Virus record (IMG/VR): IMGVR_UViG_3300042301_003793
Length of the DNA: 64,000 nucleotides
Strand: one strand, 5' to 3'
Origin: a virus
Shown here: positions 1 through 64,000 of the stretch, piece by piece
How the letters are laid out: every line of letters starts with the position of its first letter
Numbering within the stretch: position 1 is the first letter of the stretch
Made by a program: the position numbers and the translations under genes
The notes under the pieces: model-generated
The model's input: the letters and a program-made list of their open reading frames with translations, nothing else
Database searches by the model: none
What the model was told of the DNA's origin: nothing

Positions 1-291
1 AGTATCTTTTTCTTCTTTATCTTTACCGATTTTTACGTCTTTTTTAATATCTTCGATTTTATTTTTAATTTCCTTACCTGTTGGTACTTTATCAATTTTA
101 ATATCATCTTTTTTATCAAAATCAATACCCGTTATGTCTTTAAAAACTTCTTTGGTTTTACCTTTAACTGTTTCATATGAAGATTTAACAAAATCTAAAG
201 CATCGTCATACCAAGCTTCATTTAATGTACCATTATCTGTATATCTTTCAATAATTCTTTTTAATTGACTTTCGGTTATTTTGATTTTCAT
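1..291 (-). CDS. Hypothetical protein, 3'-truncated by the window edge; N-terminal MKIKITESQLKRIIE motif
   Basis: Not in the ORF track. Read by hand: ATG at 291, 97 codons with no stop down to position 1 (MKIKITESQLKRIIERYTDNGTLNEAWYDDALDF...). TATTTATA motif about 14 nt upstream. Confidence 0.8.
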   Translation of the reverse strand, partial: MKIKITESQLKRIIERYTDNGTLNEAWYDDALDFVKSSYETVKGKTKEVFKDITGIDFDKKDDIKIDKVPTGKEIKNKIEDIKKDVKIGKDKEEKDT

Positions 292-331
292 AATGCTTTT
301 ATTTTATAAATATGATGATAAAAAAAAATCA

Positions 332-559
332 CTAATTTCTTAGTGATTCTTTTAAGTTTGTATTACCTTTTTGGTAAAGTGGTTCGTAGGGGCAGTGCTT
401 GCAATTATTTCCACAACATTTACCTCGTTTCATATGGAAATATTCTGTCATAACAATATTACCAGAATCATCTTTATAAAAGTCAGGTTTAGGAGATTTT
501 TTAGTTGTCTCCTGAACATATAACTGTTGTACCCAATCTTTTGATGCGTTTACCGTCAT
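332..559 (-). CDS. Small Cys-rich DUF5522-like protein
   Basis: Motif HMKRGKCCGNNCKHCPY; 3-nt gap after the RNR stop. Confidence 0.7.
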   Translation of the reverse strand: MTVNASKDWVQQLYVQETTKKSPKPDFYKDDSGNIVMTEYFHMKRGKCCGNNCKHCPYEPLYQKGNTNLKESLRN

Positions 560-562
560 AAC

Positions 563-2422
563 TTATATAATTTCGCAAGCACCTCCGGCACAAGCGGCCT
601 CACCTCTTAAATCGGTGTTATCTTGTAGTTCAATTACTTTTGTAAGATCAACGTTCTTTAATGTTGCCGATAATCTTTCAAAGTCTTCTTTTGTACAATC
701 TTCAAATGGTGCCTGTGTGTAAGTTCCTCCGTTGTATGGTAAAACTGATAGTCCATTATAGAATTTTCTATTTTTCCACATCCAATCACCCACTAAGTCC
801 CACTCATCTTCTTTAATTGAAACTGTTGCTGAAACGTTATGTGAATTTTGTCCACCTCTATGTCCAGGTCTAATCCACTCTTGAGATACTTTTTTCACTC
901 TTTCAAGCATTTGGAATACTGATTCGTATCTTAAAATTGACCCTTCTGGTGACATTTGAGGAATTGTAATTACCGCAGTATCGTGTGGACGGAAATACTC
1001 ATCTTCAACTAATTCTGGGTGATTAATCGCAAGATACGAATAAATTGCTTCATTTTTTCCAACTCTAATTCTTCTTAAATAGAAGTCATTATGCCAAGCG
1101 TGAATACCAGATGATGTACCTAAAACCAATGATGATGTACCAGACGGTTTAACGGTTGTTGTACGGGCAGCTTTATTAATCCCAATTAAATTTGCAACTC
1201 TCTCATTTTCTTCTTTAACGGCTTCAGCTGCTGCTTTCATATCATAACCTAATACAACACCAGAACCAATACCAGTCATTCCTACACCAATAAGTGCGTC
1301 TTTTTCAGTTGTTCTTTTCCAAACATCTCTCAAATAATGGAAGTCTGTATATCCAGCTTGTAATGTTCCGATGAACGCTGCACCTTTAACTCTTTTTTCA
1401 AAGTCTTCTTGTGAGTCAATATCTGAAGCATTAACCTCACATAGATTACAGAATTGGTATGGACGTAAACCGATTTCACAACAAGGGTTTGTTCCCCAAT
1501 CTTTATCGTTTGATAAATAAATTCCTGGTTCACCAGCTCCAGATAACTCAATTCTTTTCCAAAGACTCATAAAATATTCTTGTGTTATTTTATGTCTTAA
1601 TAATACGGCTGAGTTATTTGCTCTACCTCTTTGTGGGTTTGATTCCCACCAATTTCCAGATTTACAAGAAATCATTTCATCATCATCAGCTGAGAATAAT
1701 GAAATAAGAGCTGCTCTTCTGATTCCACCCGCTAATACTGCGTCAGCAATATGACATACGATGTCGTGAGTTTCAATTGGTGTTAATTTATCACCATCAT
1801 TTTTGTTTTCCAACACCTTTGTAATATGGTGAATACAATCTTTTAATGGTTGAGGTCCTGGTGCTTTTCCACCTGATGTTACAAGGTTTGCCCCTTTTTG
1901 TCTAATATCTGAAAAATCAAATATTGGTGTTGATGCTTTGTATCCGAAATAAGATTCCATCAATACTTTAATTGCATCAGCCCATCCTTCAATAGAATCA
2001 CCAATTAAGTATCTTCTTGTTCTTGTTGGATTTGGTTTTTTAATTTCTGGTAGTTTATCTACGTGATGTCTTTGTACTGAGAATCCTACTCCAGTTCCAC
2101 CTAATAACAAAAACATTGTTTCTGAAAATGCGTCTGTGTGGTCTATCGGTAAATAAGCACAGTTATAAACTCTGTTTGGTGAAATCTCAATTGGTTTACC
2201 ACCAAATTGTAATGATCTCATAGATGGAAGAATTTTTTTATCGTATACCATTTTATATACTTCTTCTATCTCGTCTTTAATGTTTGGGTATTTTTTTTGG
2301 TGCATTTCTTTATTTCTTGTCACCAATTCTTCCCAAGTTTCCCTTCTATTTAATTCAGGGACAAATTTAGCGTATTTCATGTACACCGTAATATCGCTCA
2401 ATATTTTTTGTGAAATATTCAT
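563..2422 (-). CDS. nrdJ: Class II (adenosylcobalamin-dependent) ribonucleotide reductase, monomeric RTPR type
   Basis: ILPSMRSLQFGG, NCAY, TNPCCEI active-site loop, TTVKPSGT, C-terminal ACAGGACEII redox pair; 619 aa; no intein. Confidence 0.9.
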   Translation of the reverse strand: MNISQKILSDITVYMKYAKFVPELNRRETWEELVTRNKEMHQKKYPNIKDEIEEVYKMVYDKKILPSMRSLQFGGKPIEISPNRVYNCAYLPIDHTDAFSETMFLLLGGTGVGFSVQRHHVDKLPEIKKPNPTRTRRYLIGDSIEGWADAIKVLMESYFGYKASTPIFDFSDIRQKGANLVTSGGKAPGPQPLKDCIHHITKVLENKNDGDKLTPIETHDIVCHIADAVLAGGIRRAALISLFSADDDEMISCKSGNWWESNPQRGRANNSAVLLRHKITQEYFMSLWKRIELSGAGEPGIYLSNDKDWGTNPCCEIGLRPYQFCNLCEVNASDIDSQEDFEKRVKGAAFIGTLQAGYTDFHYLRDVWKRTTEKDALIGVGMTGIGSGVVLGYDMKAAAEAVKEENERVANLIGINKAARTTTVKPSGTSSLVLGTSSGIHAWHNDFYLRRIRVGKNEAIYSYLAINHPELVEDEYFRPHDTAVITIPQMSPEGSILRYESVFQMLERVKKVSQEWIRPGHRGGQNSHNVSATVSIKEDEWDLVGDWMWKNRKFYNGLSVLPYNGGTYTQAPFEDCTKEDFERLSATLKNVDLTKVIELQDNTDLRGEAACAGGACEII

Positions 2423-2446
2423 TTTTTACAAATTTAATTATTTTAT

Positions 2447-3835
2447 TTAAGATTTTTGTTTTTCTTGTTCTTTTTGTTGTCTTTTTTCCAACAATTCTTT
2501 GACTCTTTGTCTTTGTCTTTCTTCTTTTTGTTCTTCTAAACCTAAGAATGTGGTTGTGGATTCAGTGTCTATTTCAATCATCGCATTATCAAATTTACAA
2601 TTTTCAAACACCACACCGTCATCTCCAATACGAGACTTGGTAATTGCTATTGTGGCTAATTTCATTTCTTTTTGTTGTAATGTCTTTGCTACTGAAATAA
2701 TAACGTGTCCAACTTGTGCTTTCTTAATTGAGCCGCCCATCTGGTCTGTTGTTACAACTTCCGAAGAAATTGATGACCGATTACCTTGTGTTGCTGTCCA
2801 ACCAGCAATGTTTAGTTCGTGACACATAGCTTCAAATCCTCTCATTACCGAACCTTCACTCTTCCATTCATCTCCTAGGTTTTTATCTGGAACAACACAA
2901 TCAATGTAATCTAAAACAACCATATCTATTTTAACACCATCCGCAATCATCTTTCTAATTTCATTCTTAATTTGCAACATAGTCTTTGTGTCAGACGGTA
3001 GTTTCTTTAAGATTAACTCATTTGGCATTGTTTCCTTGATTTCGTTTACCTTAGTCATCACCTCATCCTTTTTTTCTGACAATTCGTCAGGGTGAATCTT
3101 TGTCCAGAGAGTAAAATGTTTTCTCTGTATCACTTTTGGGTTGTCTTCAAAAAATACTTGAAGTACGTTAAATCCTAGGTTAAATGCGTGGTTTGAAATC
3201 TTTGTTAGAATGGTTGATTTCCCTACACCAGTTGGTGCAAGTATTACACCAATTTCTCCTTTCGCCAATCCTCCTTTTAACAATCGATCAATTCCTGGTA
3301 TTCCCATTGGAATTGGGTGTCTATAGTCATCATCCAAGACTTGGTCTAGGTTTGAAAAGACATCTAACATTGATGTGTCTTTTGAACCAACAAGTAATGC
3401 GTCTCTTACCAATTCTTCTAGAGTATCATAGTTTTCAAACTCACCCCCGTCTATAATCTTTTGAGCCTTTTTCATAACCTTCTGTAATTCTTGTTGTTTA
3501 CAGAATTTTAATGCCTTTTCTTGTACGAAATCTACTCCGTCGATAGGTGCAGACTTGATTTTCTTAATAGTATCAAGCACAACCTTAACGGCAGTTTCTT
3601 GTTGAAGTTCGGATTTTGCGACTTGTTCTAATGTGTCAAATGATGGTGTATGGTCATACTTTTTATAGTATTCTTTTATCATTTGAATGATGATTTTGAA
3701 ATACTTGTTTTCAAAATAATTGTTCTCTATTACGTCAATAATCGAATGTGAAAAGTCTTTGTCTACAATGATTTGATTAAGTAATTGTATTTGAAAATTG
3801 TTGCCAAGATATTCAAAGTTTTTGTTTGTCGCCAT
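2447..3835 (-). CDS. dnaB: Replicative DNA helicase, DnaB/gp41 family
   Basis: Walker A APTGVGKS, VVLDYID, WTATQGNR, KSRIG. Confidence 0.9.
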   Translation of the reverse strand: MATNKNFEYLGNNFQIQLLNQIIVDKDFSHSIIDVIENNYFENKYFKIIIQMIKEYYKKYDHTPSFDTLEQVAKSELQQETAVKVVLDTIKKIKSAPIDGVDFVQEKALKFCKQQELQKVMKKAQKIIDGGEFENYDTLEELVRDALLVGSKDTSMLDVFSNLDQVLDDDYRHPIPMGIPGIDRLLKGGLAKGEIGVILAPTGVGKSTILTKISNHAFNLGFNVLQVFFEDNPKVIQRKHFTLWTKIHPDELSEKKDEVMTKVNEIKETMPNELILKKLPSDTKTMLQIKNEIRKMIADGVKIDMVVLDYIDCVVPDKNLGDEWKSEGSVMRGFEAMCHELNIAGWTATQGNRSSISSEVVTTDQMGGSIKKAQVGHVIISVAKTLQQKEMKLATIAITKSRIGDDGVVFENCKFDNAMIEIDTESTTTFLGLEEQKEERQRQRVKELLEKRQQKEQEKQKS

Positions 3836-3868
3836 AATTTTTCCTTTTATCAGTAAAGATAAATACTA

Positions 3869-4318
3869 TTAGTTTTGAATAAATTGTGGATAAAAATAAT
3901 TAAATTTTCTACCTGAAAAAATGTCAGTAAGTTCAGATAATATGCTTTTCAGCCTTGGGCGTAGGTCTACGGTATATCTTACCTTTGGGGGGTATACTTT
4001 TGCGTCAAATGTCCTCTGACAAATTGTCATGTTCTCAACCTTAATATAAAGGTTAAAATTTTCTTGTCCTTCGGTAATTGAGGTGTTTAATACATCTGGA
4101 TTTTCCATAATTTCATACTGGTTCTCCATCATATAAACAACCGATCTCATTTTTAAATCATATTGTAATCCATTACAAAATGATTTAATGTAGTCGTAGA
4201 ATTGTTCAGACTTATGTGCGTTTTTGTTAAATCCTTTAACATTAAAGAATCTTTGTACAACGATATTATCATTACACATAAGAAGAAATTCTACTTTTGT
4301 TACATCTTGATCTTTCAT
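3869..4318 (-). CDS. Hypothetical protein
   Basis: 149-aa ORF tightly packed in the replication operon. Confidence 0.75.
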   Translation of the reverse strand: MKDQDVTKVEFLLMCNDNIVVQRFFNVKGFNKNAHKSEQFYDYIKSFCNGLQYDLKMRSVVYMMENQYEIMENPDVLNTSITEGQENFNLYIKVENMTICQRTFDAKVYPPKVRYTVDLRPRLKSILSELTDIFSGRKFNYFYPQFIQN

Positions 4319-4323
4319 TTTTT

Positions 4324-5340
4324 TTACTTTTTTGTTTTGTTTCTAAAATTTGTTTTTTCTTTTCTTGATAGTTTTAAAAATGGTTTTAAAAAATTTACCC
4401 AAGCGTCGTCACCCTTTGGGAGAAATTTGAAGAATCCGTCTTCCATCATCATTCTTATTAGGTTTCTGTGTCCTCGTCCATCAGGATCCAATGACTCTGA
4501 GTAATATGACCTAACAAGTTCTTTTCCTTCCTGAGAAATGAGTGGATTAGCTAGGTCCACCAATTTTTCATTAATTGTGAAAAACTCTTCTCCAAATATT
4601 CCCTCTTTGGTTTTCCCACTAAGGAGATTTTGTAAAGCAACATTTCCCTTCTGTTCTGAAAGTAACATTTCTGCCTTTGTTAAAATATCGGTATATTTTA
4701 ATTCAGTATCAAGTATTTCAGGAAACAGTTTAAGAAATGTTTTTTCACCCAAATAAAAAATACCATCAATATTATCTGAACTATCACCAGTTAATATTTT
4801 ATAGGTTTTAACATTATAGTGTGGTATTTCGGATTCATATATTTTAATTCCGTCACCATTCTTATAATATCGCTTTTGTTGGGGTGAATATATAGTTACC
4901 CTCTCAGAAATAAGTTGTGTTAAATCTCTATCTGATGAAAATATTGTTTTATCTTCATCTTCTGAAATCTGACAATAGTAAGCTATCAAATCGTCGGCCT
5001 CCGATTGTTCAACTTCTAATTGTCTAACAAACATTTCTTCTAGGTATTGTTTTACCCTATTTTTTTGGGTTGTAAAAGACTGTTCTTTAAAATCTTCGTC
5101 GTCTTTTTGTTTTCGATTAAGTTTGTACTTGGGATAGATTAGTCTTCTCTGAGAAGAACCTGTTTGACTATCCCAAAATACTACAACTTTATTATAATTA
5201 CTTTCCTCTAAAAATCGTCTTAGAGTGTTTAAAAAATGCCAGGTACCACCAACGTGTTCTCCTTTATTAAAAAAGTCTCTAACACCGTGAAACCCAATTT
5301 TTAATAGATTGTTTCCATCAACTAATAAAGTCTTAGTCAT
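4324..5340 (-). CDS. 5'-3' exonuclease / flap endonuclease (PolA-N / T4 RNase H-like)
   Basis: LLVDGNNL, VVVFWD, EADDLIA, SSDRDLTQL, LTGDSSDNIDG motifs. Confidence 0.9.
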   Translation of the reverse strand: MTKTLLVDGNNLLKIGFHGVRDFFNKGEHVGGTWHFLNTLRRFLEESNYNKVVVFWDSQTGSSQRRLIYPKYKLNRKQKDDEDFKEQSFTTQKNRVKQYLEEMFVRQLEVEQSEADDLIAYYCQISEDEDKTIFSSDRDLTQLISERVTIYSPQQKRYYKNGDGIKIYESEIPHYNVKTYKILTGDSSDNIDGIFYLGEKTFLKLFPEILDTELKYTDILTKAEMLLSEQKGNVALQNLLSGKTKEGIFGEEFFTINEKLVDLANPLISQEGKELVRSYYSESLDPDGRGHRNLIRMMMEDGFFKFLPKGDDAWVNFLKPFLKLSRKEKTNFRNKTKK

Positions 5341-6355
5341 TAGATATTTCGTTTATTGGATTTGACATTGCTGGTTCTTTTTCTTCCATATATTCAGAAA
5401 AAAATTCACTGAAAATCGCTTCCATAACTGGAACACAGATTGAGTTTCCAGCTAGTGCTACGTGTGCCGTGTTTGATAAAGTAGTTGTTAATAACAAATT
5501 AATATCTTCTTCTCTAACACCCATAAATCTATAACCTTCTCTTGCTGTAATTGTTCTCACTCTACCATCTTCAGTTAATAACTGTGGTGAACCACTTGTT
5601 GTAAGACAAGGTGAACAGCCTTCAACAGAGTAAATTCTTCTTGTTTGGTCATAACTAACATCGTCTCTTCTACCAACTAATTTACAAATCGTATGTTTTT
5701 TTGGTTCATGTGGTGTGAATGGACAATCAACAATCAAAGATTCACTAAAGTTTTCGTCAATAAAAGATTTCATTGGTACTCTTGTTTTTTTATGACTATC
5801 AACGTTCATCATTTTTTCTTGTACTTCTTCAATACTACTATTTAGAACTGACATCATAAAAACTCTTTCTCTATTTTGTGGACAACCGAAGTCGGCACCA
5901 TTAAGGACTCTCCAATAAGAACTATACCCAAGTCCTCTTAAAAAATAGATATGTTTTTTAAAATTTTCGTAATGATTTTTTGAAACCAAGTTTTTAACGT
6001 TTTCCATTAACAAAAATTTTGGTCTATTTGCCGATAATAATCTTTCAACATCAAATAATAATCCACTTCTTGTTCCTTCTTTAATTCCTCTTTGTACTCC
6101 AGATATTGAAATGTCTTGGCAAGGAAATGAATATGTTAGTAAGTCACAACTTGGAAAGTTATTTTCATCAATTTTTGTAATATCACCTAAATTTCCATAA
6201 GTTGTTGTATGTAAAACATCATAACATTCGTTTGCCTGTTTGAAGTTATCACAGTTTGCAACATTTTCATAGTCAACACCAATGTATTTAAGTGCTAACT
6301 CTTGTGTTCCGTAACCGGAAAATAACGATACTACTTTTAATTTATTCTTGTTCAT
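5333..6355 (-). CDS. C5 DNA cytosine methyltransferase
   Basis: Motif I LFSGYG, motif IV FPCQD, motif VI ENV, motif VIII QNRER, motif X AGNSI. Confidence 0.92.
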   Translation of the reverse strand: MNKNKLKVVSLFSGYGTQELALKYIGVDYENVANCDNFKQANECYDVLHTTTYGNLGDITKIDENNFPSCDLLTYSFPCQDISISGVQRGIKEGTRSGLLFDVERLLSANRPKFLLMENVKNLVSKNHYENFKKHIYFLRGLGYSSYWRVLNGADFGCPQNRERVFMMSVLNSSIEEVQEKMMNVDSHKKTRVPMKSFIDENFSESLIVDCPFTPHEPKKHTICKLVGRRDDVSYDQTRRIYSVEGCSPCLTTSGSPQLLTEDGRVRTITAREGYRFMGVREEDINLLLTTTLSNTAHVALAGNSICVPVMEAIFSEFFSEYMEEKEPAMSNPINEISND

Positions 6356-7352
6356 AAACCTTTTCTTCTTTTAAATCAAATTCACCATCTACACCAATAA
6401 TTGTTTTCCAATATTCGGCATAATCTTTTTTGTAGTCTTCAATAGACTTTTTTTCTTCCGTAGCATCCTTTCCAGGTAAAAACCCGTGAGGTGTTACAAT
6501 AATTTTACCATCTTCAAAACCAAGTCCATTAATGTGGTTTTTCATAACCGATACTTTTGTTCTTGATGCAAATTTAACAGTTCTTTTATCTTTTGTTGCT
6601 GTAATTTTTGTTGTTCCAGCACCTTTTTGATTTCCGTATAAAAATACTAAAGATGAATTTAACCAAATTGCTTCACCACCTTTTGCTTTAATTTTTGGTT
6701 GACCAAATGGATTGTCTGGTAATTCTACCCAAGGTTGATTTACAATAATTAATGTATTCTCAAATTTTGAATCTGCTTTTCTTGAACCAGAAATTCTTTG
6801 GTTAATTCCCATTCCAATCTTATCGGCTAAAACACTTGCATTGTGTTGTTTACCACCTTTACCTTCATAGGTCATTTTACAAGGAACGGAACCAACAGAA
6901 TCCCACATAATACATAATGAATAATCAAGTTCACCTTTTTCTTGAGCATCTAACAAATCATTAATGTAATCTGTAATTTGTTCAATATAACTAAAATTAT
7001 TATTAAACAAAAAGAATCCATCCCAAGTCAATTCACCTGTTTCTTCATCAACAACTTCATCACATTCAAACCCCATAAGTTTTGAGTGTTCAAAAGACCA
7101 TTTTTGTTCTGTGATAATAAAAACTGGTAGTATTTCTTTCTTTTGAGCATCAACAGCTGTTTTAACAAGTGCTGTTGTTTTACCGGTATCTGAGTGTCCC
7201 AAAAACATATTAATATGTCCCATCGCAGGACCTGGAAGACCAACAGCATCTAAAAATGCCGGTCCTAAATCAAAGTATCTTTGTGGTTTGTATTTTGCGT
7301 CCGAAGAGAATTTTTTCTTAATCGAACTAAAGTCATTTTTCTTAATTGCCAT
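6342..7352 (-). CDS. recA: RecA/UvsX-like recombinase
   Basis: Walker A GHSDTGKT, MWDSVGS, IIVNQPW, KGGEAIW, KNHING. Confidence 0.85.
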   Translation of the reverse strand: MAIKKNDFSSIKKKFSSDAKYKPQRYFDLGPAFLDAVGLPGPAMGHINMFLGHSDTGKTTALVKTAVDAQKKEILPVFIITEQKWSFEHSKLMGFECDEVVDEETGELTWDGFFLFNNNFSYIEQITDYINDLLDAQEKGELDYSLCIMWDSVGSVPCKMTYEGKGGKQHNASVLADKIGMGINQRISGSRKADSKFENTLIIVNQPWVELPDNPFGQPKIKAKGGEAIWLNSSLVFLYGNQKGAGTTKITATKDKRTVKFASRTKVSVMKNHINGLGFEDGKIIVTPHGFLPGKDATEEKKSIEDYKKDYAEYWKTIIGVDGEFDLKEEKVYEQE

Positions 7353-7363
7353 AATTATTTTAT

Positions 7364-8044
7364 TTAAATATAATCAATCATTTTATAATAATCATCATTA
7401 AAACATGGATTTAATGTAATATTTCCAACATTATTTTTAGTTATTTTATCTGTCCATTTAAATATTTCCTCATTTGATATGTTACCCATTCCAGAAACGT
7501 GATACGTTCCCATACCCCACCTATAAATCATAGTTTTTACAGTTTCGTCTTCAAATATTTTTGCGTTAAAACCAAGGGTTATATCATAATCTTCACCCCA
7601 ACTTTTATCACCAAATTGTATTCTTTCAATATATTTTTTAGTGTAGATATTTCCACTATTTAAGTTACTTTCTATACTTATAAAATTATTATTTTCAAAA
7701 TAATAAAAAGATTTTGGTCGGTATATTTCATATCCAGGATTATTTATAATCATTTCTTTTGACTGTTTCAACCCTTTTGGTACTAAAAGATCGTCGTCGT
7801 CAAGTCTATATATAAAATCAAAAGAACAATTTTTAAAACCCCATTCTAATTTTTTAGAGATGCTTGAAAATCTTTTGTCCAAATTAAAAATTTTAACCTG
7901 TGGGTGTGAAAAGTTGTAGAATGTACCTGGGCTATCGTTTACAACAATCATTTCAGAATCTGGTTCGTTCTGTAATAAAAACGAATGAATTGCTTCTTCT
8001 AAAATATGGTGTCTTTGATAAGTTAATGTTAATACTGAAATCAT
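7364..8044 (-). CDS. GT-A fold glycosyltransferase (GT2-like)
   Basis: ISVLTLTYQR, IVVNDS, RLDDDD motif, GEDY. Confidence 0.85.
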   Translation of the reverse strand: MISVLTLTYQRHHILEEAIHSFLLQNEPDSEMIVVNDSPGTFYNFSHPQVKIFNLDKRFSSISKKLEWGFKNCSFDFIYRLDDDDLLVPKGLKQSKEMIINNPGYEIYRPKSFYYFENNNFISIESNLNSGNIYTKKYIERIQFGDKSWGEDYDITLGFNAKIFEDETVKTMIYRWGMGTYHVSGMGNISNEEIFKWTDKITKNNVGNITLNPCFNDDYYKMIDYI

Positions 8045-8056
8045 AAAATAAGATAA

Positions 8057-8089
8057 AACTTGGACATCTTTTAGTTAAATGTCCAAGTT
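8057..8089 (-). terminator. Hairpin downstream of the SSB gene
   Basis: 11-bp inverted repeat aacttggacat / atgtccaagtt just past the 8098 stop. Confidence 0.6.
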
Positions 8090-8097
8090 AATTAATA

Positions 8098-8964
8098 TTA
8101 GAACGGTAATTCTTCGTCGATATCGTCATCTTCCTGTGGGTCAACAACCTTTTTTTCTTCTTTTACTTTCTTGCCACCCATAGAAACTTCACTTTCTTCA
8201 TTGTTAGAATAAATGTATTTTCCAGTATCTGAGTCCCATCTTGGTGTTTCACCACGAGCGATTGATTCAAGGTATTCAGCAGGTTTTTTAGAATAAACAT
8301 CCTCCCAAGTAAGTTCATCTTCAATCCATTCTTTCATTGTATCTTCATCTTCGTGTACTTGAGATGGATCATCATACATAACTGTTTGGATTACAGTATA
8401 GAACGCACCTTTTGGTGTTTTTGCTTTTGTTAATTCTAAAATAAGGTCTCTACCTTTTTCACCATCAGCTACATCACCTTTTGCTTTGTAGATTGGAATG
8501 ATTTTATCAAAAATTCCTTCTTGTTTGTAATTGTGTTTGAATCTCCAGAATTTAGGACCATCTTGTTCGTTATCACGGTCAATAACTTTAACAATATAAA
8601 ACTTACGTGGTTTGTATTGTTTTGCTAATTCTTTGTCTGATTCTTTACCAGTAGACATAAGGACATCGTAAACTTCACTTAAAGGTGAGCGTTCGTTGTC
8701 GTTTTTTCCTGGATCATAGAATTTTTGCCATTTACCATCAACATTGATTTCGTGAAACCAAACTTCTTTGAATGGTGAAGAACCGTCCGGTGTAGGTAAG
8801 ATACGGATTCTTTTTTGTGCTTGCTTTTCATTGTCTTTAAGTATTGCAGCAAAATACTTTTTCATTCTTTCTTCTTGAGACATTTTTGAAGTGGAAGAAG
8901 AACCACTTTGTTTTGAGCTTTCATACTGAGCCAAAACTGCATCTAAAACATTGTTTGTCGCCAT
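8098..8964 (-). CDS. Single-stranded DNA-binding protein (gp32-like)
   Basis: RIRILPTPDG, VWFHEI, KFWRFK core and acidic tail DDDIDEELPF. Confidence 0.75.
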   Translation of the reverse strand: MATNNVLDAVLAQYESSKQSGSSSTSKMSQEERMKKYFAAILKDNEKQAQKRIRILPTPDGSSPFKEVWFHEINVDGKWQKFYDPGKNDNERSPLSEVYDVLMSTGKESDKELAKQYKPRKFYIVKVIDRDNEQDGPKFWRFKHNYKQEGIFDKIIPIYKAKGDVADGEKGRDLILELTKAKTPKGAFYTVIQTVMYDDPSQVHEDEDTMKEWIEDELTWEDVYSKKPAEYLESIARGETPRWDSDTGKYIYSNNEESEVSMGGKKVKEEKKVVDPQEDDDIDEELPF

Positions 8965-8995
8965 ATATATTATTTATTAAAAGTTTACAATAGAA

Positions 8996-9024
8996 ATTAT
9001 AGTTAAAATTTGTGTCGCAGTCAA
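8996..9024 (-). promoter_or_regulatory. sigma70-type promoter for the SSB / replication operon
   Basis: Minus strand TTGACT-N17-TATAAT, about 30 nt upstream of ATG 8964. Confidence 0.75.
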
Positions 9025-9029
9025 CAAGA

Positions 9030-9062
9030 AATTTTAAGGTCGTCTTGTGCGACCTTAAAATT
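9030..9062 (-). terminator. Hairpin separating the structural and replication operons
   Basis: Perfect 13-bp stem aattttaaggtcg / cgaccttaaaatt with 7-nt loop, overlapping the 9061 stop. Confidence 0.7.
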
Positions 9063-9744
9063 ATCTCATCATATTGTTTTCATCTTCATCTTCGTAGTCA
9101 TTAAAAGAGGTTTTTACTTCTTCTGGTGAATACTCTTCAACATCATCAGATGTTAATACATATTCATTTTTACCAGATTGTTTCATTTCTTCTTGTTTAT
9201 CAACAAAGAAATCAGATAGTTTTTGTTTAAATGGTCCAGAATCTAAACTTCTTAATTCAAGTTTTTCTTCTGGTGTTTTTGGTCTAAATTGGTCAAACTT
9301 AGTTTCAAGCGAATTAATTTTATTAACAAGTTGGTCCATTTCACCAAGTTTTGATTCTAGGTTTGAAAGTTGTGAAAAAAGATTATTAAAATATTCTTCT
9401 TGTTTATCTGACATTGTTTTTTGTGTATCAACAAGATCTGTAATATCAATTTCTTCTTCTCCACCTTCTTCATCAGCACCAATTTCTTCTACGTCAGCAT
9501 CAGCTTCAACATCAACTGGTTCACCTTCTGTTGGTGGCGCTGGTGCACCCGGTACAGCTCCTGCCGGTGGTGGTGCTCCTCCTGCCGGTGGTGGTGTTTC
9601 TCCACCTATTGGTGCTTCACCTCCTGGGGGTGGTGGTGCTCCTAATTCGTCTCCTGGAGGAGGGGGTGGAACTTGCTCCATAATGTATTTGTTGATACTA
9701 TTGTATCTTGCAATTTCTTCTAGAATTTTTTGGTCTACACTCAT
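9061..9744 (-). CDS. Hypothetical acidic protein with Pro/Gly-rich tract and coiled coil (possible head or scaffold-associated)
   Basis: VPPPPPGDELGAPPPPGG tract, then heptad-like LSNLESKLGEMDQLVNKINSLE. Confidence 0.7.
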   Translation of the reverse strand: MSVDQKILEEIARYNSINKYIMEQVPPPPPGDELGAPPPPGGEAPIGGETPPPAGGAPPPAGAVPGAPAPPTEGEPVDVEADADVEEIGADEEGGEEEIDITDLVDTQKTMSDKQEEYFNNLFSQLSNLESKLGEMDQLVNKINSLETKFDQFRPKTPEEKLELRSLDSGPFKQKLSDFFVDKQEEMKQSGKNEYVLTSDDVEEYSPEEVKTSFNDYEDEDENNMMR

Positions 9745-9745
9745 C

Positions 9746-9970
9746 TTATCCGTTTAATAATGTTTTTATTCCAGATTTTGTTTCAACCTGAATTTTTTTA
9801 AATTGTTTCATTGTGTTATCAACTCTTTCAATTAGACCATCTTTCATTCTAACTGTATAACAATCACCAGTATCTAAATCACATACTTCTTTAAATCCAT
9901 TACCAGCGTCTTTTTCTGACATTCTTGTGTTCTTACCTAAGTAATTATCCAATATTAGTTTTGTGTTCAT
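9746..9970 (-). CDS. Hypothetical protein
   Basis: 74 aa; 1-nt gap to the next gene; TATTTATA motif upstream. Confidence 0.7.
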   Translation of the reverse strand: MNTKLILDNYLGKNTRMSEKDAGNGFKEVCDLDTGDCYTVRMKDGLIERVDNTMKQFKKIQVETKSGIKTLLNG

Positions 9971-10013
9971 ATTTTTTATTTATTTATAAATATCTTACTT
10001 TATAAAAAAGTTA

Positions 10014-13000
10014 TTATGGTTTAGGAACATTGTTTAAAACAAAGTTAATTGGGTTTGAAACAATTTTTATATATTCTGTTTTAATTTGTTCAGATAATGA
10101 AGTCCAAACATTTTTTTCTGTTGGGAAATTATTAACAATGAATTCTGAAATACTAACAACATATAATTGTATTTTTATTGGTGAATTTGGCACTATACTT
10201 GGTATTTGTGATGCCGATATTTTTTCAGCATATTTTTCACCTAAAAATTTAATATGTGATTCAAAACTTGAAAATGTTGCATATGACAATTGTTCATTAA
10301 AACCTGATAAACAAAAATAATTATTGTTAAAATATTTTGACGCCAAACTACCATAGTTCGCATTTAGTGGTATCAAAGCAAAATTATTATTGTAGCTTGA
10401 GAGACTTTCACCGTTTTTACTAGCAAAATAAATCAAAGAGAATAAAGTGTTAATTACAGCACTTATTTCTTGTGGTGGTTTATTTTGTGAGCTTTGATTA
10501 ACAATTTGTGTAATTTTATTGTAAGCTTCAGCAATTGTAATTGTTGTTTTTACTGGTGTTGTTGTTGTATAATTTACATACGCACTATTTAACGTACTTG
10601 AACAATTTTGTATTTCGGCTGGTTTGAATATATTTCCTTCTTGTACTTTATTAGTTGCGTCAGAAGTTTCTTTTATTACATTGTTTGTTTCAGTTGTTTT
10701 TTTAACTTCTTCTTCTTCTTTAATTCTTTCTTTGATTGTTGTAAGAATATTTGTACTTAATGATTGTAATAACGAGTCAATTGCTGGAATACTATAAAAA
10801 GGTTGTCTTTGACCTTCAATTGAAGTATCGAAACCATTTTCACTAATTCTGTGACTTACATTTGTAATCATATATGGACCACTAAACATTGGAATGTGTC
10901 TAAGATTGAAGTACATCGTTGGTTGTATAAGTGCACATCCCAACATATCAATAGAACATTTATAACTTCTATTTCTATATATGTTATATAACGAAACACT
11001 CTGTGACGCACTTGTTCTATTTCTTGATTGGTTTGCCATTTGGTTCAACATTTCAAGTGATTCTGCGGTTGGTTTTCCAACGTCTTGACCAATATCTATT
11101 TGTTTAAATATTTGTTGATTTTGTGGTCCAAAATCAACATTGAACCCGACCACTTTATTTGATTTATCCCAATTTGTTTTACCTTCTTGATTTTCTATTA
11201 AGGGATTATCACTAGCTCTTCTCATATCAAAAGCATCGTCTCTAAATCTATAATCAGCATTTTCATTCATAGCCAAATGTTGACTAGTAGCATGTGCGTA
11301 CATTGCAACTATTTTTGATCCAGTTTCACGATAGTCAACTGTTGTGTGTGTTCCAAATAAAGTTTTAGCAAACTCTAAAGTACCTTCTGGTCTTGGATTT
11401 GGGTTTTTAGAAACGTCTTGTACATTATAGAAATTAGCATATGCTGGTAAAATCCAGTATGTAAATCTATTATCGGAAAATATTGTATTAACAATACCCA
11501 ACATATTATTTGTGTGCATCCATTGACCTATCCTATCTTTAAGTAAGAAAATATCAACAAATATTTTTTGTCCGACATCTCTACTCGCTCTATCAACAAT
11601 TAAAACATCTTCAAATAATGTTTTACTTCTTAAATCAGCGCCTGCAATCCAGGAATCGTTCATACCTTTAAAAGAGTCCCACATTTCATATCTTGATATT
11701 TCACCAAGATATTCTTTAAATTTTACACCAGTTTGATTTTGTTTAATCGAAACACTACCTAGTTTGTTTCTAACCGATGTTAAAGTGTTATCTAAAATTA
11801 GATTCAAATATGTTTCACCATCCCTTATGTAACTGTTCATAAGACCAAAAAACTTATTCATTGTTAAAGTTGGGTCTTTTAATTTTTGTGTTGCATACAA
11901 TTTAATCATTGGTGCGTAAAATTTTACATTACTTTCTGTAAACTCCATATCCATATCAATAAAGAAATCGGTAATGTATGAACCATTATTTGTATATTCT
12001 AATTCTGGTATTTCAGAAAAACCAACATACGTTTCTAAAGCTTTCCAAGTTTCTGGACTTTGTATTTTAGATTGTGCTAATGTAATTGTACCTCCTTGCG
12101 TTGGTAATAAACCAGGAGAATTTTGAACATATCCTGCCCAAGTGTATGGGTCTTGTATAAAATCAGTTGAGAATGTATAAAACATTTTTTTATCAAAATT
12201 AGACGGGTTACCATATTTGAATACGACTTGGTAATCCATAAATGTTTCAATTGTTTTTTGAAAAGATTTTTTTTGGTTTTCTGTTATTTCATTAATTAAC
12301 GCAGTTCCAGTTAATCCTTCTGGATTAATTGTTTTAAACATTGTTCGCATTAATCCGTGGAAATTTTCGTATGTTTCTTCAACAGTGATTTCATCTTCCC
12401 TTGGTTGTAAATTACTTTCAAAATCATAAACAGACTTACTAAACAATAAGAATTGGTTTTCAAATTGGTCTAATATTTCTGGTGTAAATGTTGTAAATAA
12501 TTCACTTATTTTTGAGTATTTTGTTTGGTCTCCAAAAATTCCAAAATTTTGTTGTTCTTCTTCGTTTGTAAAAATTTCTCTTATATATTCGTCTGGTTGT
12601 GGTTTTGCTAATTTTGAATTATCAAAATAACCGTAGTTTGGTGCCTTCCAGAATAATCTTACCGCCCCATTGTGAAGTGCGGGATTATTACTTATATTAA
12701 TTTTCATACTACCATTGTTATTAAAACATTCTTGTTTTGCTTGATTAACATTTGAACCAAAAGATGGTAGGACGTAAATTGATTTTTTATCTGGTGTAAG
12801 AGTATAACAACTCCAAGGAAGACAAATTAATGAACTATTAGGTGAAAGAATCCCAGGTCCTTCATTAATTAAGGCACTAGTTGTTGGGACCATTCTAAAG
12901 TTTTCACTTAATGCGTTTTGTATACTTGAGTTTTGGTAACCAGGTATTGGTTTATTTGTAACAATAAATGGTTGTGCGACTGTTGGTGGTGAAACCACAA

Positions 13001-16000
13001 CACCTTGTACGGGACTTATTATATAAGTTCCAGTACTTCCAGTAGCACCACTTATTTGTTCTATAATTGTTGTACCTGGGGCTAAGGTTGATCCGGATAA
13101 AACTAATCCTGGTTCTAAAGCAATAAAATTTAATGAAACAACCTCCAAGGTATTACCTGTAACATAATACGTTCCTTCAATGTTTGATGTTTGACTAAAT
13201 AATTTTGTTCCTTTAAAGAAAAGGTGAAAATCATCAAGTAATTTAGGATAAAATCCAGTATTAATAATTGTTTTTTGATTTGGTCCTAATGTGTTAACAC
13301 CATCTAATACAATATCGTAATTAGTACCATCAACTTGTAAGTTATATTGTGTTGTTGTTGATGAAAATGCTGGATCATAATTACCAACATAGTCTGTGTT
13401 ATCCCAGATTCCGTCTAAAATATCAACACCATCAAGTTTGAATTTTTTGTATCTGTGCCAAATTCCACCATACTTTAAAACCCAAGCATAAGGTACCTCG
13501 TGTATTGCTCCGAATTTTTTTAATGAAGGAAGTATATAACTATTTGTTATTATAGAACCATCTGAATTATATGTTTTATATTTATCTCTTAATGTCGCTA
13601 GTGGTAAACTATTTAAAAATAGATAAGCCGCGGCCTTATAAGGTGATTTTTCTATTAAACTATATTTAAATTCATATAAACCTTTTTGGATTGCGTTTGC
13701 AAAATATGGTGTATTAAATAATGATGTTGTTTGTTTTGCAACAAGTTTGCCGTCATAATTTTCATAAACAACATTTCCTTCGGTTGTATATTGTTCTTTG
13801 ATTTTTCTTTCTTTATAAAAAGTTTCTAAATTTTGTAAATTAAGTGTTTGGTCAAAAACACTAGTCTTATAATTAAAATTAACAATAGGTAAAAGATTTT
13901 CTTTGTTTTTTACAAGTTTGATAGATTTATTATATTCTAACGTATCACTTGTTTTAAATACATCTACCTTTGATTGGATTGCATTACCATTTGCTAAATG
14001 GTCTTTACACCAATCTAAATCAGTTAATGGGTATAAATCTGTAAAATCATAATCATCATTTATTACAGACCCACCAAAATAATTTATCACTGGTTGTTCA
14101 TTTGTTAAACCAACGTTTGGGAGTGCCTTGTCTTCGTCTAGGATAGAACCTTTATACATAAAAAATGAAACGTCAGTATCATTTTTCAAATATGGTGTAT
14201 TAATAATCCCACGAATAAAGTTTTGCCAACTTTGCCCTTCGCCTTGATTTGAGATGTGTCTTAAAAATCCACCATAGATTGAGGCGTTTATATTATACTC
14301 TTTTAGTTTTTGACTTATGAATGGGTTATCATCACTTATAGCTTTAAGTATGTCTGTTGTTTCTGACTCACCAACATATTGTTGTATATTATTATCTTTA
14401 ATGCTTTTTCGATTAAATTTAGAATAAAAAGAATTTACAAACATTCTTTCATAAATTTCATAGAAGAATTTTACTTCTTCAGTATTTTGGTAAACATCAT
14501 TTCCAATTGTAAATTCTGTGGCATTAAAACTAAATCTATTTGGTCTTTCTAAGAAATTACCAGTCGGTCCGTTATCAAATTTTGGTGGACTAACTTGTGT
14601 ATAACCTCTTAAAAATTCTTCAACAAATTGTACTTCTGGCCAAATTTCTGGATTATACGCGTTAAATTGTAAAGCTAACTCATCATCACCAGGATATGCT
14701 AATTCATATTTTTCTTTACCTTCCTCGACTGAAGATTTTATAATTTGTGGCCAAGGATAAATTGGTGAATCATATTCACCATTTTTATAATCAACACTTT
14801 GTACCGTAAGGCTTGTGTTAAAAACGGCTTTTTTTCTATTTGCGTCATCCCTCAAATCCCAAGCTTTTGTATGAACATCATCCATCATTCGTAAAAAAGC
14901 TTCACCTTGTGCAAAAAATACTGCTAAAATATTTCTAATTGTTGGTTGGAAACCTAATCCATTTGTTGGGTTAGAAAATTCTGCTTGGATTTCTTTGGTT
15001 ATATTTTCTTCAATTTCTTTTTTCTTTATTTCATATTTTTCTTGAATTTTTTTAATCAAGTCTTCATATGATTTTGGTCCTTCAAAATATGTTAAACCAG
15101 GATATTGTCCGACATTTGAGTAATCGGTTAGTTCTTTATTAAGGTCATTTCTATATTTAATATATTCTTCACTGGTTGATAAACCAGAAAAAGTTTGTCC
15201 AATTCTTTTTTTGTATGTTTCAGATATATTAATATCACCAATATTAACATTTTGGAAAAATGTACCTATAGTAATTGGTATTGATATATCTTTACCTATA
15301 GCAGAATTAGATGTTAGTATATTGTTATATTTTTTTATAATACCATCTAAATCTGTGATTGCTTTTGATTTTTGTTGAGCATCACTAAATTCTGGTTTGT
15401 ATTTATAAAGAACTGTTTTTTCTTTGTTGTTTTTTATAAAAACATTTTCATCGTCAAACCATCTTCCTTTCCAAGAATTAATACCAGAATACAAATATAT
15501 TTCACTAGTGTATTCACCTAACTTAATTAAATAATCTTCAACTTTATTTAAAACATCCAAATTTTTCTTTTTGAATTTTTCTTCAATTGTTGTTATTAGT
15601 TTTTCAAGTTTTTCTTTTAATTGTAGTATTGTTATTTCCGGAAAATTATCATCGATTAACCCTTTTGATTTATATTCAGAATAAAGTTCTTTCATTTTCT
15701 GAAGACCCAAGCTACTTGTAACTGTTTCTGTTTGTGAATTTCCTCCGCTTGAATTTGTTGTTACTGTTGTTGGTTTTGTTATTGAAAGTTGGTACATAGA
15801 TGGAACCGCATACATAGCGGCCCAACTTACCTGACTCATAATTGTATATTTGTAAGTATAAAACTGACAGTTGATTCTAAAGTTATGTGAAGAAGGATCA
15901 AAAGAACTTGTAAATGAATGTAACATTAATGGAAGCCTTATTGCTTTACCTAAATAACCTTTTATTGTTAAATAGAAAACAGGATAAGGTAATTGAAAAA

Positions 16001-16550
16001 ATGCGGCATAAGGTGAGTTGTTTCCGGCTTCAAATAATGCCCGACCTTTAATGTCTTCAAATGTTATACTAATTACTGGTAAAAAATCTAAACCATAATC
16101 AATGTTTATTTGGGTTATACCAAGTAATCCATTATCAACAGCACCTTCAACTCCGTTTGAATATAAACTTTGGTTAATATAATAATCGTCAGACAAGTTT
16201 GGGTTTTGAGTTACCGTGATTCTTGGTTGATTCACACCCTTACCTTCTATTGTACCTTTACCAGTTAATTCGTCAGACCAATTAGTATCTAAAAATTGTT
16301 TAAATCCTGGGTTCAAAAAATTAATCTTTCCAACCGAAACTGTTTTTACAGCTTCATTTGCTGGAACACCAACGGCTAATTTAGTTCTGGGTATTACCGA
16401 ACATTCAAGGTTGGCATACATTACCAAATCTTCCTGTCTAATTAACCTATCTTTAACATTCCCATCGTTATCTATTACTTTGTTTGGGTCTATTACTGAT
16501 ATGTTTTGGTAATCAAATTCAACTAATATGTTTTCTGAGTTATCTTCCAT
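10014..16550 (-). CDS. Large baseplate hub protein (gp27/VgrG/late-control-D-like ends)
   Basis: 2178 aa; C-terminal CSIDMLGCALIQPTMYF...SGPYMITNVSHRI...FDTSIEGQR resembles hub folds; follows the LysM-like wedge gene. Confidence 0.6.
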   Translation of the reverse strand: MEDNSENILVEFDYQNISVIDPNKVIDNDGNVKDRLIRQEDLVMYANLECSVIPRTKLAVGVPANEAVKTVSVGKINFLNPGFKQFLDTNWSDELTGKGTIEGKGVNQPRITVTQNPNLSDDYYINQSLYSNGVEGAVDNGLLGITQINIDYGLDFLPVISITFEDIKGRALFEAGNNSPYAAFFQLPYPVFYLTIKGYLGKAIRLPLMLHSFTSSFDPSSHNFRINCQFYTYKYTIMSQVSWAAMYAVPSMYQLSITKPTTVTTNSSGGNSQTETVTSSLGLQKMKELYSEYKSKGLIDDNFPEITILQLKEKLEKLITTIEEKFKKKNLDVLNKVEDYLIKLGEYTSEIYLYSGINSWKGRWFDDENVFIKNNKEKTVLYKYKPEFSDAQQKSKAITDLDGIIKKYNNILTSNSAIGKDISIPITIGTFFQNVNIGDINISETYKKRIGQTFSGLSTSEEYIKYRNDLNKELTDYSNVGQYPGLTYFEGPKSYEDLIKKIQEKYEIKKKEIEENITKEIQAEFSNPTNGLGFQPTIRNILAVFFAQGEAFLRMMDDVHTKAWDLRDDANRKKAVFNTSLTVQSVDYKNGEYDSPIYPWPQIIKSSVEEGKEKYELAYPGDDELALQFNAYNPEIWPEVQFVEEFLRGYTQVSPPKFDNGPTGNFLERPNRFSFNATEFTIGNDVYQNTEEVKFFYEIYERMFVNSFYSKFNRKSIKDNNIQQYVGESETTDILKAISDDNPFISQKLKEYNINASIYGGFLRHISNQGEGQSWQNFIRGIINTPYLKNDTDVSFFMYKGSILDEDKALPNVGLTNEQPVINYFGGSVINDDYDFTDLYPLTDLDWCKDHLANGNAIQSKVDVFKTSDTLEYNKSIKLVKNKENLLPIVNFNYKTSVFDQTLNLQNLETFYKERKIKEQYTTEGNVVYENYDGKLVAKQTTSLFNTPYFANAIQKGLYEFKYSLIEKSPYKAAAYLFLNSLPLATLRDKYKTYNSDGSIITNSYILPSLKKFGAIHEVPYAWVLKYGGIWHRYKKFKLDGVDILDGIWDNTDYVGNYDPAFSSTTTQYNLQVDGTNYDIVLDGVNTLGPNQKTIINTGFYPKLLDDFHLFFKGTKLFSQTSNIEGTYYVTGNTLEVVSLNFIALEPGLVLSGSTLAPGTTIIEQISGATGSTGTYIISPVQGVVVSPPTVAQPFIVTNKPIPGYQNSSIQNALSENFRMVPTTSALINEGPGILSPNSSLICLPWSCYTLTPDKKSIYVLPSFGSNVNQAKQECFNNNGSMKINISNNPALHNGAVRLFWKAPNYGYFDNSKLAKPQPDEYIREIFTNEEEQQNFGIFGDQTKYSKISELFTTFTPEILDQFENQFLLFSKSVYDFESNLQPREDEITVEETYENFHGLMRTMFKTINPEGLTGTALINEITENQKKSFQKTIETFMDYQVVFKYGNPSNFDKKMFYTFSTDFIQDPYTWAGYVQNSPGLLPTQGGTITLAQSKIQSPETWKALETYVGFSEIPELEYTNNGSYITDFFIDMDMEFTESNVKFYAPMIKLYATQKLKDPTLTMNKFFGLMNSYIRDGETYLNLILDNTLTSVRNKLGSVSIKQNQTGVKFKEYLGEISRYEMWDSFKGMNDSWIAGADLRSKTLFEDVLIVDRASRDVGQKIFVDIFLLKDRIGQWMHTNNMLGIVNTIFSDNRFTYWILPAYANFYNVQDVSKNPNPRPEGTLEFAKTLFGTHTTVDYRETGSKIVAMYAHATSQHLAMNENADYRFRDDAFDMRRASDNPLIENQEGKTNWDKSNKVVGFNVDFGPQNQQIFKQIDIGQDVGKPTAESLEMLNQMANQSRNRTSASQSVSLYNIYRNRSYKCSIDMLGCALIQPTMYFNLRHIPMFSGPYMITNVSHRISENGFDTSIEGQRQPFYSIPAIDSLLQSLSTNILTTIKERIKEEEEVKKTTETNNVIKETSDATNKVQEGNIFKPAEIQNCSSTLNSAYVNYTTTTPVKTTITIAEAYNKITQIVNQSSQNKPPQEISAVINTLFSLIYFASKNGESLSSYNNNFALIPLNANYGSLASKYFNNNYFCLSGFNEQLSYATFSSFESHIKFLGEKYAEKISASQIPSIVPNSPIKIQLYVVSISEFIVNNFPTEKNVWTSLSEQIKTEYIKIVSNPINFVLNNVPKP

Positions 16551-16863
16551 AATATAGGAAATGGTTATCTATCGCACTTTTATATTCCTGTACAGAAGTT
16601 AGTAACGGATATGGAATAGTCAATACAGCACCATCTGGTATATTACTTTCCATCCCGGTATATCTTGGGTTTGCTTGCATTATTAACCAACCAAATAGTG
16701 GACTGCCATAATGTTGTTGTGATATTTTATCTAATCTTGATTGTCCAAACCTATATATATGTTTTTTATCAGATGGTTTACTAGCTACATTTACGTATGG
16801 TACAACAGTTTGTTGACCATTTTGTAAAAACATTGCATATCTGTTATAATATTGTTGTGTCAT
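16540..16863 (-). CDS. LysM-like baseplate wedge / tail protein X (gp53-like)
   Basis: RLDKISQQHYGSPLFGWLIMQANP...GAVLTIP. Confidence 0.7.
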   Translation of the reverse strand: MTQQYYNRYAMFLQNGQQTVVPYVNVASKPSDKKHIYRFGQSRLDKISQQHYGSPLFGWLIMQANPRYTGMESNIPDGAVLTIPYPLLTSVQEYKSAIDNHFLYYGR

Positions 16864-16864
16864 A

Positions 16865-19800
16865 TTAGTTAAATGTTATTTTATTATTAAAGTTATTATC
16901 ATTATTGATATTATTATCAGAATAAGTTTGTTTTAATAATTTTTCATTATCTTTATAGTTATTATCTTTTTCAGTTGAATATTTCATTTTAGTTTCAAAT
17001 GGTTCAATTACGTAGTTTTTGAAAGTTTGATAAGAAGGTCCGTCTTCAAAATCTTTTAAAAGTTTTATTTCGGTTTCTTTTTCTTTAACAAAAAGTAATT
17101 TTAATTTCTCACAAATATCTCTTATGTCTTTTTCCATTAAAGTATTTTTCTTAACTAGTTCGGTCATTAAACTTTCAACAAATGGTTTATATCTTGCGTC
17201 ATCAGTAAAAATACTTGACATACATAGATAAAATCTTTCTTCCTCTGCTGTTGAAAACTTAAAGAGTGGTGAGTCTGATTTTAATAATGGTTTAAAATTA
17301 TAATCGTCTGTTATTACATCTTCGTTTAATACATTGCTGGATTGAAGTTTCGTAATATAATCAAGTAATATGAAACTTACATTAGTTTGATAATTTTCTG
17401 CAATCAAATTAAATGGTGTTGGGTTTGGTGATGGTGTTGGTAGTTGTAAGTTATAAACTTTAAATTTACCAGTATCTAATCTATAACCATCTATTTTGTG
17501 ATTAACTAAATCTAACTTTCTAAAGGTTTGTACATAATCTTCTTGATATTTTGTAATTTCATTTTGTGGTCCTATAAGTGTTTCATTTAATTCATCTAAT
17601 CTTTCGGTTATTATATCAATTAATTTATTTTTAAGTTGTCTAATTGCTGAATCTGGATAATTGTTAGGATTAATAACTTTTTTAATAATTGGGTTTTTAT
17701 CGTCTTTTACATCATTTTTAGTTTGTCTAATAATGTTTTCAACATCATCTTCAACTTTTGTTGGTTTCCCAAAAATTTCAGTAAACTGTTCATCATCATC
17801 ATATTGTGCTAATTTACCTGAAAAATATTTAACATTTTTATAAAAATATTGTATAAAACCATAATTTGTTACATCATTAACTGTTTTTAATTGGTCAAAA
17901 ATTGTTGTAAAATAATTTTTAGTTTTATCAGATAGTTCTTTAAAGATATCAGTATATTCTATTTCACCTTCTTCATATTCACCATTATCAAATGATATTG
18001 TACTCAAAATTTTACCGATTGTTGAACCTCCAGTATTTGTTATAATATCTGGAACATCAGCACTAGTTACTTGTACTGGTGGTGGTGGGGTTTCTTTAAC
18101 TGAAAGTAATTTTTTAGCGAAGTCTTCATCATTCTTTTTTCCACTTTGATCTGTTGCAACAGCTCTATCGTCGTATATTTCGGTGTTAGCGTAAAAATTA
18201 AACGACAACGCATTTTGTAATTGAGCTACTGGTTCTGCTAGTCCATGTCCACCAATAAAATCAAAACTCAATGAAACTTTAGCAATCATCGGTTGAACAC
18301 CAATTCCTTCTGGATTAATGTCGTATATTAATGGGTCATAAGTTATTTGTAATTGTGTTGGTACAATTTTAGTGTGATAAAAATCTCCAACTCTTAATAC
18401 CAATATTGGTGGTGTTCCAAAAGAAGTATTTCTTGCGTCATTATATTTTGGTTTACCATCTGGACCAATTACTGGAATTGTTTGACCTGGTCTAACACAT
18501 TGATTAAGAAATGTTAATCTAGCGTTTAAACCTTCTGGTGTTGTTGAGTGAAAGGCAGGATGAAAGTATTTTATTTTGTCTTGGATGCTCGCAAGTACCA
18601 TCGGTTGGTCTTCTTTTATTAAATCAAAATAATCACATTCAGAAAATAAAAACCTAAGTACTTTCTTTGATATCCCTTCTTTTATTTTTTTTGCCGGATC
18701 AATTGGTTTAGGTGTGACTAGGGGTGGAATAGGTACAATATCAATAGTTGTTGTTGATGTTGTTACTGATGTTATTGGTGGTATTGGTAATGTTGTAGTT
18801 GTAGTTGTAGGCGGTGGAGGAGGTACGGTAGTAGTAGTTGTGGTTGTTGGTACTGGTTTTGTAACTTTAATTTTACCAATACCAACTCTACGACAAACCA
18901 TTGCAGGAACACTATACCATTGTGATTCATTAGTTACATACCCCAAATTAACATCTTTTATGTTGTTGGTGCAATTGACACCTTTTCCGGCACCATTGTT
19001 TGTCTGTGGTATTATAAATTGTTCACCACTTGCCGTGTATTTAAATTTAACTTTACCTTGACTTTGTAATGTCGCTATTGTGTCATTACCAAGTTTTTGT
19101 TTTAAAAACCATTTTTTTACAGAATCATTCCTTCTTTGTGATAAATTATCATTATATCCAACTGAAGCTGGGGCGGATGCGGATCCTTGTAATTCCAAAA
19201 TAACAGTACCACCTTGATCTACAATAATTTCTTTGAGTTTTGGTAGCAGTTCGTTTTTAATTTTTTGAAAATTACCAATAATTACTTGATCAAAGAATGG
19301 TATTACTTGGGCTCTTGTAAATAAATCACCACCACTACTTACTTTTAGAGGTGCTGAACTTGAATTATATACTGTTTTTCTTTTCAAATAGATGTCATAC
19401 CAATATTGGTAATCTTGATTATTAGGTACTGTGGTTTCCCAACTTCCAGACCCAAATGGATAATCATTATCAAAATAAAAAGCATATCCTTCCCATTCTG
19501 TTAATTCAGTATTTGTCATTTCTTGTTGTTGGTCACTAACGACTGTTGTATTAGTACCACCATTACCATTATTATTTGAGACATTTGTATTGTTACCAGT
19601 ACTAATACCACCATCGTCACTCCCACTTGAATTTGCATCAATTTGTGGTTCAGGACTTTTTGGTATTTCATCAAGAATTCCGTATTTTTCTTCATCCGTA
19701 AGTCTTGGGTCGGCTAATAATTTTTGATATTCATAAAGTTGATTGACTGGAATTGTATTAAATTTAGCTGCCAAATCATATAAATCATATTTAACACAAC

Positions 19801-22015
19801 CAGCAAAAAATGAATCCATAATAGAATCAACTTGTTCTGGCGAAAACTTATCTAATTGTTTTCTAATAATTGTGTTCATCATAGCAGGATGGTCAACCAC
19901 AATTTTCCAAGATATAGAACCAGTCCTTGTTGTATTTTTATATGTATGTATTGGTTCTGGTCTACCAAGGAACGATGTTGGGTTCCAGTTAGCTGTTGAT
20001 GAATCGCTAAAGGTTAAATCATATGGTGGAAACCACATAATTCTACCACCGTTAGGTCCTCTTTCACATACTGGTAAATCGTCATACGTAAACCCTGGTT
20101 GACTTGACGTTCTCCATGCAAGATTTTCCAAAGAAAACATATATTTTTTAACTTTTTGGTCAAATATGTTTGTTGATCCAGGATTTCTTAATGGTGCAAT
20201 GTTTAAATTATATGTATTATCTAATACTGAATAGTCAAATTTTCTACCAGAAATTGTAATACCGTCTGTTTTTTGTAAGTCGGCATAAGTTAAGTAAGGA
20301 GTATCTTTTTGGAAAACTCTACAATATTCTCTTCCGACTTCCGAACCTTCAATACCTATTGTTTCTGAATCAGTTACACTATCATAATAAGCAATTACTT
20401 GTGAACCTTTCGTCATTTCTTTGTATCCGTCATTAAAGACTTTGGATACTTGATTAATTGCGTTTCCTACGTGTTGTAATCTTTTTGCTCCCGTGACATT
20501 ATCGGCAGCATTAATTAATCTTTGTGTGTTATCTAAAATAGAACCACCTTTAAATTCAAAACCGGTTGATTCTGTATCCGCGTTAAATTCTCCTTTAACT
20601 GAGTCAAATTCCTTATCTTGTGGTTGTACTGGGTCACCACCAGGTGCAACCTTAAATCCTAAGTTATCTTTATATTTTGGTGAAACCCAAGTAAACTGCC
20701 CTGTAATCCCTCCTTGGTTTGAATATGACTTTCCGGCCAGACCAAATTTAATTTTATCTTCGTTTCCTTCGTAAAGTTTACCTAACGTGTCTGGACCATA
20801 AACTGGACTTGGTTGTTGGTTTCCAAATCTATCAACAGGAATTTCATTTGCTGGTGAATTTATTGATGACGGTTCAGCTTGACTACTACCAACGTAATAA
20901 CCACTACCACCGGCCTCTGTGTTTCCACCTAAGAGATTATTAATAGCGTCTGTTACACCAAGTATCAATCCCTTATCGTAGTTTGGTCTATAGATGTTAT
21001 ATTCAATACTTTTAAACAATACTGATTTTTGACCATAGCCTGTGTTTTCCAAAAATAAAACCGAAGGATTTTTAGCGTTTGGTAATAACGAACCTAAAGC
21101 ACCACCAGTAAGATTATTTACAACATTAAGAGCTCCTTGTGTTTGAGCATTTTGACCTTGTAATGGTTTTGTAAAGTAATCACCAGGTATTAATGATACC
21201 GGAAAATACGTACCACTTAATCTATTTGCAAAAGAAACAGCCGCTAATAACGGATTGTCTGGAACTGTAATTTTCCAATTTTTATTAATTAGTGGTTGTT
21301 GACCACTTGCAACAAGTGAAGCTTCAAATGGGTCTTGTAATGAATCTAAATTAACAATACTATTAATTGTATTATTAACCTCATCAGCAATTCTTTTTTC
21401 AAAGGCTTCTTTTAATTTTTTTGCACCAATCTGTGCTAGTAATGAATCTTGTGATAATGGTCCTGGTGTTCCAGTCGGATTTGAAGATGACAGAATTTCA
21501 AAAGGACTATAGATAGAATATAAAAAATTAATAGGTACTGATTGAAATACACTACCATTAGATGTTGCATATGGTGAAAAGTATTGTAGGTTATTAAAAT
21601 TATCTGTAATAATTACTAAATCTTTATAACCACTTTCTGGACCATAAACATTTTTTATGTATGCCGAATCAATATAAAATTCATTAACTAAATCTATTTC
21701 TGCATTGTCTTGTCCGTATTCACCTTGATTTGGTGTTACTGGTAATGGTTCACCATCAGTTGATATAATATTATTATAACCACCTTCTGGTCCATATTCA
21801 TTTAATGAATAAAGTTGGTTTGCTTGTACAGTAGTCCCAATTAAATCATTTGGTGAATCAATAACTGAACTATCATTCATTGGTGATACTTCGTAATTCA
21901 CATTTCCAGATGGTGGACTATAAGCCCCTGGGACATTATAGGGTGTTAAATTCCTACCCATTAGGGTATTCCTAAATGTGGCGGTTGAATTAAACGATAA
22001 TGAACTTTCAGACAT
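16865..22015 (-). CDS. Tail tube initiator / baseplate protein with an inserted OmpA-like domain
   Basis: Split tube-initiator motifs (ANWNPTSFLGRPEP...RTGSISW and PPILVLRVGDFY...PMIAKVSLSF) flank LQGSASA...NDNLSQRRNDSV and a Thr/Pro tract. Confidence 0.6.
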   Translation of the reverse strand: MSESSLSFNSTATFRNTLMGRNLTPYNVPGAYSPPSGNVNYEVSPMNDSSVIDSPNDLIGTTVQANQLYSLNEYGPEGGYNNIISTDGEPLPVTPNQGEYGQDNAEIDLVNEFYIDSAYIKNVYGPESGYKDLVIITDNFNNLQYFSPYATSNGSVFQSVPINFLYSIYSPFEILSSSNPTGTPGPLSQDSLLAQIGAKKLKEAFEKRIADEVNNTINSIVNLDSLQDPFEASLVASGQQPLINKNWKITVPDNPLLAAVSFANRLSGTYFPVSLIPGDYFTKPLQGQNAQTQGALNVVNNLTGGALGSLLPNAKNPSVLFLENTGYGQKSVLFKSIEYNIYRPNYDKGLILGVTDAINNLLGGNTEAGGSGYYVGSSQAEPSSINSPANEIPVDRFGNQQPSPVYGPDTLGKLYEGNEDKIKFGLAGKSYSNQGGITGQFTWVSPKYKDNLGFKVAPGGDPVQPQDKEFDSVKGEFNADTESTGFEFKGGSILDNTQRLINAADNVTGAKRLQHVGNAINQVSKVFNDGYKEMTKGSQVIAYYDSVTDSETIGIEGSEVGREYCRVFQKDTPYLTYADLQKTDGITISGRKFDYSVLDNTYNLNIAPLRNPGSTNIFDQKVKKYMFSLENLAWRTSSQPGFTYDDLPVCERGPNGGRIMWFPPYDLTFSDSSTANWNPTSFLGRPEPIHTYKNTTRTGSISWKIVVDHPAMMNTIIRKQLDKFSPEQVDSIMDSFFAGCVKYDLYDLAAKFNTIPVNQLYEYQKLLADPRLTDEEKYGILDEIPKSPEPQIDANSSGSDDGGISTGNNTNVSNNNGNGGTNTTVVSDQQQEMTNTELTEWEGYAFYFDNDYPFGSGSWETTVPNNQDYQYWYDIYLKRKTVYNSSSAPLKVSSGGDLFTRAQVIPFFDQVIIGNFQKIKNELLPKLKEIIVDQGGTVILELQGSASAPASVGYNDNLSQRRNDSVKKWFLKQKLGNDTIATLQSQGKVKFKYTASGEQFIIPQTNNGAGKGVNCTNNIKDVNLGYVTNESQWYSVPAMVCRRVGIGKIKVTKPVPTTTTTTTVPPPPPTTTTTTLPIPPITSVTTSTTTIDIVPIPPLVTPKPIDPAKKIKEGISKKVLRFLFSECDYFDLIKEDQPMVLASIQDKIKYFHPAFHSTTPEGLNARLTFLNQCVRPGQTIPVIGPDGKPKYNDARNTSFGTPPILVLRVGDFYHTKIVPTQLQITYDPLIYDINPEGIGVQPMIAKVSLSFDFIGGHGLAEPVAQLQNALSFNFYANTEIYDDRAVATDQSGKKNDEDFAKKLLSVKETPPPPVQVTSADVPDIITNTGGSTIGKILSTISFDNGEYEEGEIEYTDIFKELSDKTKNYFTTIFDQLKTVNDVTNYGFIQYFYKNVKYFSGKLAQYDDDEQFTEIFGKPTKVEDDVENIIRQTKNDVKDDKNPIIKKVINPNNYPDSAIRQLKNKLIDIITERLDELNETLIGPQNEITKYQEDYVQTFRKLDLVNHKIDGYRLDTGKFKVYNLQLPTPSPNPTPFNLIAENYQTNVSFILLDYITKLQSSNVLNEDVITDDYNFKPLLKSDSPLFKFSTAEEERFYLCMSSIFTDDARYKPFVESLMTELVKKNTLMEKDIRDICEKLKLLFVKEKETEIKLLKDFEDGPSYQTFKNYVIEPFETKMKYSTEKDNNYKDNEKLLKQTYSDNNINNDNNFNNKITFN

Positions 22016-22075
22016 TAATTTTAATTTTATTTATAAATAGATTATAAATAATTTTTTTGAAATGTAATTAAGTGT

Positions 22076-24106
22076 TTATTTACCCGCAGGTATAAGATTG
22101 TTTTCGTTTTGAAATTTGGTAATGTTCTGTATTAATGTTGACATATTGGTTTTATCACTGTAATACTTATTTAATTCCTCAGCTAAAAATGTACTTAAAG
22201 CTTGATTTCTTATGTTAGGATCCATTGTAACATTAACATCAACTTTATTTGTTAAATCAATCTTAGACTCTAATGGTTTGTTCTGAATGTTTGATGGTGT
22301 TGCTATATTATTATTTACAACATTATTAGAACTAACTGCATTATTAGAAGTGTTTATTGCTGTGTTACTTACACCGCTTGTTGCTTTTATACTTTCTTTT
22401 CTGAACAACGTTTCTAATTCTGGTGAATTAGTTTCAAAATCCTTTCCCATTTCTTCAAAAAATTGATCACTTGTAATTGTATTATAGGCCTTAGCTAATG
22501 TTTCGATTGTTGATGATGTTAAATCTTTTAAGTCTTGGACACTTTTTACACTTTTTATTTTGTTATATAGACTTTCAACTTCAGTTGTTACTCCAGCAAC
22601 TCTATCGCCTATCACACCTAAACCAACTCTTATATTTTCGGATTCTCTAAATTCATCTTTTACAACTCCTCCTGGTGATTCTGGAGCTTCAAAACCAGCT
22701 TTTCTAACACCAGTTGTTATTGCTTCATATCCAGTTTGCATTAGTGAAGTTGTTGCGGCACCAAAACCCATAGCTGTTAATGTTGCCGACATTTTTGCGT
22801 CAATTGCTTGTAAAGAAGAAAGTTGGTCAATTGCAAGTTCTTCCATAGATTTCCCTTGTAATTCTTGGGATTCTTTCAAAGATTGGATTTCGTTAACTTG
22901 TAAATCTGTAACTTCTTTCATTACATATTCACCAGTCCATTTATCTTTTTTTCCAGTTTTTTCGTCTACCACAAATTGTTTAACCTTAACTTCAGCAACA
23001 CCTTGTTTATTAATTTGTGCCATAGTTGCAATCATTTCCCTATCTTCTTTTGATGTTCCAGGTGAAAATTTGATTTGTTTCATTTTATAATCTAAGTTTG
23101 CCGCATTGATTGACATTTTTGCTAATTCACCACTTGTCATACCTAAAGCTTCAGCGACCTCTCTTAATCTTCTTTTTTCGCCTGGCATAATTTGAAACTC
23201 ACCTAAATTTTTATTAAAACTAACAAAATCTTTTGACATTTTTACAATTTGGTTTTGTAATTCGGCCGGGTCATTTGCTGATAAATCCATTAATTTTAGT
23301 GGATCGGTTAATGCACTTGTTTGAACACCTAACCTTTGTAGACCAGCTGCCATTTCTATTGCATTTTCTGGGTTAAAAACTTTTTCGGTTATTTCAAAAA
23401 TTTTACCCATATCTATACCAAGTTTGGATGACTGGGCGGACATTTTAGCTAAACCAGTAACTCCTCCTTGGAAATTATATAAATTTAATTTATCAATGTT
23501 TTTAACAACTTTGTCTGAAACGTCCCTTACGATAGCTCCAGATTCTTTTGCTACTTTTGTAACATCCATCATCTTATCTGCAACACCACTTAAATTAACA
23601 CCAACACCTCTAAATGATGATGCTAAATCTTTTGCACTAACACCAGTTACTTTAGCTGTTGCTGCTAGTTCAGCCATACGTTCATCACTAATTGATATGT
23701 TTGTCCCAAAAACAGCAGACAAATCGATGTATTGTTTTTGTACTTCACCAATTGATAAACCAAGTTCAGCAAATTTTGGGGCGCCGTCAGCAATTAATTT
23801 TCTAAATTCATCGGCTTTTTTGGTACCAGTTCCTAAAGCTTCATTAATTTTAGCAGTTTCTTGATCTAAAAATTTTAATCTATTTAGATTACCTTCTAAG
23901 GATAATAAATCAGTAACACTTGCTTTTATGTCAGCTACTACAGTTTTTACCGTTTTTTCAACACCTAAAACACCATTTTTAGCTGCTTCAGTTAAAAGGT
24001 TTGAGTATTTAGTTGCATTTTGTAGTGTTGATGCGGTTTCCAAGTCTTTATTTGCTTGTTCTAAATCAGCACCACTTGTTTTAGCTTTATTATCGTCAAA
24101 CATCAT
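22076..24106 (-). CDS. Tail tape measure protein
   Basis: 676-aa Ala/Lys-rich helical protein directly downstream of the tube and chaperone genes. Confidence 0.7.
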   Translation of the reverse strand: MMFDDNKAKTSGADLEQANKDLETASTLQNATKYSNLLTEAAKNGVLGVEKTVKTVVADIKASVTDLLSLEGNLNRLKFLDQETAKINEALGTGTKKADEFRKLIADGAPKFAELGLSIGEVQKQYIDLSAVFGTNISISDERMAELAATAKVTGVSAKDLASSFRGVGVNLSGVADKMMDVTKVAKESGAIVRDVSDKVVKNIDKLNLYNFQGGVTGLAKMSAQSSKLGIDMGKIFEITEKVFNPENAIEMAAGLQRLGVQTSALTDPLKLMDLSANDPAELQNQIVKMSKDFVSFNKNLGEFQIMPGEKRRLREVAEALGMTSGELAKMSINAANLDYKMKQIKFSPGTSKEDREMIATMAQINKQGVAEVKVKQFVVDEKTGKKDKWTGEYVMKEVTDLQVNEIQSLKESQELQGKSMEELAIDQLSSLQAIDAKMSATLTAMGFGAATTSLMQTGYEAITTGVRKAGFEAPESPGGVVKDEFRESENIRVGLGVIGDRVAGVTTEVESLYNKIKSVKSVQDLKDLTSSTIETLAKAYNTITSDQFFEEMGKDFETNSPELETLFRKESIKATSGVSNTAINTSNNAVSSNNVVNNNIATPSNIQNKPLESKIDLTNKVDVNVTMDPNIRNQALSTFLAEELNKYYSDKTNMSTLIQNITKFQNENNLIPAGK

Positions 24107-24132
24107 TGGAATCTATTTTATTGATAAATACT

Positions 24133-24285
24133 TTATTGTTGATTTTGTTCTGAAATTTTATCAATAACATATCTTCTGAAATATGTTGGCATAATCAGAT
24201 AATCACTATAAGAAAGTTTTAACATTCTAGCTAAATAGATATATTCGTCAATAAGTCTTAACTTATATTGAGAAGAAAGGCCGAA
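24133..24285 (-). CDS. Uncalled +1-frame extension (gp51-like / G-T-type tail chaperone C-terminus)
   Basis: Open +1 frame FGLSSQYKLRLIDEYIYLARMLKLSYSDYLIMPTYFRRYVIDKISEQNQQ* fills the 24107-24262 gap; overlaps the TTT TTT CGG site. Confidence 0.7.
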   Translation of the reverse strand, partial: FGLSSQYKLRLIDEYIYLARMLKLSYSDYLIMPTYFRRYVIDKISEQNQQ

Positions 24286-25033
24286 AAAATTCCACCCCAA
24301 AAGCAATAGATACTACTGCTCTTTCTCCAGACGGGGCTATAACTTCTTTTGATAGATCAAGTCTAGGTTCGTTTTCAAACATAAAGTTTCTAATATACTT
24401 AGAATCAGAAATAGGCATTGATTCAACAAATTTTGCAATATCACCTTTGTTTGTCTTTCCATCCAATTCAATAATAAGTTTGTTAAGTCTTAAAGTAACT
24501 GTTGGTTGGATTCTTCCTTGTGGGTATGAATCTAAGGTTCTTTCCATTTCTAAGTAGTCCTTCATAGTTAAGGGTTTTAATTTAACTGTTGATTTACTCC
24601 TAGGTAATGTAACAGTAAATGTACCGTCACTATCTGGTTCTACTGAATTTTTTTTAATGTTTAATTCATCAAGAACAATTGTTGCATCAAATAATTTTCC
24701 TGATTGTGGATCTGGAACTGAAACAACGTATTCTGGTCCAAAAGATGTATTTCTTAAAAATAAAAGAATTGCTTCCAAATCACCATCTAATAAGTCTTCT
24801 GGTCTCAAATCTGGTTCATATAATTTATTTCGTAATAAAGGTAATATCAATGTTTCTTTAATTGATTTATTACCTTCCATATTAACTAATATGTTTTCAT
24901 CGGCCGCCGTTAGATAACCAATTTTTACACTTTTCTTTTTGTTTGGATAGAATATCCCCCCAGATGGAAGTGGCACCACATCGTGTGGTAAATTAAAATT
25001 CATTTGGCCGTAATCATTAACATTAGTTTCCAT
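24263..25033 (-). CDS. Baseplate hub / tail assembly chaperone (T4 gp26-like)
   Basis: VPLPSGGIFY, YLTAADENIL, LLDGDLEAILLFLRNTSFG; ends GVEFFRPFFSI; lies between tube and tape measure. Confidence 0.75.
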   Translation of the reverse strand: METNVNDYGQMNFNLPHDVVPLPSGGIFYPNKKKSVKIGYLTAADENILVNMEGNKSIKETLILPLLRNKLYEPDLRPEDLLDGDLEAILLFLRNTSFGPEYVVSVPDPQSGKLFDATIVLDELNIKKNSVEPDSDGTFTVTLPRSKSTVKLKPLTMKDYLEMERTLDSYPQGRIQPTVTLRLNKLIIELDGKTNKGDIAKFVESMPISDSKYIRNFMFENEPRLDLSKEVIAPSGERAVVSIAFGVEFFRPFFSI

Positions 25034-25084
25034 ATTCTTTTTTTATTATAAAAATATCTTACTTATGTTTTTTGTAAATAAAAA

Positions 25085-25111
25085 ACCCACATAACCTAAA
25101 ATTATGTGGGT
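25085..25111 (-). terminator. Rho-independent terminator after the tail tube gene
   Basis: 10-bp stem acccacataa / ttatgtgggt followed by a T-run on the minus strand. Confidence 0.8.
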
Positions 25112-25133
25112 AGTAAATAATATTTGAAGTAAA

Positions 25134-25622
25134 TCAGTACACGAGTATACAACGGTCCATACGAAGTGTTGCTGAAATATCAGCTATTGCATCTTGTGAA
25201 TATGATAAAGAACCAAAATTTAAATCTGTCATAAATGTACCTTCTAAAATCCATTTTTCTACAACAACTCCAGTTGGATCTAACATTTCCAAATCTACAT
25301 TCTTTTTGTAACCAGCGGCATAACCCATACGACCAGTAACAGATTCAGCACATAGACGCATCCATTCCATTAGAGCTTGTGATGCTGAAGGTCCAATTGG
25401 ATCTCTAAATTTAACTGTAATTGGGTCCCAGTTAAATCTACCAGCAACATAAGTTGAAGTGTTTAGAAATTGGATTTCTGTTGAACCTACTTTAATTGAC
25501 GGTCTTGATGCACTTTCAACAAACCATTCGTTAATCCCCAAACTTGAAGGAAACCTAACGATAAACCTATTCTGTCTTTTCGGTTCGTACGGAACTGGCA
25601 TTTTCATTAATAAATCAGCCAT
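25134..25622 (-). CDS. Tail tube protein (gp19-like)
   Basis: YEPKRQNRF, ASRPSI, YVAGRFNWDPITVKFRDP, EKWILEG. Confidence 0.85.
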   Translation of the reverse strand: MADLLMKMPVPYEPKRQNRFIVRFPSSLGINEWFVESASRPSIKVGSTEIQFLNTSTYVAGRFNWDPITVKFRDPIGPSASQALMEWMRLCAESVTGRMGYAAGYKKNVDLEMLDPTGVVVEKWILEGTFMTDLNFGSLSYSQDAIADISATLRMDRCILVY

Positions 25623-25692
25623 AATTTTTTATTTTTTTTTAATGTTTATTTTTCTTTATTGATAAATATATGCTTATGAAAAATTTTTCTAT

Positions 25693-26661
25693 TTACTTTG
25701 ATTTAATTTTAAATATTATCCTATTAATAACACTTTCTAACATTAATTCATCTTCATTTTTATTTTCTTGATTGTTTTCAGTTTCTATTTTAATTTGTTT
25801 ATATCCTCCTTCTGAAGTATCATAAACTCTAAATTTTATATCTGGATACATTTTAGATAACTCATCTTGAATAAACTCCACCATTGCTTTAACATTTCTT
25901 GGGTCGTCATCTGAAAAACCTAATGAAGCACTAACATATTTCCCGCTTCTAATTAATTCATCGTATTTGTTAACAAAATCTAAAAGTGCTACTTTTTTTG
26001 CGTGTTCAGGATTTGCCGCACCCCCACTTGTGTCCAAACCAAATTTTTCTCCAAATTCTTCTGACGATACTGGATAATAATCACCTTTTTCATCAAGATA
26101 TAAATCAATTAATTGGTCTTGATTAAGTCTATTTAATTTTGTTATAAAATCTTTACTAAATAATTCTTCATGTTTAAACGTTGAAATAATGTTTTTAACC
26201 ATTTTTTCTTTTTCCTCTGGTTCGAAAACATAATCAACAAACATTCTAACACCTTTTCTAATTACTTTCGGGTCGTGTCCTCTTGCTGTAATTATTGAAA
26301 ACGGATTTGCGTAAATTAAATTTTCTTTAAATTTTTTAAAACTTGGTGCTGTTTTATTTTTTAATATTGCTTTTTTTGTATCTCTTAAAAAAGTATCTGG
26401 TCTTCTAAAATCCCTAAAAGCATCGTCATCAAAACCAACAATTATGTGTTTTTTATATTTAAAAGGTTTTGAACCTATTTGTGATCTATAGTTTGCAAAG
26501 TCTTCAGTAGACATTCCAACAACGCTACCTTCATCACTTTTTAAATAAATCTTAGTAGGCATTTCCAAAATATTGTCGTCCCAGTCAAAACCATATAATC
26601 TTAATCTCCTATCTACAGCAATTTCAAGAATAATATCTTTTACTAATTTTTTATAATTCAT
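25693..26661 (-). CDS. HAD-superfamily hydrolase-like protein
   Basis: Motif I FDWDDNI, motif II SIITARGH, motif IV GFSDDD; start reassigned to ATG 26661 (MNYKKL). Confidence 0.6.
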   Translation of the reverse strand: MNYKKLVKDIILEIAVDRRLRLYGFDWDDNILEMPTKIYLKSDEGSVVGMSTEDFANYRSQIGSKPFKYKKHIIVGFDDDAFRDFRRPDTFLRDTKKAILKNKTAPSFKKFKENLIYANPFSIITARGHDPKVIRKGVRMFVDYVFEPEEKEKMVKNIISTFKHEELFSKDFITKLNRLNQDQLIDLYLDEKGDYYPVSSEEFGEKFGLDTSGGAANPEHAKKVALLDFVNKYDELIRSGKYVSASLGFSDDDPRNVKAMVEFIQDELSKMYPDIKFRVYDTSEGGYKQIKIETENNQENKNEDELMLESVINRIIFKIKSK

Positions 26662-26690
26662 AGTAATAAATATTACATTAAATAATTTTA

Positions 26691-27053
26691 TTAACAATAA
26701 AAATTACCTTCATAATCACCACAATTCATATCGTCATATTTTCCTGTTGTAACACAAGCTGTAACACAACTTAAAACTTTAGTATGTGTTAGAATAAATT
26801 CTTCACTAAAACAACTAGGGCAATTTTTAGCGTTTTTACAATACTTATCTTCAAGACCCAAACAATTCTTTATGTAACAGTTTCTGAGATTACCGTCCAA
26901 AACAGCATAAGCACACCATTCAGCATTTTTTTCACCTGGGTATTTTTTATTTAATTCTTTTATTTTATTAATGTTATCGTTTGATTCACTTATTAGAACT
27001 CCTTTTACAATTTTTGTTAAATCTGATTCTGTTAGTCTTATGATTTTTTTCAT
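26691..27053 (-). CDS. Cys-rich hypothetical protein with N-terminal MKKIIRLTESDL motif
   Basis: 120 aa with about 10 Cys; TATTTATA motif upstream. Confidence 0.7.
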   Translation of the reverse strand: MKKIIRLTESDLTKIVKGVLISESNDNINKIKELNKKYPGEKNAEWCAYAVLDGNLRNCYIKNCLGLEDKYCKNAKNCPSCFSEEFILTHTKVLSCVTACVTTGKYDDMNCGDYEGNFYC

Positions 27054-27095
27054 AGTATTAATTTATTTTTATAAATATATTATTAATAAAAAAAA

Positions 27096-27112
27096 GGGGG
27101 TCATTGACCCCC
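27096..27112 (-). terminator. Rho-independent terminator after the sheath gene
   Basis: gggggtc-att-gaccccc with a long T-run on the minus strand. Confidence 0.8.
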
Positions 27113-27135
27113 ACTTTATAATAATCTTTAATTTA

Positions 27136-30100
27136 TTATACATCATCAAACGACGCACCAGTTGGTGTAATGTAGAATGTGATATCAATAAATTCTAAAG
27201 ACTTAGTTGGTTTAATGTAGATTTTACCTACCATTTGATTTTTATCCAAATCTTCAGTGTCGTTAGAAACTGTTACTCGGAAATCATATAAACCTCTATC
27301 TCTTCTTATTGAATCTAAAATTGGGTTAACCGCATTTAAGAAGTCTTGTCTTACTTGTTGGTCGTTTTGATCAAACAATAATCTTACAGACACAGCAGAA
27401 ATTAACTTACGCGCTTGTAACAACAATCTTCTTACGTTGATTCTATCAAGTGCTGATTCTCTTACTTGAAGTGTTTTGTTACCCCAGATTACTGTACCTA
27501 CATCAGCAAACGTAGCAATTGGGTTAATTCTTCCAAGATAAAGAACGTCTCTGTCTTCTTGTGTTAACTTCTTACGAGCTTTAATTGAGTTTACAATACC
27601 ACGAGTATAACCTGCTGCCGCAAACCAAGGGAATGCAATATTATCAGTAAGTGCCAAGTTTCTTGTAACCTCAGCCGTTGCTGGAATATAAATCTGTGTG
27701 TTGTTTACACTATCTCTTGTTAATACCCAAGGATAATAAGTTGCGGTATAGTTAGAATCAATTCCTGTTTCTTCTAACAAATCAACAGCTTCTTGTGGAT
27801 AGATAAAGTTATCACCTTCAGTTGTTGTTGCAACAAACATTTGGTAATCTGGCATTGTTGTAATATAAAGTGAATCTGCTCTTTCATTTTCAACCATATC
27901 AATTGTTGCTTCAACAAGATTATTATTATTATACAAATCAATACCTGGTGTTGTTAATATATTGATATTTACGGCTTCTGGGTTGGCAAATGTTCTAATA
28001 CCTAATAAGTAAGCATAATAATCTGTATTACCATATTCAACACTTCCATCACCGATTGCAATTTGTTTAAACAATCCATTTCCTTTACCTTTTGGATATC
28101 TTAAAGATGAACAAGCACCATTTAAGAATCCTGCTCTACCTAAAGTATATTTATCGGCATTTGTTCTGTATTCTCTATAGATATCCCAACCGTCAAATCC
28201 ACCATAAACCATGACTGTGAATTTTCTAGCGTTTAATCTGTAGTAAGGATCAGTTGGGTCTGTAGGTTCTGAAGAGAATGTGGCATCACCAACTTCAAAA
28301 GCCGAAGTACCGCTTGAAGCAAATGCTCCTGAAATTGTAATTCCACTAGCAAGTTGGTCCATATGGAAACCTTTGGTTTTGAAATCCCAATCAAATGGTT
28401 CTCCAGTACATAAGTTAAATGGTTTTCTTTTTCCTTTATATTGGAAAAAGTCAGTATCATAACCCCAGTAAGAACCTAAACCTAAATATGTTCTTCTAAC
28501 ATTATCTCCAGGACTTGTGAAAGCATCGTCACCACCACTAGATAAACCAAAAGGAGGGTTAAACACTAATTCACCTGGTGTGAAATATTTAGTTTTATAA
28601 ACTGGGAATGGTGATTTTCCGCCTGGATACTCTCTAAATGTATAACCTTCAAAACCACAAGGAATTGCATCTATCGGAGCATCTTCGTTAATCTCAACAA
28701 GAACGTATCTAGATTTCAATTCATATTCACCATCTAATGTACCAATTTTTTTAGCAATAAAATTGTTTTCTTGTGGATTCATAGAACAGTTTGTGAATTT
28801 TTCTAACACAACTGGATTAGCATCCGTATCAAAATAATCTCTAATTAAAACAGTAAACGTTTCGTTATTAAATGATAAGTCAGTAAATGATATTTTAACT
28901 TCTGTGTTAGCACTATTACCATCAGAAATTGTATATAGTTTAAATAAGTTATAAACTTTTGTACCTCTTAATTCTGATACAACCCAAGGTGTACTTGGTG
29001 ATTGGAATCTTTCTAAATAGTATCCAATACTGTTTAAATCATTACTTTGAGCACCTTCACTAACAACTAGTTCGGCATTTAAACCTCTAATATATCCTTT
29101 ACTCCAAGCGTAGTTAAGTAAATTTAAATATGATTCTTCAACCATTAATGGAACTTGAGTTCTAGGTTTTTCAAAATTACCGCGACCAAATACTTTGTTA
29201 ATATTTTTAGCGTCACTATTCGATAGTGAAACTTCAAAATCAAATTCTTTACCATCATAGTTAGTGACTCCAACACTAAATGGTAAGAATGGATTTTTAA
29301 GAACACCACTATATTGACCAGTCATATCAATTGTTACATCAGTTACACCAGTAACTTCATAAATTGGATTTGTTCCGTCAGAATATGGTGAAATACCTCT
29401 TGAGCGTAAAGTTGTAACAACTAAATCATCGTATTCAGTAAATGATGAACCAGTATAATAATAAATCATACCAACTACAGAACCTGTAAAACATACATTT
29501 GGTATTGGTGGTACTGTTGTTGTAGTGGTTACTGGTAAAATTGGGTCACAAACAAACTGAAGTGTAATTGTAACGTCATTAGGGTCTAATTCAGTAGGGT
29601 CACTCGAAACTAAATTACTTAAAGACCCTGTACCAGCTAATCTTTGATAATCATCATTAGGGAAACTAACAATAGTACAACCACTAACTTCACCAGCTTC
29701 GATTGTTACAGAATCACTAATTAATATTGGTAATCCACTTGTTACATCTATTGTTGCATCAAAGGATAATGTTACATCATTTGGTACTGGTAATGTTGAA
29801 GATAAACAAAACTGTACAACAATTGAACCTGGTGCAACACTAACAACTAAATTATAAGGACCAAAATTCCCAGTTGTTGTAGTTGTTGTTAATAAAAAAG
29901 GATTATTAAGTGGGTTACTTAAACTTGTATAAACATTTGTTTGCTGTAAATTGTCAACAGATGTAAAGAAAGAAAAACCAGAATATAATCCACTTCCAGC
30001 ATTTTGAAATAGTGCGTAATACCAAGAATCGTTTTGTGGTGAACTTGGATCTGAATTTTCAAAAACCACATTGTCAACCGCAAATACGTTTGTTTCAGCT

Positions 30101-30795
30101 GTGTAACCACCAGCAAATAAACTATTATAATCTGCTTGTGGAACAGAACCAAAATATCTAATAAAATTATTCTGTGCTGCAGTTGGGTTACTACTATTTA
30201 TTACATCAGAAATTAAAGCATTAATTTGTGTTTGTAGTGTTGATAAATCTCCATCAAATTCTTCATAAGAAGAAGTTAAGATGTTTTGAATGTCGCTTGG
30301 AAAACTTGTTGTGTATGAAACAAAACCAGTATTTAATGTACAAGCGCTAAATTTTACTGTAAATGGTAATTCTTTTTTAATAACGCAAGCCGGTTCACAC
30401 AAAACGGTACCAGCACTTAAACACCAATAATCTAAAGTTTTTGGGTCTAAGTTTGCTTTAGTTAATATAGACCAAGAAGGTCCAGCATCATAACCAGATA
30501 ATCCTAAAATTCTGGTGACAAATAATTGATTTGATTGTTGTAAATATGCCTTAGCAATATAAGCAGATTCATATTTAGGAATCTGTGTGTTTACAAATTT
30601 TTCTGGTGATGTCCCACCAAAATACTGTTGGAATTCATCGTAGTTTCTAACAAAGATAGGTTCAAATGCTGGACCTTTAATTGTTTCTCCGGCAATTCCT
30701 AGAGTTGTAACACCAACGCTTTGAGCAACAAAACTCAAATCAACTTCTGATGTATAAACTCCTGGTGATACAAAAACTTTACTATTAGTAGCCAT
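27136..30795 (-). CDS. Tail sheath protein (gp18-like), enlarged by insertions
   Basis: FVSPGVYTSEVD, FPWFAAAGYTRG, INPIATF, WGNKTLQ, LDRINVRRLL, GKIYIKPT. Confidence 0.93.
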   Translation of the reverse strand: MATNSKVFVSPGVYTSEVDLSFVAQSVGVTTLGIAGETIKGPAFEPIFVRNYDEFQQYFGGTSPEKFVNTQIPKYESAYIAKAYLQQSNQLFVTRILGLSGYDAGPSWSILTKANLDPKTLDYWCLSAGTVLCEPACVIKKELPFTVKFSACTLNTGFVSYTTSFPSDIQNILTSSYEEFDGDLSTLQTQINALISDVINSSNPTAAQNNFIRYFGSVPQADYNSLFAGGYTAETNVFAVDNVVFENSDPSSPQNDSWYYALFQNAGSGLYSGFSFFTSVDNLQQTNVYTSLSNPLNNPFLLTTTTTTGNFGPYNLVVSVAPGSIVVQFCLSSTLPVPNDVTLSFDATIDVTSGLPILISDSVTIEAGEVSGCTIVSFPNDDYQRLAGTGSLSNLVSSDPTELDPNDVTITLQFVCDPILPVTTTTTVPPIPNVCFTGSVVGMIYYYTGSSFTEYDDLVVTTLRSRGISPYSDGTNPIYEVTGVTDVTIDMTGQYSGVLKNPFLPFSVGVTNYDGKEFDFEVSLSNSDAKNINKVFGRGNFEKPRTQVPLMVEESYLNLLNYAWSKGYIRGLNAELVVSEGAQSNDLNSIGYYLERFQSPSTPWVVSELRGTKVYNLFKLYTISDGNSANTEVKISFTDLSFNNETFTVLIRDYFDTDANPVVLEKFTNCSMNPQENNFIAKKIGTLDGEYELKSRYVLVEINEDAPIDAIPCGFEGYTFREYPGGKSPFPVYKTKYFTPGELVFNPPFGLSSGGDDAFTSPGDNVRRTYLGLGSYWGYDTDFFQYKGKRKPFNLCTGEPFDWDFKTKGFHMDQLASGITISGAFASSGTSAFEVGDATFSSEPTDPTDPYYRLNARKFTVMVYGGFDGWDIYREYRTNADKYTLGRAGFLNGACSSLRYPKGKGNGLFKQIAIGDGSVEYGNTDYYAYLLGIRTFANPEAVNINILTTPGIDLYNNNNLVEATIDMVENERADSLYITTMPDYQMFVATTTEGDNFIYPQEAVDLLEETGIDSNYTATYYPWVLTRDSVNNTQIYIPATAEVTRNLALTDNIAFPWFAAAGYTRGIVNSIKARKKLTQEDRDVLYLGRINPIATFADVGTVIWGNKTLQVRESALDRINVRRLLLQARKLISAVSVRLLFDQNDQQVRQDFLNAVNPILDSIRRDRGLYDFRVTVSNDTEDLDKNQMVGKIYIKPTKSLEFIDITFYITPTGASFDDV

Positions 30796-30913
30796 TGTCT
30801 TTTTTTAATTTATTCATTTATTTTAATATAAATATTAGCCTTTTTACTAAAAACTTTACTTATTATAAACTATTTATATTTTGGTATGTTTTTTTTCTAC
30901 CTTTTTTCTACCT

Positions 30914-31078
30914 ATGTCAGAACAACAAAAAAAGATTAAAAATTTAAAGATTGATAAAGACGTTCACGATGTCTTAAAAAAATATTGTGATAAACGTGGA
31001 CTAAAAATGTATAAGTTTTTGGAAGGTCTTATTTTAGAAAAATGTAAAGAAAAAAAAGATATATATGGCGAAGATTAA
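30914..31078 (+). CDS. Small ribbon-helix-helix-like DNA-binding protein
   Basis: KNLKIDKDVHDVLKKYCDKRGLKMYKFLEGLILE: beta strand plus two helices; ATG 30914 preferred. Confidence 0.6.
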   Translation: MSEQQKKIKNLKIDKDVHDVLKKYCDKRGLKMYKFLEGLILEKCKEKKDIYGED

Positions 31079-32112
31079 TTTAACGCTTCAACATATACTA
31101 AACTTGCAACTTTTGTTGCATCTAATCTTACAATTTGAAACAAAATTGTATCATTTGTATTAATTTGTATTTCAGTTAAATCATTTCCATAATAATCACC
31201 ATTAATATAGACTTGAAACGAACTTACGTTATTTGATTGTGTTAGACTCATTTTAAACGTATAATTAAACAGTTCCTCAACCTCATCACTTGTCACAGGA
31301 AATACAACATCATAAACTGTTGGCTCTGGTGGTTGTGCTCTTTTTTGTCTTTTCTTTTTATATGGTGTTTCAGTTTCAAATAGTTGAAACGACCTTGTAA
31401 TTGCTGGACTTACTTCAAATTGATCCTCATCTATTAAAAACCCCATCATTGTAAATTCGTATTTTTGAATATAATATTTTCTTTTTTCCAAATCCATAAC
31501 AGATTCATCTGTAATACTATTCATTTTAATTGGAATATAATGTCCCTTAATAGTTTGGTAAGCTTGTAGTGATGAAAATTTTTCAATAACAATTTGGTTA
31601 AATTTATTAACTTCACGCATTCTATTACAGATAATTGCAACAGTGTATGTTATGTCTACTGGTACTGGTTGTGGTATTTTATAAATGTCGTAACCATTTT
31701 TGTTTCCATCCCAAGTTGGTACTTTAGCGTAAAAATACAATCTCCTATTAGGTATTGTATAAACTATTGAGGGGTTGTTACCATATTTAACTTCTGGTGT
31801 TCTAATTACTGTAATAAAAGGTGGTTCGGTGTTCTTGTCGATGTTTTGGAAATCCCAAGTTTCAACAAACTGTGACCAATTTTGTGTTGTAATTAAAATA
31901 TCTATCATTGGGATAGTCTTTCCTTCAACAACACATTTTAATTCATCACGAACAAAATCCAAAAACCCCCTATCCAAATCAGCATGTAATAAACTTTTTG
32001 GTAGGAATGTTCCATCAGCTTCTATCATATCACGAAGTTCTCTTCTTCGTGGTAGTAAAGTTTTAGATTCGGTTAACGGAATGTATTTTTTTATTTTTTT
32101 TGGTAATGCCAT
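31075..32112 (-). CDS. Tail terminator / sheath stabiliser (gp15-like)
   Basis: PPFITVIRT, PVPVDITYTV; position between neck and sheath genes. Confidence 0.55.
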   Translation of the reverse strand: MALPKKIKKYIPLTESKTLLPRRRELRDMIEADGTFLPKSLLHADLDRGFLDFVRDELKCVVEGKTIPMIDILITTQNWSQFVETWDFQNIDKNTEPPFITVIRTPEVKYGNNPSIVYTIPNRRLYFYAKVPTWDGNKNGYDIYKIPQPVPVDITYTVAIICNRMREVNKFNQIVIEKFSSLQAYQTIKGHYIPIKMNSITDESVMDLEKRKYYIQKYEFTMMGFLIDEDQFEVSPAITRSFQLFETETPYKKKRQKRAQPPEPTVYDVVFPVTSDEVEELFNYTFKMSLTQSNNVSSFQVYINGDYYGNDLTEIQINTNDTILFQIVRLDATKVASLVYVEALN

Positions 32113-32114
32113 TA

Positions 32115-32627
32115 TTATAATGCTCTAAATTCGTTAGGTCCGACTGGTGCCGCAACAATTGTTTTATAAAAAGGTCTGTATCCTTTATATGTATGTTTAA
32201 AATCAGATACAACCCTACCGTCATTAACAACCGTATAGTATCTTACAAAATTTTCTGTGTCGTAGTACCCAACATAGTCACCAAGGTCAATGTCTATTCC
32301 AAGTTCCTCAAGTGTTTTTAAATAAACAGATATTGTTATATTACCTGGTTCAAGTTGTACGTTTTTAGTAGTACCAACATTTTTATTTTCTGGCGTTGCA
32401 ATTTGAACAAATGCTCCAAACTCGATTGGTGGTAAAAATTTAATACCGTCTGATACAGTTTCACCATAAACATCATCAGTTTTTGTTTTTGTTTTATCAA
32501 CTTTGTAAAGAACACAAGTAAAATTCAAATCACCAATTAACCACTCTTGACCCATCTCAAGTTCAAGGTTAAAATCACTATCCCCAAAAAATTTACCAAG
32601 TCTTGTTATTGGAAGTCTATTTTGCAT
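32115..32627 (-). CDS. Neck / head-closure protein (gp14-like)
   Basis: TKTDDVYGE...KFLPPIE, LGIDIDLGDYV; neck context. Confidence 0.55.
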   Translation of the reverse strand: MQNRLPITRLGKFFGDSDFNLELEMGQEWLIGDLNFTCVLYKVDKTKTKTDDVYGETVSDGIKFLPPIEFGAFVQIATPENKNVGTTKNVQLEPGNITISVYLKTLEELGIDIDLGDYVGYYDTENFVRYYTVVNDGRVVSDFKHTYKGYRPFYKTIVAAPVGPNEFRAL

Positions 32628-32687
32628 TTTGTATTATTTATTGATAAATATTGTTTTTATTATTATTTTTATTTATAACTTGCAATT

Positions 32688-34448
32688 TTGGAATTACAAA
32701 AACAATTAATAGAACATAAAGCACTCGATTTGTTGGATTCATATAGTGGAGGTAATAACCATATTCTTTATATGAAAACCAAAAAAGAAACTAATAAAAA
32801 GTTTTACCCAACAAGGACTCAAGCAGAATATGTAGTAACGTATTTTGATACAAAACCAAAGGTTGCTCGTAAGTGGGTTGAACTTGACCCTTACTTTGCT
32901 AAAAAGTTTGCACAAGAAAGATATTTGTTAGAAACACCAGAAAAAGTTTATATTGAAAAACTACTTGTTGAAAAAGATAAATCATATCATATCTGGGGTA
33001 AGTTTTTTGAAAAAGATAATCTTTCTGAATTTTGGGTTCCCAAATCATCTTTAATTAAATCACAAACTGTGGATGAGGTTAATATTGATTATTCTAAATA
33101 CGAACACAGACCACCCCTATCACACCAGAAAGAAGCTATAGAAAAACTGGTTGGTTCCAGAAGATTTATTTTAGCTGATGATATGGGACTTGGTAAAACA
33201 ACCTCAACAATTATTGCTGCTTTAGAAACTGGCGCAAAGAAAATTTTGATTGTTTGTCCAGCGTCACTTAAAATAAACTGGGAAAGAGAAATTGCAAATT
33301 ATTCAGATAGAACCTGTTTTATTGCTGAAGGTAAAAAATTTTCAACTGAAGCTGATTTTGTTATTGTAAACTATGATATATTAAAAAACTTTCACAGTAA
33401 GGAAGATAAAGAAAACTCATTATTATTACAATCAAAGTTTGAACTTGTGATTTTAGATGAAGCCCATATGGTTTCTAACGCTCAAGCTCAAAGAACAAAA
33501 CTTATAAATGATTTTGTAAAAAATATAAAAAGAGTTTGGTTGTTAACTGGTACACCAATGACATCTAGACCAATTAATTATTATAACTTATTAAATATAA
33601 TTGAAAGTCCAGTAGCACAAAACTGGATGGCTTATGCTATTCGTTATTGTCAAGGATTTCAGTTTAGAGCTGGAAATAGAAAGGTGTGGAATGTTACTGG
33701 AGCGTCAAACCTAGAAGAATTAAGGGATAGAACTTCAAAACAAATTCTGAGAAGATTAAAAGAAAATGTTTTAGATTTACCAGATAAAATTATTACACCA
33801 GTTTATCTAAGGACTTCATCAAAAGAATACAAAGATTTGATGGGGGAATACTACGAATGGTTAGAAAATAAAAAAGAAGAATCATCTTCACTTACCGTTC
33901 AGTTTTCAAAATTAATGAAAGTAAGAAAAGTAATTGCAAATGAAAAAGTAAAAGATACAATTGAGTTTGCACAGAACATTATAGACCAAGGAAAAAAAGT
34001 AATCATATTTACAAATTTCACAGACACGTTGCAGTTAATTCATAATCACTTTGGTAAAGAATCAGTATACCTTGATGGTAGTTGTAATAAAGTACAAAGA
34101 CAGTATGCTGTTGACCAATTCCAGGAAAATGAAAAAATTAAAGTATTTGTTGGTAACCTAAAAGCGGCCGGTGTTGGACTTACTTTAACAGCTGCCGAAG
34201 TTGTAATAATGAATGATTTATCATTCGTACCAGCCGAACACGCTCAAGCAGAAGATAGAGCATATCGTTACGGTCAGAAAAATAATGTTCTTGTTTATTA
34301 CCCAATTTTTGAAAACACAATTGAAGGTGTTATCTATGATATACTAAATAAAAAGAAAAAAGTTATTGGTACTGTAATGGGAGATGAATTACAAGAATCT
34401 GGTGATGTTGTTGAAGAAATACTAAATTTAATAAACAAAAGAAATTAG
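32688..34448 (+). CDS. SNF2-family helicase (SMARCAL1/HARP-like)
   Basis: LADDMGLGKT, VCPASLK, ILDEAH, LLTGTP, QAEDRAYRYGQ; TTG start. Confidence 0.92.
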   Translation: MELQKQLIEHKALDLLDSYSGGNNHILYMKTKKETNKKFYPTRTQAEYVVTYFDTKPKVARKWVELDPYFAKKFAQERYLLETPEKVYIEKLLVEKDKSYHIWGKFFEKDNLSEFWVPKSSLIKSQTVDEVNIDYSKYEHRPPLSHQKEAIEKLVGSRRFILADDMGLGKTTSTIIAALETGAKKILIVCPASLKINWEREIANYSDRTCFIAEGKKFSTEADFVIVNYDILKNFHSKEDKENSLLLQSKFELVILDEAHMVSNAQAQRTKLINDFVKNIKRVWLLTGTPMTSRPINYYNLLNIIESPVAQNWMAYAIRYCQGFQFRAGNRKVWNVTGASNLEELRDRTSKQILRRLKENVLDLPDKIITPVYLRTSSKEYKDLMGEYYEWLENKKEESSSLTVQFSKLMKVRKVIANEKVKDTIEFAQNIIDQGKKVIIFTNFTDTLQLIHNHFGKESVYLDGSCNKVQRQYAVDQFQENEKIKVFVGNLKAAGVGLTLTAAEVVIMNDLSFVPAEHAQAEDRAYRYGQKNNVLVYYPIFENTIEGVIYDILNKKKKVIGTVMGDELQESGDVVEEILNLINKRN

Positions 34449-34453
34449 CTAAT

Positions 34454-34476
34454 CCCACCTAAAAGTGGGGTTTTTT
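34454..34476 (+). terminator. Rho-independent terminator
   Basis: cccac-ctaaaa-gtggg followed by g and a T6 run. Confidence 0.7.
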
Positions 34477-34499
34477 ATTTTATAATATATTTATAGTTA

Positions 34500-36596
34500 A
34501 TGAAAGTTAAGGTAAAACATATAAAGTGTGAGATGTCCGAAAAAGACAGAAAGTTAGCAAACGATTTTATAAAATTTTTACAAAAAAAATATCCATTAAA
34601 AGAAGAAATTACAATTATTTTTACTGGTGAAAGATTTGGTACAATGACATCTGGAAGTAGAACTCAAGATTCTGAATTAAAAATATTAACTAAAGGAAGA
34701 ATGAATAGAGATATTTTTAGAACTTTAGCACACGAATGGGTACACGAATGGCAAATGAATGTAAAAGGAAAAAAACCAACTAACGATGGTATTGGTGGTC
34801 CTTTGGAAGATGAAGCAAATGCTAAAGCCGGTTTTTTATTAAAGAAATTTGAAAAACGATTTCCAGAAAAAGAAGAAATGATGTATGAAGGTTTAAATAA
34901 AAAAATTAATTTATTAAAAGAAAATATTTTAATTACTGAAAAAGAAAACATCAAAAAAGAATTTCTTTTAGAGATGAAAAAGATTGGAATTGAAAAGTTA
35001 CCGTATTCGTACTCAGCATTAAAACAATTTGTTGATCCAGAAACAATGAACATACATTATAACAAACATTATAAAGGTTATGTTAAAAAATTAAATGATG
35101 CTCTTTCTAAAAAAAATTATAAAGATGTTGATTTAGAAGATATTATAAAATCTATTAGTAAGTACGATACAAAAGTTAGAAACAACGCAGGTGGTGCATT
35201 TAATCACGCATTGTTTTGGAAAATGTTATCACCAAAAAAACAAATCCCAAAAGGTGAGATTTTTGAAAAAATTACCAAACAATATGGTAATATTAAAAAA
35301 ATGAAGGACGAGTTTAATGAAGTTGCTAAAGAAAGGTTTGGTTCTGGTTGGGTTTGGCTTGTTTTAACAAAGACAAATAGATTAAAAATTATGTCCACAC
35401 CAAACCAAGATAATCCACTTATGAATATTATTAAAGATGGTGGATATCCACTTCTTGGTCTTGATTTGTGGGAACACGCATATTATCTTAGATATAGAAA
35501 TAAAAGAGATGAATACATTAAAAAGTTCTGGAACCATATAAATTGGGAATTTGTTAATGAACTTTATGTTGGTAAATCTAAGAAAAAATTAAACGAAACA
35601 TATTTGAGGGTTCTATTAGAAAGTGAAGAGTTTGAACCCGATGTTAAACGAGCGATGAATAGAGAACTACAAAAAATTAGATTAATTCCTTTAGATGCTG
35701 AAGCCGCTGAAGTTGCTATTAATAATATTATAACAACTGAAATTGAAGAACGTGGTTTAAAATTTAATAGAACAATAGAAGGTCTTATGAATTTAGATTT
35801 ATCTGAAACATCAGAAAGAACAAGATTTAGATTTAATAATTATTACCAAAGATTTATTAGAAGTAGATCTAGAGGTTTAGATTTTGAAGCGTTGATTTCT
35901 GGTTTACTTGGTGGACAAATTTCTTCTGGTTTAAACACACCTTATGATTTAGTAACACCAGAAGGATTAAAGATTTCTTGTAAGATAGTAAGAAACACAA
36001 GTGAGTCACCGGTTTTGAAAGGAATTAAAGCATCACTTTCTGGGTATATTAATTCATACACCGGTAGTGAAGAAAATAAAAAATATTTACAGTCAATCGA
36101 AAGTGAGTCTAATTTTATTGCTCAGTTGATTAGCAGTCAAAACCAAGACATTGTTAATGTTGCCGAAGATTTAATTGAGTACTTATTAAGTGATATTGAC
36201 GGTATGTTATTAGGAGTTCCAAATGAAAGTTATAATATATCACTATATTATTATGATAAGAATGCCATTAAAAACATTCTTAAATTACCTGGTATGACGA
36301 CAGCACCAAAATCAAAAAATTCACAACAAATAAGATTTTCAACAAAGATATTAAAATTAACCAATTCTGATGTGGCACCACAAAGAGGTGCAATAAAGTT
36401 TCCAGAAATATCAACCCAAGAATATTCAGAATTTTTATTAGGTGACGATAAAACAAAAGAAGTTCTTGATTTATTTAATAACTTAGGTCAAAAATATGGT
36501 GTTGGTAAATTAGGTGATAACATCCCACAAGATATAATTAGGAACCTTTCTAGAAATGAAAGATTCAAAATAGACGTAAGAAGAATACTAAAATAA
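34500..36596 (+). CDS. Three-part fusion: zincin-like HExxH domain + Mn-type superoxide dismutase + putative PD-(D/E)xK-like domain
   Basis: AHEWVHE...EDEANA; SOD ligands IHYNKHY, NHALFW, DLWEHAYY; Mn-type GG and NQDNP; C-terminal GLDFE...YDLV...ISCK. Confidence 0.8.
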   Translation: MKVKVKHIKCEMSEKDRKLANDFIKFLQKKYPLKEEITIIFTGERFGTMTSGSRTQDSELKILTKGRMNRDIFRTLAHEWVHEWQMNVKGKKPTNDGIGGPLEDEANAKAGFLLKKFEKRFPEKEEMMYEGLNKKINLLKENILITEKENIKKEFLLEMKKIGIEKLPYSYSALKQFVDPETMNIHYNKHYKGYVKKLNDALSKKNYKDVDLEDIIKSISKYDTKVRNNAGGAFNHALFWKMLSPKKQIPKGEIFEKITKQYGNIKKMKDEFNEVAKERFGSGWVWLVLTKTNRLKIMSTPNQDNPLMNIIKDGGYPLLGLDLWEHAYYLRYRNKRDEYIKKFWNHINWEFVNELYVGKSKKKLNETYLRVLLESEEFEPDVKRAMNRELQKIRLIPLDAEAAEVAINNIITTEIEERGLKFNRTIEGLMNLDLSETSERTRFRFNNYYQRFIRSRSRGLDFEALISGLLGGQISSGLNTPYDLVTPEGLKISCKIVRNTSESPVLKGIKASLSGYINSYTGSEENKKYLQSIESESNFIAQLISSQNQDIVNVAEDLIEYLLSDIDGMLLGVPNESYNISLYYYDKNAIKNILKLPGMTTAPKSKNSQQIRFSTKILKLTNSDVAPQRGAIKFPEISTQEYSEFLLGDDKTKEVLDLFNNLGQKYGVGKLGDNIPQDIIRNLSRNERFKIDVRRILK

Positions 36597-36627
36597 TTTA
36601 TTGTGATATTTATATAAAAAAATCACA

Positions 36628-37755
36628 ATGGCAATTATTGATGAACCAAACAGAAGTAAATTATACACAAAAGTAAGGCATTTACTTGGTGCACCACTTA
36701 GAAGTGTTGAGTTAGAAGATGAACAAATGGACACTCTTTTAGAATTTTCTATCGACGAGTATTCACAATATGTTCAAGACTGGTTAATTGAATCACAATG
36801 GACCGCACTTTATAATCTTAATTTAGACACACAATCATTAACAAAAGCTTTTACAACTAGAAGTCTTGATTATGAAACAAGATACACATATGCCTATTCA
36901 AAAATCGTAGGTCTACAAGCTGGTGGTGACTCTGTGTTGAAAAAGGATTATATACAATTAGTACCTAAACAACAGATATATGAAATTCCCGCTGGTCGTG
37001 AATTAAACGAATTGTTATGGTATTCTCCACCAGAATTAAATAATATGGTATTTGACCCTTGGTCTTTTGGATCTTTAGGTGTTGGTGGAGGTCTCGGAGG
37101 AGGTGGAGGTTTAGCTCAAATGGGTAATATGGGTGGTAGTTATTTTATGATGCCAGCTTTTGATATGTTATTAAGAATGCAAGAAATTAACATACAAAGA
37201 AGAATTATTGCCGGTGAATTAACATATCGTGTAACAGCATTACCAGAAGGTAAAAAAGCTGTTCATTTAATGAATACACCTGGTGGTAAATTTGACTTTG
37301 GTAATGGGACATTAATGAGAGGTAGAGTTTGGTATTGGTATTACGATGATGGTGGTGATAGAGATAAATGTTTGGCTGAAAATCCAGACATAATAAGACT
37401 ACCATCGGATGTTCCATTTGATAAAATGGGTTGGAACGATTTAAATAATCCAGCACAAGTTTGGGTTAGAAGATGGTTTATTGCTTATTGTAAGGAAACA
37501 TTATCTAGAGTACGAGGTAAGTTTAGTGGAAACTTAAAAACAGGTGAAGGTGGTGATTTAACTATGGATTACACATCACTGGCAACTGAAGCTAAAGATG
37601 AAAAGACAAAACTTATTGATGAACTTATTGGTGCTGAAGGAAGACTTACAAGATTGAAACCAGAAAAAGTTATGGAACGTGAAGCATTACTTGCTGAAAA
37701 CTTAAATAAACAGCTCAAGTTTAGAGCTATGCCAAGACAAATTTATGTGATATGA
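36628..37755 (+). CDS. Neck protein (gp13-like)
   Basis: LLGAPLRSVELEDEQM, WVRRWFIAYCKETLSRVRGKF. Confidence 0.7.
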   Translation: MAIIDEPNRSKLYTKVRHLLGAPLRSVELEDEQMDTLLEFSIDEYSQYVQDWLIESQWTALYNLNLDTQSLTKAFTTRSLDYETRYTYAYSKIVGLQAGGDSVLKKDYIQLVPKQQIYEIPAGRELNELLWYSPPELNNMVFDPWSFGSLGVGGGLGGGGGLAQMGNMGGSYFMMPAFDMLLRMQEINIQRRIIAGELTYRVTALPEGKKAVHLMNTPGGKFDFGNGTLMRGRVWYWYYDDGGDRDKCLAENPDIIRLPSDVPFDKMGWNDLNNPAQVWVRRWFIAYCKETLSRVRGKFSGNLKTGEGGDLTMDYTSLATEAKDEKTKLIDELIGAEGRLTRLKPEKVMEREALLAENLNKQLKFRAMPRQIYVI

Positions 37756-38126
37756 TAAGAGTTGAAAACATAACACCAAGAAAAAATATTGTAAAATATC
37801 AAACACATATTCCGATTGAAATACCAAGTGAGGTTGTGGTGGTACCACAAGTTACTAATAAAGTAATTTCAGAACCAATTTATAAAACTGGTGAAGAATC
37901 TTTATTAATTGTAAGAAACGTAGAACAATCCGAAGTTACTTTAAATTCTGAAACAAGTTCTAAAATTACAATAAAATCTTTATCTAGTGTTATTGTAAAA
38001 ACTGATATTGGTCAAATTGATGAAGAATGGGATGAACTCCTTTTAGAAAAAGGAGCTTGTGTTCAGTTTCAGTTTGTTGAAGGAAACTGGTATATCCTAT
38101 CAAGTGACGGTTTAAAACTTGGTTAA
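37752..38126 (+). CDS. Hypothetical beta-rich protein, probably structural
   Basis: ATGA overlap with the neck gene; C-terminal CVQFQFVEGNWYIL. Confidence 0.65.
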   Translation: MIRVENITPRKNIVKYQTHIPIEIPSEVVVVPQVTNKVISEPIYKTGEESLLIVRNVEQSEVTLNSETSSKITIKSLSSVIVKTDIGQIDEEWDELLLEKGACVQFQFVEGNWYILSSDGLKLG

Positions 38127-40918
38127 ATATATTCTTCCCACCCTTCTTCTGCTAATTCGTAAATATATTGTGGGTTTATACCAACATTTTCCCAAAACTC
38201 AACTTCTCCCTTTTCCATATCGATGAGGTCTTTTTGTATATCATCCTGATCTTTTTCCTCAAATGGAACTCCATTAATTAATTCACACTGGTCTTTTGTA
38301 AAGAATGGTCTTTCTTCTGGATTCTTAACTAAAAGTCCATCTCTTACTTCTTCTTTAAAAACAACAAGTAATGGTTCCACTCTTTTATTAAATGTTGCAA
38401 TCGCTCTTTGAATATTATATTCACCAGTAAGTCCTGGGTTACTTTCTAATTCTTGGGGATTAATTCTATAACAGTTAAGTTGTATAACAGATTCTATCGT
38501 ATCTGGATTTAATTTTGTATTTGAAAAGAAAGTTTTTAGTTGTTCGTCATTCCACCCTTTCTTTGGTTTATTAACTTTCTGAACATCACCGTGTGAAGCT
38601 TTTGTTCCGTTGTTTACATAATAGATTACATCACCAAGATTAACATTAAGACCTTCATTTATTGCAAGTTCCATATGGGCTTGTCGTGACATTAAAGCAC
38701 CGGCCTTTGTTTTAGTTTTACTTCTTTTGATGTAGTCATCAATTGATTGTTTAATTTTTGCCTTACTTGCGATATCCATTAAAGGAATTTTTTGGTCAAA
38801 TATTTTTTGTAGGTATTCATAGTACCATTCAACAAACCCTTGTCCATTACCATTAAGTAATAGTTTAACTCCTTTATCTAAAAATAACTCAATATACTTT
38901 GGCATCTTTTTAGATTTAATTGTATTTCCTGTAAGTTTTACTTTACCATTATGTTCTAATGTTGCATAGTTTTTACGAGCTAAGTTAATACAAGAATCCC
39001 AAGTTCCGTCACAATCAAGACCCATTGTACCACGCATGAACCGGTCGTTAAATTCGGCCACATCAGCATCATACCCAGTATATTCTTTTCCTTCTTTAAC
39101 TAACCAATTTAATCCACGACCAATGTATTTTCTATCCTCAACTCCCCCATCTGGTAATGAAAAGTTCATACCGTCCGTATCACATACAAGTGGAGTGTAC
39201 CCTCTTTTCATAAAGAATTTTAACATCTGTCTTAAATACTGTCTACCAGTACAAGTAATTTGTTCTCCCATATCCATATCACCCCACGGAAATACTTGTG
39301 GGGCGGAAAGAGCACCAAATAAAGAGTTAATAAAAATCTTAATTGGTAACTGTTTTGTATCATAAGATTTGGCCTTCTTTTTATCAATTGATTTGTATTC
39401 TGATGCCAAGTTCTTATACATAATACGGCTATCCCTAAAATAAGATAATAAACCTTTCATTACACCAGTTATGTCCGATTCTGGGAATACATCGTGTGTT
39501 AATTGAATTGAAGGATAAAGGGATGAGTAGTCAAGTTTTAATACGTCTTTTGAATAACCAGTCTTTAATAATCTTGATAATCCACCAACAAAGTTTCTTT
39601 TTTCTTTTTTTGCTGGAATTGCAAGACCATTCTTATACGACCAGGCAAGCATTACAAGCTTCCAGATTGTGGCTGTACCCATTGTTGATACTCTTTCATA
39701 TGTTGTTGGAAGAAGTGATGCTAGAAGAAAGGACCCTTGGTTAAATTCTTCATCAACAAGTAGCGTCTCTTCTAAGTCATCGTCAAGGTAACGTTCAACA
39801 ATATCATCACCCGTTGTTTGAATATAGATGTCAGTTCTTCTTGAACAAACCTCATCTATCTTCTCATCTACACCAACCTTTTTATATTTACCGTTTTCTA
39901 TATTTAACCAGTATAAGTTTTTTTCTTTGTATAAAGAACCAATCTTATCGTGGTCTATGTACACTCGGTCAGCAGCTTCACCATCAATAAATTTTGTGAT
40001 GTATTTAAGACCCGCCTCTTTGATTGACGAATTAATTGCTTGTGCTCTACGAACTGAATGTATAATATCAATAATGTTATAACCCCACATTTGAGTTTGG
40101 GTAAATTTCTCAACCTCATTACCAAGTTTTAACATTGAATCTTTTTGTGTGATTGACCTTTCACCGTGAAGTGACTTTGCAATTTTTTTAATATCAAGAT
40201 TTAACATCTTACATCTTTCGTAAATCCAATACCAGTCAAAGTTTGCTGAGTTATAACCAGAAATGATTGATGGTTTTATTTCGTCTATAATTTTAAAGAA
40301 CTCAACAAGACCTTTTCGTTCTTCGTCTTCATTTGAGCATTCAATTACTTTTCTATAACCTTTATTTGTTTTAATTCCAATCATAAAGATTCTCCCATCT
40401 CTAGGTTCTAGAGATGTGGTCTCAAGGTCAAATACAAGTCTTGTGATATCATTGTAATCTTCAAATCCTTTAAACAACCTTTTTTCTTTTGAAACTAAGA
40501 ATTGTTCTGTCGGTGTTAACATTAAAAACTTGTCTTTTGCTTTTTCACCCCAAGGATCTATACCACCATCTCTAAAAAATTGTGATAGAGCTCTATACCC
40601 TTTTAATGATTTAACAAGGAATGTTAAACCTTTTTCTAATTGTTCATTTCCGTCTGTTCTTAACTTCTCAATAACAATTCCGTATTTGGACATTGCTTCT
40701 TTTTGTAATGCTTTTGAACCTTGATAAAAGTTAAGTCCACGTAAGTCACCGACCCACGCAAATGCTATTAAACTATCTCTAACGATTGATTTTCCCTTTT
40801 CGGGTACTTCTTTGATTTTATAAATGTGGTCTTTTTGATAATCAAACTCTATTGCCACAATGTGTTCTTCAGGGTCGTTTCCTTCTAGAAACGATTTAAT
40901 TTCTTCTGCTGTAATCAT
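38123..40918 (-). CDS. polB: Family B DNA polymerase with 3'-5' exonuclease
   Basis: Exo I FDLETT, Exo II GYNSANFD, motif A DYSSLYPS, motif B KIFINSLFG, motif C CDTDG; ATG 40918 preferred over 40963. Confidence 0.93.
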   Translation of the reverse strand: MITAEEIKSFLEGNDPEEHIVAIEFDYQKDHIYKIKEVPEKGKSIVRDSLIAFAWVGDLRGLNFYQGSKALQKEAMSKYGIVIEKLRTDGNEQLEKGLTFLVKSLKGYRALSQFFRDGGIDPWGEKAKDKFLMLTPTEQFLVSKEKRLFKGFEDYNDITRLVFDLETTSLEPRDGRIFMIGIKTNKGYRKVIECSNEDEERKGLVEFFKIIDEIKPSIISGYNSANFDWYWIYERCKMLNLDIKKIAKSLHGERSITQKDSMLKLGNEVEKFTQTQMWGYNIIDIIHSVRRAQAINSSIKEAGLKYITKFIDGEAADRVYIDHDKIGSLYKEKNLYWLNIENGKYKKVGVDEKIDEVCSRRTDIYIQTTGDDIVERYLDDDLEETLLVDEEFNQGSFLLASLLPTTYERVSTMGTATIWKLVMLAWSYKNGLAIPAKKEKRNFVGGLSRLLKTGYSKDVLKLDYSSLYPSIQLTHDVFPESDITGVMKGLLSYFRDSRIMYKNLASEYKSIDKKKAKSYDTKQLPIKIFINSLFGALSAPQVFPWGDMDMGEQITCTGRQYLRQMLKFFMKRGYTPLVCDTDGMNFSLPDGGVEDRKYIGRGLNWLVKEGKEYTGYDADVAEFNDRFMRGTMGLDCDGTWDSCINLARKNYATLEHNGKVKLTGNTIKSKKMPKYIELFLDKGVKLLLNGNGQGFVEWYYEYLQKIFDQKIPLMDIASKAKIKQSIDDYIKRSKTKTKAGALMSRQAHMELAINEGLNVNLGDVIYYVNNGTKASHGDVQKVNKPKKGWNDEQLKTFFSNTKLNPDTIESVIQLNCYRINPQELESNPGLTGEYNIQRAIATFNKRVEPLLVVFKEEVRDGLLVKNPEERPFFTKDQCELINGVPFEEKDQDDIQKDLIDMEKGEVEFWENVGINPQYIYELAEEGWEEYI

Positions 40919-40979
40919 AATATATTTTTTGAGTGGTTCATTTGCTGTCGTGTAAAACGACATTTACCTTACCTAAATA

Positions 40980-41008
40980 AATATATTGATTTACCTAACT
41001 AATGTCAA
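40980..41008 (-). promoter_or_regulatory. sigma70-type promoter for polB
   Basis: Minus strand TTGACA-N17-TATATT. Confidence 0.65.
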
Positions 41009-41015
41009 ATAAAAA

Positions 41016-41036
41016 ACCCCAACTTTTGATTGGGGT
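41016..41036 (-). terminator. Rho-independent terminator
   Basis: accccaa / ttggggt stem with a T-run on the minus strand, after the 41049 gene. Confidence 0.7.
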
Positions 41037-41048
41037 GGGTTTAATTTT

Positions 41049-41231
41049 TTAATTTAACAATAAAGCGTGTAATTCTTGCTCAGTCCAAACTTCTTTAAAT
41101 TCAACCTCTTTAAGAACTGGTCCATTTTCAGTTCTGAATCTAATTCCTCTTGGAACTTGTCTAATCGCTTTTACTTTGTGTTCACCAATTGTAATTGGTT
41201 CTTCATACTTAAATAATAATTTGATTTCCAT
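41049..41231 (-). CDS. Hypothetical protein
   Basis: 60-aa ORF filling the gap after the fibre gene. Confidence 0.6.
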   Translation of the reverse strand: MEIKLLFKYEEPITIGEHKVKAIRQVPRGIRFRTENGPVLKEVEFKEVWTEQELHALLLN

Positions 41232-41254
41232 TTTTTTTGTTTTATTTTTATTTA

Positions 41255-44164
41255 TTACGCTATATTTAATACTCCTCCGTTACTCCATACTGTTCCTGGT
41301 GCAAGACCTACCGAACTTGTTGGTATATTACTGATGTGTAAACAATTTACGTGTGTTGTGTTTGCAGCAGTACTAGTAATCCCATTTCCAATAATAAAAG
41401 AACAATCGTTTACAATTTTATTATTACAACCACCAAGTATACCACTAAATTGATTATTTATCGTATTACAATACCCACCACTAATTGTCGAAAGTGGTCC
41501 GTTTGCTGTGTTAATATTTCCACCACCTACAGTTGAAACATCTCCACTTGATGTGTTATTTCGTCCACCACTTACAGTTGAATAACCTCCGCTTGTTGTA
41601 TTTCTATTACCACCACTTACTGTTGAAAAGCAACCTAATGCTAAATGTCCAGAATATCCAGATGATGAACCACCACCACCAATAGTTGAATAACAACCGC
41701 TTGCTGTGTTACAAACACCACCACTTACAGTTGAAATATCTCCACTTGCTGTGTTACAAACACCACCACTTACGGTTGAATAATTACAACTTGATGTGTT
41801 TCTATATCCACCACTTACGGTCGAGCCAGCCCCACTTGATGTGTTTTGATAACCTCCACTTATTGTTGAATAATTTCCACTTGATGTGTTAACATACCCA
41901 CCACTTACGGTTGCAGAATTTCCAGTTGATGTGTTACAATATCCACCACTTACAGTTGAGCGATATCCACTTGATGTGTTATTTATTCCACCACTTACTG
42001 TTGAATACCGACCACTTGATGTGTTATTTCGTCCACCACTTACGGTTGCATGAGTATTGTTTTGTGTTTGGATATTTAACCAAACATCATCCAAAGGTGA
42101 AGATCCACCAAATAATCCACCGTTAAAATATAGTGTTTCACCATTAGAATACCCAGAACCTCCGTTTTGTATTTGAACGGTTTGTAATACACCAAGAACA
42201 AAATCAAAACTAAAGTATGCTCCAGATCCGGTACCACTTGATGTTGATGTTGGTGCAATACTACCATAAGAACTATTTAAAGTTCCACCAGTATATGTAA
42301 AACCAGGTATTCCACTAACATAATTATTTATTCCAGAAACGTTATTTTCTCCACCACCAATAAATGAGTTGTAACTACTTGCGGTATTGTTACATCCACC
42401 AACAATTGATGAAAAAGAACTTTTTACAACATTATCAAAACCACCACCAATAAATGAATAATCACTATTTGTTGTAATTGTGTTATTTTCTCCTCCGGCA
42501 ATTGTTGCAGTTTCACTACCTATAATTGTGTTATCATCACCACCACCGATTGTTGCATATTCGCTATATGTTGATATTGTATTATTTGCACCACCGGCAA
42601 TTGTTGAGTAATCAGCAGATGTTGTATTTTCATAACCACCACTTATTGTTGAGTATTCTCCAGATGCAGTATTTTGACATCCACCGGCAATAGTTGCATA
42701 GTTATTTGTTGTTGTATTTACATTAAATGTTACATCATCAATTCCAGATGTTCCGCCAAATATACTACCATCAAAGAAAAATAAATCATTTGATTCATAA
42801 AAATTTCCTCTATTGTTAACCGTAACATTATTAAGTGTTCCTAAAAAGAATTGAAAATTAAAAGTTGCAGCAAAACCATAAAGTGAATTTGTTGAGGTTG
42901 GTTGTATATTTGTAAATAATCCATTAAGTGTTCCTCCTGTGTATGTTTGGTTATAAACACCGCTTACACCATTTCTAACACCACCTTCATTACATCTACC
43001 ACCAGATATTGTACTATAACAACCATAAGTTGTATTTTGTCTACCACCACTTATTGTTGAATAACAAGAATCAATATTTATAATATTACAACGACCACCA
43101 CCAATTGTTGAACAATTTGCACTACTTATATTTCTACACCCACCACCAATTGTTGACGTATTTCTATATGCGGTATTTAAACAACCACCACCAATTGCAA
43201 TATTATTACCACCATTAGTAGTATTAATTTGTAATGTAACATTATCTTGTGGTATAGCACCACCAAATAATAATCCGTTAAATGTTAAAGTATCGCCACT
43301 AACATATCCTTGACCAATTTGATTAACATATACATTACTTAAGGTTGTTGGTGATGAAAAGTAAAAAGAAAATGTTGAACCAGAACCAAGACCAGAAAGT
43401 GTTGATGATGGTGAAAATGAACCATAAAAACCACTAGATGGAATATTACCGGTAAAAGTTTGGTTATATATTGAATCGACAACGCCATTAATTCCGGATG
43501 TATTACAAGAGCCACCACCAATAACAGAACTATTACCTAACGATGTGTTAAGTATACCACCACTGATTGTTGATACATAACCACTTGCGGTATTTCCAGA
43601 ACCTCCGGCAATAATTGAAATATTACCTAATGCTGCCGAGTTAACACCAATTCTTTGTGTTGAATCTAAACCAGAACCAACTTCATATAATGAAGTTCCA
43701 GTACCACCAGTTGTAAATCCAGTTACACCAAATGACGTTCCGTTATTATCTTTTAGTGTTAATGTACCAGTTGTATTATCATAAGTTCCACCAGTAACAA
43801 ATACATCAGTAGAACCAGTATATAAACCACTAATTGATAAAGAACCATTTTGTCTCCCTAATGTTATTGTACCATTAGAATATGTACCGCCAGTAACATA
43901 AAAATCTGTACCACCAGTATATAAACCATTAATTGATACAGAACCATTTTGTCTATTAAGTGTTATTGTACCGTTAGAATATGTACCACCAGTAACAAAG
44001 TTATCTGATATACCACTTAAAACATAATTTTTAAATTGTACTATTGGTGTTTGTTTTGTTTCACCAGTTACACTACCCAAGTAATTTACAATTGGAATAA
44101 TGTCGTTTGTTGTATAACCTGAATTACCTAAGTATGGTAATTCCGAAATTCTTTTATCTGCCAT
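41255..44164 (-). CDS. Tail fibre / adhesin with 15-aa beta-helix repeats and three inserted beta-domains
   Basis: N-terminal MADKRISELP; FVTGGTY repeats; NT(S/A)SGxYSTVSGGxx repeats. Confidence 0.75.
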   Translation of the reverse strand: MADKRISELPYLGNSGYTTNDIIPIVNYLGSVTGETKQTPIVQFKNYVLSGISDNFVTGGTYSNGTITLNRQNGSVSINGLYTGGTDFYVTGGTYSNGTITLGRQNGSLSISGLYTGSTDVFVTGGTYDNTTGTLTLKDNNGTSFGVTGFTTGGTGTSLYEVGSGLDSTQRIGVNSAALGNISIIAGGSGNTASGYVSTISGGILNTSLGNSSVIGGGSCNTSGINGVVDSIYNQTFTGNIPSSGFYGSFSPSSTLSGLGSGSTFSFYFSSPTTLSNVYVNQIGQGYVSGDTLTFNGLLFGGAIPQDNVTLQINTTNGGNNIAIGGGCLNTAYRNTSTIGGGCRNISSANCSTIGGGRCNIINIDSCYSTISGGRQNTTYGCYSTISGGRCNEGGVRNGVSGVYNQTYTGGTLNGLFTNIQPTSTNSLYGFAATFNFQFFLGTLNNVTVNNRGNFYESNDLFFFDGSIFGGTSGIDDVTFNVNTTTNNYATIAGGCQNTASGEYSTISGGYENTTSADYSTIAGGANNTISTYSEYATIGGGDDNTIIGSETATIAGGENNTITTNSDYSFIGGGFDNVVKSSFSSIVGGCNNTASSYNSFIGGGENNVSGINNYVSGIPGFTYTGGTLNSSYGSIAPTSTSSGTGSGAYFSFDFVLGVLQTVQIQNGGSGYSNGETLYFNGGLFGGSSPLDDVWLNIQTQNNTHATVSGGRNNTSSGRYSTVSGGINNTSSGYRSTVSGGYCNTSTGNSATVSGGYVNTSSGNYSTISGGYQNTSSGAGSTVSGGYRNTSSCNYSTVSGGVCNTASGDISTVSGGVCNTASGCYSTIGGGGSSSGYSGHLALGCFSTVSGGNRNTTSGGYSTVSGGRNNTSSGDVSTVGGGNINTANGPLSTISGGYCNTINNQFSGILGGCNNKIVNDCSFIIGNGITSTAANTTHVNCLHISNIPTSSVGLAPGTVWSNGGVLNIA
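41530..42050 (-). repeat. 45-nt coding tandem repeat (15 aa)
   Basis: ccaccacttac recurs at 45-nt spacing, e.g. 41943 and 41988. Confidence 0.85.
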
Positions 44165-44211
44165 TTTTTTTTATCTTATAAATAGTTTTATTTTTTTTAA
44201 ATTCATTACTT

Positions 44212-45108
44212 TTAGTAAATTATTTTATCATTGTTTTCTGTCTTTAACACATTTCCGTTTTCAGTGAGTATATAGAAAGTTTCTGGTAACGGACTTGGTG
44301 TTGGTGTTGGAAAAGGTGTTGGTGTTGGTGTTGGTGTAATTGGGAACTGTTCAAATATTTCCCAAGTAGCATCACTTGGTGTCACAACAATATTTCCAAA
44401 CGCGTCATTCCTTGATAAATTATCAAAATTTTCATCTAATATAACTTGTGTCGTTCCAGATGTAAAACCAGTCGATATTGTAAGACCAGTTGATATTGTA
44501 ATTGGATTTCCACTATAAACACCTAATATGTGGTCAAAATTAAATTGTACGTCTTGACCTAGTATTGTTTTATTTGCTGTTAAATAATAATCAACAACAA
44601 CAGACCCAGATGTAACAACGGCCGTTAATTGTAAATTAAGTGGGATTGGTTGTACACAAATTGTTGTTGTAGTCGCAGTAATAACCGGACTTGTATTACA
44701 ACAAGGAAATTCACTAACATAACAATTATTATATTCTAATGAATCACCAATAAAACTTTCTTGTACATTAATATATAGTTTGTCTCTTAAAGGTAGTATT
44801 AAAACACCTTCATCATTTCTAAATAAAAATTGTCCTTCATATCTACCAACCTTTCTTGTATCTGTATTTGAAAACTGATAATAAACATAATATTCTGGTT
44901 CGGCATTTGGGTCCAACATTTCTTTTGCAACAAATCCTGCTGGTCTTGTGATAATCTTTGGTATTCCAGTATCAACATCAACCATTGAAAAGAATATCGC
45001 AGATTCTTCAATAAGACTCATCATTCTATTATAATCACTTCTGCCATCCTTGACAACTTGCATTTTTAATAAAGGAAGAGTTGCATTTTTCTTAATAAAG
45101 AATTCCAT
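44212..45108 (-). CDS. BppU-like baseplate/adaptor protein with Ig-like module and PT linker
   Basis: MEFFIKKNATLPLL..., YQFSNTDTRKVGRYEGQF; C-terminal ILTENGNVLKTE. Confidence 0.55.
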   Translation of the reverse strand: MEFFIKKNATLPLLKMQVVKDGRSDYNRMMSLIEESAIFFSMVDVDTGIPKIITRPAGFVAKEMLDPNAEPEYYVYYQFSNTDTRKVGRYEGQFLFRNDEGVLILPLRDKLYINVQESFIGDSLEYNNCYVSEFPCCNTSPVITATTTTICVQPIPLNLQLTAVVTSGSVVVDYYLTANKTILGQDVQFNFDHILGVYSGNPITISTGLTISTGFTSGTTQVILDENFDNLSRNDAFGNIVVTPSDATWEIFEQFPITPTPTPTPFPTPTPSPLPETFYILTENGNVLKTENNDKIIY

Positions 45109-45203
45109 TTAACTTTTATTCATAAATAGTTAGTTATTTAAAAAATTTTTAATAAAAAAATTAAAAAGGTGAAACTTTTTTATATTGAAAGATATTTATT
45201 AGT

Positions 45204-45359
45204 ATGGGAAGAAAATTAATGGAAGAAAAAGAACGAAAAATTAAATTTGGAATTAGTTTAAATCGTAAAATTTTTGATAGAATGGTTGATGAAAAAGAAA
45301 ATAAATCTCGGTTGATTGAAAAATTATTGAAAGAATATTATGGAAACAAAAATTTGTAA
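45204..45359 (+). CDS. Uncalled small RHH-like DNA-binding protein (51 aa)
   Basis: Hand translation MGRKLMEEKERKIKFGISLNRKIFDRMVDEKENKSRLIEKLLKEYYGNKNL*; overlaps the start of the HNH gene. Confidence 0.65.
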   Translation: MGRKLMEEKERKIKFGISLNRKIFDRMVDEKENKSRLIEKLLKEYYGNKNL

Positions 45360-45927
45360 AAAATGTAAAGAAGAAAAAGAAATTTGTGAGTTCTATAAGG
45401 ATAGAAAATCAAAAGACAGTAAAAGGTCAAGATGTAAAAAATGTTTAAATTTACAAAACACTTTATATGTTAAAAAAAATAAAGATAGAGTTAACTCTAT
45501 TAAACAAAAATATGTTGATAATAACAAAGAAAAAGTAAAACAAAGTAAAAAAGAATGGTTTGATAAAAATCCTAACTATAGAAATGAATGGACTATTAAT
45601 AATTATAAAAATGATTTTCTTTTCAGATTAGTCAATATAATGAGAGCAAGAACAAGACTTTTTTTAAAATCAAAAAATATTAGGAAGAAAAACAATACAT
45701 TTGAAATCGTAGGGTGTTCACCTGAATTTTTAAAAGAATATATTGAAAAGCAATTTACTAAAGGTATGAATTGGGAGTTATTTGGTAGTCACATACATAT
45801 TGACCACATAATCCCATTATCTTTTGCAAAAACAGAAGAAGAAACATATAAACTTTGTCATTATACAAATCTCCAACCACTTTGGGCTGAAGATAATTTA
45901 AAAAAAAGTAATAAAATTTTAAATTAA
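45340..45927 (+). CDS. HNH-family endonuclease with N-terminal Zn finger (homing-like)
   Basis: CKKC...CKKC; HIDHIIPL...CHYTNLQPLWAEDNLKKSNK. Confidence 0.8.
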   Translation: METKICKKCKEEKEICEFYKDRKSKDSKRSRCKKCLNLQNTLYVKKNKDRVNSIKQKYVDNNKEKVKQSKKEWFDKNPNYRNEWTINNYKNDFLFRLVNIMRARTRLFLKSKNIRKKNNTFEIVGCSPEFLKEYIEKQFTKGMNWELFGSHIHIDHIIPLSFAKTEEETYKLCHYTNLQPLWAEDNLKKSNKILN

Positions 45928-47585
45928 CTTTCTTTTCTTAATTCTTTAGAATAATGATCAAAGCGTTCATGCTCAACTGGTGTTAATAATAACAAACCAC
46001 CCCTTAATTGATTTTTCTTTGTTAATTGGTAATGATGACTCATCCAAGTATTTTCAAAAGGGTGTGTCCATTTTGTATCCAAAAACATTTTTTTATTACC
46101 TTCTTGACTTATAATATGTGTCCAATTACAATAGTATATTTCACCATCAACATATGGTAATCCTTTATGTGACATTATATTATTAAACTTGGTTTTTGGT
46201 ACATTTGGTTCTAATCCATTGGTTGGTAAATTGGGTTTTTCAGGAAAATACTCATTTCTTTTTTCTTGTGGTAGGTTATACCAGGGCCAACAAGTCCCGT
46301 TGTCACCGTAAAATTCACTATAATTTATTTTGAGAAATTCAAAATCTTCTTTATCCATTATTTCAAAACACTTGTTAAATAAATTTGGTGTGTATCTATT
46401 AAATCCGTTTTTACAAGTTTCATCTGGTTTATTTTGGAAAAACATATCATCCTCTGACCACCACATATATTGTAAATCCGTGTTAGCAAAATGTTCGGCA
46501 ACAAATTGTCTTCCACCACAAATACCCAAATTATTCTTCTTAATGTGTTCAAAACCATATTCATCACATAACTCTTTATACCTTGGTGTTGTTGAAAGAT
46601 CTGTTGAGTTATCAAGTAAATATTTTTTTGTTTTATGTATAAAATTTGGGTCATAACCCAACATTGATTTTATTAAAGTTTCAAATTGTTTTGGTGAGTT
46701 AAACGTGATTACATATAAACCAATATCTCCTTTATATTTTGTTACAACTTTTTTTCCCTTATTTTTAATTACAACCGTATTATTTTTTACGTCTTCAAAA
46801 AATTTATATACCAAACCATTTGATTCTATTTCACAATAATCAATCATTGATGGATAAAGATAAGTCATAATTGTAAAAATACTCTCTTCGGTACCCATTA
46901 AATTTTTATTTAATGTATCAATAAGTAATTGGTAATATAAAACATTTAAGTCAGCAATTTTTTGTTTTGTTCCACCAAAAAATCCACCTCTTGAGACAAA
47001 CTCTGTTTTTGTTTTTGCGTAGTCACACATTTTTTTATAATCAAATCCGTGCACTTCGTTTTCCGCTTCATAAGGAAAAACAACAAACATAAATTTATCA
47101 AATAAACTTTCTATTTTATCTAATACATTATCACGAGTAAAATACCCAAGATTAACCGTGTTAGTTAATCCAGCGTCTATCCAGTAAAGTTTTTCGGAAT
47201 TAAAAGGATCCAAAATAGAAGCGTCGTGTAGTAAAAACATTTTGGACATTACAAGTGGATTGTAATATTCTAATCTTGCTTGTGTTGATTCTTTTAACCA
47301 ACCAGAAATATTATACCAATTTTCATTTGTTCTTATTTTTTGGATTTTATCAAAGTATTCGTTATTTCTAAACCAAGATAAATCCCTATTGATAAATTTT
47401 GTATTAGTTGGGTTTCTATATTTGAATACAAATTCTTCTAAGTGGTTATCACCAAAAATAATTAAATTACAATCTATTTCTAAAAGTTCTTTAAATTTTT
47501 CTAAATAATAATCAAAAGATCTATTCCATCCTTCATTAAGATTACCCCTTCCAATATCCCAAAGACCTGTAACAAGTGTTATCAT
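45924..47585 (-). CDS. HtrL/YibB(WlaTC)-like domain fused to a GT-A glycosyltransferase domain
   Basis: N-terminal TLVTGLWDIGR, WIDAG, GGFFGG, GTEESI; C-terminal YVITFNS, WSEDDM. Confidence 0.7.
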   Translation of the reverse strand: MITLVTGLWDIGRGNLNEGWNRSFDYYLEKFKELLEIDCNLIIFGDNHLEEFVFKYRNPTNTKFINRDLSWFRNNEYFDKIQKIRTNENWYNISGWLKESTQARLEYYNPLVMSKMFLLHDASILDPFNSEKLYWIDAGLTNTVNLGYFTRDNVLDKIESLFDKFMFVVFPYEAENEVHGFDYKKMCDYAKTKTEFVSRGGFFGGTKQKIADLNVLYYQLLIDTLNKNLMGTEESIFTIMTYLYPSMIDYCEIESNGLVYKFFEDVKNNTVVIKNKGKKVVTKYKGDIGLYVITFNSPKQFETLIKSMLGYDPNFIHKTKKYLLDNSTDLSTTPRYKELCDEYGFEHIKKNNLGICGGRQFVAEHFANTDLQYMWWSEDDMFFQNKPDETCKNGFNRYTPNLFNKCFEIMDKEDFEFLKINYSEFYGDNGTCWPWYNLPQEKRNEYFPEKPNLPTNGLEPNVPKTKFNNIMSHKGLPYVDGEIYYCNWTHIISQEGNKKMFLDTKWTHPFENTWMSHHYQLTKKNQLRGGLLLLTPVEHERFDHYSKELRKES

Positions 47586-48826
47586 AAATCACCAATTAAT
47601 CTATCACACCAACCTTTTGATTTTGAATGTGGCCAAACAACCCAATATTTCGGTTTTTCTTTTGCGTTAAACTCCCTCCATATTTTTCCATAACCGTCGG
47701 CGTCTGTTTTTATTCTTTTGATTTCTTCTTCTTGTGCGTCCATACGATATATTGTTTCATCTTTATCGTTATGAAATGCAACAACTAAAAAATCATAATC
47801 GTCTTCTGGTATTTTATCTAATGGAATATCTATACAATGTTTGAATATTCTTAAAAAACTTTCTTTCCATTCTTTATCATTTTTATAATCATAAGGATTT
47901 GGTGGATAGTTTTTATCTATTGTATATTGTTGTACGGATCTTTTTTCAAAAAGAACACCGGCGTATTTTTCATAATCACGTATTGTTCTTTCTTTTCCAA
48001 AACCATATTTTAATTTTCCTTTAAATTTTTCACCGTCAACACCTAATACTTTTCTATTTTTACTATGTGAACTTTCATTTTTCTTATACCATACGCTATC
48101 ATCATCCCACTGTTTTGTTCTACCTTTTCTTGTGTACTCGTGATAAATTACAATTTTATGTGGATGGAATAAATCATATCCGTGAGTATAAGCTCTAACA
48201 GCAATTGATATTTCTTCTCCGTGAAAATAATATTCTGGGTCGTGTTGAACTTCTATTGAAAATTCACCTAATGTAAAACAGAAATGTGCCGAATAAAATC
48301 TTGCTGGGATTGGTTTTTTTAATTCTTGCCAACCTGGTATTACTTCTGGTAAAAAGAAAACAACACCTTCTGGTGTAAATCTATCAAATACCATTCTCCA
48401 GGGTTCTGTAACTCTTCCTTGTGGGTCGTTGTCTGGATCAAAAGATGAAACATAACCGGTAAGAAGTGGTTTTTTATAACCATCTTCTTGTAATTCTTTT
48501 AACATATTAATTAATGTCTCATCCCAATTTTTTTCAAAACGCATATGAGAATCTAATTGTAACGTGTATGTTTCACCACTATATAATTGTTGTACTTGAT
48601 GTCTTGCCCAACACACACCAGTGGACGCTGTGTAGACAATATCTAAAATTCTAAATCTATCATCACTCTCATATTCTGAAAGGTCATCAAAACCATCTTC
48701 TGGGTGATATTGTCTTGCAATCCCCAATCTTAAATTTTCTGGGTATTTTGCTTTGTTCAACATATCTTTAATTGTTGGTATAAGCTGGGGGTCTCGATAA
48801 GAGGCTATTTGTACAAATATTGTCAT
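47582..48826 (-). CDS. GT60-like polypeptide / hydroxyproline alpha-GlcNAc transferase
   Basis: IFVQIASYRD, GVCWAR, LQLDSHMRF, YFHGEEI, HEY motifs. Confidence 0.85.
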   Translation of the reverse strand: MTIFVQIASYRDPQLIPTIKDMLNKAKYPENLRLGIARQYHPEDGFDDLSEYESDDRFRILDIVYTASTGVCWARHQVQQLYSGETYTLQLDSHMRFEKNWDETLINMLKELQEDGYKKPLLTGYVSSFDPDNDPQGRVTEPWRMVFDRFTPEGVVFFLPEVIPGWQELKKPIPARFYSAHFCFTLGEFSIEVQHDPEYYFHGEEISIAVRAYTHGYDLFHPHKIVIYHEYTRKGRTKQWDDDSVWYKKNESSHSKNRKVLGVDGEKFKGKLKYGFGKERTIRDYEKYAGVLFEKRSVQQYTIDKNYPPNPYDYKNDKEWKESFLRIFKHCIDIPLDKIPEDDYDFLVVAFHNDKDETIYRMDAQEEEIKRIKTDADGYGKIWREFNAKEKPKYWVVWPHSKSKGWCDRLIGDL

Positions 48827-48842
48827 AGTTAGTTAAAAATAA

Positions 48843-49061
48843 CTAACACTGATAAAAATTAAATATTTCACAATCGTTTGAATCGATAAGTTTTACAAGT
48901 AGCGAACCAACGTTATTTAATGGGGGTGGAACCTCAAAGGTATATGCGGAAATGTATGTTCCGCCGGAAACTAAATAACAATAAGTGTTTGTGACATCAC
49001 AAACATACACATCGTATGGTGGTGTTCCAGTGGTTCCAGATATTGTAATTTCGTGTAACAT
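48843..49061 (-). CDS. Small beta-rich Cys-containing protein (possible virion decoration)
   Basis: 72 aa, co-oriented, 1-nt gap from the upstream gene. Confidence 0.7.
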   Translation of the reverse strand: MLHEITISGTTGTPPYDVYVCDVTNTYCYLVSGGTYISAYTFEVPPPLNNVGSLLVKLIDSNDCEIFNFYQC

Positions 49062-49062
49062 A

Positions 49063-49581
49063 TTAACTACATATAGGACTTAATGTTGGTGTAGGTGTAT
49101 TAGTCGGTGTATTTGACGGTGTAGGTGTATTAGTCGGTGTATTTGACGGTGTAAAATTTGGAGGCAACGGAGTAACACACAAGTCCCAAGTAGGAGTTGG
49201 TGTAGGTGTTGGTGTTGCAGTTGTTGTTGCCGTCGGAGTATTTGTAGGTGTAGGAGTCTGCGTTGGTGTTGGTGTGTTAGTAGGAGTCTGCGTTGGTGTT
49301 CTAGTAGGTGTTGGAGTTGGTGTTCTAGTAGGTGTATTTGTTGGAGTTGGTGTAGGTGTTGGCCTTGGTACATTTAAAAAGTTTGTACAATTACCACCAT
49401 CTGTTGATATTGTATATGTCCCATAAATTTCTTGTTGGGGTGTTAATAAATCTGGTTGAAAAGTGTATGGAAGTATAACAGAACCAATATTTATTGTAAT
49501 AGTACTATTATCTGGTTTGAATAATATTTGAGCAGGTTCACCGCTAAAATTTACACTTTGTATTGTAATTATCTGACTCAT
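49063..49581 (-). CDS. Mucin-like PT-repeat protein
   Basis: About 70-aa beta domain, then [14 protein letters not shown]... to the C-terminus; own TATTTATA motif. Confidence 0.8.
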
Positions 49582-49612
49582 TGTATTTTTTTATAAATAC
49601 AATCAAACAGAC

Positions 49613-49816
49613 TTATTTTTTAATTTTAATGTATTTGAACCAAACTCTTTCGTGTAAAAAATAAATAATTGGTTTTAATATTAATTCACCTAAACCTAAT
49701 AAAGAAGATATTTCTACTGACGCCCCAAGACAATATGCGACTACAACTGTGGTGATTGTCCCAAAAATTCTATAAGAAATTGTTTTTAATAAATGTCTTT
49801 TTAAGTCTGACTTCAT
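49613..49816 (-). CDS. DUF2061-like small membrane protein
   Basis: RHLLKTISYR...YFLHERVW. Confidence 0.75.
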   Translation of the reverse strand: MKSDLKRHLLKTISYRIFGTITTVVVAYCLGASVEISSLLGLGELILKPIIYFLHERVWFKYIKIKK

Positions 49817-49817
49817 T

Positions 49818-50273
49818 TTAATTTTTTTCCAATATCAATAAAACATCATCTTGTATGATTGGGTCAACTAATTTTTTCCAGTAATCATCTTTATTTTTTA
49901 TACAATTTCTAATACCAGTTGCAGAAATCCCACCAATTTCTTTTGGTGGTGTAAATTCATTTACTTCATATCCAACACCGCGACCAAAATTAACAGATTC
50001 AATATCTGGAATAATGATAACTTTAACATCATCACCTTTTGATTTATGGTACTTCTCAATCATAGAAACTGTTTGTTCTGTTGTAAAAGGATTTTTTTCA
50101 TCAGGTTCAATATCTCTAATCATAATTAAAACTGGTACTCCTTCATTTAATTTTTGTTGGATTAACTCAATGTGACCAAAATGATAAGGTTGATAACGAC
50201 CTACAAAAACTGCATACTTTTTACTTTCGTTATTTGTTGGATTTCCTCCGTGGTTTTTCTTTTCCCAACTCAT
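49818..50273 (-). CDS. HIGH-superfamily nucleotidyltransferase (NadM/cytidylyltransferase-like; candidate minimal ATP sulfurylase)
   Basis: GRYQPYHFGH, KNPFT, ISATGIR. Confidence 0.8.
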   Translation of the reverse strand: MSWEKKNHGGNPTNNESKKYAVFVGRYQPYHFGHIELIQQKLNEGVPVLIMIRDIEPDEKNPFTTEQTVSMIEKYHKSKGDDVKVIIIPDIESVNFGRGVGYEVNEFTPPKEIGGISATGIRNCIKNKDDYWKKLVDPIIQDDVLLILEKN

Positions 50274-50725
50274 ATGTGTTTAATTATTTCGTTTAATGAT
50301 TCTTGTGGATTAACACCTGTTGTATTAATATCAACAAAATTTTCTGATGGTTGTTCATACTCATCTGTATGGAAATGTTCTCTGCCTCTAATGTCTGTTG
50401 TATGAACATAAAACTCAACTAATAAATTTTGTAAATCATATTTAAAACTTTCTCTTAATTCTTTGTAAGGTGCAACAAGACTTACAATTACATCGTATCC
50501 TTGTACTAATAAAAATTTTGCAATGTCTTGAGCTCTTTTGATGTTTTCTTCTCTACCTTCTCTACCGTATTTTTGGTTATTGAAAAGTCTTCTTAATTCA
50601 TCACCGTCAATATGGAATACTTTATTTCCATATTCTTTTTCTAAAATTGTTTTTAACATTGTCGCTAATACAGTTTTACCAGCTCCTGGTTGTCCTGTAA
50701 ACCAATAAATCTTTTTTTCTTTCAT
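50270..50725 (-). CDS. cysC: Adenylylsulfate (APS) kinase
   Basis: WFTGQPGAGKT, IDGDELR, VSLVAPY, YEQP; ATG 50725 preferred. Confidence 0.85.
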   Translation of the reverse strand: MKEKKIYWFTGQPGAGKTVLATMLKTILEKEYGNKVFHIDGDELRRLFNNQKYGREGREENIKRAQDIAKFLLVQGYDVIVSLVAPYKELRESFKYDLQNLLVEFYVHTTDIRGREHFHTDEYEQPSENFVDINTTGVNPQESLNEIIKHI

Positions 50726-50727
50726 AA

Positions 50728-51546
50728 TCAAAAATAACCGAATTGGTCGTAAAACCATTGATGTTTTTGTTTTATCCAGTTACAAGCTGGTGTTCCAAGA
50801 ACTTCTTTATAATCTAATTTTAATGGTTCAATTTTAGATTTAATATTATGGTCACCATAAATTCCATAAACAGAATCATCTTCTTGTGTTATTTGTGTAA
50901 CATTATCAAAGTCGTGTTCAAAGTATGGTAACTCAAGATATTTATAAATTCTTTCCATTTCTTTTTTTGGATTTGAAGTGAAGTCTTCGAATTTAACAAA
51001 TAACATTTTATGATTAATACCTTCTTTGAAGATTTGATAAAGTCTTTCGACAGCCAAACCAACTGGTTGTGATTGTGACCAAATATCAATTCTTTTTTCT
51101 GTTGTAGTTCCTTGCATTTGCGCGTGATTAACAACACCAGAATCCATATGTTGACTCTTTCTAAAATTCTTTTCCATTGAGGCAAAGATTCCACGTAAGT
51201 CTCTTACCATACAAATAATCTTTGGTTCTGGATAAAAAGAATTTAAAAACCCATAATGAATACCCCAACCTCTACTTTTATCTAAAACATATGGTTTATC
51301 TGTTACACCATTAAAAAAACCTAACATACCTTGATTACAAAAGTTTAGAAAACCTTGTTTCATTAATTCTGAATCTTGTGCTTTAAACTCAGGTGATGAA
51401 GTGTAGTTTGCTCTTGCAGCATAAACTAATTCTAAAACACCAGATGTTGGTGTTACGTAAAACTCTGGATTTTGTCCCATAACATTTTGAAGTAATGTTG
51501 ATCCAGCTCTTGGTAATGAACTTTGGAAAAATATTTTTTCTACCAT
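50728..51546 (-). CDS. PAPS-dependent sulfotransferase
   Basis: 5'-PSB loop LPRAGSTLL; 3'-PB MVRDLRGIFAS; KFEDF. Confidence 0.88.
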   Translation of the reverse strand: MVEKIFFQSSLPRAGSTLLQNVMGQNPEFYVTPTSGVLELVYAARANYTSSPEFKAQDSELMKQGFLNFCNQGMLGFFNGVTDKPYVLDKSRGWGIHYGFLNSFYPEPKIICMVRDLRGIFASMEKNFRKSQHMDSGVVNHAQMQGTTTEKRIDIWSQSQPVGLAVERLYQIFKEGINHKMLFVKFEDFTSNPKKEMERIYKYLELPYFEHDFDNVTQITQEDDSVYGIYGDHNIKSKIEPLKLDYKEVLGTPACNWIKQKHQWFYDQFGYF

Positions 51547-51549
51547 AAT

Positions 51550-52434
51550 TTAATTTTTTAGTGTTTCTATTATTTCGTTTATATTAAAGATGTTTGTATC
51601 AAATAAAGGACATTCGTGTATTGTACCATTAAAGTTGTAATCAAATAAGTAACTATCTGGTAACTTAACTGTTGTTGGTAGTTCTGCTATAATGTTTGTG
51701 TGTAATGGATAACCAAATACTTTTGGTGATGTACCAATCCACAATATGGTTGATGGTAGACCCATAGCAGCTGCCGCATGTTGTAAACAAGAATCAATTA
51801 ATAATCTTTTTTGAGCATAAGCTAATAATGAAAATAATTCCATATTAGACATAGGTTCTACGTGAGCCTCAACATTTTGTAAAACATTTGTTTGGTCTCT
51901 ACAAATTTGAATTATGTGATAATATTGTGAAAAGTGGTCAACAATTTTTTGAGCAACATCAAAAGGAATATCCCTTGTCCAAGAATATGGATATGGCTGT
52001 TCTTGTAATGGACCACCGTTTGTTTGAATGACCATTACAGGTTTTTCTCTTTTCCATTTATTAAATGCAACTTGTTGTTGTCTTAAATTAAATGAAAGTG
52101 ATGGCATTTCACCGTTATATTCTAAACCAAAAAGTTTACACCAATTCATAATTAATGGTAACTTTTTTTGGATATGGTCTGTTGTAAAATAAGGTTCGTG
52201 TTTAAAAATTAAACTATCTTTATCTTTAATGTAATCATCATAAAAATATGGTGTCATACCAATTCTATATACTCTATCAATAAAATCTAAATTTAAAAAT
52301 ATTTCTGGGTAAGCACAGACAATAATTAATTCCCTATCTGGGTGATTGTTTTTTATACATTTTGCAACAGCAGTTGATAGAACGTGTTTTCCTAAACCAC
52401 CTTCTAAATGAAATATACTATATTTTTTTTCCAT
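51550..52434 (-). CDS. GT-B glycosyltransferase, GT9-like
   Basis: GGLGKHVLST; LIDSCLQHAAAAMGLPSTILW. Confidence 0.75.
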   Translation of the reverse strand: MEKKYSIFHLEGGLGKHVLSTAVAKCIKNNHPDRELIIVCAYPEIFLNLDFIDRVYRIGMTPYFYDDYIKDKDSLIFKHEPYFTTDHIQKKLPLIMNWCKLFGLEYNGEMPSLSFNLRQQQVAFNKWKREKPVMVIQTNGGPLQEQPYPYSWTRDIPFDVAQKIVDHFSQYYHIIQICRDQTNVLQNVEAHVEPMSNMELFSLLAYAQKRLLIDSCLQHAAAAMGLPSTILWIGTSPKVFGYPLHTNIIAELPTTVKLPDSYLFDYNFNGTIHECPLFDTNIFNINEIIETLKN

Positions 52435-52450
52435 AATAAGATTATAATTT

Positions 52451-53368
52451 TTAATTTTTGTTAGTAAAGATAATTGCTTCGTTAATCTTATCTATTACCA
52501 TTTTTGGTTTTATTTTTGTGTGACATTCGTTTTCTCTTTCTGTTCCTAAAAATATTGGACATTTAGTTTTTATATTTGGAAACATATTAAAACATCCATT
52601 ACAAACATAAGGGTTTGTGACTCTAAAACAATCAAATTCGTTTTGACTTTTTGTAAAATTTGAAATCATAACAACTGGTACGTCATAGGCCCAAGCAAGC
52701 CAAGAAAGACCTGAAGATAAACCAACAAAGAACCTTGAACTAACAATATGGTCAATTGCAACATTTAAATCATCGTGACCGTGAAAACCAATAACATTTT
52801 CTAAATTCATTGTATTTTCATAAGAAATGTTATAAACGTTGTAACCTACATTATGTAATGAATTTACAATTGTTTGCCAACCCTCATTCCCATTATATTT
52901 CCATTGTGAAATTTCTTTAATTGTTTCTGGACCCATAGTAATTTTATTTGGGTCTATTGTTCTTAGTTTTGGAATTACTGGACATTTACCTGGTTTTGTT
53001 TCTTGCGGTAATCGCATTGTATCTTTAGCAGCATAAAACATACCACCTAAAGTGTGTGCCATATTATTTTTATCATAACCAACATCAACTAGTTTATCAA
53101 TTTCTAAAAAACCACTTTCATTTGCGTTAATAAACTCATAGTCTGGTCTATTTGATTTTAATAGGTGTGGAAAAAAAGTTGTAACCCAAACGTACTTTGG
53201 TTTGTGATAATCCATAAAAGCATCCATCAAAGATGAAAAACAAATTGTATCACCTAAACAAAATGAGTCAAAGTGTAATAATAATTCTTTTCCTTCAAAG
53301 GTTTCTAAGTTTGGCTCTCTTTCTTTATAGTTCATCAACTCAGAATTGTCGTAATGTCTTTTAACCAT
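52451..53368 (-). CDS. Aah/TibC-like protein O-glycosyl (heptosyl) transferase with Cys4 iron finger
   Basis: LGDTI, FFVGLSSGLSWLAWA, C-x2-C-x10-C-x11-C at 52523-52603. Confidence 0.72.
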   Translation of the reverse strand: MVKRHYDNSELMNYKEREPNLETFEGKELLLHFDSFCLGDTICFSSLMDAFMDYHKPKYVWVTTFFPHLLKSNRPDYEFINANESGFLEIDKLVDVGYDKNNMAHTLGGMFYAAKDTMRLPQETKPGKCPVIPKLRTIDPNKITMGPETIKEISQWKYNGNEGWQTIVNSLHNVGYNVYNISYENTMNLENVIGFHGHDDLNVAIDHIVSSRFFVGLSSGLSWLAWAYDVPVVMISNFTKSQNEFDCFRVTNPYVCNGCFNMFPNIKTKCPIFLGTERENECHTKIKPKMVIDKINEAIIFTNKN

Positions 53369-54104
53369 TTTTATATTTTAAAAGTTTAGAGTAATATTCA
53401 AACCAATATCTTTCTTGCCAGATTGTACCTTCTTCCAAATACACCAATGGTTTTTGTTGCCAAGGTTTTTTTACAATGTAGTGTAAAATTTTAATATGTT
53501 TTGGTAGTCCTGTATTTTTGAATATTTCTTTTGAATATGTTTTTAAGTAATTATATGATACTGGTATTTCAGTTATTTCATCATAAAAATAATTATTAAT
53601 AATATCTTGGTCCAGATGTTCTGTAATCCCATATATTGTTGTAAGATGTATTAAATCATCTGTTATTTTTTCAGATAAATATTTTTTTGAGATAACAAGA
53701 ACACCTGTGTTGTATTGGTCAATATATAAATCTCTAACACCACCAATATCACCATCAAAATCAATTAGATAATCAATGTTTCCTAAAATAACAACATCTG
53801 AATCTAAAAATATAATTTTGTTAAATTCAGTTAATGAAAAAATTTCATATTTAGTATAATCACCAAAAGACATTTGTTTTTCTTTTAGTTTTTCTATTTC
53901 AGAATATTTTTCGGTGTCAAATCTTTTTATGTGTATATTATTGTACATTCTTCTTGAGGCGACTAAATCTTCTGGTGTTAAATCATTTGTGATGATTACA
54001 AATGGTAATTTTTCACTAACAACTCTTGGGTTATTATCTATTAACGATTTTAACATTACCTCAAATCCTATAAGATAATCTTTATTACATACAGTTACAA
54101 ACAT
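53361..54104 (-). CDS. GT8-family glycosyltransferase
   Basis: IIFLDSD, YNTGV, DQDIIN, ILHYIVKKPW. Confidence 0.88.
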   Translation of the reverse strand: MFVTVCNKDYLIGFEVMLKSLIDNNPRVVSEKLPFVIITNDLTPEDLVASRRMYNNIHIKRFDTEKYSEIEKLKEKQMSFGDYTKYEIFSLTEFNKIIFLDSDVVILGNIDYLIDFDGDIGGVRDLYIDQYNTGVLVISKKYLSEKITDDLIHLTTIYGITEHLDQDIINNYFYDEITEIPVSYNYLKTYSKEIFKNTGLPKHIKILHYIVKKPWQQKPLVYLEEGTIWQERYWFEYYSKLLKYKNG

Positions 54105-54139
54105 ACCTCAAGTATAAAAAAAACATTATAAAAATAAAG

Positions 54140-54166
54140 AACCCCAACTGTTTTAAAATTGGGGTT
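54140..54166 (-). terminator. Hairpin after fibre gene 2
   Basis: aaccccaa / ttggggtt stem. Confidence 0.65.
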
Positions 54167-54189
54167 ATTAAAAATTTTATAATTTGTTA

Positions 54190-57100
54190 TTAAGGAACAA
54201 AATATATTCTATTTAAATCTGTTGGACAGTAGTAAACGGATTTTGAAGGTAAACCAGCAGAACTAGTTGGTAAATCAATAATACTTAAACAGTTTACATA
54301 TGTTGTATTTGGACAACTTGTTGTAATTCCATAACCAACAATAAATGAGCAATTGTGTGAAACTGTATTTCCGGATCCACCAAGAATACCAGAATATTGT
54401 GTTGTTATAGTGTTTTGATAACCACCACTTACGGTTGAATTAGTTCCACTTGATGTGTTACATCGTCCACCACTTACGGTTGAATTAGTTCCACTTGATG
54501 TGTTTTGTTGTCCGCCGCCAATTACAGAATAACCTCCGATTGATGTGTTACATCGTCCACCACTTACGGTTGAATAAACTCCACTTGATGTGTTATATAA
54601 ACCACCACCTACAGTTGAAATATCTCCACTTGATAAGTTAAAATAACCACCACTTACGGTTGAATTATTACCACTTGCTGTATTTTGTCGTCCACCATTT
54701 ATATTTGAGTGATAACCAATTGCAGTGTTACATCGCCCCCCACTTACGGTTGAATAACAACCACTTGTTGTGTTTGAAACTCCACCACTTACGGTTGAAA
54801 ATGTATTACTTGCTCTGTTACCACAACCACCACCTACGGTTGCAAAATTATAATCAGTTGTTGATACAAGGAATGATATATCATCAACACCAGAAGTTCC
54901 ACCAAACAATGTTCCGTCAAATAATAAAAAATCACCATCAATATAGTTTTGACCAGCCGCTGAAATGGTAATGCTGTTAACAACACCTGCGGTCAAGTTA
55001 AAGTTAAACAAAGAGCCAAAACCGTTAACACTAGTTGTAAATGAAGAAGATACTCCCGGAAAAATACCAGTTGTTGTTGATCCACTTGTATTTAAATTAT
55101 AATAATTACTTACAGTTCCGTTTATACCTGCAATGTTTACTTTACCACCACCAATTGATGAACCAATAGTACGTGCTGTGTTTTGATAACCACCACTTAC
55201 TGTTGAATAATTCCCACTTGTTGTATTAAATTCTCCACCACCAATAAATGAAAATGGATTACTTGCTGTGTTTTTATAGCCACCACTTACGGTTGAAAAT
55301 GTATTACTTGATTCATTACGAATTCCACCACTTACTGTTGAACTAATCCCACTTGCATTATTACAACCACCACCACTTACAGTTGAAATATCTCCACTTG
55401 CTGTGTTACAATCACCACCACTTACATTTGAACGAATTCCACTTGATGTGTTACAATATCCACCACTTACAGTTGAGTAAAAAGCTGATGCTGTATTTCC
55501 ACAACCTCCGGCAATTGTTGACGCATAACCTGTTGCAAAATTACTATATCCACCGCTCACAGTCGAGTATTCACCCAATGAAGCATTATTACAACCACCA
55601 CCAACAAATGAAAAAGGTCCTGAATTTGTGTTTATTTGTAATGTAACATCATCAGTACCTGATACACCACTAAAATTAGTTCCATCAAAAAATAATGTAT
55701 CACCATTAACATAATTAGAACCACCAGATACAATATTAAGAGATGAAAAAGAACCTGTATTAAAAGTAAAATTAAATACCGCACCCGTACCATATCCAGA
55801 AACAGTTGATGTTGGTGTAATACCACCGTATATACCATTAAAGGTTCCTCCGGTATATACTGTATTGTAGTAATTACTAACAGTATTTTTTATCCCTGCT
55901 TTATTTCCATAACCACCACTTATTGTTGAAAAGTTAGTATACGATGTATTTTGAAAACCTCCACTAACAAGTGAAAAGTTACCAAGAGCGTCATTTAATG
56001 TACCAATTCTTTGTGTTGAATCTACCCCAGAACCAATTTCATAAGGTCCAGAACCAATTCCTCCACCAACAACAACATTACCTTGAGCATCAATACCCAA
56101 ATCATTTATTGACGTACCAGTACTAATAATACCTATATTTAATCCTGGTACATAAACAGTATCATCTGTTGTTCCAGAAATATTTTGTCCACCTAAAATA
56201 ACACTCCTATCTGCTTGTAAAGTAGAGTTATTTGAAAATACCATTGAGCAATCACCAATAACTATGTTATTAGCACCACCGGCAATTGCAGAACAATAAC
56301 CAGAAACTGTATTACTATATCCACCGGCAATATTACTATTAAATCCTATTACTGTATTAAATTGTCCACCGGCAATTGTTGTACCATCAGAATAAGTTTC
56401 ATTTGATAAACCACCTAATATTGATGCGTATGTTCCGTAGTTTTTATTTTGTGAACCACCTGCAACAACAGAAATGTTTGATACCGTTGTGTTTCCACAT
56501 CCACCACCTACAAATGAACCAGATCCTAAGTTTGCGTTATTACATCCACCAACAATAATAGAAAAGTTTGCGTCTGATGTGTTACAGCACCCACCAAGAA
56601 TTGCACTACCACAAGAATCAACCGTATTGTATTCTCCACCACCAACAACTGTAAAATCACAATTTGCGATGTTTGAGTTACCCCCACCAACAAAAGCTGT
56701 TGTGTCGGCTGCTGTGTTAAATCTACCACCAGCAACAATTGCAAAATCTCCAATAGCACTATTCTGTGCTCCACCACCAACGGTTGAGCAAGCATTTAAT
56801 GCAACATTTTCAAAACCACCACCAACAGTTGTGTTATAATCAGAAGCAGTGTTTGATTCTCCACCACCAATTGCCGAATATTTTCCAGAAGAAGTATTGT
56901 TACAACCAGCAACAACAGAAGCATAATTTTGTGATGCAACATTTAAGTAACCACCACCAATAAATGTACAGCTATCTAAAATTGTATTTTTACAACCACC
57001 AACAATTGTTGAAAGGTCGCCATTTATTGTATTTAATTCTCCGCCACCAATAAATGTTGATGATGAATTTGTTGTGTTTGTATTGCAATAACCACCAGTA

Positions 57101-57375
57101 ATTGAACCAAATGTTCCATTATTTGTATTACAATAACCGCCACCGATAAAAGAATAATTCCCAGTTGATTTATTACATCTACCACCAGTAATTACACCCA
57201 TACAACCAGTTGTTGTATTAAAAAAACCACCAACTATTGTTCCGTAGTTTTTATCTGCTGTGTTTGAATACCCACCTAATACTGTTGAATAATTACATCT
57301 AGCAGCATTATTATTATCACATCTAACTGTAGAGTTTATCCCACCTACCGGGTCATCAATTATAACGTAAGCCAT
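54190..57375 (-). CDS. Tail fibre / adhesin paralogue 2 (15-aa Gly/Ser/Cys repeats, two inserted beta-domains)
   Basis: STVSGGxxNT repeats; YEIGSGVDSTQRIG shared with fibre 1. Confidence 0.75.
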   Translation of the reverse strand: MAYVIIDDPVGGINSTVRCDNNNAARCNYSTVLGGYSNTADKNYGTIVGGFFNTTTGCMGVITGGRCNKSTGNYSFIGGGYCNTNNGTFGSITGGYCNTNTTNSSSTFIGGGELNTINGDLSTIVGGCKNTILDSCTFIGGGYLNVASQNYASVVAGCNNTSSGKYSAIGGGESNTASDYNTTVGGGFENVALNACSTVGGGAQNSAIGDFAIVAGGRFNTAADTTAFVGGGNSNIANCDFTVVGGGEYNTVDSCGSAILGGCCNTSDANFSIIVGGCNNANLGSGSFVGGGCGNTTVSNISVVAGGSQNKNYGTYASILGGLSNETYSDGTTIAGGQFNTVIGFNSNIAGGYSNTVSGYCSAIAGGANNIVIGDCSMVFSNNSTLQADRSVILGGQNISGTTDDTVYVPGLNIGIISTGTSINDLGIDAQGNVVVGGGIGSGPYEIGSGVDSTQRIGTLNDALGNFSLVSGGFQNTSYTNFSTISGGYGNKAGIKNTVSNYYNTVYTGGTFNGIYGGITPTSTVSGYGTGAVFNFTFNTGSFSSLNIVSGGSNYVNGDTLFFDGTNFSGVSGTDDVTLQINTNSGPFSFVGGGCNNASLGEYSTVSGGYSNFATGYASTIAGGCGNTASAFYSTVSGGYCNTSSGIRSNVSGGDCNTASGDISTVSGGGCNNASGISSTVSGGIRNESSNTFSTVSGGYKNTASNPFSFIGGGEFNTTSGNYSTVSGGYQNTARTIGSSIGGGKVNIAGINGTVSNYYNLNTSGSTTTGIFPGVSSSFTTSVNGFGSLFNFNLTAGVVNSITISAAGQNYIDGDFLLFDGTLFGGTSGVDDISFLVSTTDYNFATVGGGCGNRASNTFSTVSGGVSNTTSGCYSTVSGGRCNTAIGYHSNINGGRQNTASGNNSTVSGGYFNLSSGDISTVGGGLYNTSSGVYSTVSGGRCNTSIGGYSVIGGGQQNTSSGTNSTVSGGRCNTSSGTNSTVSGGYQNTITTQYSGILGGSGNTVSHNCSFIVGYGITTSCPNTTYVNCLSIIDLPTSSAGLPSKSVYYCPTDLNRIYFVP

Positions 57376-57405
57376 ATTTGTTTTTTTTATTTTTAATTTA
57401 TGTTT

Positions 57406-57431
57406 AAACCCCCACTATTAAATGGGGGTTT
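57406..57431. terminator. Hairpin terminator, possibly bidirectional, between fibres 3 and 2
   Basis: aaaccccca / tgggggttt stem with flanking T and A runs. Confidence 0.75.
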
Positions 57432-57436
57432 TTTTA

Positions 57437-60400
57437 TTAAAGTTTAACCCAAAGTTGAGTACCACCACCTGACGCACTTGTTGTACACCTATAAACAGTA
57501 CCACTTGGAAGTGCTGTAACTTCAGTTTCGGTTGGTAAACTTTTTAAAGTAACTCTTGAACAAGTGTTTGGAGATGAAATACCGCCACCATTAACTGTAA
57601 AGTTATTTACAAAAGTTGTGAAACATTGATCAGTTGTAATGTTACATCCTAAAACGTGTGAATCACTTAAACAAACTGTGTTTGCTCTACCAACGGCCGA
57701 TGAATAAGAGGCAAGATTACTAATGTTGTTTCCACAACCACCTTTAATTGTTGACCAAGGAACATTAGTACCAATTATGTTACTTTCACCACCACCAATT
57801 GTACTACAACAAGAATTGTTTGTATTTAATCTACCACCAACAATACTTGAGTGAGACTGTAATACACAGTTAGATTGACCACCACCAATTGTTGAATAAG
57901 ATTGGATTAGACAGTTAAAAGCTCCACCACCAATTGTTGACGCATAACCTGTTGCAGATATTGAGTTTGAAATACCACCTAAGATACCTGCTACTGTAGA
58001 TGCTGCAGTATTTGTACTACCTAAAACAACAGAACAAGGACCGCTAGCAATGTTTGCTGATCCAGTTCTAAGAGTTGAAAGTGAGCCTGTACCCGCAACA
58101 ACAATTTGAGTTGGAATTGATGTTAAACCAGCTGGTAATCCACTTACAGTTGCAACGCCATTTTGTCTATTTAATGTGATTAAACCGTTAGCGTTATTAT
58201 ATGTACCACCAGTAACAAAGAAATCATTACTTTGGAAACCAGGTACAGTAACATTAGTACCATTGTTTTGACCAAGAGTTAAGGTACCATTTGAATATGT
58301 CCCACCAGTTACAAATGTGTTTTGTGTTTGGAACCCAAGAATACTTACATCGGTAGCACCATTTGATTGTGATAATACTAATTCACCTATTGTTGGGTTA
58401 TATGTACCACCAGTTAAATATTTATCACTATCAATTAATGTTGCTAAATCAACATTAAATGAATTTCCATCATTTCTATCAAATGTAATTTGTGAAAGTA
58501 CGTTATCATACGTACCACCAGTAACGTATGTGTTTTCAGTTACAATTGTAAACGGACCACCATTTGGTGTTAAATTATATTCTAAAGTTGATGTTTGTAC
58601 ATTTGTATTATCATTTCCAGATGTTAATGTACTTCCTGTTACAAAATAATCTGTAAATCCAGTTGCCGTAACTTGAGAGCCATCGGTATTTGTTAAAGTT
58701 AATGTATCACCAACTTTTGTTGCACCAGTCAAATATGTGTCCGTGTATCCAGTTGTAAATCCAGAAATTTGTACTGTATTTCCAGATGTGTTAACAAATG
58801 TTACAACACCTGTATTTGCATCATATGTACCACCAGTTAAACCTAAGTCAGTTGCTAAAACACCTAAATTTACTTGTAAATCATTTCCATCATTAACCGA
58901 TGCTGTTAAAATAAATGAACTATTATCAAATGTTAATCCAGTTAAAAAGTAATCTGTTTGAGATACTACCGAAACAACATTACCAGACGCATCAACACCT
59001 AATGTAGAAACTGGCGTTGTTGCACCAACTGTTTGAATATTTAATTGTGGAACATAAACAGTATCATTTGTTGTACCAGTAATATTTTGTCCACCTATTA
59101 CAGCTGACCTATTTCCTGTTACAACGTTTTGACATCCACCAAGAATCATAGATTGTGTTGCTTGAGCTCTGTTTTCTACACCACCAGCAATAACTGAGTT
59201 ATTTCCAGTCGCAGTATTTCTTAGACCTCCAAGAATTGATGATTCAAAATTAAGAGCAGTATTACATCTACCACCACCAATTGTTGATCTATAACCAGAT
59301 GCGGTATTTCTATATCCACCACTTATTGTGTTATTTATACCAAATGATGTATTAAATGAACCACCACCTACATTTGATCTATTCCCAACTGCTGAGTTAT
59401 ATAAACCACCACCTACTGATGATTGGAAATTATAAGTTTCATTACAATATCCACCACCAATTACTGACGCAAAACCGTATGCTTTATTCCCAAATCCACC
59501 ACCAATTGCGATGCTTCCACCACAACCAGTATTACAACAACCACCAGCAACAGTATCACTCAAATTACAAGTTTTGTTAGATCTACCACCACCTATAGCT
59601 GTGTAGTTACTAAATGTTTGATTATTACAACCACCATTAATTGTTGAGAATGACCCATTTAATTGGTTAACAGCCCCACCATTAATAACACCCATATATC
59701 CAAAGTTGTTGTTAGCAAAACCACCACCAACAAATGAATAATTACCACTAGCAATATTAACAAAACCACCGGCAACAACGTCACTATTATTATTTGCTTG
59801 GTTTTGACAACCACCACCAATTGTACTTGCAAATCCATTTGCATTATTATTAACACCAAACACAGTTGAATATTGACCGTTAGCGTTATTTCCTGAGTTT
59901 TTCCTTACTGAAGAAGAAAATCCATTACCTCCAACAATTACAGCATCTTCAATTCCAGAAATATCTACTGTACCATTTTGTTGTTGGATTGTTAAGGTTG
60001 ATGTTGATGGAGTATAAAAACCACCAGTAACATATGTATCTGTATATCCAGTTAAGAAACCAGTAACACTAAATGTACCACCAGAGTTATTTGTAAAAGT
60101 TGCAGTACCAGAGTTTAAATCATATGTACCACCAGTTACTCTTAAATCACCAGCTAAAATACCTAAATTAACCGTGTAGGCACTATAGTTGTTTAGTTCA
60201 ACTGTTAAGGCGTAAGTACTTTGGTCAAATGTAAATCCAGTTGTAAAGTAATCTGTAGCGCCAGTTGTAAAACCAGTCACAACAAAAGAACCACCCTGGT
60301 TGTTTTCAAATGTTGCACTACCAGTTGAGTTATCATATGTACCTCCCGTAACATATGTGTCGATAGATGTAAACCCAGTTACAAGAACTGATGAACCATC

Positions 60401-61873
60401 TGTATTTGTTAAAGTCAAATTGCCGGCAGTAAATGTACCACCAGTCAAATATGTGTCTGTGTATCCAGTTGTGAAACCAGAAATTTGTACTGTATTTCCA
60501 GATGTGTTTATAAATGTTACAACACCAGTATTTGCGTTATATGTTCCACCTGTTAAACCTAAGTCAGTTGCTAGAACACCAAGATTTATTGTATCACTAA
60601 AACCATCATTTCTTCCAATAGTTAAATCAAAACTATTTGTATCAAATGTTACACCGGTAAAATATTTATCTTCTAAACCAGATATAGAAACATTTGTTCC
60701 GTTTTTCATTTCTAAAGTAAGACCACCAGCATTATAATTAAATGTACCACCAGTCACAAAATTGTCTCCTGTAACAAATCCACCTTGAACCACGTTACTA
60801 CCATTACTATTAATTAATGTTAAAACACCTGTAACATTATCTAATGTTGACGCACTTAAAAATATATCATTATCACCACCAATTACAACATTACCATTAG
60901 CATCTATTCCTAAATTATTAACAGATGTTGTAGTACCAATTGAATCGATATTTAATTTTGGTACATAAACAGTATCAGCTGATGTTCCTGTTAAGCCAGC
61001 ACCACCAAGGATAACCGACCTTGTACCAGTTAGTACATTTCCATTTCCACCAATAGTTGCGGAGTAATTCCCACTAACTTTATTTAATTGACCATTCCCA
61101 ACAAAAGAATTTACACCTCTTGCAATGTTATTATCACCACCAACTATTGTTGATCCTGACATCGCGGTGTTATTATCACCACCAAGAATGTTAGATTTTA
61201 AATTTATTGCTGTGTTGCAGTATCCCCCACCAACAATTGTGTAATCTGACATGGCAGAATTTAAAACACCACCAACAACAATTGCTGATTTTCCATTTGC
61301 AACGTTTTCACAACCACCATTTATGTTAGCAAATGTTCCGTTAAGATTATTACCAAAACCACCAACAATTGAAGAGTAGCTCCCGTTCAAATTATTTAAT
61401 CTACCATTCCCAATAAAAGTGTCGCACCCAATTGCTATATTATTATCCCCACCAACAATACTACTACTACAACATGCTGTGTTATTGTCTCCACCAAGAA
61501 CAATAGATTTCAAACCAATTGCCGTGTTATAATAACCACCACCAATAATTGTATAATCTGATTGTGCTGTATTAAATGCACCACCATTAACAATCGATGA
61601 TTTACCATTTGCAAAGTTACTACATCCACCACCAATATTACTTAGTAATCCGTTAGAACGGTTAAGGTAACCACCATTTATACTTGAATAACTTCCGTTT
61701 GCCGTATTTCCTCTACCACCGGCAATTGTTGAGTATCCGGTATTTCCACTTGTCGTGTTTGCTCTACCCCCAGAAACGGTAGAATAAAGAGCTGAAGCAG
61801 AATTTGTTTGCCCACTCCTAACTGTTGTTGTTAATCCACCTACTGGATCTGTAATAATAACATAATTTGACAT
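57437..61873 (-). CDS. Tail fibre / adhesin paralogue 3 (three repeat blocks separated by VTGGTY shaft repeats)
   Basis: N-terminus YVIITDPVGG matches fibre 2; GGxxN repeats; VTGGTYD/N repeats shared with fibre 1. Confidence 0.75.
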   Translation of the reverse strand: MSNYVIITDPVGGLTTTVRSGQTNSASALYSTVSGGRANTTSGNTGYSTIAGGRGNTANGSYSSINGGYLNRSNGLLSNIGGGCSNFANGKSSIVNGGAFNTAQSDYTIIGGGYYNTAIGLKSIVLGGDNNTACCSSSIVGGDNNIAIGCDTFIGNGRLNNLNGSYSSIVGGFGNNLNGTFANINGGCENVANGKSAIVVGGVLNSAMSDYTIVGGGYCNTAINLKSNILGGDNNTAMSGSTIVGGDNNIARGVNSFVGNGQLNKVSGNYSATIGGNGNVLTGTRSVILGGAGLTGTSADTVYVPKLNIDSIGTTTSVNNLGIDANGNVVIGGDNDIFLSASTLDNVTGVLTLINSNGSNVVQGGFVTGDNFVTGGTFNYNAGGLTLEMKNGTNVSISGLEDKYFTGVTFDTNSFDLTIGRNDGFSDTINLGVLATDLGLTGGTYNANTGVVTFINTSGNTVQISGFTTGYTDTYLTGGTFTAGNLTLTNTDGSSVLVTGFTSIDTYVTGGTYDNSTGSATFENNQGGSFVVTGFTTGATDYFTTGFTFDQSTYALTVELNNYSAYTVNLGILAGDLRVTGGTYDLNSGTATFTNNSGGTFSVTGFLTGYTDTYVTGGFYTPSTSTLTIQQQNGTVDISGIEDAVIVGGNGFSSSVRKNSGNNANGQYSTVFGVNNNANGFASTIGGGCQNQANNNSDVVAGGFVNIASGNYSFVGGGFANNNFGYMGVINGGAVNQLNGSFSTINGGCNNQTFSNYTAIGGGRSNKTCNLSDTVAGGCCNTGCGGSIAIGGGFGNKAYGFASVIGGGYCNETYNFQSSVGGGLYNSAVGNRSNVGGGSFNTSFGINNTISGGYRNTASGYRSTIGGGRCNTALNFESSILGGLRNTATGNNSVIAGGVENRAQATQSMILGGCQNVVTGNRSAVIGGQNITGTTNDTVYVPQLNIQTVGATTPVSTLGVDASGNVVSVVSQTDYFLTGLTFDNSSFILTASVNDGNDLQVNLGVLATDLGLTGGTYDANTGVVTFVNTSGNTVQISGFTTGYTDTYLTGATKVGDTLTLTNTDGSQVTATGFTDYFVTGSTLTSGNDNTNVQTSTLEYNLTPNGGPFTIVTENTYVTGGTYDNVLSQITFDRNDGNSFNVDLATLIDSDKYLTGGTYNPTIGELVLSQSNGATDVSILGFQTQNTFVTGGTYSNGTLTLGQNNGTNVTVPGFQSNDFFVTGGTYNNANGLITLNRQNGVATVSGLPAGLTSIPTQIVVAGTGSLSTLRTGSANIASGPCSVVLGSTNTAASTVAGILGGISNSISATGYASTIGGGAFNCLIQSYSTIGGGQSNCVLQSHSSIVGGRLNTNNSCCSTIGGGESNIIGTNVPWSTIKGGCGNNISNLASYSSAVGRANTVCLSDSHVLGCNITTDQCFTTFVNNFTVNGGGISSPNTCSRVTLKSLPTETEVTALPSGTVYRCTTSASGGGTQLWVKL

Positions 61874-61953
61874 TATTTATTTTTTTTTCGTTTATTTTAT
61901 TTTTTAATAAATATTAAGAATTATACAAAGTATTGTTTTTTATATAAAAAAAA

Positions 61954-64000
61954 TTAAGAACCAACTTCTGTTGCAAGACAAATTTCTCCATTTTCTCTAA
62001 TAAGTCTAGTCATATCGTTAAAAGATATATAAGCATGACCACCAAGACCCCAAGATTTTCCCCAACTATTTTTAATTCTAAAAACTTTTTTATTTAAGTC
62101 CACACCATTTATAAGATAAGCGTGACCACCAACAAATCTACCAGTTAATCTTATGTTTCCATTTCTATCTGGAAAAAACATTCCATTATACCAATTTGTA
62201 CCAACTACAACAGGACCAACCTTTAATACTGTATTTACAAGTGTTGATAAATCAAATGCCCAATAATAAGATTTTACTTTACCAATTTGTTGTAAATATT
62301 TTACAGCACCCCTAACTGATGTACCATTATAATTTTCACCTGGCCATTGGTCTAATTTTTGTGCATTAAAATAAATTGTACTTGGATGTACAACTGGTGG
62401 TTTGCCGGACTGTTGAACCGGTCCATCTTCCAACCAATGTGACCAGGAATACCCAACACATTGTGGTAGTGCTCCTTGATTACCCCACCATCCATTTGCG
62501 TCCCAAAATCTTTGTGTTAATATTTGTGGTTTTGTTGAGATTGACTGTATTAATTTTTGATTATTTTTAATTAGGTAATTTAAATCTCTTTTGTCTTCAA
62601 CATAAATTCTTCCTAATTCAAAAGGTAATGTTGATGCACTTGATGGTGTTATTTCAGTTTCACCACTTATTGTATATGTAAAATCATTTGTTAAACAAAT
62701 TTCTGTATCACAATCTGGACAGAAAGGATTAAACAATCTAAATTTATCTTTTAGTATATTAAAGTTGTGTCTTATTTCAGAAGAATCTAAAGGTTGTACA
62801 TACATCCTAAATTGTGAAATACCCCCTTCAAACGTACCACCAAATTCTTTTTCCAATAATATATTTGTTGTAAGACCAGACAATGATGTACCAGATAAAA
62901 CAGATGTTGGGAACAACTCTGGGTCCTGTATAAAATCACTACTTAAATTTTCACAAGTTGATGGTACTAAATTTTCGTGAAGTCCTTGTGTACCACCACC
63001 CCAAGAAATGTTAAATGGAACCCCAACTTGTTTTTCTTTGTCTGTCGGTAATGCCCTTGGGATTAGTTCTTCAAAATCTTTTATTGTGTATATTAATTTA
63101 CCATTAACATAAATTAGTAATTTACCTTTTCTATATTTTTCATCTAATAACCAACTATCATTTAACTTAACAGTTTCTATTTGTTCAGATTCTTTTTTAC
63201 CGTTTGAATATGGTGGAGCAATTAAAGTAAAACTATTGTTTGCTAAACTTTCAAGGTATTCTTTTTTTGTAATATCTCCTAGACCACCAAACCACCATAA
63301 GTCACAGTTATCTAAATTTGTATATCGTTTCCAGACAACATCTAATAAAAACCAATGTTCTTGTTCTATAAATGCTGGATTTTGTTGTTCACAATAAGAA
63401 TATATTGGTGGTGTACACCATTCTTGGATTGTATAACCGGTAACAAATGTTGTTCCAGTTCCAGTTACTGTATTTCCAGTTGTAATACATTCACCAGTAA
63501 ATCTTAAAACTTTTATACCTATACCTGGATTTTGTGGGTCACCACATAATTTGAATGAGATGTTATTCGACATTGAATCGAGTAGCGGGTCTTTTTCGCA
63601 AGTATCCTCTACGGATGTAAACCCAGAAGTAGGACAATCCAAACAATCAAGACAAGTATCACAAGTTGTACAAGTCGGTGTACATTCAGGAAGTGGTGTA
63701 TCACAACTTGGTGTAGGACTAGGAAGTGGTGTAGGTGTTGGTGTTGGTTGTATTACATCACCACAATAGTGTGTCTGACATTCCCAACCACAAGTTTCAC
63801 AAGCAAATTGATTACAACCACAACCACACGTTGCTGCACTCATAGGATTACCTTTACAAGAACCACAACCATAATTTATATGTGGGTCGTGAATACCATT
63901 TAACGAACGTGGTGGATAAAGATATATACACCTACTATTTGTAATATTTAAATTACAACAAGCACAAGTCTGTAAACAATTTGCAAGCGGTGTTGTAACT
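61954..64000 (-). CDS. 5'-truncated virion-type protein: Cys-rich and PT region + LamG-like domain + C-terminal papain-like (C1A) peptidase
   Basis: Frame stays open from 63843 to the window end. IYVNG...FEGGISQFRMY (LamG-like); NQGALPQCVGYS, GGHAY, KNSWG catalytic triad. Confidence 0.8.
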   Translation of the reverse strand, partial: VTTPLANCLQTCACCNLNITNSRCIYLYPPRSLNGIHDPHINYGCGSCKGNPMSAATCGCGCNQFACETCGWECQTHYCGDVIQPTPTPTPLPSPTPSCDTPLPECTPTCTTCDTCLDCLDCPTSGFTSVEDTCEKDPLLDSMSNNISFKLCGDPQNPGIGIKVLRFTGECITTGNTVTGTGTTFVTGYTIQEWCTPPIYSYCEQQNPAFIEQEHWFLLDVVWKRYTNLDNCDLWWFGGLGDITKKEYLESLANNSFTLIAPPYSNGKKESEQIETVKLNDSWLLDEKYRKGKLLIYVNGKLIYTIKDFEELIPRALPTDKEKQVGVPFNISWGGGTQGLHENLVPSTCENLSSDFIQDPELFPTSVLSGTSLSGLTTNILLEKEFGGTFEGGISQFRMYVQPLDSSEIRHNFNILKDKFRLFNPFCPDCDTEICLTNDFTYTISGETEITPSSASTLPFELGRIYVEDKRDLNYLIKNNQKLIQSISTKPQILTQRFWDANGWWGNQGALPQCVGYSWSHWLEDGPVQQSGKPPVVHPSTIYFNAQKLDQWPGENYNGTSVRGAVKYLQQIGKVKSYYWAFDLSTLVNTVLKVGPVVVGTNWYNGMFFPDRNGNIRLTGRFVGGHAYLINGVDLNKKVFRIKNSWGKSWGLGGHAYISFNDMTRLIRENGEICLATEVGS

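Follow-up and report, generated by a model that had tools for sequence, protein, structure and literature searches.

A phage-encoded GT60 glycosyltransferase linked to Pro-Thr repeat proteins and its probable role in O-glycosylation of phage appendages

We consider a GT60 glycosyltransferase gene found in a window of 64,000 nucleotides (IMG/VR record IMGVR_UViG_3300042301_003793) from a large uncultured tailed phage. Judged from sequence comparison across genomes, a functional link between GT60 and Pro-Thr (PT) repeat polypeptides is strongly supported. The reading that we favor is that the enzyme probably initiates O-glycans on the Thr and Ser residues of PT tracts in phage structural and appendage proteins, and that a partner glycosyltransferase, HtrL553, extends them. 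Many phages and bacteria encode GT60 next to Pro-Thr repeat proteins, and for this reason we think it probable that the phage sugar-coats the PT stalks of its own appendages. Textbooks treat O-glycosylation of the mucin type on Pro/Thr repeats as a eukaryotic process, and to our knowledge only a few, unrelated systems of cytoplasmic protein glycosylation exist in bacteria and phages.

The window encodes a tail sheath, a gp19-like tube, a T4 baseplate protein, DnaB, gp32, a UvsX-like protein and PolB, which bears out the bacteriophage location given in the preliminary description; the source is a large myovirus. A C5-cytosine methylase is encoded in the window as well. For 20 kb of sequence megablast gave no match among cultured phages, and the nearest record (G001, 41 kb) is without GT60; the loci for comparison were drawn from IMG/VR and GTDB. 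The genes of the GT60 island (Table 1) belong to the tail/fibre module; they leave little space between one another, and their products have no TM segments. The genes of PT172 and p72 are separated by 1 nt and those of p72 and GT60 by 16 nt, while GT60 overlaps HtrL553 by 4 nt; as no convincing terminator was found between these four genes, the co-transcription of PT172, p72 and GT60 is plausible. A terminator-like hairpin is located at 54140-54166, upstream of the GT9-like and GT8 genes. Three giant repeat fibres (41255-44164 and 54190-61873), with Ser/Thr-rich "SGGxNT" beta-helix repeats, flank the island.

Table 1. Features of the window that bear on the GT60 gene and its candidate acceptors
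Feature	Position	Strand	Basis or role
T/P-rich linker in 1716-aa protein (16865-22015)	18770..18856	-	further candidate acceptor
T/P linker within 1219-aa tail sheath	29500..29535	-	tract scan
p298, virus-only family with PT linker at residues 254-275 (44284-44349)	44212..45108	-	candidate substrate
HtrL553, tandem two-GT-A glycosyltransferase	45924..47585	-	Pfam, synteny, alignment invariants, AF2
GT60 (PF11397), soluble GT-A glycosyltransferase, 414 aa	47582..48826	-	Pfam, PHROG, AF2, alignment
p72, 72-aa ORF between PT172 and GT60	48843..49061	-	homology
PT172, 172 aa, 69-aa conserved N-domain and 100-aa Pro-Thr tract	49063..49581	-	candidate substrate
Mucin-like tract of PT172, residues 70-169	49075..49374	-	composition
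PAPS/sulfation module: DUF2061, cytidylyltransferase-like protein, APS kinase, sulfotransferase	49613..51546	-	gene string of GT60
Two weak GT9-like glycosyltransferases and one GT8	51550..54104	-	gene string of GT60
PT linker in 629-aa protein with papain-like C-terminus	63706..63750	-	tract scan

The assignment of the enzyme can be made from several sides. Its ORF matches PF11397 ("Glycosyltransferase (GlcNAc)", which is CAZy GT60) in Pfam (E 1.1e-70), scoring 239.3 bits where the curated cut-off is 21, PHROG 24687 matches it across the full length (7e-162), and the nearest Atlas clusters are 100% PF11397. The profile search places the protein inside GT60, as had been proposed from its motifs IASYRD (residues 7-12), DSHMRF (92-97) and FHGEE (201-205). 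Within the second of these, D92-S93-H94 forms the DxH motif, which replaces DxD in GT60 and is otherwise found only in GT27 (PMC7185993). D92 and H94 are invariant in an alignment of 44 homologues (36-88% identity), as are E204/E205 and H229, and all of them belong to a catalytic domain of approximately residues 1-320. H229 and E204/E205 are candidates for the C-terminal metal-binding His and the xED-type acidic pair of the family. Beyond this domain is a conserved C-terminal beta domain of about 95 residues; this region (residues ~325-414) has no Pfam match and falls outside the structural alignments, which span residues 1 to ~330.

The AF2 model of the protein (pLDDT 95.7) has the GT-A fold, with more than 100 GT-A chains at Z>8, and its best structural matches are the ppGalNAc-transferases (Foldseek 1e-10, VIA Z 21.4). 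The Z score is 21.4 for ppGalNAc-T1 and 20 for TgGalNAc-T3, against 17 or less for generic GT-A folds. Pfam finds only PF11397 and there is no ricin-B lectin domain, which sets the protein outside GT27. Neither a signal peptide nor a TM segment is found (maximum KD19 0.99), and the first Rossmann strand begins at residue 3. From the sequence and the model we predict a soluble, cytoplasmic, metal-dependent (DxH) GT-A transferase. Sequence searches of the PDB with GT60 and with HtrL553 gave chance matches only.

The preliminary description called the enzyme "eukaryote-style", and this label is misleading. GT60 occurs in prokaryotes and protists (PMC7185993), and more than 566 species-representative genomes of bacteria encode the full-length architecture of the phage protein. 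In the tree, the phage clade falls with sequences of Bacteroidota. A "bacterial origin" of the phage gene is to be read within this tree, which spans bacterial and phage sequences only.

In phages and bacteria alike, GT60 has HtrL553 as its invariant partner, the p298 family being its other invariant neighbour. The N-terminal domain of HtrL553 is HtrL_YibB (PF09612, 5e-21) and its C-terminal domain is GT2-like with the motifs DNSTD and EDD. The AF2 model has a pLDDT of 91, and the best Foldseek matches are LH3, mimivirus R699, K4CP and LARGE1. HtrL553 is likely a chain extender.

We turn to the proteins that could accept the sugar. PT172 is the repeat protein that had been noted two genes upstream of GT60, and its position (with p72 between) and character are confirmed: the 100-residue tract contains 41 Thr, 31 Pro, 9 Asn, 3 Arg and 3 Ser, i.e., 72% P+T, and this composition is conserved among homologues. 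PT172 is a short form, to which longer family members add C-terminal domains. Of 80 related loci about 35 contain the family, at a distance of 0.3-6.5 kb from GT60, whereas the DUF2061/PAPS module is always next to it. The claim of an enzyme-substrate pair survives in one part, the GT60/PT link given by comparative genomics, but PT172 is not a dedicated conserved partner. The intervening p72 shows homology to an N-terminal domain of larger proteins that relatives encode and that combine PT linkers with repeats; a paralogy between p72 and the N-domain of PT172, plausible by eye, was rejected because BLASTP (E 0.6) gave it no significance. HtrL553 is followed by the conserved gene of p298, with PT or T tracts in 27 of 52 distinct homologues. 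A "BppU-like" identity of p298 (BppU_N/LtfC) is a weak lead only (Atlas 0.81), with zero Pfam or PHROG matches. Since at least five proteins of the window carry PT tracts, the substrate is likely to be PT linkers as a class and not a single protein.

The next question is "does GT60 accompany PT tracts in other genomes?" To look at this from the side of the tract, 120 viral loci were picked solely by a (PT)8 tract and 120 control loci by (PA)8. GT60 is present in 9 of the former and in none of the latter (Fisher p=0.0033). All nine genes are on the same strand as the tract, eight of them 0.2-2.8 kb away, and their products show 27-40% identity to the phage GT60 and represent at least six lineages. 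Among jumbo phages, PT4 sites number 37 in XacN1 and 22 in Xoo-sp13, both GT60-positive, and 3-12 in each of five environmental relatives, whereas the GT60-negative RaK2, phiKZ and GAP32 have none. Stenotrophomonas CM1/RAS14 are further cultured phages with GT60. A within-genome enrichment of PT clusters, 5 of 16 lying within 10 kb against ~1 expected, is confounded, as fibre proteins often have PT linkers in any case and their genes are grouped around the island.

In bacteria, 18 of 80 GT60 loci (1.12 Mb) contain 20 (PT)4-coding clusters, compared with 0 for a control with the pattern reversed. With a background of ~10 clusters in 46 Mb outside these loci, the enrichment is ~80-fold. The tract at the locus is often the only one of a 3-6 Mb genome, and in G007, G009, G011, G012 and G014 all genomic (PT)4 sites lie within the GT60 locus; about 70% of the sampled bacterial loci have no PT-rich ORF within 8 kb. 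Two independent contexts stand out. In the first, proteins with a Tat-like leader and a PT/PS repeat share operons with one or two copies of GT60, further genes being HtrL-like glycosyltransferases, a PqqD-like peptide-binding protein and an HprK-related kinase. In the second, VgrG spikes inside type VI clusters end in (PT)n. Halieaceae and Tepidamorphus provide examples of the first context, Paraburkholderia and Ralstonia of the second. No PqqD, HprK-like or Tat-leader homologue was found in the window or in 80 phage loci, and with the PqqD and HprK partners of many bacterial clusters missing, substrate recognition in the phage is unexplained.

Combining these observations, we propose the following order of events. 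GT60 would add the first sugar, most likely HexNAc from a UDP-sugar, to the Thr (and Ser) of PT tracts, before or during virion assembly, on the modular structural and appendage proteins of the phage itself. PT172 would be one likely acceptor, and further likely ones are the PT linkers in p298, in the 1716-aa protein, in the papain-like protein and in the sheath insert. HtrL553, universally co-inherited, would extend the first sugar, and further elaboration or sulfation of the chains may fall to the GT8, GT9-like and sulfotransferase/PAPS genes. As the characterised GT60 enzymes include none from prokaryotes or phages, both donor and acceptor are extrapolated from the protist enzymes; we infer the linkage, and the arrival of the products on virions, in the same conditional sense.

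Alternatively, the island could remodel the envelope glycans of the host (LPS, capsule, S-layer glycan), e.g., against superinfection or progeny adsorption, with a lipid-linked or polysaccharide acceptor for GT60. Glycosyltransferase clusters of jumbo phages have been interpreted in this way in the literature (PMC7824862); HtrL/YibB is named after the E. coli LPS core locus, the tandem GT-A enzymes K4CP, PmHS2 and LARGE1 are polysaccharide polymerases, and the sulfotransferase and PAPS genes would suit sulfated polysaccharides. We consider envelope remodelling unlikely, since the ~80-fold enrichment, the peptide-modifying PqqD/HprK partners and the pairing of VgrG with (PT)n are left unexplained by it. 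We saw no flippase, polymerase, Wzx/Wzy or polyprenyl-phosphate transferase gene in the island, its enzymes are all soluble, and it is placed within the virion module.

A related concern is whether the PT tracts are passive linkers while GT60 glycosylates virion proteins elsewhere, e.g., at the "SGGxNT" repeats of the beta-helix fibres. PT linkers are generic in fibre proteins, and the three giant fibres lie on the flanks of the island. The PT association persists, however, in bacteria without such fibres (the Tat-PT proteins and VgrG tails), and the (PA)8 linkers of the control loci come without GT60, so that we give this reading slightly less credence than envelope remodelling. It is less probable again that the target is a PT-rich surface or secretion-system protein of the host, modified for takeover or defence evasion. 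While the enzyme is cytoplasmic and its bacterial homologues appear to act on cellular PT proteins, the phage has ~11 PT clusters per Mb against ~0.2 in the sampled bacterial genomes, its tracts adjoin the enzyme gene and share its strand, and a gene placed in the structural module is likely to be expressed late.

A two-step route as in Skp1, with the tract prolines hydroxylated and GlcNAc then placed on hydroxyproline by GT60, would suit tracts that are half proline and an enzyme that is soluble and cytoplasmic like Gnt1. A prolyl hydroxylase, which the preliminary description had advised looking for, did not appear: PF13640 is found in none of five related genomes, four of these 97-100% complete, PF03171 is absent there too, and neither oxygenase is among the scanned ORFs of the window. 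With no P4H-type oxygenase found, the hydroxyproline route is without support and we regard it as very improbable, although an enzyme of the host might supply the hydroxylation. Least credible is a base glycosylation of phage DNA as in T-even phages, which the classical role of phage glycosyltransferases and the methylase mentioned above might suggest, but by family and fold the enzyme belongs with polypeptide transferases, the gene lies outside the replication/nucleotide module with no hydroxymethylase partner seen, and the bacterial context is incompatible with it.

Returning to the glycosylation of PT tracts, a wider reading can be offered tentatively, and we hold it to be less probable than the proposal for this phage. 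GT60 with a tandem GT-A enzyme might constitute a "mucin/proteoglycan-type" system, undescribed so far and present throughout the prokaryotes, in which Pro-Thr stalks receive brushes of O-glycans; these chains would possibly be polymeric and, in this phage, sulfated. Its uses would be three: on phage fibres and appendages, on the VgrG spikes of type VI secretion, and on Tat-leader surface proteins, where the PqqD-like protein would read the leader. The mucin pathway of protist GT60 would be a branch of this older prokaryotic system. No earlier description came up in our literature searches, of incomplete coverage, which dealt with GT60 in phages, PF11397, the HprK-related kinase A system and the glycosylation of VgrG with PT.

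If GT60 does decorate PT linkers, which are very common, then in phage fibres, in type VI spikes and in surface proteins of bacteria they would serve as stalks that bear glycans and not as passive spacers. Phage adsorption, resistance to proteases and UV, stickiness to mucus and particles, and recognition by the immune system and by grazers would be affected, with a bearing on phage display and phage therapy.

How does the phage enzyme compare with known systems? According to PMC7185993 (citing Heise 2009), the characterised GT60/GT27 enzymes all glycosylate polypeptides, and the protist GT60 alpha-GlcNAc-transferases (Trypanosoma cruzi, Dictyostelium Golgi) are described there as initiators of mucin-type glycans. 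These share the family, the DxH motif and the GT-A fold with the phage GT60. Their acceptors are Thr-rich, Pro-rich and mucin-like, as we propose for the phage. Whereas they are type II membrane proteins of the Golgi, in the secretory pathway, the phage GT60 is predicted to be soluble and cytoplasmic and has no type II anchor; it is phage-encoded, carries the extra ~95-aa C-terminal beta domain and is always paired with a tandem GT-A enzyme. Gnt1, the Skp1-hydroxyproline GlcNAc-transferase of Dictyostelium and Toxoplasma, is closer in being a soluble cytoplasmic GT60 that modifies its protein before it joins a complex. Gnt1, however, requires a prolyl 4-hydroxylase and acts on a single Hyp of one protein, while the candidate acceptors of the phage are long repeats and no hydroxylase was found.

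The GT27 ppGalNAc-transferases of animals and Toxoplasma (PDB 8v9q, 2ffu, 8uhv) are the best structural matches (Z 20-21) and have DxH in common with the phage protein, but the sequence identity is 12-17%, and the phage protein belongs to GT60 by Pfam and lacks the ricin-type lectin domain. GT27 enzymes initiate dense O-glycans on Pro/Thr-rich tandem repeats, as we propose for the phage GT60.

Virus-encoded cytoplasmic glycosyltransferases decorate the viruses' own structural proteins in mycobacteriophages and chloroviruses (PBCV-1). Mycobacteriophage virions are reportedly glycosylated in a way that influences their immune recognition. The acceptors are C-terminal extensions of capsid and tail-tube proteins in mycobacteriophages, the glycans of PBCV-1 are N-linked, and the glycosyltransferase families and hosts differ from those of our phage; we know of no GT60 or PT repeats in either case.

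In the Xanthomonas jumbo phage XacN1, ORF334 is the GT60 orthologue (47%) and ORF330 the HtrL553 orthologue (43%). Both belong to an island of glycosyltransferase genes that adjoins the baseplate genes and the gene of a giant protein with PT, and that has a carbamoyltransferase where our phage has the sulfation module. One of the PT tracts of XacN1 is at the C-terminus of ORF325. XacN1 virions have protein bands that are positive by periodic-acid-Schiff staining, never assigned to proteins or to ORF334, and the authors proposed virion glycosylation by phage glycosyltransferases, the GT60 family, the PT link and the HtrL partner not being recognised at that point (PMC5852040).

The locus consists of three close-set minus-strand ORFs: PT172, named for its Pro-Thr (PT) repeat, the small p72, and the glycosyltransferase GT60. 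They are separated by gaps of 1 nt and 16 nt, with a 4-nt overlap between GT60 and the next gene; the one strong terminator-like hairpin precedes the entire string of glycosylation genes. The window is a portion of a large myovirus genome (GC ~30%) with genes for a tail sheath, a gp19-like tube protein, a T4 baseplate protein, DnaB, gp32, a UvsX-like protein, PolB and RNR. PT/T linkers occur in five window proteins, the sheath among them; sheath profiles match just its last ~300 residues, and its T/P linker is carried by the large N-terminal and insert regions. Elsewhere, residues 165-354 of one ORF make up a complete Fe/Mn superoxide dismutase domain, with unassigned N- and C-terminal regions on either side, and a GT2 glycosyltransferase gene lies among replication/recombination genes, near a C5-cytosine DNA methylase gene and distant from the glycosylation island.

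Coordinates of features in the window, in cultured phages and in sampled GT60 loci
Feature	Record	Position	Strand	Size or match
PT172	window	49063-49581	-	172 aa
p72	window	48843-49061	-	72 aa
GT60 ORF	window	47582-48826	-	414 aa; Pfam PF11397, PHROG 24687
HtrL553	window	45924-47585	-	
p298	window	44212-45108	-	
Terminator-like hairpin	window	54140-54166		
Tail sheath	window	27136-30795	-	1219 aa
Superoxide dismutase-domain ORF	window	34500-36596	+	698 aa
GT2 glycosyltransferase	window	7364-8044	-	
C5-cytosine DNA methylase	window	5333-6355		
Carbamoyltransferase	XacN1 (L026/L081)	219791-222088		765 aa
Carbamoyltransferase	Xoo-sp13 (L165)	223218-225515		765 aa
Large protein upstream of GT60	L037; L020; L080	3932-7948; 6560-7948; 4423-7884		
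Five-gene-kind operon	L149; L152; L115/L116; L106/L108; L118	4880-12640; 4816-12507; 4591-11661; ~7650-12560; ~6300-10760		
PqqD-PT fusion ORF	L094; L097	7215-7940; 7230-7955		
Type VI GT60/VgrG-(PT)n	L133; L132; L107; L153	5599-17023; 13052-15523; 11900-14389; ~13116		
Sulfatase	L149	1616-4060		

The preliminary description placed the enzyme in family GT60 by the motifs IASYRD, DSHMRF and FHGEE. These are present at residues 7-12, 92-97 and 201-205, and profile searches uphold the assignment, with E values of 1.1e-70 for PF11397 "Glycosyltransferase (GlcNAc)", which is CAZy GT60, and 7e-162 for a full-length match to PHROG 24687. In an alignment of 44 homologues (36-88% identity), D92 and H94 of the DxH motif are invariant, as are E204/E205, R211 and H229; DxH in place of DxD is found in GT27 and GT60 only (PMC7185993). 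The AlphaFold model is confident (pLDDT 95.7, pTM 0.90). Its top ~30 Foldseek matches in the PDB are all polypeptide GalNAc-transferases (E ~1e-10), and an independent all-against-representatives structure search gives mGalNAc-T1 as best (Z 21.4, 278 residues, rmsd 3.6), with Toxoplasma GalNAc-T3 at Z 20.0 and generic GT-A enzymes at Z <=17. Residues ~325-414 form a separate conserved beta-rich domain, which has no match in any search made and is absent from one Burkholderiales subgroup of GT60s.

GT60 has thousands of close metagenome relatives, on contigs up to 322 kb; the cultured phages that encode it are limited to XacN1, Xoo-sp13, CM1 and RAS14, jumbo phages of Xanthomonas/Stenotrophomonas (45-49% identity). 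The full-length architecture is present in >566 species-representative bacterial genomes, and the family is on record from prokaryotes and protists (PMC7185993), so the earlier term "eukaryote-style" is misleading. A tree confined to 108 phage and bacterial sequences joins the phage clade, with good support (SH-aLRT 97), to sequences from Bacteroidota assemblies (Saprospiraceae, Lewinellaceae, Chitinophagaceae). Some low-GC members of this group may be phage contigs themselves; the Lewinellaceae copy looks chromosomal (62% GC, 610-kb contig). One 230-kb contig binned as Saprospiraceae (L084, CALJOK010000014.1) carries GT60 (64%) and HtrL553 (57%) at a phage-like GC of 0.34; possibly this is the genome of a jumbo phage that was binned together with its host, a hint that the host belongs to Bacteroidota. 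As many as four GT60 domains stand in tandem in giant proteins (P0122, P0123, P0124, P0128; 1300-2461 aa).

Across 80 IMG/VR loci the gene order is invariant: GT60, a variable insert of 0-7 kb, HtrL553, and p298. In the window, GT8, GT9-like and sulfation genes also neighbour GT60. Its tandem-GT-A partner, HtrL553, is obligate. HtrL553 has an HtrL_YibB N-domain and a C-terminal half in which the motifs DNSTD (GT2-like) and EDD are invariant across homologues of 30-81% identity. Its model (pLDDT 91) shows two domains split at residues 277-286, and the best matches are tandem two-GT-A enzymes (E ~1e-11): collagen LH3, mimivirus R699, chondroitin polymerase K4CP, LARGE1, COLGALT1 and heparosan synthase, with low TM-scores because the domain orientation differs. 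The XacN1 orthologue is ORF330 (43%). Since the adjacency to GT60 is also kept in high-GC bacterial chromosomes (Gemmatimonadota, Acidobacteriota, Myxococcota, Lewinellaceae, Halieaceae), the two constitute an old functional pair. In XacN1 and Xoo-sp13 a carbamoyltransferase directly follows GT60, at the spot where the window phage has variable inserts; the glycans of these Xanthomonas phages may be carbamoylated.

As described earlier, a protein two genes from GT60 has a PT-rich C-terminal ~100 aa: residues 70-169 of PT172 include 41 Thr and 31 Pro. Its homologues share a 70-aa N-domain and a PT(x)T tract of 100-200 aa, and many carry an extra domain at the C-terminus, either a Cys-ended module of 100 aa or one of ~500 aa, so that the window PT172 is a short form. 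The family is found in only ~35 of the 80 IMG/VR loci. It is separated from the downstream GT60 by 0.3-6.5 kb and constantly adjoins the DUF2061/PAPS sulfation module. The phage's own proteins contain many PT tracts. In relatives, p72 is the N-terminal domain of larger PT-linker and repeat proteins, and the p298 family, confined to viruses, has PT/T tracts right after the conserved N-domain in 27 of 52 distinct members. Many relatives have a large protein just upstream of GT60 with an N-terminal anchor domain, PT linkers and "FxxCxSLxSI...WDvSxVTxMxxMF" repeats, which by eye look like BspA-like leucine-rich repeats.

In a viral sample chosen without regard to GT60, we compare 120 IMG/VR loci selected solely for a (PT)8-coding tract with 120 selected for the Pro-Ala control (PA)8, of similar size and GC. 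A GT60 profile detects the gene in 9/120 against 0/120 (Fisher p=0.0033), with the tract on the GT60 strand in all nine loci and 0.2-2.8 kb away in eight. These nine GT60s are 27-40% identical to that of the window and fall in at least six lineages, and therefore are not one clade counted repeatedly. The GT60-positive XacN1 and Xoo-sp13 have 37 and 22 PT4 sites (<=1 mismatch; control 0), one of them in ORF325 (3313 aa), which adjoins the XacN1 island. Exact sites number 3-12 per genome in five environmental relatives; none is found in GT60-negative RaK2, phiKZ or GAP32, the nearest cultured kin of XacN1. Of the 16 PT clusters in these five relatives, 5 are no more than 10 kb from GT60 where ~1 is expected, a figure confounded by fibre-gene clustering.

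The link extends to bacteria. Proteins with a Tat-like leader open the GT60 cluster in at least 10 loci (Gamma-/Alphaproteobacteria, Acidobacteriota, Myxococcota, Actinomycetota); the conserved leader, RRKLLQALG...LPxKWVKPxIxxV...AHAQ, precedes a PT/PS repeat of 40-250 aa, and the Halieaceae protein ends in a hydrophobic anchor and basic tail. A PqqD-like peptide-recognition protein (PF05402) is present in 17 and an HprK-related kinase A (TIGR04352) in 13 of 80 bacterial GT60 loci, often with a second GT60 paralogue in the cluster. One operon type combines a Tat-leader PT/PS protein, one or two GT60s, HtrL-like glycosyltransferases, a PqqD-like RRE and the HprK-related kinase A; its make-up suggests a pathway devoted to the modification of a leader-guided, mucin-like surface protein. 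In Gemmatimonadota, an ORF directly upstream of GT60 encodes both a PqqD domain (Pfam 26.9 bits) and, at the C-terminus, a PT-rich tract, which puts the recognition domain and presumed acceptor on a single chain. In Ralstonia, Achromobacter and Paraherbaspirillum, GT60 is inside a type VI secretion cluster (TssA, TagF, TssM), 1-5 kb from a VgrG spike with Phage_GPD and gp5 domains. This spike ends C-terminally in a long stretch of (PT)n, which is the sole or main PT tract of the Burkholderiales genome; a glycosylated T6SS spike is a possibility. In Verrucomicrobium and Prosthecobacter (Verrucomicrobia; L122, L127, L136), homologues of APS kinase are encoded no more than 8 kb from GT60, and a sulfatase adjoins the cluster of Luminiphilus; GT60 may go together with sulfation outside the window phage too.

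Genome-wide scans for (PT)4-coding DNA (genomes of 2.8-6 Mb, the 17-kb GT60 locus as the unit) place 4/4, 5/7, 1/1, 8/14, 2/2, 37/37, 54/58 and 13/13 sites within the locus, whose tracts are the only or dominant ones of each genome. These genomes were picked for a PT ORF seen near GT60; free of that choice, 18 of the 80 bacterial loci (1.12 Mb) hold 20 (PT)4 clusters, with none for the reversed-pattern control. The background outside GT60 loci is ~10 clusters in ~46 Mb, an enrichment of roughly 80-fold. The GT60-PT association is statistically robust and phylogenetically broad.

The phage structural module, judging by sequence, holds a soluble GT60 with intact catalytic motifs. We propose that in the cytoplasm GT60 would add the first sugar, probably a HexNAc from a host-supplied UDP-sugar, to the Thr/Ser residues of PT tracts. 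HtrL553 would then lengthen the chain, which other enzymes of the island may vary or sulfate, and the decorated stalks would be built into virions. An experimental hint comes from XacN1, whose virion proteins give periodic-acid-Schiff-positive bands, credited by the authors to the phage glycosyltransferases ORF328 and ORF334 (PMC5852040); ORF334 is the GT60 orthologue, and the proteins behind the bands are not named there. The C-terminal domain of GT60 is a candidate for acceptor recognition, the phage having no PqqD-type partner. We consider it probable that the acceptors are PT tracts in phage proteins; the chances that PT172 in particular is among them are even. Of the enzyme-substrate pair proposed in the preliminary description, the association stands, broad as it is, but a role for PT172 as dedicated substrate is improbable given the limited spread of its family.

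A less likely alternative is that the island remodels host-envelope glycans, the published view of jumbo-phage glycosyltransferase clusters (PMC7824862). A second rival has GT60 acting on virion acceptors other than PT tracts; a third has it target host proteins. The Skp1-type route, with the sugar on hydroxyproline, would be without its hydroxylase: PF13640 and PF03171 are absent from the scanned window ORFs and from four relatives (97-100% complete). Modification of DNA by GT60 we rank last.

Previous work covers the enzyme family, the idea that virions are glycosylated and the XacN1 copy of the gene. The literature searched holds no prior description of a GT60-PT-tract system with a tandem-GT-A partner in phages or bacteria. 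The GT60 protein has no hydrophobic segment and is therefore cytoplasmic, like Gnt1 and unlike the Golgi enzymes of GT60 and GT27.

Follow-up and report, generated by a model that had tools for sequence, protein, structure and literature searches.

A 151-aa nucleotidyltransferase with an HxGH motif (working name NT; positions 49818-50273) most likely acts as an ATP sulfurylase working with APS kinase (probability roughly 0.7), a catalytic role inferred from sequence and genomic context, without an assay. We regard NT as a probable sulfate-activating enzyme because hundreds of phages, and many microbes without either known ATP sulfurylase, carry it next to APS kinase or joined to it in one protein. 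Four independent kinds of genomic evidence support this (fusion, adjacency, anti-correlation with Sat and CysDN, and a missing pathway step), so the original prediction of a minimal, non-orthologous sulfurylase gains the support of comparative genomics only. NT probably also represents a third kind of ATP sulfurylase that evolved independently from an NMNAT-like ancestor, which would be the sole sulfate activator of many phages and microbes and would have DUF2061 as its dedicated membrane partner. A literature search found no paper describing the NT family, the function of DUF2061 or a phage PAPS pathway using NT, and the current database label for NT is only 'cytidyltransferase-like'.

The window, the 64-kb stretch of viral DNA analysed here, is a fragment of the ~180-kb genome of a large marine phage. 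Four genes lie in series on its minus strand at positions 49613-51546, encoding a sulfotransferase, an APS kinase (CysC), the 151-aa HIGH enzyme NT and a DUF2061 protein, exactly the series that had been noted. These genes and their neighbours are as follows.

53361-54104, minus strand: GT8 glycosyltransferase, upstream in the same gene run (PF01501, 2e-25)
52451-53368, minus strand: weak GT9-like glycosyltransferase, upstream in the same gene run (PF01075, below cut-off)
51550-52434, minus strand: weak GT9-like glycosyltransferase, upstream in the same gene run (PF01075, below cut-off)
50728-51546, minus strand: PAPS-type sulfotransferase (PF13469, 1.4e-19; PF00685, 2.6e-11; phrog_27463, 2.9e-41)
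50270-50725, minus strand: short-lid, CysC-like APS kinase, 151 aa from the ATG at 50725 (PF01583, 3.6e-19)
49818-50273, minus strand: NT, 151-aa HxGH (HIGH-type) nucleotidyltransferase, candidate minimal ATP sulfurylase (PF01467, 4.7e-7)
49613-49816, minus strand: DUF2061 protein, 67 aa, predicted two-helix membrane hairpin (PF09834, 3.9e-16)
49063-49581, minus strand: 172-aa protein, mostly Pro-Thr repeats by its translation, directly downstream of DUF2061
47582-48826, minus strand: PF11397 'GlcNAc' transferase, downstream (PF11397, 1.1e-70)
45924-47585, minus strand: HtrL_YibB-like protein, a downstream glycosyltransferase gene (PF09612, 5.2e-21)

The junctions within the four-gene series are tight. 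After the sulfotransferase stop (TGA) come two nucleotides (TT) and the ATG of the kinase gene, whose own stop overlaps the start of NT as ATGA, and a single A separates the NT stop (TAA) from the DUF2061 ATG; direct reading of the second junction thus confirmed the overlap reported earlier. The true kinase start is probably the ATG at 50725 and not the upstream ATG at 50758 (ORF 50270-50758), because relatives start at MKEKK; use of the upstream ATG would give a 31-nt overlap with the sulfotransferase. The arrangement of the four genes is not due to chance, since the identical order was seen again in a 184-kb metagenomic contig (L003) and in dozens of IMG/VR contigs. The upstream GT8/GT9-like order was also present in L003 (the two GT9-like genes of the window have sub-cut-off PF01075 E-values of 0.0071 and 4e-4), the PF11397 and HtrL_YibB-like genes were syntenic, and a weak relative of the Pro-Thr repeat protein occupied the equivalent position. 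This protein might be O-glycosylated and sulfated, purely by inference. A DNA-level search of the phage collection returned one distant partial match only, and no NT match was found in the nearest viral record (G001). A tblastn search of the whole 64-kb window with Sat (nine), CysD (two) and CysN (two) queries gave no match better than E 0.29, in agreement with the absence noted earlier.

The sulfotransferase met both family thresholds (PF13469, 71.6 bits against a cut-off of 27; PF00685, 43.9 against 22). Its translation contains LPRAGST near the N-terminus as well as VRDLRGIFAS, which are consistent with the 5'-PSB and 3'-PB PAPS-binding motifs, and the enzyme is inferred to consume PAPS, the product of the module. 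The kinase met the Pfam threshold (PF01583, 69.7 bits against 21.1, covering model positions 4-110 of 152) and fell under those of the NCBIfam equivalog and subfamily APS-kinase models (68.6 against 138.7; 71.8 against 127). In its subfamily the lid is about 19 residues shorter and is replaced by EIRGRE. This divergence is compatible with a different reaction, whereby NT adenylylates another phospho- or oxy-anion and the kinase 3'-phosphorylates the product into an activated donor distinct from PAPS, at least where phages carry short-lid kinases, following the logic of PPAT and dephospho-CoA kinase. HIGH nucleotidyltransferases are paired with kinases for several cofactors (NadR, CoA synthase, RibF). 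NadR (NMNAT with ribosylnicotinamide kinase) and CoA synthase (PPAT with dephospho-CoA kinase) resemble NT-kinase in forming two-step modules of adenylyl transfer and phosphorylation, in using the same two folds and in occurring both as separate genes and as fusions. They differ in that the partner of NT belongs specifically to the APS-kinase family and that its context is sulfation rather than cofactor synthesis. We consider another anion unlikely, as the short-lid subfamily retains the DGD, RxxNI and (S/A)PY motifs (P-loop GQPGxGKT, IDGDxLR, GRxxNI, (S/A)PY), the top 24 PDB matches of its profile are all APS kinases (including 8a8h, 4.7e-22; 7yq0; 2gks), and the sulfotransferase gene of the window, of the PAPS type, is translationally coupled; sulfotransferase genes also occur close to NT in at least 23/80 viral loci. 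A heptose-type pairing of kinase and adenylyltransferase (HldE logic), prompted by the weak GT9-like neighbours, was dropped because the kinase is a P-loop, APS-kinase-like enzyme, not PfkB-type, and the partners elsewhere are bona fide APS kinases.

Gene fusions were counted among the best 150 50%-identity representatives of the NT family. Fifty-two were fusions, 44 of them with APS kinase, which stood first in some and second in others. One such fusion (P0124) contains a full-length kinase (PF01583, 9.5e-69) and an NT domain that shares 61% identity with the NT of the window. Many partners are full-length APS kinases (1e-50 to 1e-70), which argues against a product other than PAPS. Reaction with another anion does find some support in rare fusions of NT to DUF6717 or a methyltransferase, and in kinase-NT fusions of Xylella, Xanthomonas and Stenotrophomonas phages whose neighbours are DNA-metabolism genes and include no sulfotransferase. 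The NT-domain tree was poorly resolved (135 columns; 10/120 branches strongly supported; NMNAT-like outgroup rows on long branches) and was used solely to obtain a lower bound on architecture changes. Its well-supported branches force at least six changes of kinase-NT architecture and at least two of NT-kinase.

At least 574 IMG/VR contigs carry an NT gene. A neighbourhood survey, suggested as a check alongside the original prediction, placed APS kinase beside NT in 78/80 viral loci (within 300 nt in 66) and in at least 53/80 cellular loci. The sites of adjacency include cellular sulfated-polysaccharide clusters, and in one Marinimicrobia genome the NT-APS kinase pair lies among Sulfotransfer_5, a Wzx-type flippase and GT1. 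In the Dadabacteria-like clade NT is distant from APS kinase and is located among housekeeping genes (MsrA, Aat, HemB), an observation that speaks against a sulfurylase.

By sequence, NT belongs to the cytidylyltransferase-like superfamily (PF01467, 30.5 bits against a cut-off of 21) and contains GRYQPYHFGH, NPFT and ISATGIR. The family, whose members are about 115-160 aa long, has the signature GR[WY]QPxHxGH ... (I/V)RD ... NPxT ... PDIESVNYGRGVGY ... ISATxIR, with near-invariant residues G25, R26, H31, H34, R53, P62, G97, R98, G101, S117, T119 and R122. The best-scoring curated models and solved structures were archaeal and NadM-type NMNATs, all far under their cut-offs (50.0 bits against 127 for TIGR01527; 45.2 against 181.2 for NF002243), bearing out the earlier statement that the motifs are closest to NMN adenylyltransferases. 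The closest relative by sequence was 1f9a (NT profile, E 4.8e-14). In the AF2 model (pLDDT 94.3) the best fold match was the M. jannaschii NMNAT (Z 13.9, rmsd 2.5, 129 residues aligned, 30% identity), and Z scores for NMNATs and PPAT (13.9 and 13.0) exceeded that for Sat (10.0). That the nearest relatives in both sequence and fold are NMNATs and PPAT, not Sat, counts against a sulfurylase.

These matches are also an argument for NT being an NMN or NaMN adenylyltransferase with which phages rebuild or boost NAD, its adjacency to CysC being incidental, and this was the alternative (NAD repair) raised with the original prediction. NT shares GRxQPxHxGH, NPFT and ISxTxxR with the archaeal/NadM enzymes (TIGR01527, NF002243; 1f9a, 1ej2, 2qjt, 2qjo), thereby satisfying their ATP-site motifs (GRYQPYHFGH and ISATGIR in NT), and NadM-type NMNATs do occur in phages, such as those of Klebsiella (about 29% identity). 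However, besides scoring far below cut-off, the NMNAT models align to the N-terminal half of NT only (model positions 2-94), failing the full-length criterion, and the NT profile aligned with 1f9a, 1ej2 and 4yp7 at profile positions 22-93 and 114-149 only. The NMNAT centre has no aligned counterpart in NT, which is about 25-30 residues shorter there; the segment at about residues 82-129 of the M. thermautotrophicus enzyme, presumably the NMN pocket as described in published structures, is replaced by a shorter SVNYGRGVGY..PP segment. In addition, NT has RD in place of the GS in the IGSAQ loop of NMNAT. R53 is absent at the aligned NMNAT position and R98 lies within the unaligned centre; sulfate binding by these two family-specific arginines is inferred. 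NadD was detected over cut-off in 26/30 NT genomes, and three of the other four encode a distinct NMNAT-like paralogue of full length (29/30 in total). By far the most frequent partner of NT, in fusions and neighbourhoods alike, is APS kinase, with sulfotransferase and DUF2061 genes also nearby, rather than genes of the NAD pathway. An NAD-directed role is hence disfavoured and, in our judgement, highly unlikely. The best explanation of the pattern is that the NT family putatively descends from the archaeal/NadM NMNAT lineage, minus the NMN-binding segment.

The reaction proposed for NT is that of Sat (EC 2.7.7.4; e.g. PDB 1v47, 1j70), and the two share the HxxH nucleotidylyltransferase superfamily fold. 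VIA-align comparison of NT with the APS-bound T. thermophilus ATP sulfurylase (1v47_B) gave Z 10.0 (rmsd 3.5, 130 residues, 20% identity), and comparisons with 2gks, 3cr8, 4dnx, 1x6v and 1j70 gave Z 6.8-8.1. This fold is common to the entire HIGH superfamily, and a Sat-like fold alone is no proof of function. The window NT had no PF01747 (Sat) match at E <= 0.01 and did not meet the 24.3-bit cut-off, while relatives had sub-threshold matches only (best among fusions E 7.4e-6; viral NT genes 14.9-18.9 bits). Sat is ~390 aa long, with an N-terminal domain and the active-site motifs QxRNPxHxxH and GRDHAG; NT, at about 115-160 aa, has none of these. Sat genes from the genomes show FQTRNPIHRAHE and VGRDHAGVG where NT has GRYQPYHFGH and FGRGVGY, so the similarity is limited to the HxxH core and GR...GVG.Y. 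These absences count against a sulfurylase. An hhalign alignment of NT with Sat (E 5e-4, 30% probability) paired NYG with NYG and GVG with GVG, but it was not taken as evidence for homology of the central motifs, as the fourth strand of NT was placed against a Sat helix, contradicting the predicted strands. By sequence the two enzymes differ in descent, NT deriving from the NMNAT branch and not the Sat branch. They are alike in their partner, since NT pairs or fuses with APS kinase as Sat does in PAPS synthases (human PAPSS1, 1x6v; Aquifex, 2gks), and the kinase-first order of PAPSS is also found among NT fusions.

The distribution of NT was compared with those of Sat and CysDN in 30 NT-bearing genomes from about ten lineages (14/30 from the Dadabacteria-like clade; many of the others incomplete MAGs or SAGs). 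All 30 encoded APS kinase, whereas Sat and over-cut-off CysD were each detected in one. As a control, a sample of 121 Marinimicrobia genomes was analysed, in which Sat or CysD occurred in 71/76 genomes with APS kinase but no NT, compared to 0/4 genomes with NT. Such anti-correlation is specific to sulfate activation and is a further argument against another anion. It is not absolute, and the exceptions comprise an Acidobacteriota MAG in which a genuine CysD-CysN pair adjoins a fusion of NT to APS kinase, one genome with CysD and CysNC (G030) and one with Sat-CysC (G016). The related viral records (n = 20, five of them at least 90% complete) contained no Sat over cut-off and no PAPS_reduct-family gene, and their weak PF01747 matches fell solely on three of the NT genes themselves. 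The lineages for which NT would be the sulfurylase, if it is a third class, are Dadabacteria-like bacteria, some Marinimicrobia, Acidobacteriota, Planctomycetota, CPR bacteria, Marine Group II and DPANN archaea; the microbes in question are streamlined marine and candidate-phyla organisms to which no sulfate activation is attributed at present.

The phage setting by itself does not call for a sulfurylase, because a phage could take APS from its host. NT may in that case be a non-catalytic or regulatory nucleotide-binding partner that binds APS/PAPS or stabilises the kinase, the APS itself coming from the host or an unrecognised source. A degenerate partner domain has a precedent in the allosteric APS-kinase-like domain of fungal ATP sulfurylase (PDB 1i2d and 1m8p, both among the matches of the short-lid kinase profile), and the CysDN pair beside one NT-kinase fusion would also fit. 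Conservation within the family suggests otherwise. Mean column identity is only 19%, yet H34 and S117 are invariant and G25, R26, H31, T119 and R122 each occur in 90% or more of NT sequences, so that the HxGH histidines, GR and ISxTxxR persist in the pattern expected of an active enzyme. Furthermore, five complete Dadabacteria-like chromosomes possess a CysH-type reductase, APS kinase and NT, with neither Sat nor CysD found and no other APS source detected. An AprA search (TIGR02061) gave no match in 10 NT genomes or in five Sat-bearing control genomes; without a positive control that responded, APS supply via AprAB is neither shown nor excluded. Overall, a purely regulatory NT appears scarcely likely.

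The DUF2061 protein met its family threshold (PF09834, 59.6 bits against 23.1; model positions 1-51 of 52). DUF2061 follows APS kinase-NT in other phages too, lies within 1.5 kb of NT in 39/80 viral loci and is fused to NT in P0240; its relatives include tandem-duplicated forms of 141-152 aa. In one cellular cluster the order is CysQ-DUF2061-CysC-CysD-CysN, compared to APS kinase-NT-DUF2061 in phages. DUF2061 therefore accompanies PAPS modules irrespective of the type of sulfurylase, as an accessory membrane partner whose role is undetermined. Of the earlier idea that it supplies sulfate or anchors the complex, the link to PAPS modules is real, as judged from gene neighbourhoods, and the supply or anchoring function is only a suggestion. 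The same orders (DUF2061-CysC-CysD-CysN versus CysC-NT-DUF2061) place NT in the module slot of CysD-CysN, which is mostly missing where NT is present. The folds are unrelated, CysD being a PAPS-reductase-like ATP pyrophosphatase, and NT has no GTPase subunit, so its reaction would have to be drawn forward by APS kinase and pyrophosphatase.

Under the favoured sulfurylase reading, NT would convert ATP and sulfate to APS and PPi, and the translationally coupled short-lid APS kinase would convert APS to PAPS, pulling the unfavourable first step forward. The adjacent sulfotransferase would then use PAPS, probably on glycans made by the surrounding glycosyltransferases, with virion or cell-surface targets, while DUF2061 may serve as a small membrane partner that tethers the enzymes or supplies sulfate. 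Both the sulfation target and any physical complex are inferred. If the activity is confirmed, NT would be a third, very small catalyst for the first committed step of sulfate assimilation and sulfation, one that annotation pipelines do not recognise. Sulfur-pathway calls would change for entire lineages that encode APS kinase and CysH without an apparent sulfurylase, and NT with APS kinase would offer a compact two-enzyme PAPS generator for biocatalysis. A complete PAPS pathway would also join the known viral auxiliary metabolic genes, pointing to phage-directed glycan sulfation as a common trait.

The PAPS module sits inside a long minus-strand gene run of the window, itself a portion of a large marine myovirus (~30% G+C) encoding a ribonucleotide reductase, a DnaB-like helicase, a methyltransferase and a tail sheath. 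The sheath (27136-30795, minus strand) is unusually long (1219 aa), and its sheath-family match is limited to the last ~300 residues.

Genes of the run, GT8 to HtrL_YibB-like, with the giant short-repeat proteins on either side.
57437-61873, minus: giant short-repeat protein
54190-57375, minus: giant short-repeat protein
53361-54104, minus: GT8 glycosyltransferase, first of the run
52451-53368, minus: weak GT9-like gene
51550-52434, minus: second weak GT9-like gene
50728-51546, minus: sulfotransferase (PF13469, 1.4e-19)
50270-50758, minus: APS-kinase-like gene (PF01583, 3.6e-19)
49818-50273, minus: 151-aa HxGH nucleotidyltransferase, NT (PF01467, 4.7e-7)
49613-49816, minus: DUF2061 (PF09834, 3.9e-16)
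49063-49581, minus: 172-aa protein, mostly Pro-Thr repeats
47582-48826, minus: PF11397 GlcNAc-type transferase (1.1e-70)
45924-47585, minus: HtrL_YibB-like protein, last of the run
41255-44164, minus: giant short-repeat protein
38123-40963, minus: giant short-repeat protein

The original prediction described a sulfotransferase, CysC, a HIGH enzyme and DUF2061 in series, without CysD, CysN or a full-length Sat. All four genes were found and their junctions read directly. The sulfotransferase, which passes both Pfam sulfotransferase models, ends in TGA, followed by TT and an ATG at 50725, the start used by the kinase's relatives; the kinase stop overlaps the NT start as ATGA, and a single A separates the NT stop (TAA) from the DUF2061 ATG. 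As tblastn searches for Sat, CysD and CysN gave nothing across the 64 kb better than E 0.29, the observation was confirmed. The same gene order was repeated in a 184-kb metagenomic contig (66-91% protein identities).

The window kinase (50270-50725) belongs to a conserved short-lid subfamily of ~150 aa, in which the P-loop, IDGDxLR, GRxxNI and (S/A)PY motifs are retained and EIRGRE replaces the lid. The top PDB matches to the subfamily's profile were all APS kinases, and the short form is the sole APS kinase of the genome in some Marinimicrobia. It is common to phages, some Marinimicrobia and Bacteroidetes, and always lay next to NT (window and loci L038, L040, L044, L046, L053, L061 and L102).

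We found no description of the NT family in the literature. It comprised 2496 clusters at 90% identity (near-length range) and 1276 representatives at 50% identity (E ≤ 0.001), and was found on at least 574 IMG/VR contigs and, in species-representative genomes, at 530 or more places. Fusions made up 52 of the best 150 representatives at 50% identity, and the partner was an APS kinase domain in 44 of these. Both domain orders were seen, and some kinase partners were full-length and high-scoring; in the fusion P0124 (PF01583 at 9.5e-69) the NT domain was 61% identical to the window protein. The tree was poorly resolved, so architecture changes were counted on well-supported branches only, which alone gave at least six kinase-NT and at least two NT-kinase changes. 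Other partners (DHHA1, DUF6717, methyltransferase, DUF2061) were rare; P0254, P0139 and P0240 are unusual fusions with DHHA1, DUF6717 and DUF2061, respectively. The DHHA1 family includes PAP phosphatases. Kinase-NT fusions of ~245 aa (phrog_10255, annotated 'kinase') occur in Xylella phage Salvo (gp32, L001 4587-5333) and Stenotrophomonas phage DLP_6 (gp227, L002 4593-5324), beside DNA-metabolism genes (MazG, topoisomerase, ligase) and with no sulfotransferase nearby.

In a survey of 80 viral NT loci, APS kinase was present in 78 (≤300 nt from NT in 66) and DUF2061 in 41, and a sulfotransferase was detectable with three query proteins in 23. Sat, CysD and CysN were found in none of the 80. Twenty whole viral records (5/20 at least 90% complete) had no Sat over the cut-off and no PAPS_reduct-family gene, their faint PF01747 matches being confined to three NT genes themselves. 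APS kinase was fused or adjacent to NT in at least 53/80 cellular loci, and in a Marinimicrobia polysaccharide cluster the kinase-NT pair occurred with Sulfotransfer_5, a Wzx-type flippase and GT1. NT fills the place that CysDN has in other PAPS modules.

Thirty NT-bearing genomes from ~10 lineages were analysed, 14 being complete Dadabacteria/Thermodesulfobacteriota-type chromosomes and the remainder including Bacteroidetes, Acidobacteriota, Marinimicrobia, Planctomycetota, Saccharibacteria, Marine Group II and other archaea. The Dadabacteria-like clade is nearly half of this sample, and many of the others are incomplete. APS kinase occurred in 30/30, Sat in 1/30 and CysD over the cut-off in 1/30. 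Five complete chromosomes that were checked also carried a CysH-type reductase and had neither Sat nor CysD; they contain consumers of activated sulfate and no known producer. Among 121 control Marinimicrobia genomes (≥80% completeness), Sat or CysD occurred in 71 of the 76 with APS kinase and without NT, compared to 0/4 with NT. Five control genomes had Sat together with CysD, which shows that it is normal for sulfurylases to be redundant. A short CysD variant (L004 6365-7168, minus strand; Marinimicrobia G051, G055, G085, G087, G088, G095, G100, G110, G115) fell below the cut-off; it matches only ~positions 1-205 of the 294-position model and adjoins APS kinase in some genomes.

NT's closest matches among curated models and solved structures are archaeal and NadM-type NMN adenylyltransferases (NMNATs), with scores of only 45-50 bits (cut-offs 127-181) that are confined to the N-terminal half. 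The AlphaFold model, built on 56 relatives, was confident (pLDDT 94.3), with M. jannaschii NMNAT (Z 13.9), PPAT (13.0) and NadM (~12) as top matches; APS-bound T. thermophilus ATP sulfurylase gave Z 10.0 and other Sat/PAPS-synthase entries 6.8-8.1. NT therefore has the HIGH nucleotidyltransferase fold common to Sat but an NMNAT-like lineage. This kinship supports the alternative that NT is an NMNAT for NAD repair and counts against a sulfurylase; however, 26/30 NT genomes have an ordinary NadD over the cut-off, and three of the other four carry a separate paralogue matching archaeal NMNAT models along their whole length, so that the alternative fares badly. Only positions 22-93 and 114-149 of the family profile can be aligned to NMNAT structures, a shorter family-specific segment replacing the NMNAT centre, which in published structures carries the NMN pocket. 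Mean column identity across the family was 19%; H34 and S117 were invariant and G25, R26, H31, T119 and R122 nearly so, together forming the GR, HxGH and ISxTxxR motifs. R53 (VRD) and G97-R98-G101 (YGRGVGY) were also nearly invariant. This pattern indicates an adenylyltransferase that is active but whose acceptor site has been remodelled; sulfate binding by R53 and R98 is an inference.

Several observations weigh against a sulfurylase. NT lacks Sat's QxRN and GRDHAG motifs and N-terminal domain, and its hhalign match to Sat was weak and structurally incoherent. Exclusivity with known sulfurylases was imperfect: one Acidobacteriota MAG has a genuine but short CysD, and a CysN, directly beside an NT-APS kinase fusion, one Scalindua genome with NT has CysD-CysNC, and one Nitrospiraceae genome with NT has Sat-CysC. 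In the Dadabacteria-like clade, NT lies hundreds of kilobases from APS kinase, among housekeeping genes. Host APS could supply the phage, and an AprAB-type source cannot be excluded because its search in NT genomes had no positive control.

DUF2061 is a two-helix hairpin that is duplicated in tandem in close relatives of 141-152 aa. In several phages it comes directly after kinase-NT; in a cellular exopolysaccharide cluster it lies between CysQ and CysC-CysD-CysN, and it occurs in only 2/30 NT-bearing cellular genomes. PAPS modules thus have DUF2061 as an optional membrane accessory, whichever the sulfurylase, and it may either supply sulfate or tether the enzymes. That cluster (L104 2033-12501: Wza, Wzc, CysQ, tandem DUF2061, CysC, CysD, CysN, Wzx, sulfotransferases) lacks NT and places DUF2061 within a canonical PAPS module.

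The PF11397 transferase lies beside the 172-aa Pro-Thr protein and a PTPTPT-tailed protein (44212-45108, minus strand). With the GT8, GT9-like, HtrL-like and sulfotransferase genes, these look like machinery that O-glycosylates and sulfates phage proteins. The four giant proteins flanking the module (946-1478 aa; repeats S-x-(V/I)-(S/G)-G-G-x-x-N-(T/S)) can be presumed to be fibre or decoration proteins, and are candidates for modification. The sole plus-strand gene of this stretch (45340-45927) encodes 195 aa with a Cys-rich N-terminus and a HIDHIIP...N motif; it had no significant Pfam match and looks like an HNH endonuclease.

Three steps make up the most likely mechanism; NT itself has never been assayed. 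NT would use ATP and sulfate to form APS, which the coupled kinase would convert to PAPS, pulling the reaction forward, and the sulfotransferase would spend PAPS on glycans from the flanking glycosyltransferases, carried perhaps by the Pro-Thr-rich and giant repeat proteins whose genes surround the module. The fusions, the adjacency and the scarcity of Sat and CysD in NT genomes favour the stripped-down, non-orthologous sulfurylase originally predicted. Pending any assay of activity, we put the probability of this mechanism at roughly 70%; NT would then be a new non-orthologous enzyme for a known activity, drawn from the same fold superfamily as Sat.

Follow-up and report, generated by a model that had tools for sequence, protein, structure and literature searches.

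A minimal BAHT-like glycosyltransferase that probably modifies the adhesin-head-like fibres of a large uncultured phage

Why would a phage encode a relative of the adhesin glycosyltransferases TibC and Aah in the midst of its fibre genes? The question is raised by a large uncultured phage (IMG/VR record IMGVR_UViG_3300042301_003793), of which the whole 64,000-nt stretch of DNA that was analysed is referred to here as the window. The features of interest lie on the minus strand and are collected in Table 1. On this strand, the genes follow each other in the order F2, F1, GT8, BAHT-like, and GT9-like, and the BAHT-like gene is therefore located two genes downstream of F1, which is the position that an initial annotation had given it relative to a Ser-rich GG-repeat fibre. 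The GT8 gene runs 8 nt into the BAHT-like gene, so that its final codons overlap with the ATG of the latter, reading ATGGTTAA. Because of this overlap, an upstream extension of the BAHT-like frame is not possible, and the two genes are translationally coupled. A terminator-like hairpin is placed between F1 and GT8, so that the enzyme genes need not be expressed at fibre levels.

Table 1. Features of the fibre and glycosylation locus in the window
Feature	Position	Strand	Remarks
Fibre F3, 969 aa, proposed acceptor	41255..44164	-	32-34 units of the F1/F2-type 15-residue repeat; other side of the glycosylation island
Remaining decoration island	45924..51546	-	Sulfotransferase, APS kinase, small nucleotidyltransferase, DUF2061, GT60-like GlcNAc transferase, HtrL/YibB-like
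Virus-only GT9-like protein, 294 aa, distant BAHT-family relative	51550..52434	-	Invariant GGxGK at the GT9/BAHT LGD position; without Cys4
BAHT-like glycosyltransferase (TibC/Aah superfamily), minimal form, 305 aa	52451..53368	-	GT-B core and Cys4 knuckle; without N-terminal barrel, without thumb
GT8 glycosyltransferase, 247 aa, D-S-D motif	53361..54104	-	PF01501, E 2e-25
Terminator-like hairpin and T-run, between F1 and GT8	54140..54166	-	
Fibre F1, 1061 aa, proposed acceptor	54190..57375	-	About 48 Ser-rich 15-residue beta-roll units; homologous to the UspA1 head
Fibre F2, 1478 aa, proposed acceptor	57437..61873	-	15-residue beta-roll blocks (33-41 units), with ~38-residue modules between

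The three motifs initially read in the BAHT-like gene are present exactly in its translation: LGDTI within CLGDTICF (G39-D40), FFVGLSSGLSWLAWA at residues 213-227, and CNGC-x10-C-x11-C as C256-N-G-C259-x10-C270-x11-C282. The protein matches the NCBIfam profile TIGR04414 with 118.6 bits (E 2.9e-34) over profile positions 80-373 of 374. The proposed membership of the autotransporter O-heptosyltransferase family is borne out in part, as the profile is matched but the score lies below the curated equivalog cut-off of 200 bits. The TibC chains in PDB are also matched by sequence (E 1.2e-14). Conversely, the heptosyltransferase I profile TIGR02193 gives E 0.0037 and 16.5 bits versus a cut-off of 185.3, and PF01075 (GT9, WaaC/WaaF) gives 16.1 bits versus a cut-off of 22. 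With the AF2 model (pLDDT 91.2, pTM 0.89), Foldseek places TibC first (E 1.7e-19, TMq 0.77), whereas WaaC/WaaF follow at E 1e-7 to 1e-8 (TMq 0.53-0.61), approximately 11 orders of magnitude behind. Sequence and fold both place the enzyme nearer to TibC than WaaC/WaaF, in agreement with the kinship first assigned to it, and it belongs to the BAHT superfamily in the broad sense.

Within this superfamily, the enzyme is a member of a virus-only short clade, which is separate in the tree (support 1.0, long branch) and whose members are all 301-305 aa long. Strong purifying selection acts on the whole gene (dN/dS 0.08-0.26 against five orthologues). In total, 970 cluster representatives (50% identity) give a match at E 1e-3 or better. 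In IMG/VR, no fewer than 594 stretches encode BAHT-like domains, some as proteins of their own and some in fusions with GT4, GT-A, and methyltransferase domains. The cultured Microcystis phage Mel-JY01 (PP395634.1, CDS 4750-8430) also has a BAHT-like domain in fused form. Among GenBank phages, only four records contain a relative of the enzyme, all with less than 31% identity; a megablast search among these phages with the DNA polymerase gene gave no match, and a BAHT match was not found in the nearest record (G001). PHROGs holds no family for the enzyme or for the fibres, and no paper on phage members of the TibC/BAHT/O-heptosyltransferase family was found in the literature. Public pipelines label these proteins “autotransporter strand-loop-strand O-heptosyltransferase,” which over-states present knowledge.

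The neighbouring fibres are built from a common 15-residue repeat. F1 contains 18.9% Gly and 13.7% Ser, its self-similarity peaks at lag 15 (0.32 identity), and its in-register units follow the consensus Y-S-T-[VI]-[GS]-G-G-x-x-N-T-[AS]-S-G-x. The xGGxxN 15-mer is present in only three ORFs of the window (34, 49, and 41 motifs) versus 0-1 motifs in the 19 other ORFs of at least 300 aa, and these three fibres bracket the glycosylation island. F1 and F3 each contain [VI]-S-G-G 15-16 times and N-T-[AST]-S 12-13 times; in TibA, the serines modified by TibC lie within Q-N-S-G-G and N-T-S-A-A (PMC4358343).

The fibre repeats match the UspA1 head (3PR7) in sequence with E 1.8e-31. A Foldseek search with the fibre model returned no match at E 0.001 or better and, for this reason, VIA-align was used for the fibre fold. 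It gave Z 18.1 for UspA1, 17.6 for CbpF, 14.2 for BpaC, and 12.6 for YadA, with BoaA also listed; for the hyper-glycosylated TibA, Z is 13.8 with an rmsd of 3.5. The fibres, initially taken for AIDA-I/TibA-type beta-helices, have thus to be described as UspA1-like trimeric-autotransporter heads. Pfam detected no C-terminal membrane-anchor beta-barrel in any of the fibres F1 to F3, and the three proteins are phage fibres sharing only the head-type repeat with trimeric autotransporter adhesins. Presumably they are trimeric, which counts against their being the acceptors, the substrates of TibC being monomeric beta-helices.

The succession of fibre, GT8, BAHT-like, and GT9-like genes is the same in every IMG/VR relative (62-90% identity) having upstream sequence. 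In this clade, the three enzyme genes always come directly after the fibre and the remaining island varies. Since the synteny is inherited, the clade represents one event. A protein at locus L170, related to the sister protein P0126 with 49% identity, has another gene order around it and still adjoins a 15-mer fibre; viral scans with the more distant short form P0127 gave no useful locus. The GT9-like protein is found again adjoining BAHT-like genes in other viral lineages. In bacteria, ORFs with 19-residue repeats directly adjoin BAHT genes. The adjacency is not exclusive, as the complete relative G002 has four 15-mer fibre genes, and two of them sit about 70 kb from the enzyme.

In loci having a repeat ORF, such an ORF lies within 1.5 kb of the BAHT gene in 11 cases versus 9.6 expected from random placement, a closeness to be expected anyway because repeat ORFs are so large. 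In place of this placement test, 20-kb stretches elsewhere on the contigs concerned were taken as control regions. Across 18 viral lineages with less than 60% identity, 16 BAHT-centred loci contain a Ser/Thr/Gly-rich repeat ORF, compared with 1 of 30 control regions (Fisher p 1e-9).

A shortened relative of the adhesin glycosyltransferases is thus encoded amid adhesin-head-like fibre genes, and therefore the phage probably glycosylates its own fibres. O-glycosylation of the fibres is the best reading of the BAHT-like enzyme and is held with moderate confidence; the idea of the fibres as acceptors, already present in the initial annotation, gains support from the three 15-mer fibres that flank the island and from the lineage counts. 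It is less likely that a true glycosyltransferase serves an acceptor other than the beta-roll fibres, such as further virion proteins of the island (for instance, Pro-Thr-rich proteins or sheath decorations), a pre-attached glycan, or a host surface molecule, and that the co-location with fibres reflects a general virion-decoration module. Such a module would fit the presence of at least five further transferase-like genes in the island, including the GT60-like one, the 70-kb distance of two fibre genes in the complete relative, the random-like closeness within loci, and the hairpin that parts F1 from the enzyme genes. However, only one activity has been demonstrated experimentally in the family, namely the O-glycosylation of Ser in beta-solenoid adhesins made of repeats (PMC4358343). 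Its bacterial members adjoin 19-residue-repeat proteins and viral ones adjoin Ser/Thr-rich repeat fibres far beyond the controls; moreover, the three enzyme genes keep their place behind the fibre in a clade whose island otherwise changes.

The residues of the enzyme give a mixed picture. The Cys4 knuckle is its most strictly conserved feature: C256, C259, C270, and C282 (TibC C339, C342, C358, and C370) are present in 11/11 distinct clade members, and the four Cys are invariant in a 26-sequence alignment (A1), the first Cys loop being 5 residues shorter than in TibC. The Cys4 motif noticed at the outset is thus an intact knuckle. The catalytic base D40 (TibC D110) and W223 (TibC W305, which contacts heptose O4) are likewise kept in all 11 members; P0127 has Glu at the Asp110 position. 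As in Aah, Ser occupies the equivalent of TibC position 300. On the other hand, R286, which contacts adenine N1 in TibC, is replaced by A204 in the phage protein and by Ser/Ala across the clade, and the beta-phosphate pair T226/K230 is replaced by I150/S154. An invariant Lys of the clade, K151, precedes the K230 position by three residues. Bacterial domains keep R286 in 101/110 cases and K230 in 109/110, whereas 46/66 other viral domains have Thr at the R286 position. In TibC, mutation of T226, K230, or R286 abolishes or reduces activity (PMC4358343).

Two modules are lost as well. The N-terminal flattened beta-barrel (TibC residues 1-97) is absent, and the phage protein begins approximately 23 residues before the catalytic core; removal of 80 or 95 residues of the TibC barrel abolishes activity (PMC4358343). 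The beta-hairpin thumb, which builds the TibC dodecamer through its hydrophobic tip F265/V266 (PMC4358343), is also absent. Gaps of 3 and 5 residues fall over the tip, the region is 8 residues shorter than in TibC, and residues 181-200 of the AF2 model, at the thumb position, form a loop with a 2-residue bridge only. A TibC-like processive ADP-heptose dodecamer is unlikely because the barrel, the thumb, the adenine-reading Arg, and the Thr/Lys phosphate pair are missing. Consequently, the “oligomeric, processive” machine that had been envisaged is not retained, and the enzyme is probably a monomer or small oligomer instead of a processive ring.

The donor sugar has to be reconsidered in the same way. 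Judged from its residues, the enzyme is unlikely to read ADP-heptose in the manner of TibC. The changes of R286 to Ala/Ser and of the K230/T226 pair speak against the ADP-heptose donor first suggested and support the caveat, made together with it, that the donor may differ. In the relative rated as 100% complete (304 kb) and in four partial ones, neither GmhA nor either of the HldE domains was found; Gmd is encoded in two of these relatives, including the complete one. In the window itself, the kinase and nucleotidyltransferase at 49818-50758 were considered as a split HldE for ADP-heptose synthesis and rejected, their scores being those of an APS kinase and an NMNAT-like fold. Viral BAHT-like domains are without the adenine-reading Arg and non-ADP sugar donors are therefore possible; a GDP- or other NDP-sugar is a plausible donor.

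The replaced T226, K230, and R286 and the lost barrel may also indicate an altered or non-catalytic role. Sugar transfer would then have been lost, and the protein would depend on its Cys4 to bind the fibres or to help in their assembly, a role like the one suggested for Burkholderia BimC with BimA. BimC is reported to bind the membrane anchor of BimA, leading to polar targeting, its partner being a trimeric autotransporter on which it acts via the iron finger (PMC11499645, in its account of Lu et al. 2015). Such a role would suit a protein that has lost the thumb, is most strictly conserved in its Cys4 knuckle, and is encoded beside fibres similar to trimeric-autotransporter heads. It is nonetheless improbable, as the clade keeps the catalytic D40, the sugar-contacting W223, and the relocated invariant K151 throughout, purifying selection covers the whole gene, the translationally coupled GT8 is intact and has its DXD motif, and the GT4, GT-A, and methyltransferase fusions of relatives suggest an enzymatic assembly line. 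A literal equivalent of Aah/TibC, that is, an Fe-Cys4, dodecameric, and processive ADP-heptose:Ser heptosyltransferase using host ADP-heptose, is more improbable still: TibC is the best sequence and fold match, and the Cys4 motif, the catalytic Asp, the W305 equivalent, and the Aah-like Ser at position 300 are present, but the profile score remains under the equivalog cut-off, the barrel and the F265/V266 tip required in TibC for activity or dodecamer (PMC4358343) are missing, the adenine-N1-reading R286 is Ala, and the ADP-heptose pathway genes were not found in the complete relative.

If fibre O-glycosylation is the correct reading, Asp40 would act as the base in the infected cell, and a sugar would be transferred from a nucleotide sugar to Ser hydroxyls. 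The acceptors would be the 15-residue beta-roll repeats of F1, F2, and F3, for instance at [VI]-S-G-G and N-T-[AS]-S-G. The glycan would then be extended by the coupled GT8, whose role is probably elongation, and by the GT9-like neighbour, and the adjacent sulfation genes might provide further decoration. More tentatively, BAHT-like domains could form a large, undescribed viral class of fibre O-glycosyltransferases, possibly with non-ADP donors, coating Ser/Thr-rich beta-roll or collagen-like fibres; here the GGxGK GT9-like neighbour might be an obligate partner that replaces barrel and thumb, in a pairing analogous to GtfA/GtfB.

Should the proposal be true, one of the few known Ser-directed cytoplasmic adhesin glycosyltransferase families would have been widely acquired by aquatic phages and would coat their receptor-binding fibres. 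This would bear on host recognition, on the protease resistance of fibres, and on the interpretation of fibre structures and host-range predictions. The minimal 305-residue form would represent a natural experiment in which barrel, thumb, and ring are dispensable, whereas the Asp, the Trp, and the Cys4 knuckle are not. Because viral members have systematically lost the adenine-reading Arg, donor specificity can be tested directly in the BAHT family.

Several known systems can be compared. TibC and Aah (BAHT; TIGR04414; PDB 4RAP, 4RB4) share with the phage protein a GT-B (GT9-like) core, the LGD motif that contains the catalytic Asp, a donor-site helix (GLxSGLSWLAW) whose Trp contacts the sugar, the C-x2-C...C...C metal knuckle, and a gene that adjoins a Ser-Gly-Gly-rich repeat beta-solenoid surface protein. 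The phage protein differs in being phage-encoded and in its length (305 aa versus approximately 406 aa), and its neighbour consists of 15-residue trimeric-adhesin-head repeats and not of a 19-residue AIDA-type helix. BimC, encoded beside BimA in Burkholderia, is a full-length protein and shares 44% identity with TibC at a coverage of 93% (PMC11499645). It is likewise a BAHT-type Cys4-finger protein next to a trimeric-autotransporter architecture; unlike this pair, the phage fibres are without a membrane anchor and the phage protein retains catalytic residues.

With the heads of UspA1, YadA, BpaC, and CbpF (PDB 3PR7, 1P9H, 7O23, 9U93), the likeness lies in the fibre repeats, which align to the UspA1 Y-S-T-I-G-G-G-x-x-N-x-A-x-G-x. 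The phage fibres are devoid of the autotransporter beta-barrel anchor, and their repeats are richer in Ser/Thr, often with Ser for the first Gly of GGG, frequent N-T-[AS]-S-G, and Cys at unit positions 8 and 9.

To our knowledge, experimental proof of glycosylation of phage-particle proteins is limited to mycobacteriophages, with other enzyme families. There, the work of Freeman et al. 2023 is said to demonstrate that, in the host cytoplasm, a phage's structural proteins are modified by glycosyltransferases which that phage itself encodes, the acceptors reportedly being the C-terminal tails of capsid and tail-tube proteins. That system has other enzyme families and acceptors, and BAHT-like enzymes and beta-roll fibres have no part in it. 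In the serine-rich repeat adhesins of streptococci, cytoplasmic GT-B initiation by GtfA/GtfB is followed by GT8 elongation. This system is bacterial, and its initiator is a GT4 and its acceptor repeats are disordered; it has in common with the phage locus an initiating GT-B, an elongating GT8, and Ser-rich adhesin repeats.

The 305-aa protein is not an Aah/TibC equivalog; it represents a new, minimal variant, specific to viruses, within the superfamily of bacterial autotransporter heptosyltransferases (BAHTs, such as TibC and Aah). The window, with a G+C content of about 30%, comes from a tailed phage; its gene products include a DNA polymerase, a helicase, and a tail sheath of 1219 aa. Five minus-strand genes lie between 61873 and 51550, encoding fibre F2, fibre F1, a GT8 glycosyltransferase, the 305-aa protein, and a GT9-like protein. 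The 305-aa reading frame begins inside the end of the GT8 gene, with an 8-nt overlap, and cannot be extended. Its dN/dS against five orthologues is 0.08-0.26, therefore the gene is under purifying selection. A terminator-like hairpin separates F1 from the GT8 gene; GC-rich hairpins with T-runs occur immediately 3′ of each fibre gene, which suggests different expression levels for fibre and enzyme genes. Upstream of the fibres, a 629-aa protein carries a C-terminal papain-like domain.

Positions of the features in the window and of related features in other viral loci
Feature	Source	Position	Strand	Details
Peptidase-like protein	window	61954-63843	-	629 aa; Peptidase_C1; phrog_16701 'peptidase'
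Fibre F2	window	57437-61873	-	1478 aa
Hairpin and T-run	window	57406-57431
Fibre F1	window	54190-57375	-	1061 aa
Hairpin and T-run	window	54140-54166
GT8 glycosyltransferase	window	53361-54104	-	247 aa; PF01501, E 2e-25
BAHT-like protein	window	52451-53368	-	305 aa
GT9-like protein	window	51550-52434	-	294 aa
Fibre F3	window	41255-44164	-	15-residue repeat units
Giant collagen-like triplet protein	L022	4552-14529
Giant collagen-like triplet protein	L018	10931-17314
Giant collagen-like triplet protein	L076	11543-20839
Giant collagen-like triplet protein	L031	6206-16198
Giant collagen-like triplet protein	L044	9999-17495
BAHT-like copy	G009	26817-27704		stand-alone short form
BAHT-like copy	G009	11908-12984		within 1503-aa fusion
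BAHT-like copy	G009	9061-9852		degenerate, three internal stops
BAHT-like domain protein	L204 (PP395634.1)	4750-8430		1226 aa; BAHT-like domain at C-terminus
GT9-like relative	L028	11235-12110
GT9-like relative	L051	9269-10216
GT9-like relative	L058	10864-11739
GT9-like relative	L069	12324-13268

The initial annotation had assigned the protein to the Aah/TibC type and quoted three motifs, all of which were found on translation. The Aah/TibC profile TIGR04414 (NCBIfam) matches it at E 2.9e-34, but only over profile positions 80-373 and with 118.6 bits, under the cut-off of 200; the LPS heptosyltransferase I profile reaches E 0.0037. TibC is its only PDB sequence match (E 1.2e-14). A confident AF2 model from 26 homologues (pLDDT 91.2, pTM 0.89) retrieves TibC chains first in Foldseek (E 1.7e-19, TMq 0.77), followed by WaaF and WaaC (E 1e-7 to 1e-8, TMq 0.53-0.61). 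Because TibC leads in profile, PDB, and structural comparisons, the kinship is with Aah/TibC, and the clustering with WaaC/WaaF that would have counted against the initial annotation is not seen. Automatic pipelines already name these proteins heptosyltransferases. The best cellular matches reach no more than 31-35% identity. In the tree, this protein falls in a fully supported short-form clade that sits on a long branch, has two barrel-bearing metagenomic proteins as sisters, and is separate from both the bacterial TibC clade and the fused viral-form clade.

In TibC, deletion of the N-terminal β-barrel (residues 1-97) abolishes activity, and a β-hairpin thumb (F265/V266) is required for the dodecamer (Yao et al. 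2014, PMC4358343). D110 is the base, the donor is contacted by T226 and K230 (at the β-phosphate), by R286 (at adenine N1, said to exclude guanine), and by W305, P300 (Ser in Aah) sets heptose stereoselectivity, and C339, C342, C358, and C370 form the iron finger (PMC4358343). Residues were mapped through three alignments: one from phmmer, one made with MAFFT (26 sequences), and one to an HMM (212 domains). The phage protein keeps the base (D40), the tryptophan (W223), and the four cysteines (C256, C259, C270, C282), and has S218 at the P300 position, like Aah. The barrel is absent and the thumb is deleted, with gaps of 3 and 5 residues across its tip; the sequence thus lends nothing to the processive iron dodecamer of the earlier reading. 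T226, K230, and R286 are replaced by I150, S154, and A204, and K151, three residues upstream of S154, is invariant in the clade. K230 is kept in 109 of 110 bacterial domains and R286 in 101; other viral domains keep K230 and carry Thr at 286 in 46 of 66, and the short-form clade has Ser/Ala there and a displaced Lys. As judged from these alignments, the changes across viral domains form a systematic pattern.

ADP-heptose had been proposed as the donor. Neither GmhA nor either of the two HldE domains turned up in a complete 304-kb relative or in four partial relatives; two of these five encode Gmd (GDP-mannose dehydratase). Together with the loss of the adenine-reading Arg, this makes ADP-heptose an unsafe assumption to which the sequence gives no support. 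Neither observation identifies the donor, and ADP-heptose could still be supplied by the host.

The β-helix fibres announced by the initial annotation are real, although of another type. F1, F2, and F3 are built of 15-residue units with the consensus Y-S-T-[VI]-[GS]-G-G-x-x-N-T-[AS]-S-G-x. F1 matches the head of UspA1, a Moraxella trimeric autotransporter adhesin (E 1.8e-31), and the Pfam match of the fibres is the grass antifreeze β-roll, a related fold. A model of the last 222 residues of F1 (AF2, pLDDT 78) gave no significant Foldseek match; VIA-align placed UspA1 first (Z 18.1), with CbpF (Z 17.6), BpaC (Z 14.2), the TibC-glycosylated TibA (Z 13.8, rmsd 3.5), and YadA (Z 12.6) also listed. 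Since F1 matches UspA1 by sequence and UspA1 comes first in VIA-align, the fibres are of the trimeric-adhesin head type. Every β-roll block ends in D-T-V-Y-V-P-x-L-N-I, which recalls the neck motif of trimeric autotransporters. Cys occupies unit positions 8-9 in 12-23% of the repeats (20-32 Cys per protein). Between its β-roll blocks, F2 holds a different module type, two blocks (residues ~330-640 and ~960-1290) of ~37-38-residue repeats patterned T-G-G-T-[YF]...T-F-x-N...V-[ST]-G-F.

The three fibres are the only repeat carriers of the window (49, 41, and 34 xGGxxN motifs in F1, F2, and F3 vs 0-1 in 19 other large ORFs), and they lie on either side of an island (45.9-54.1 kb) in which transferase genes are grouped with sulfation genes. 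The order fibre, GT8, BAHT-like, GT9-like is kept, where upstream sequence exists, in 16 IMG/VR relatives (62-90% identity), which count as one event because synteny is inherited; the sulfation genes are present in some of them and absent from others. In L170, a locus with a more distant short form, gene order differs and a 15-mer fibre still adjoins. The 304-kb relative, rated 100% complete, has two 15-mer fibre genes beside the enzyme and two about 70 kb away.

At least 594 stretches of IMG/VR are BAHT-like by a pattern scan. Most are the C-terminal domain of a larger protein (700-1500 aa) that also contains methyltransferase, GT-A, and GT4 domains. In a first association test, repeat ORFs were re-placed at random within each locus, but their great size made the result uninformative. 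The controls were therefore 30 regions, each of 20 kb, taken from the 18 contigs that carry the loci. A Ser/Thr/Gly-rich repeat ORF occurs in 16 of 18 BAHT-centred loci vs 1 of 30 controls (Fisher p ~1e-9), which shows fibre-module membership and not acceptor identity. The 18 lineages share <60% identity yet are not phylogenetically independent. The one control region with such an ORF seems to hold the rest of a giant repeat gene that extends beyond the edge of L023, a case locus on the same contig. The fused forms adjoin giant proteins (1000-3300 aa) of collagen-like G-[ST]-[ST] triplets broken by globular modules, and the combination seems to be another kind of viral locus for fibre glycosylation, more common than the first. 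One phage contig (G009, the contig of L004) holds three BAHT-like copies. In the Microcystis phage Mel-JY01, the fusion is annotated only as 'methyltransferase FkbM', beside a 'structural protein'; this cultured cyanophage could be used as an experimental system.

The GT9-like protein belongs to a virus-only family, its ESM Atlas clusters being 100% viral. The family aligns with the BAHT profile in hhalign (probability 95.9%), has an invariant GGxGK in place of the catalytic LGD of GT9 and BAHT enzymes, and conserves the motifs QTNGG, YSWxRDxP, and KRxxxDS. Members with 36-54% identity are again located close to BAHT-like genes in other viral lineages; the family may act as transferases of an unusual kind or as partners without catalytic activity.

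The most likely function, held with moderate confidence, is Ser O-glycosylation of the phage's adhesin-like fibres. The 305-aa enzyme would place a sugar on Ser, and the GT8 enzyme and the GT9-like protein would then extend the glycan. In the literature searched, no paper deals with phage BAHT-like enzymes, and phage virion glycosylation is documented for mycobacteriophages only. The serines of TibA modified by TibC lie within Q-N-S-G-G and N-T-S-A-A (PMC4358343). F1 and F3 each contain 15-16 [VI]-S-G-G and 12-13 N-T-[AST]-S motifs, which is a resemblance to these sites rather than a test. In bacterial genomes, ORFs with 19-residue repeats often lie directly 3′ of BAHT genes, as expected for AIDA-type partners.
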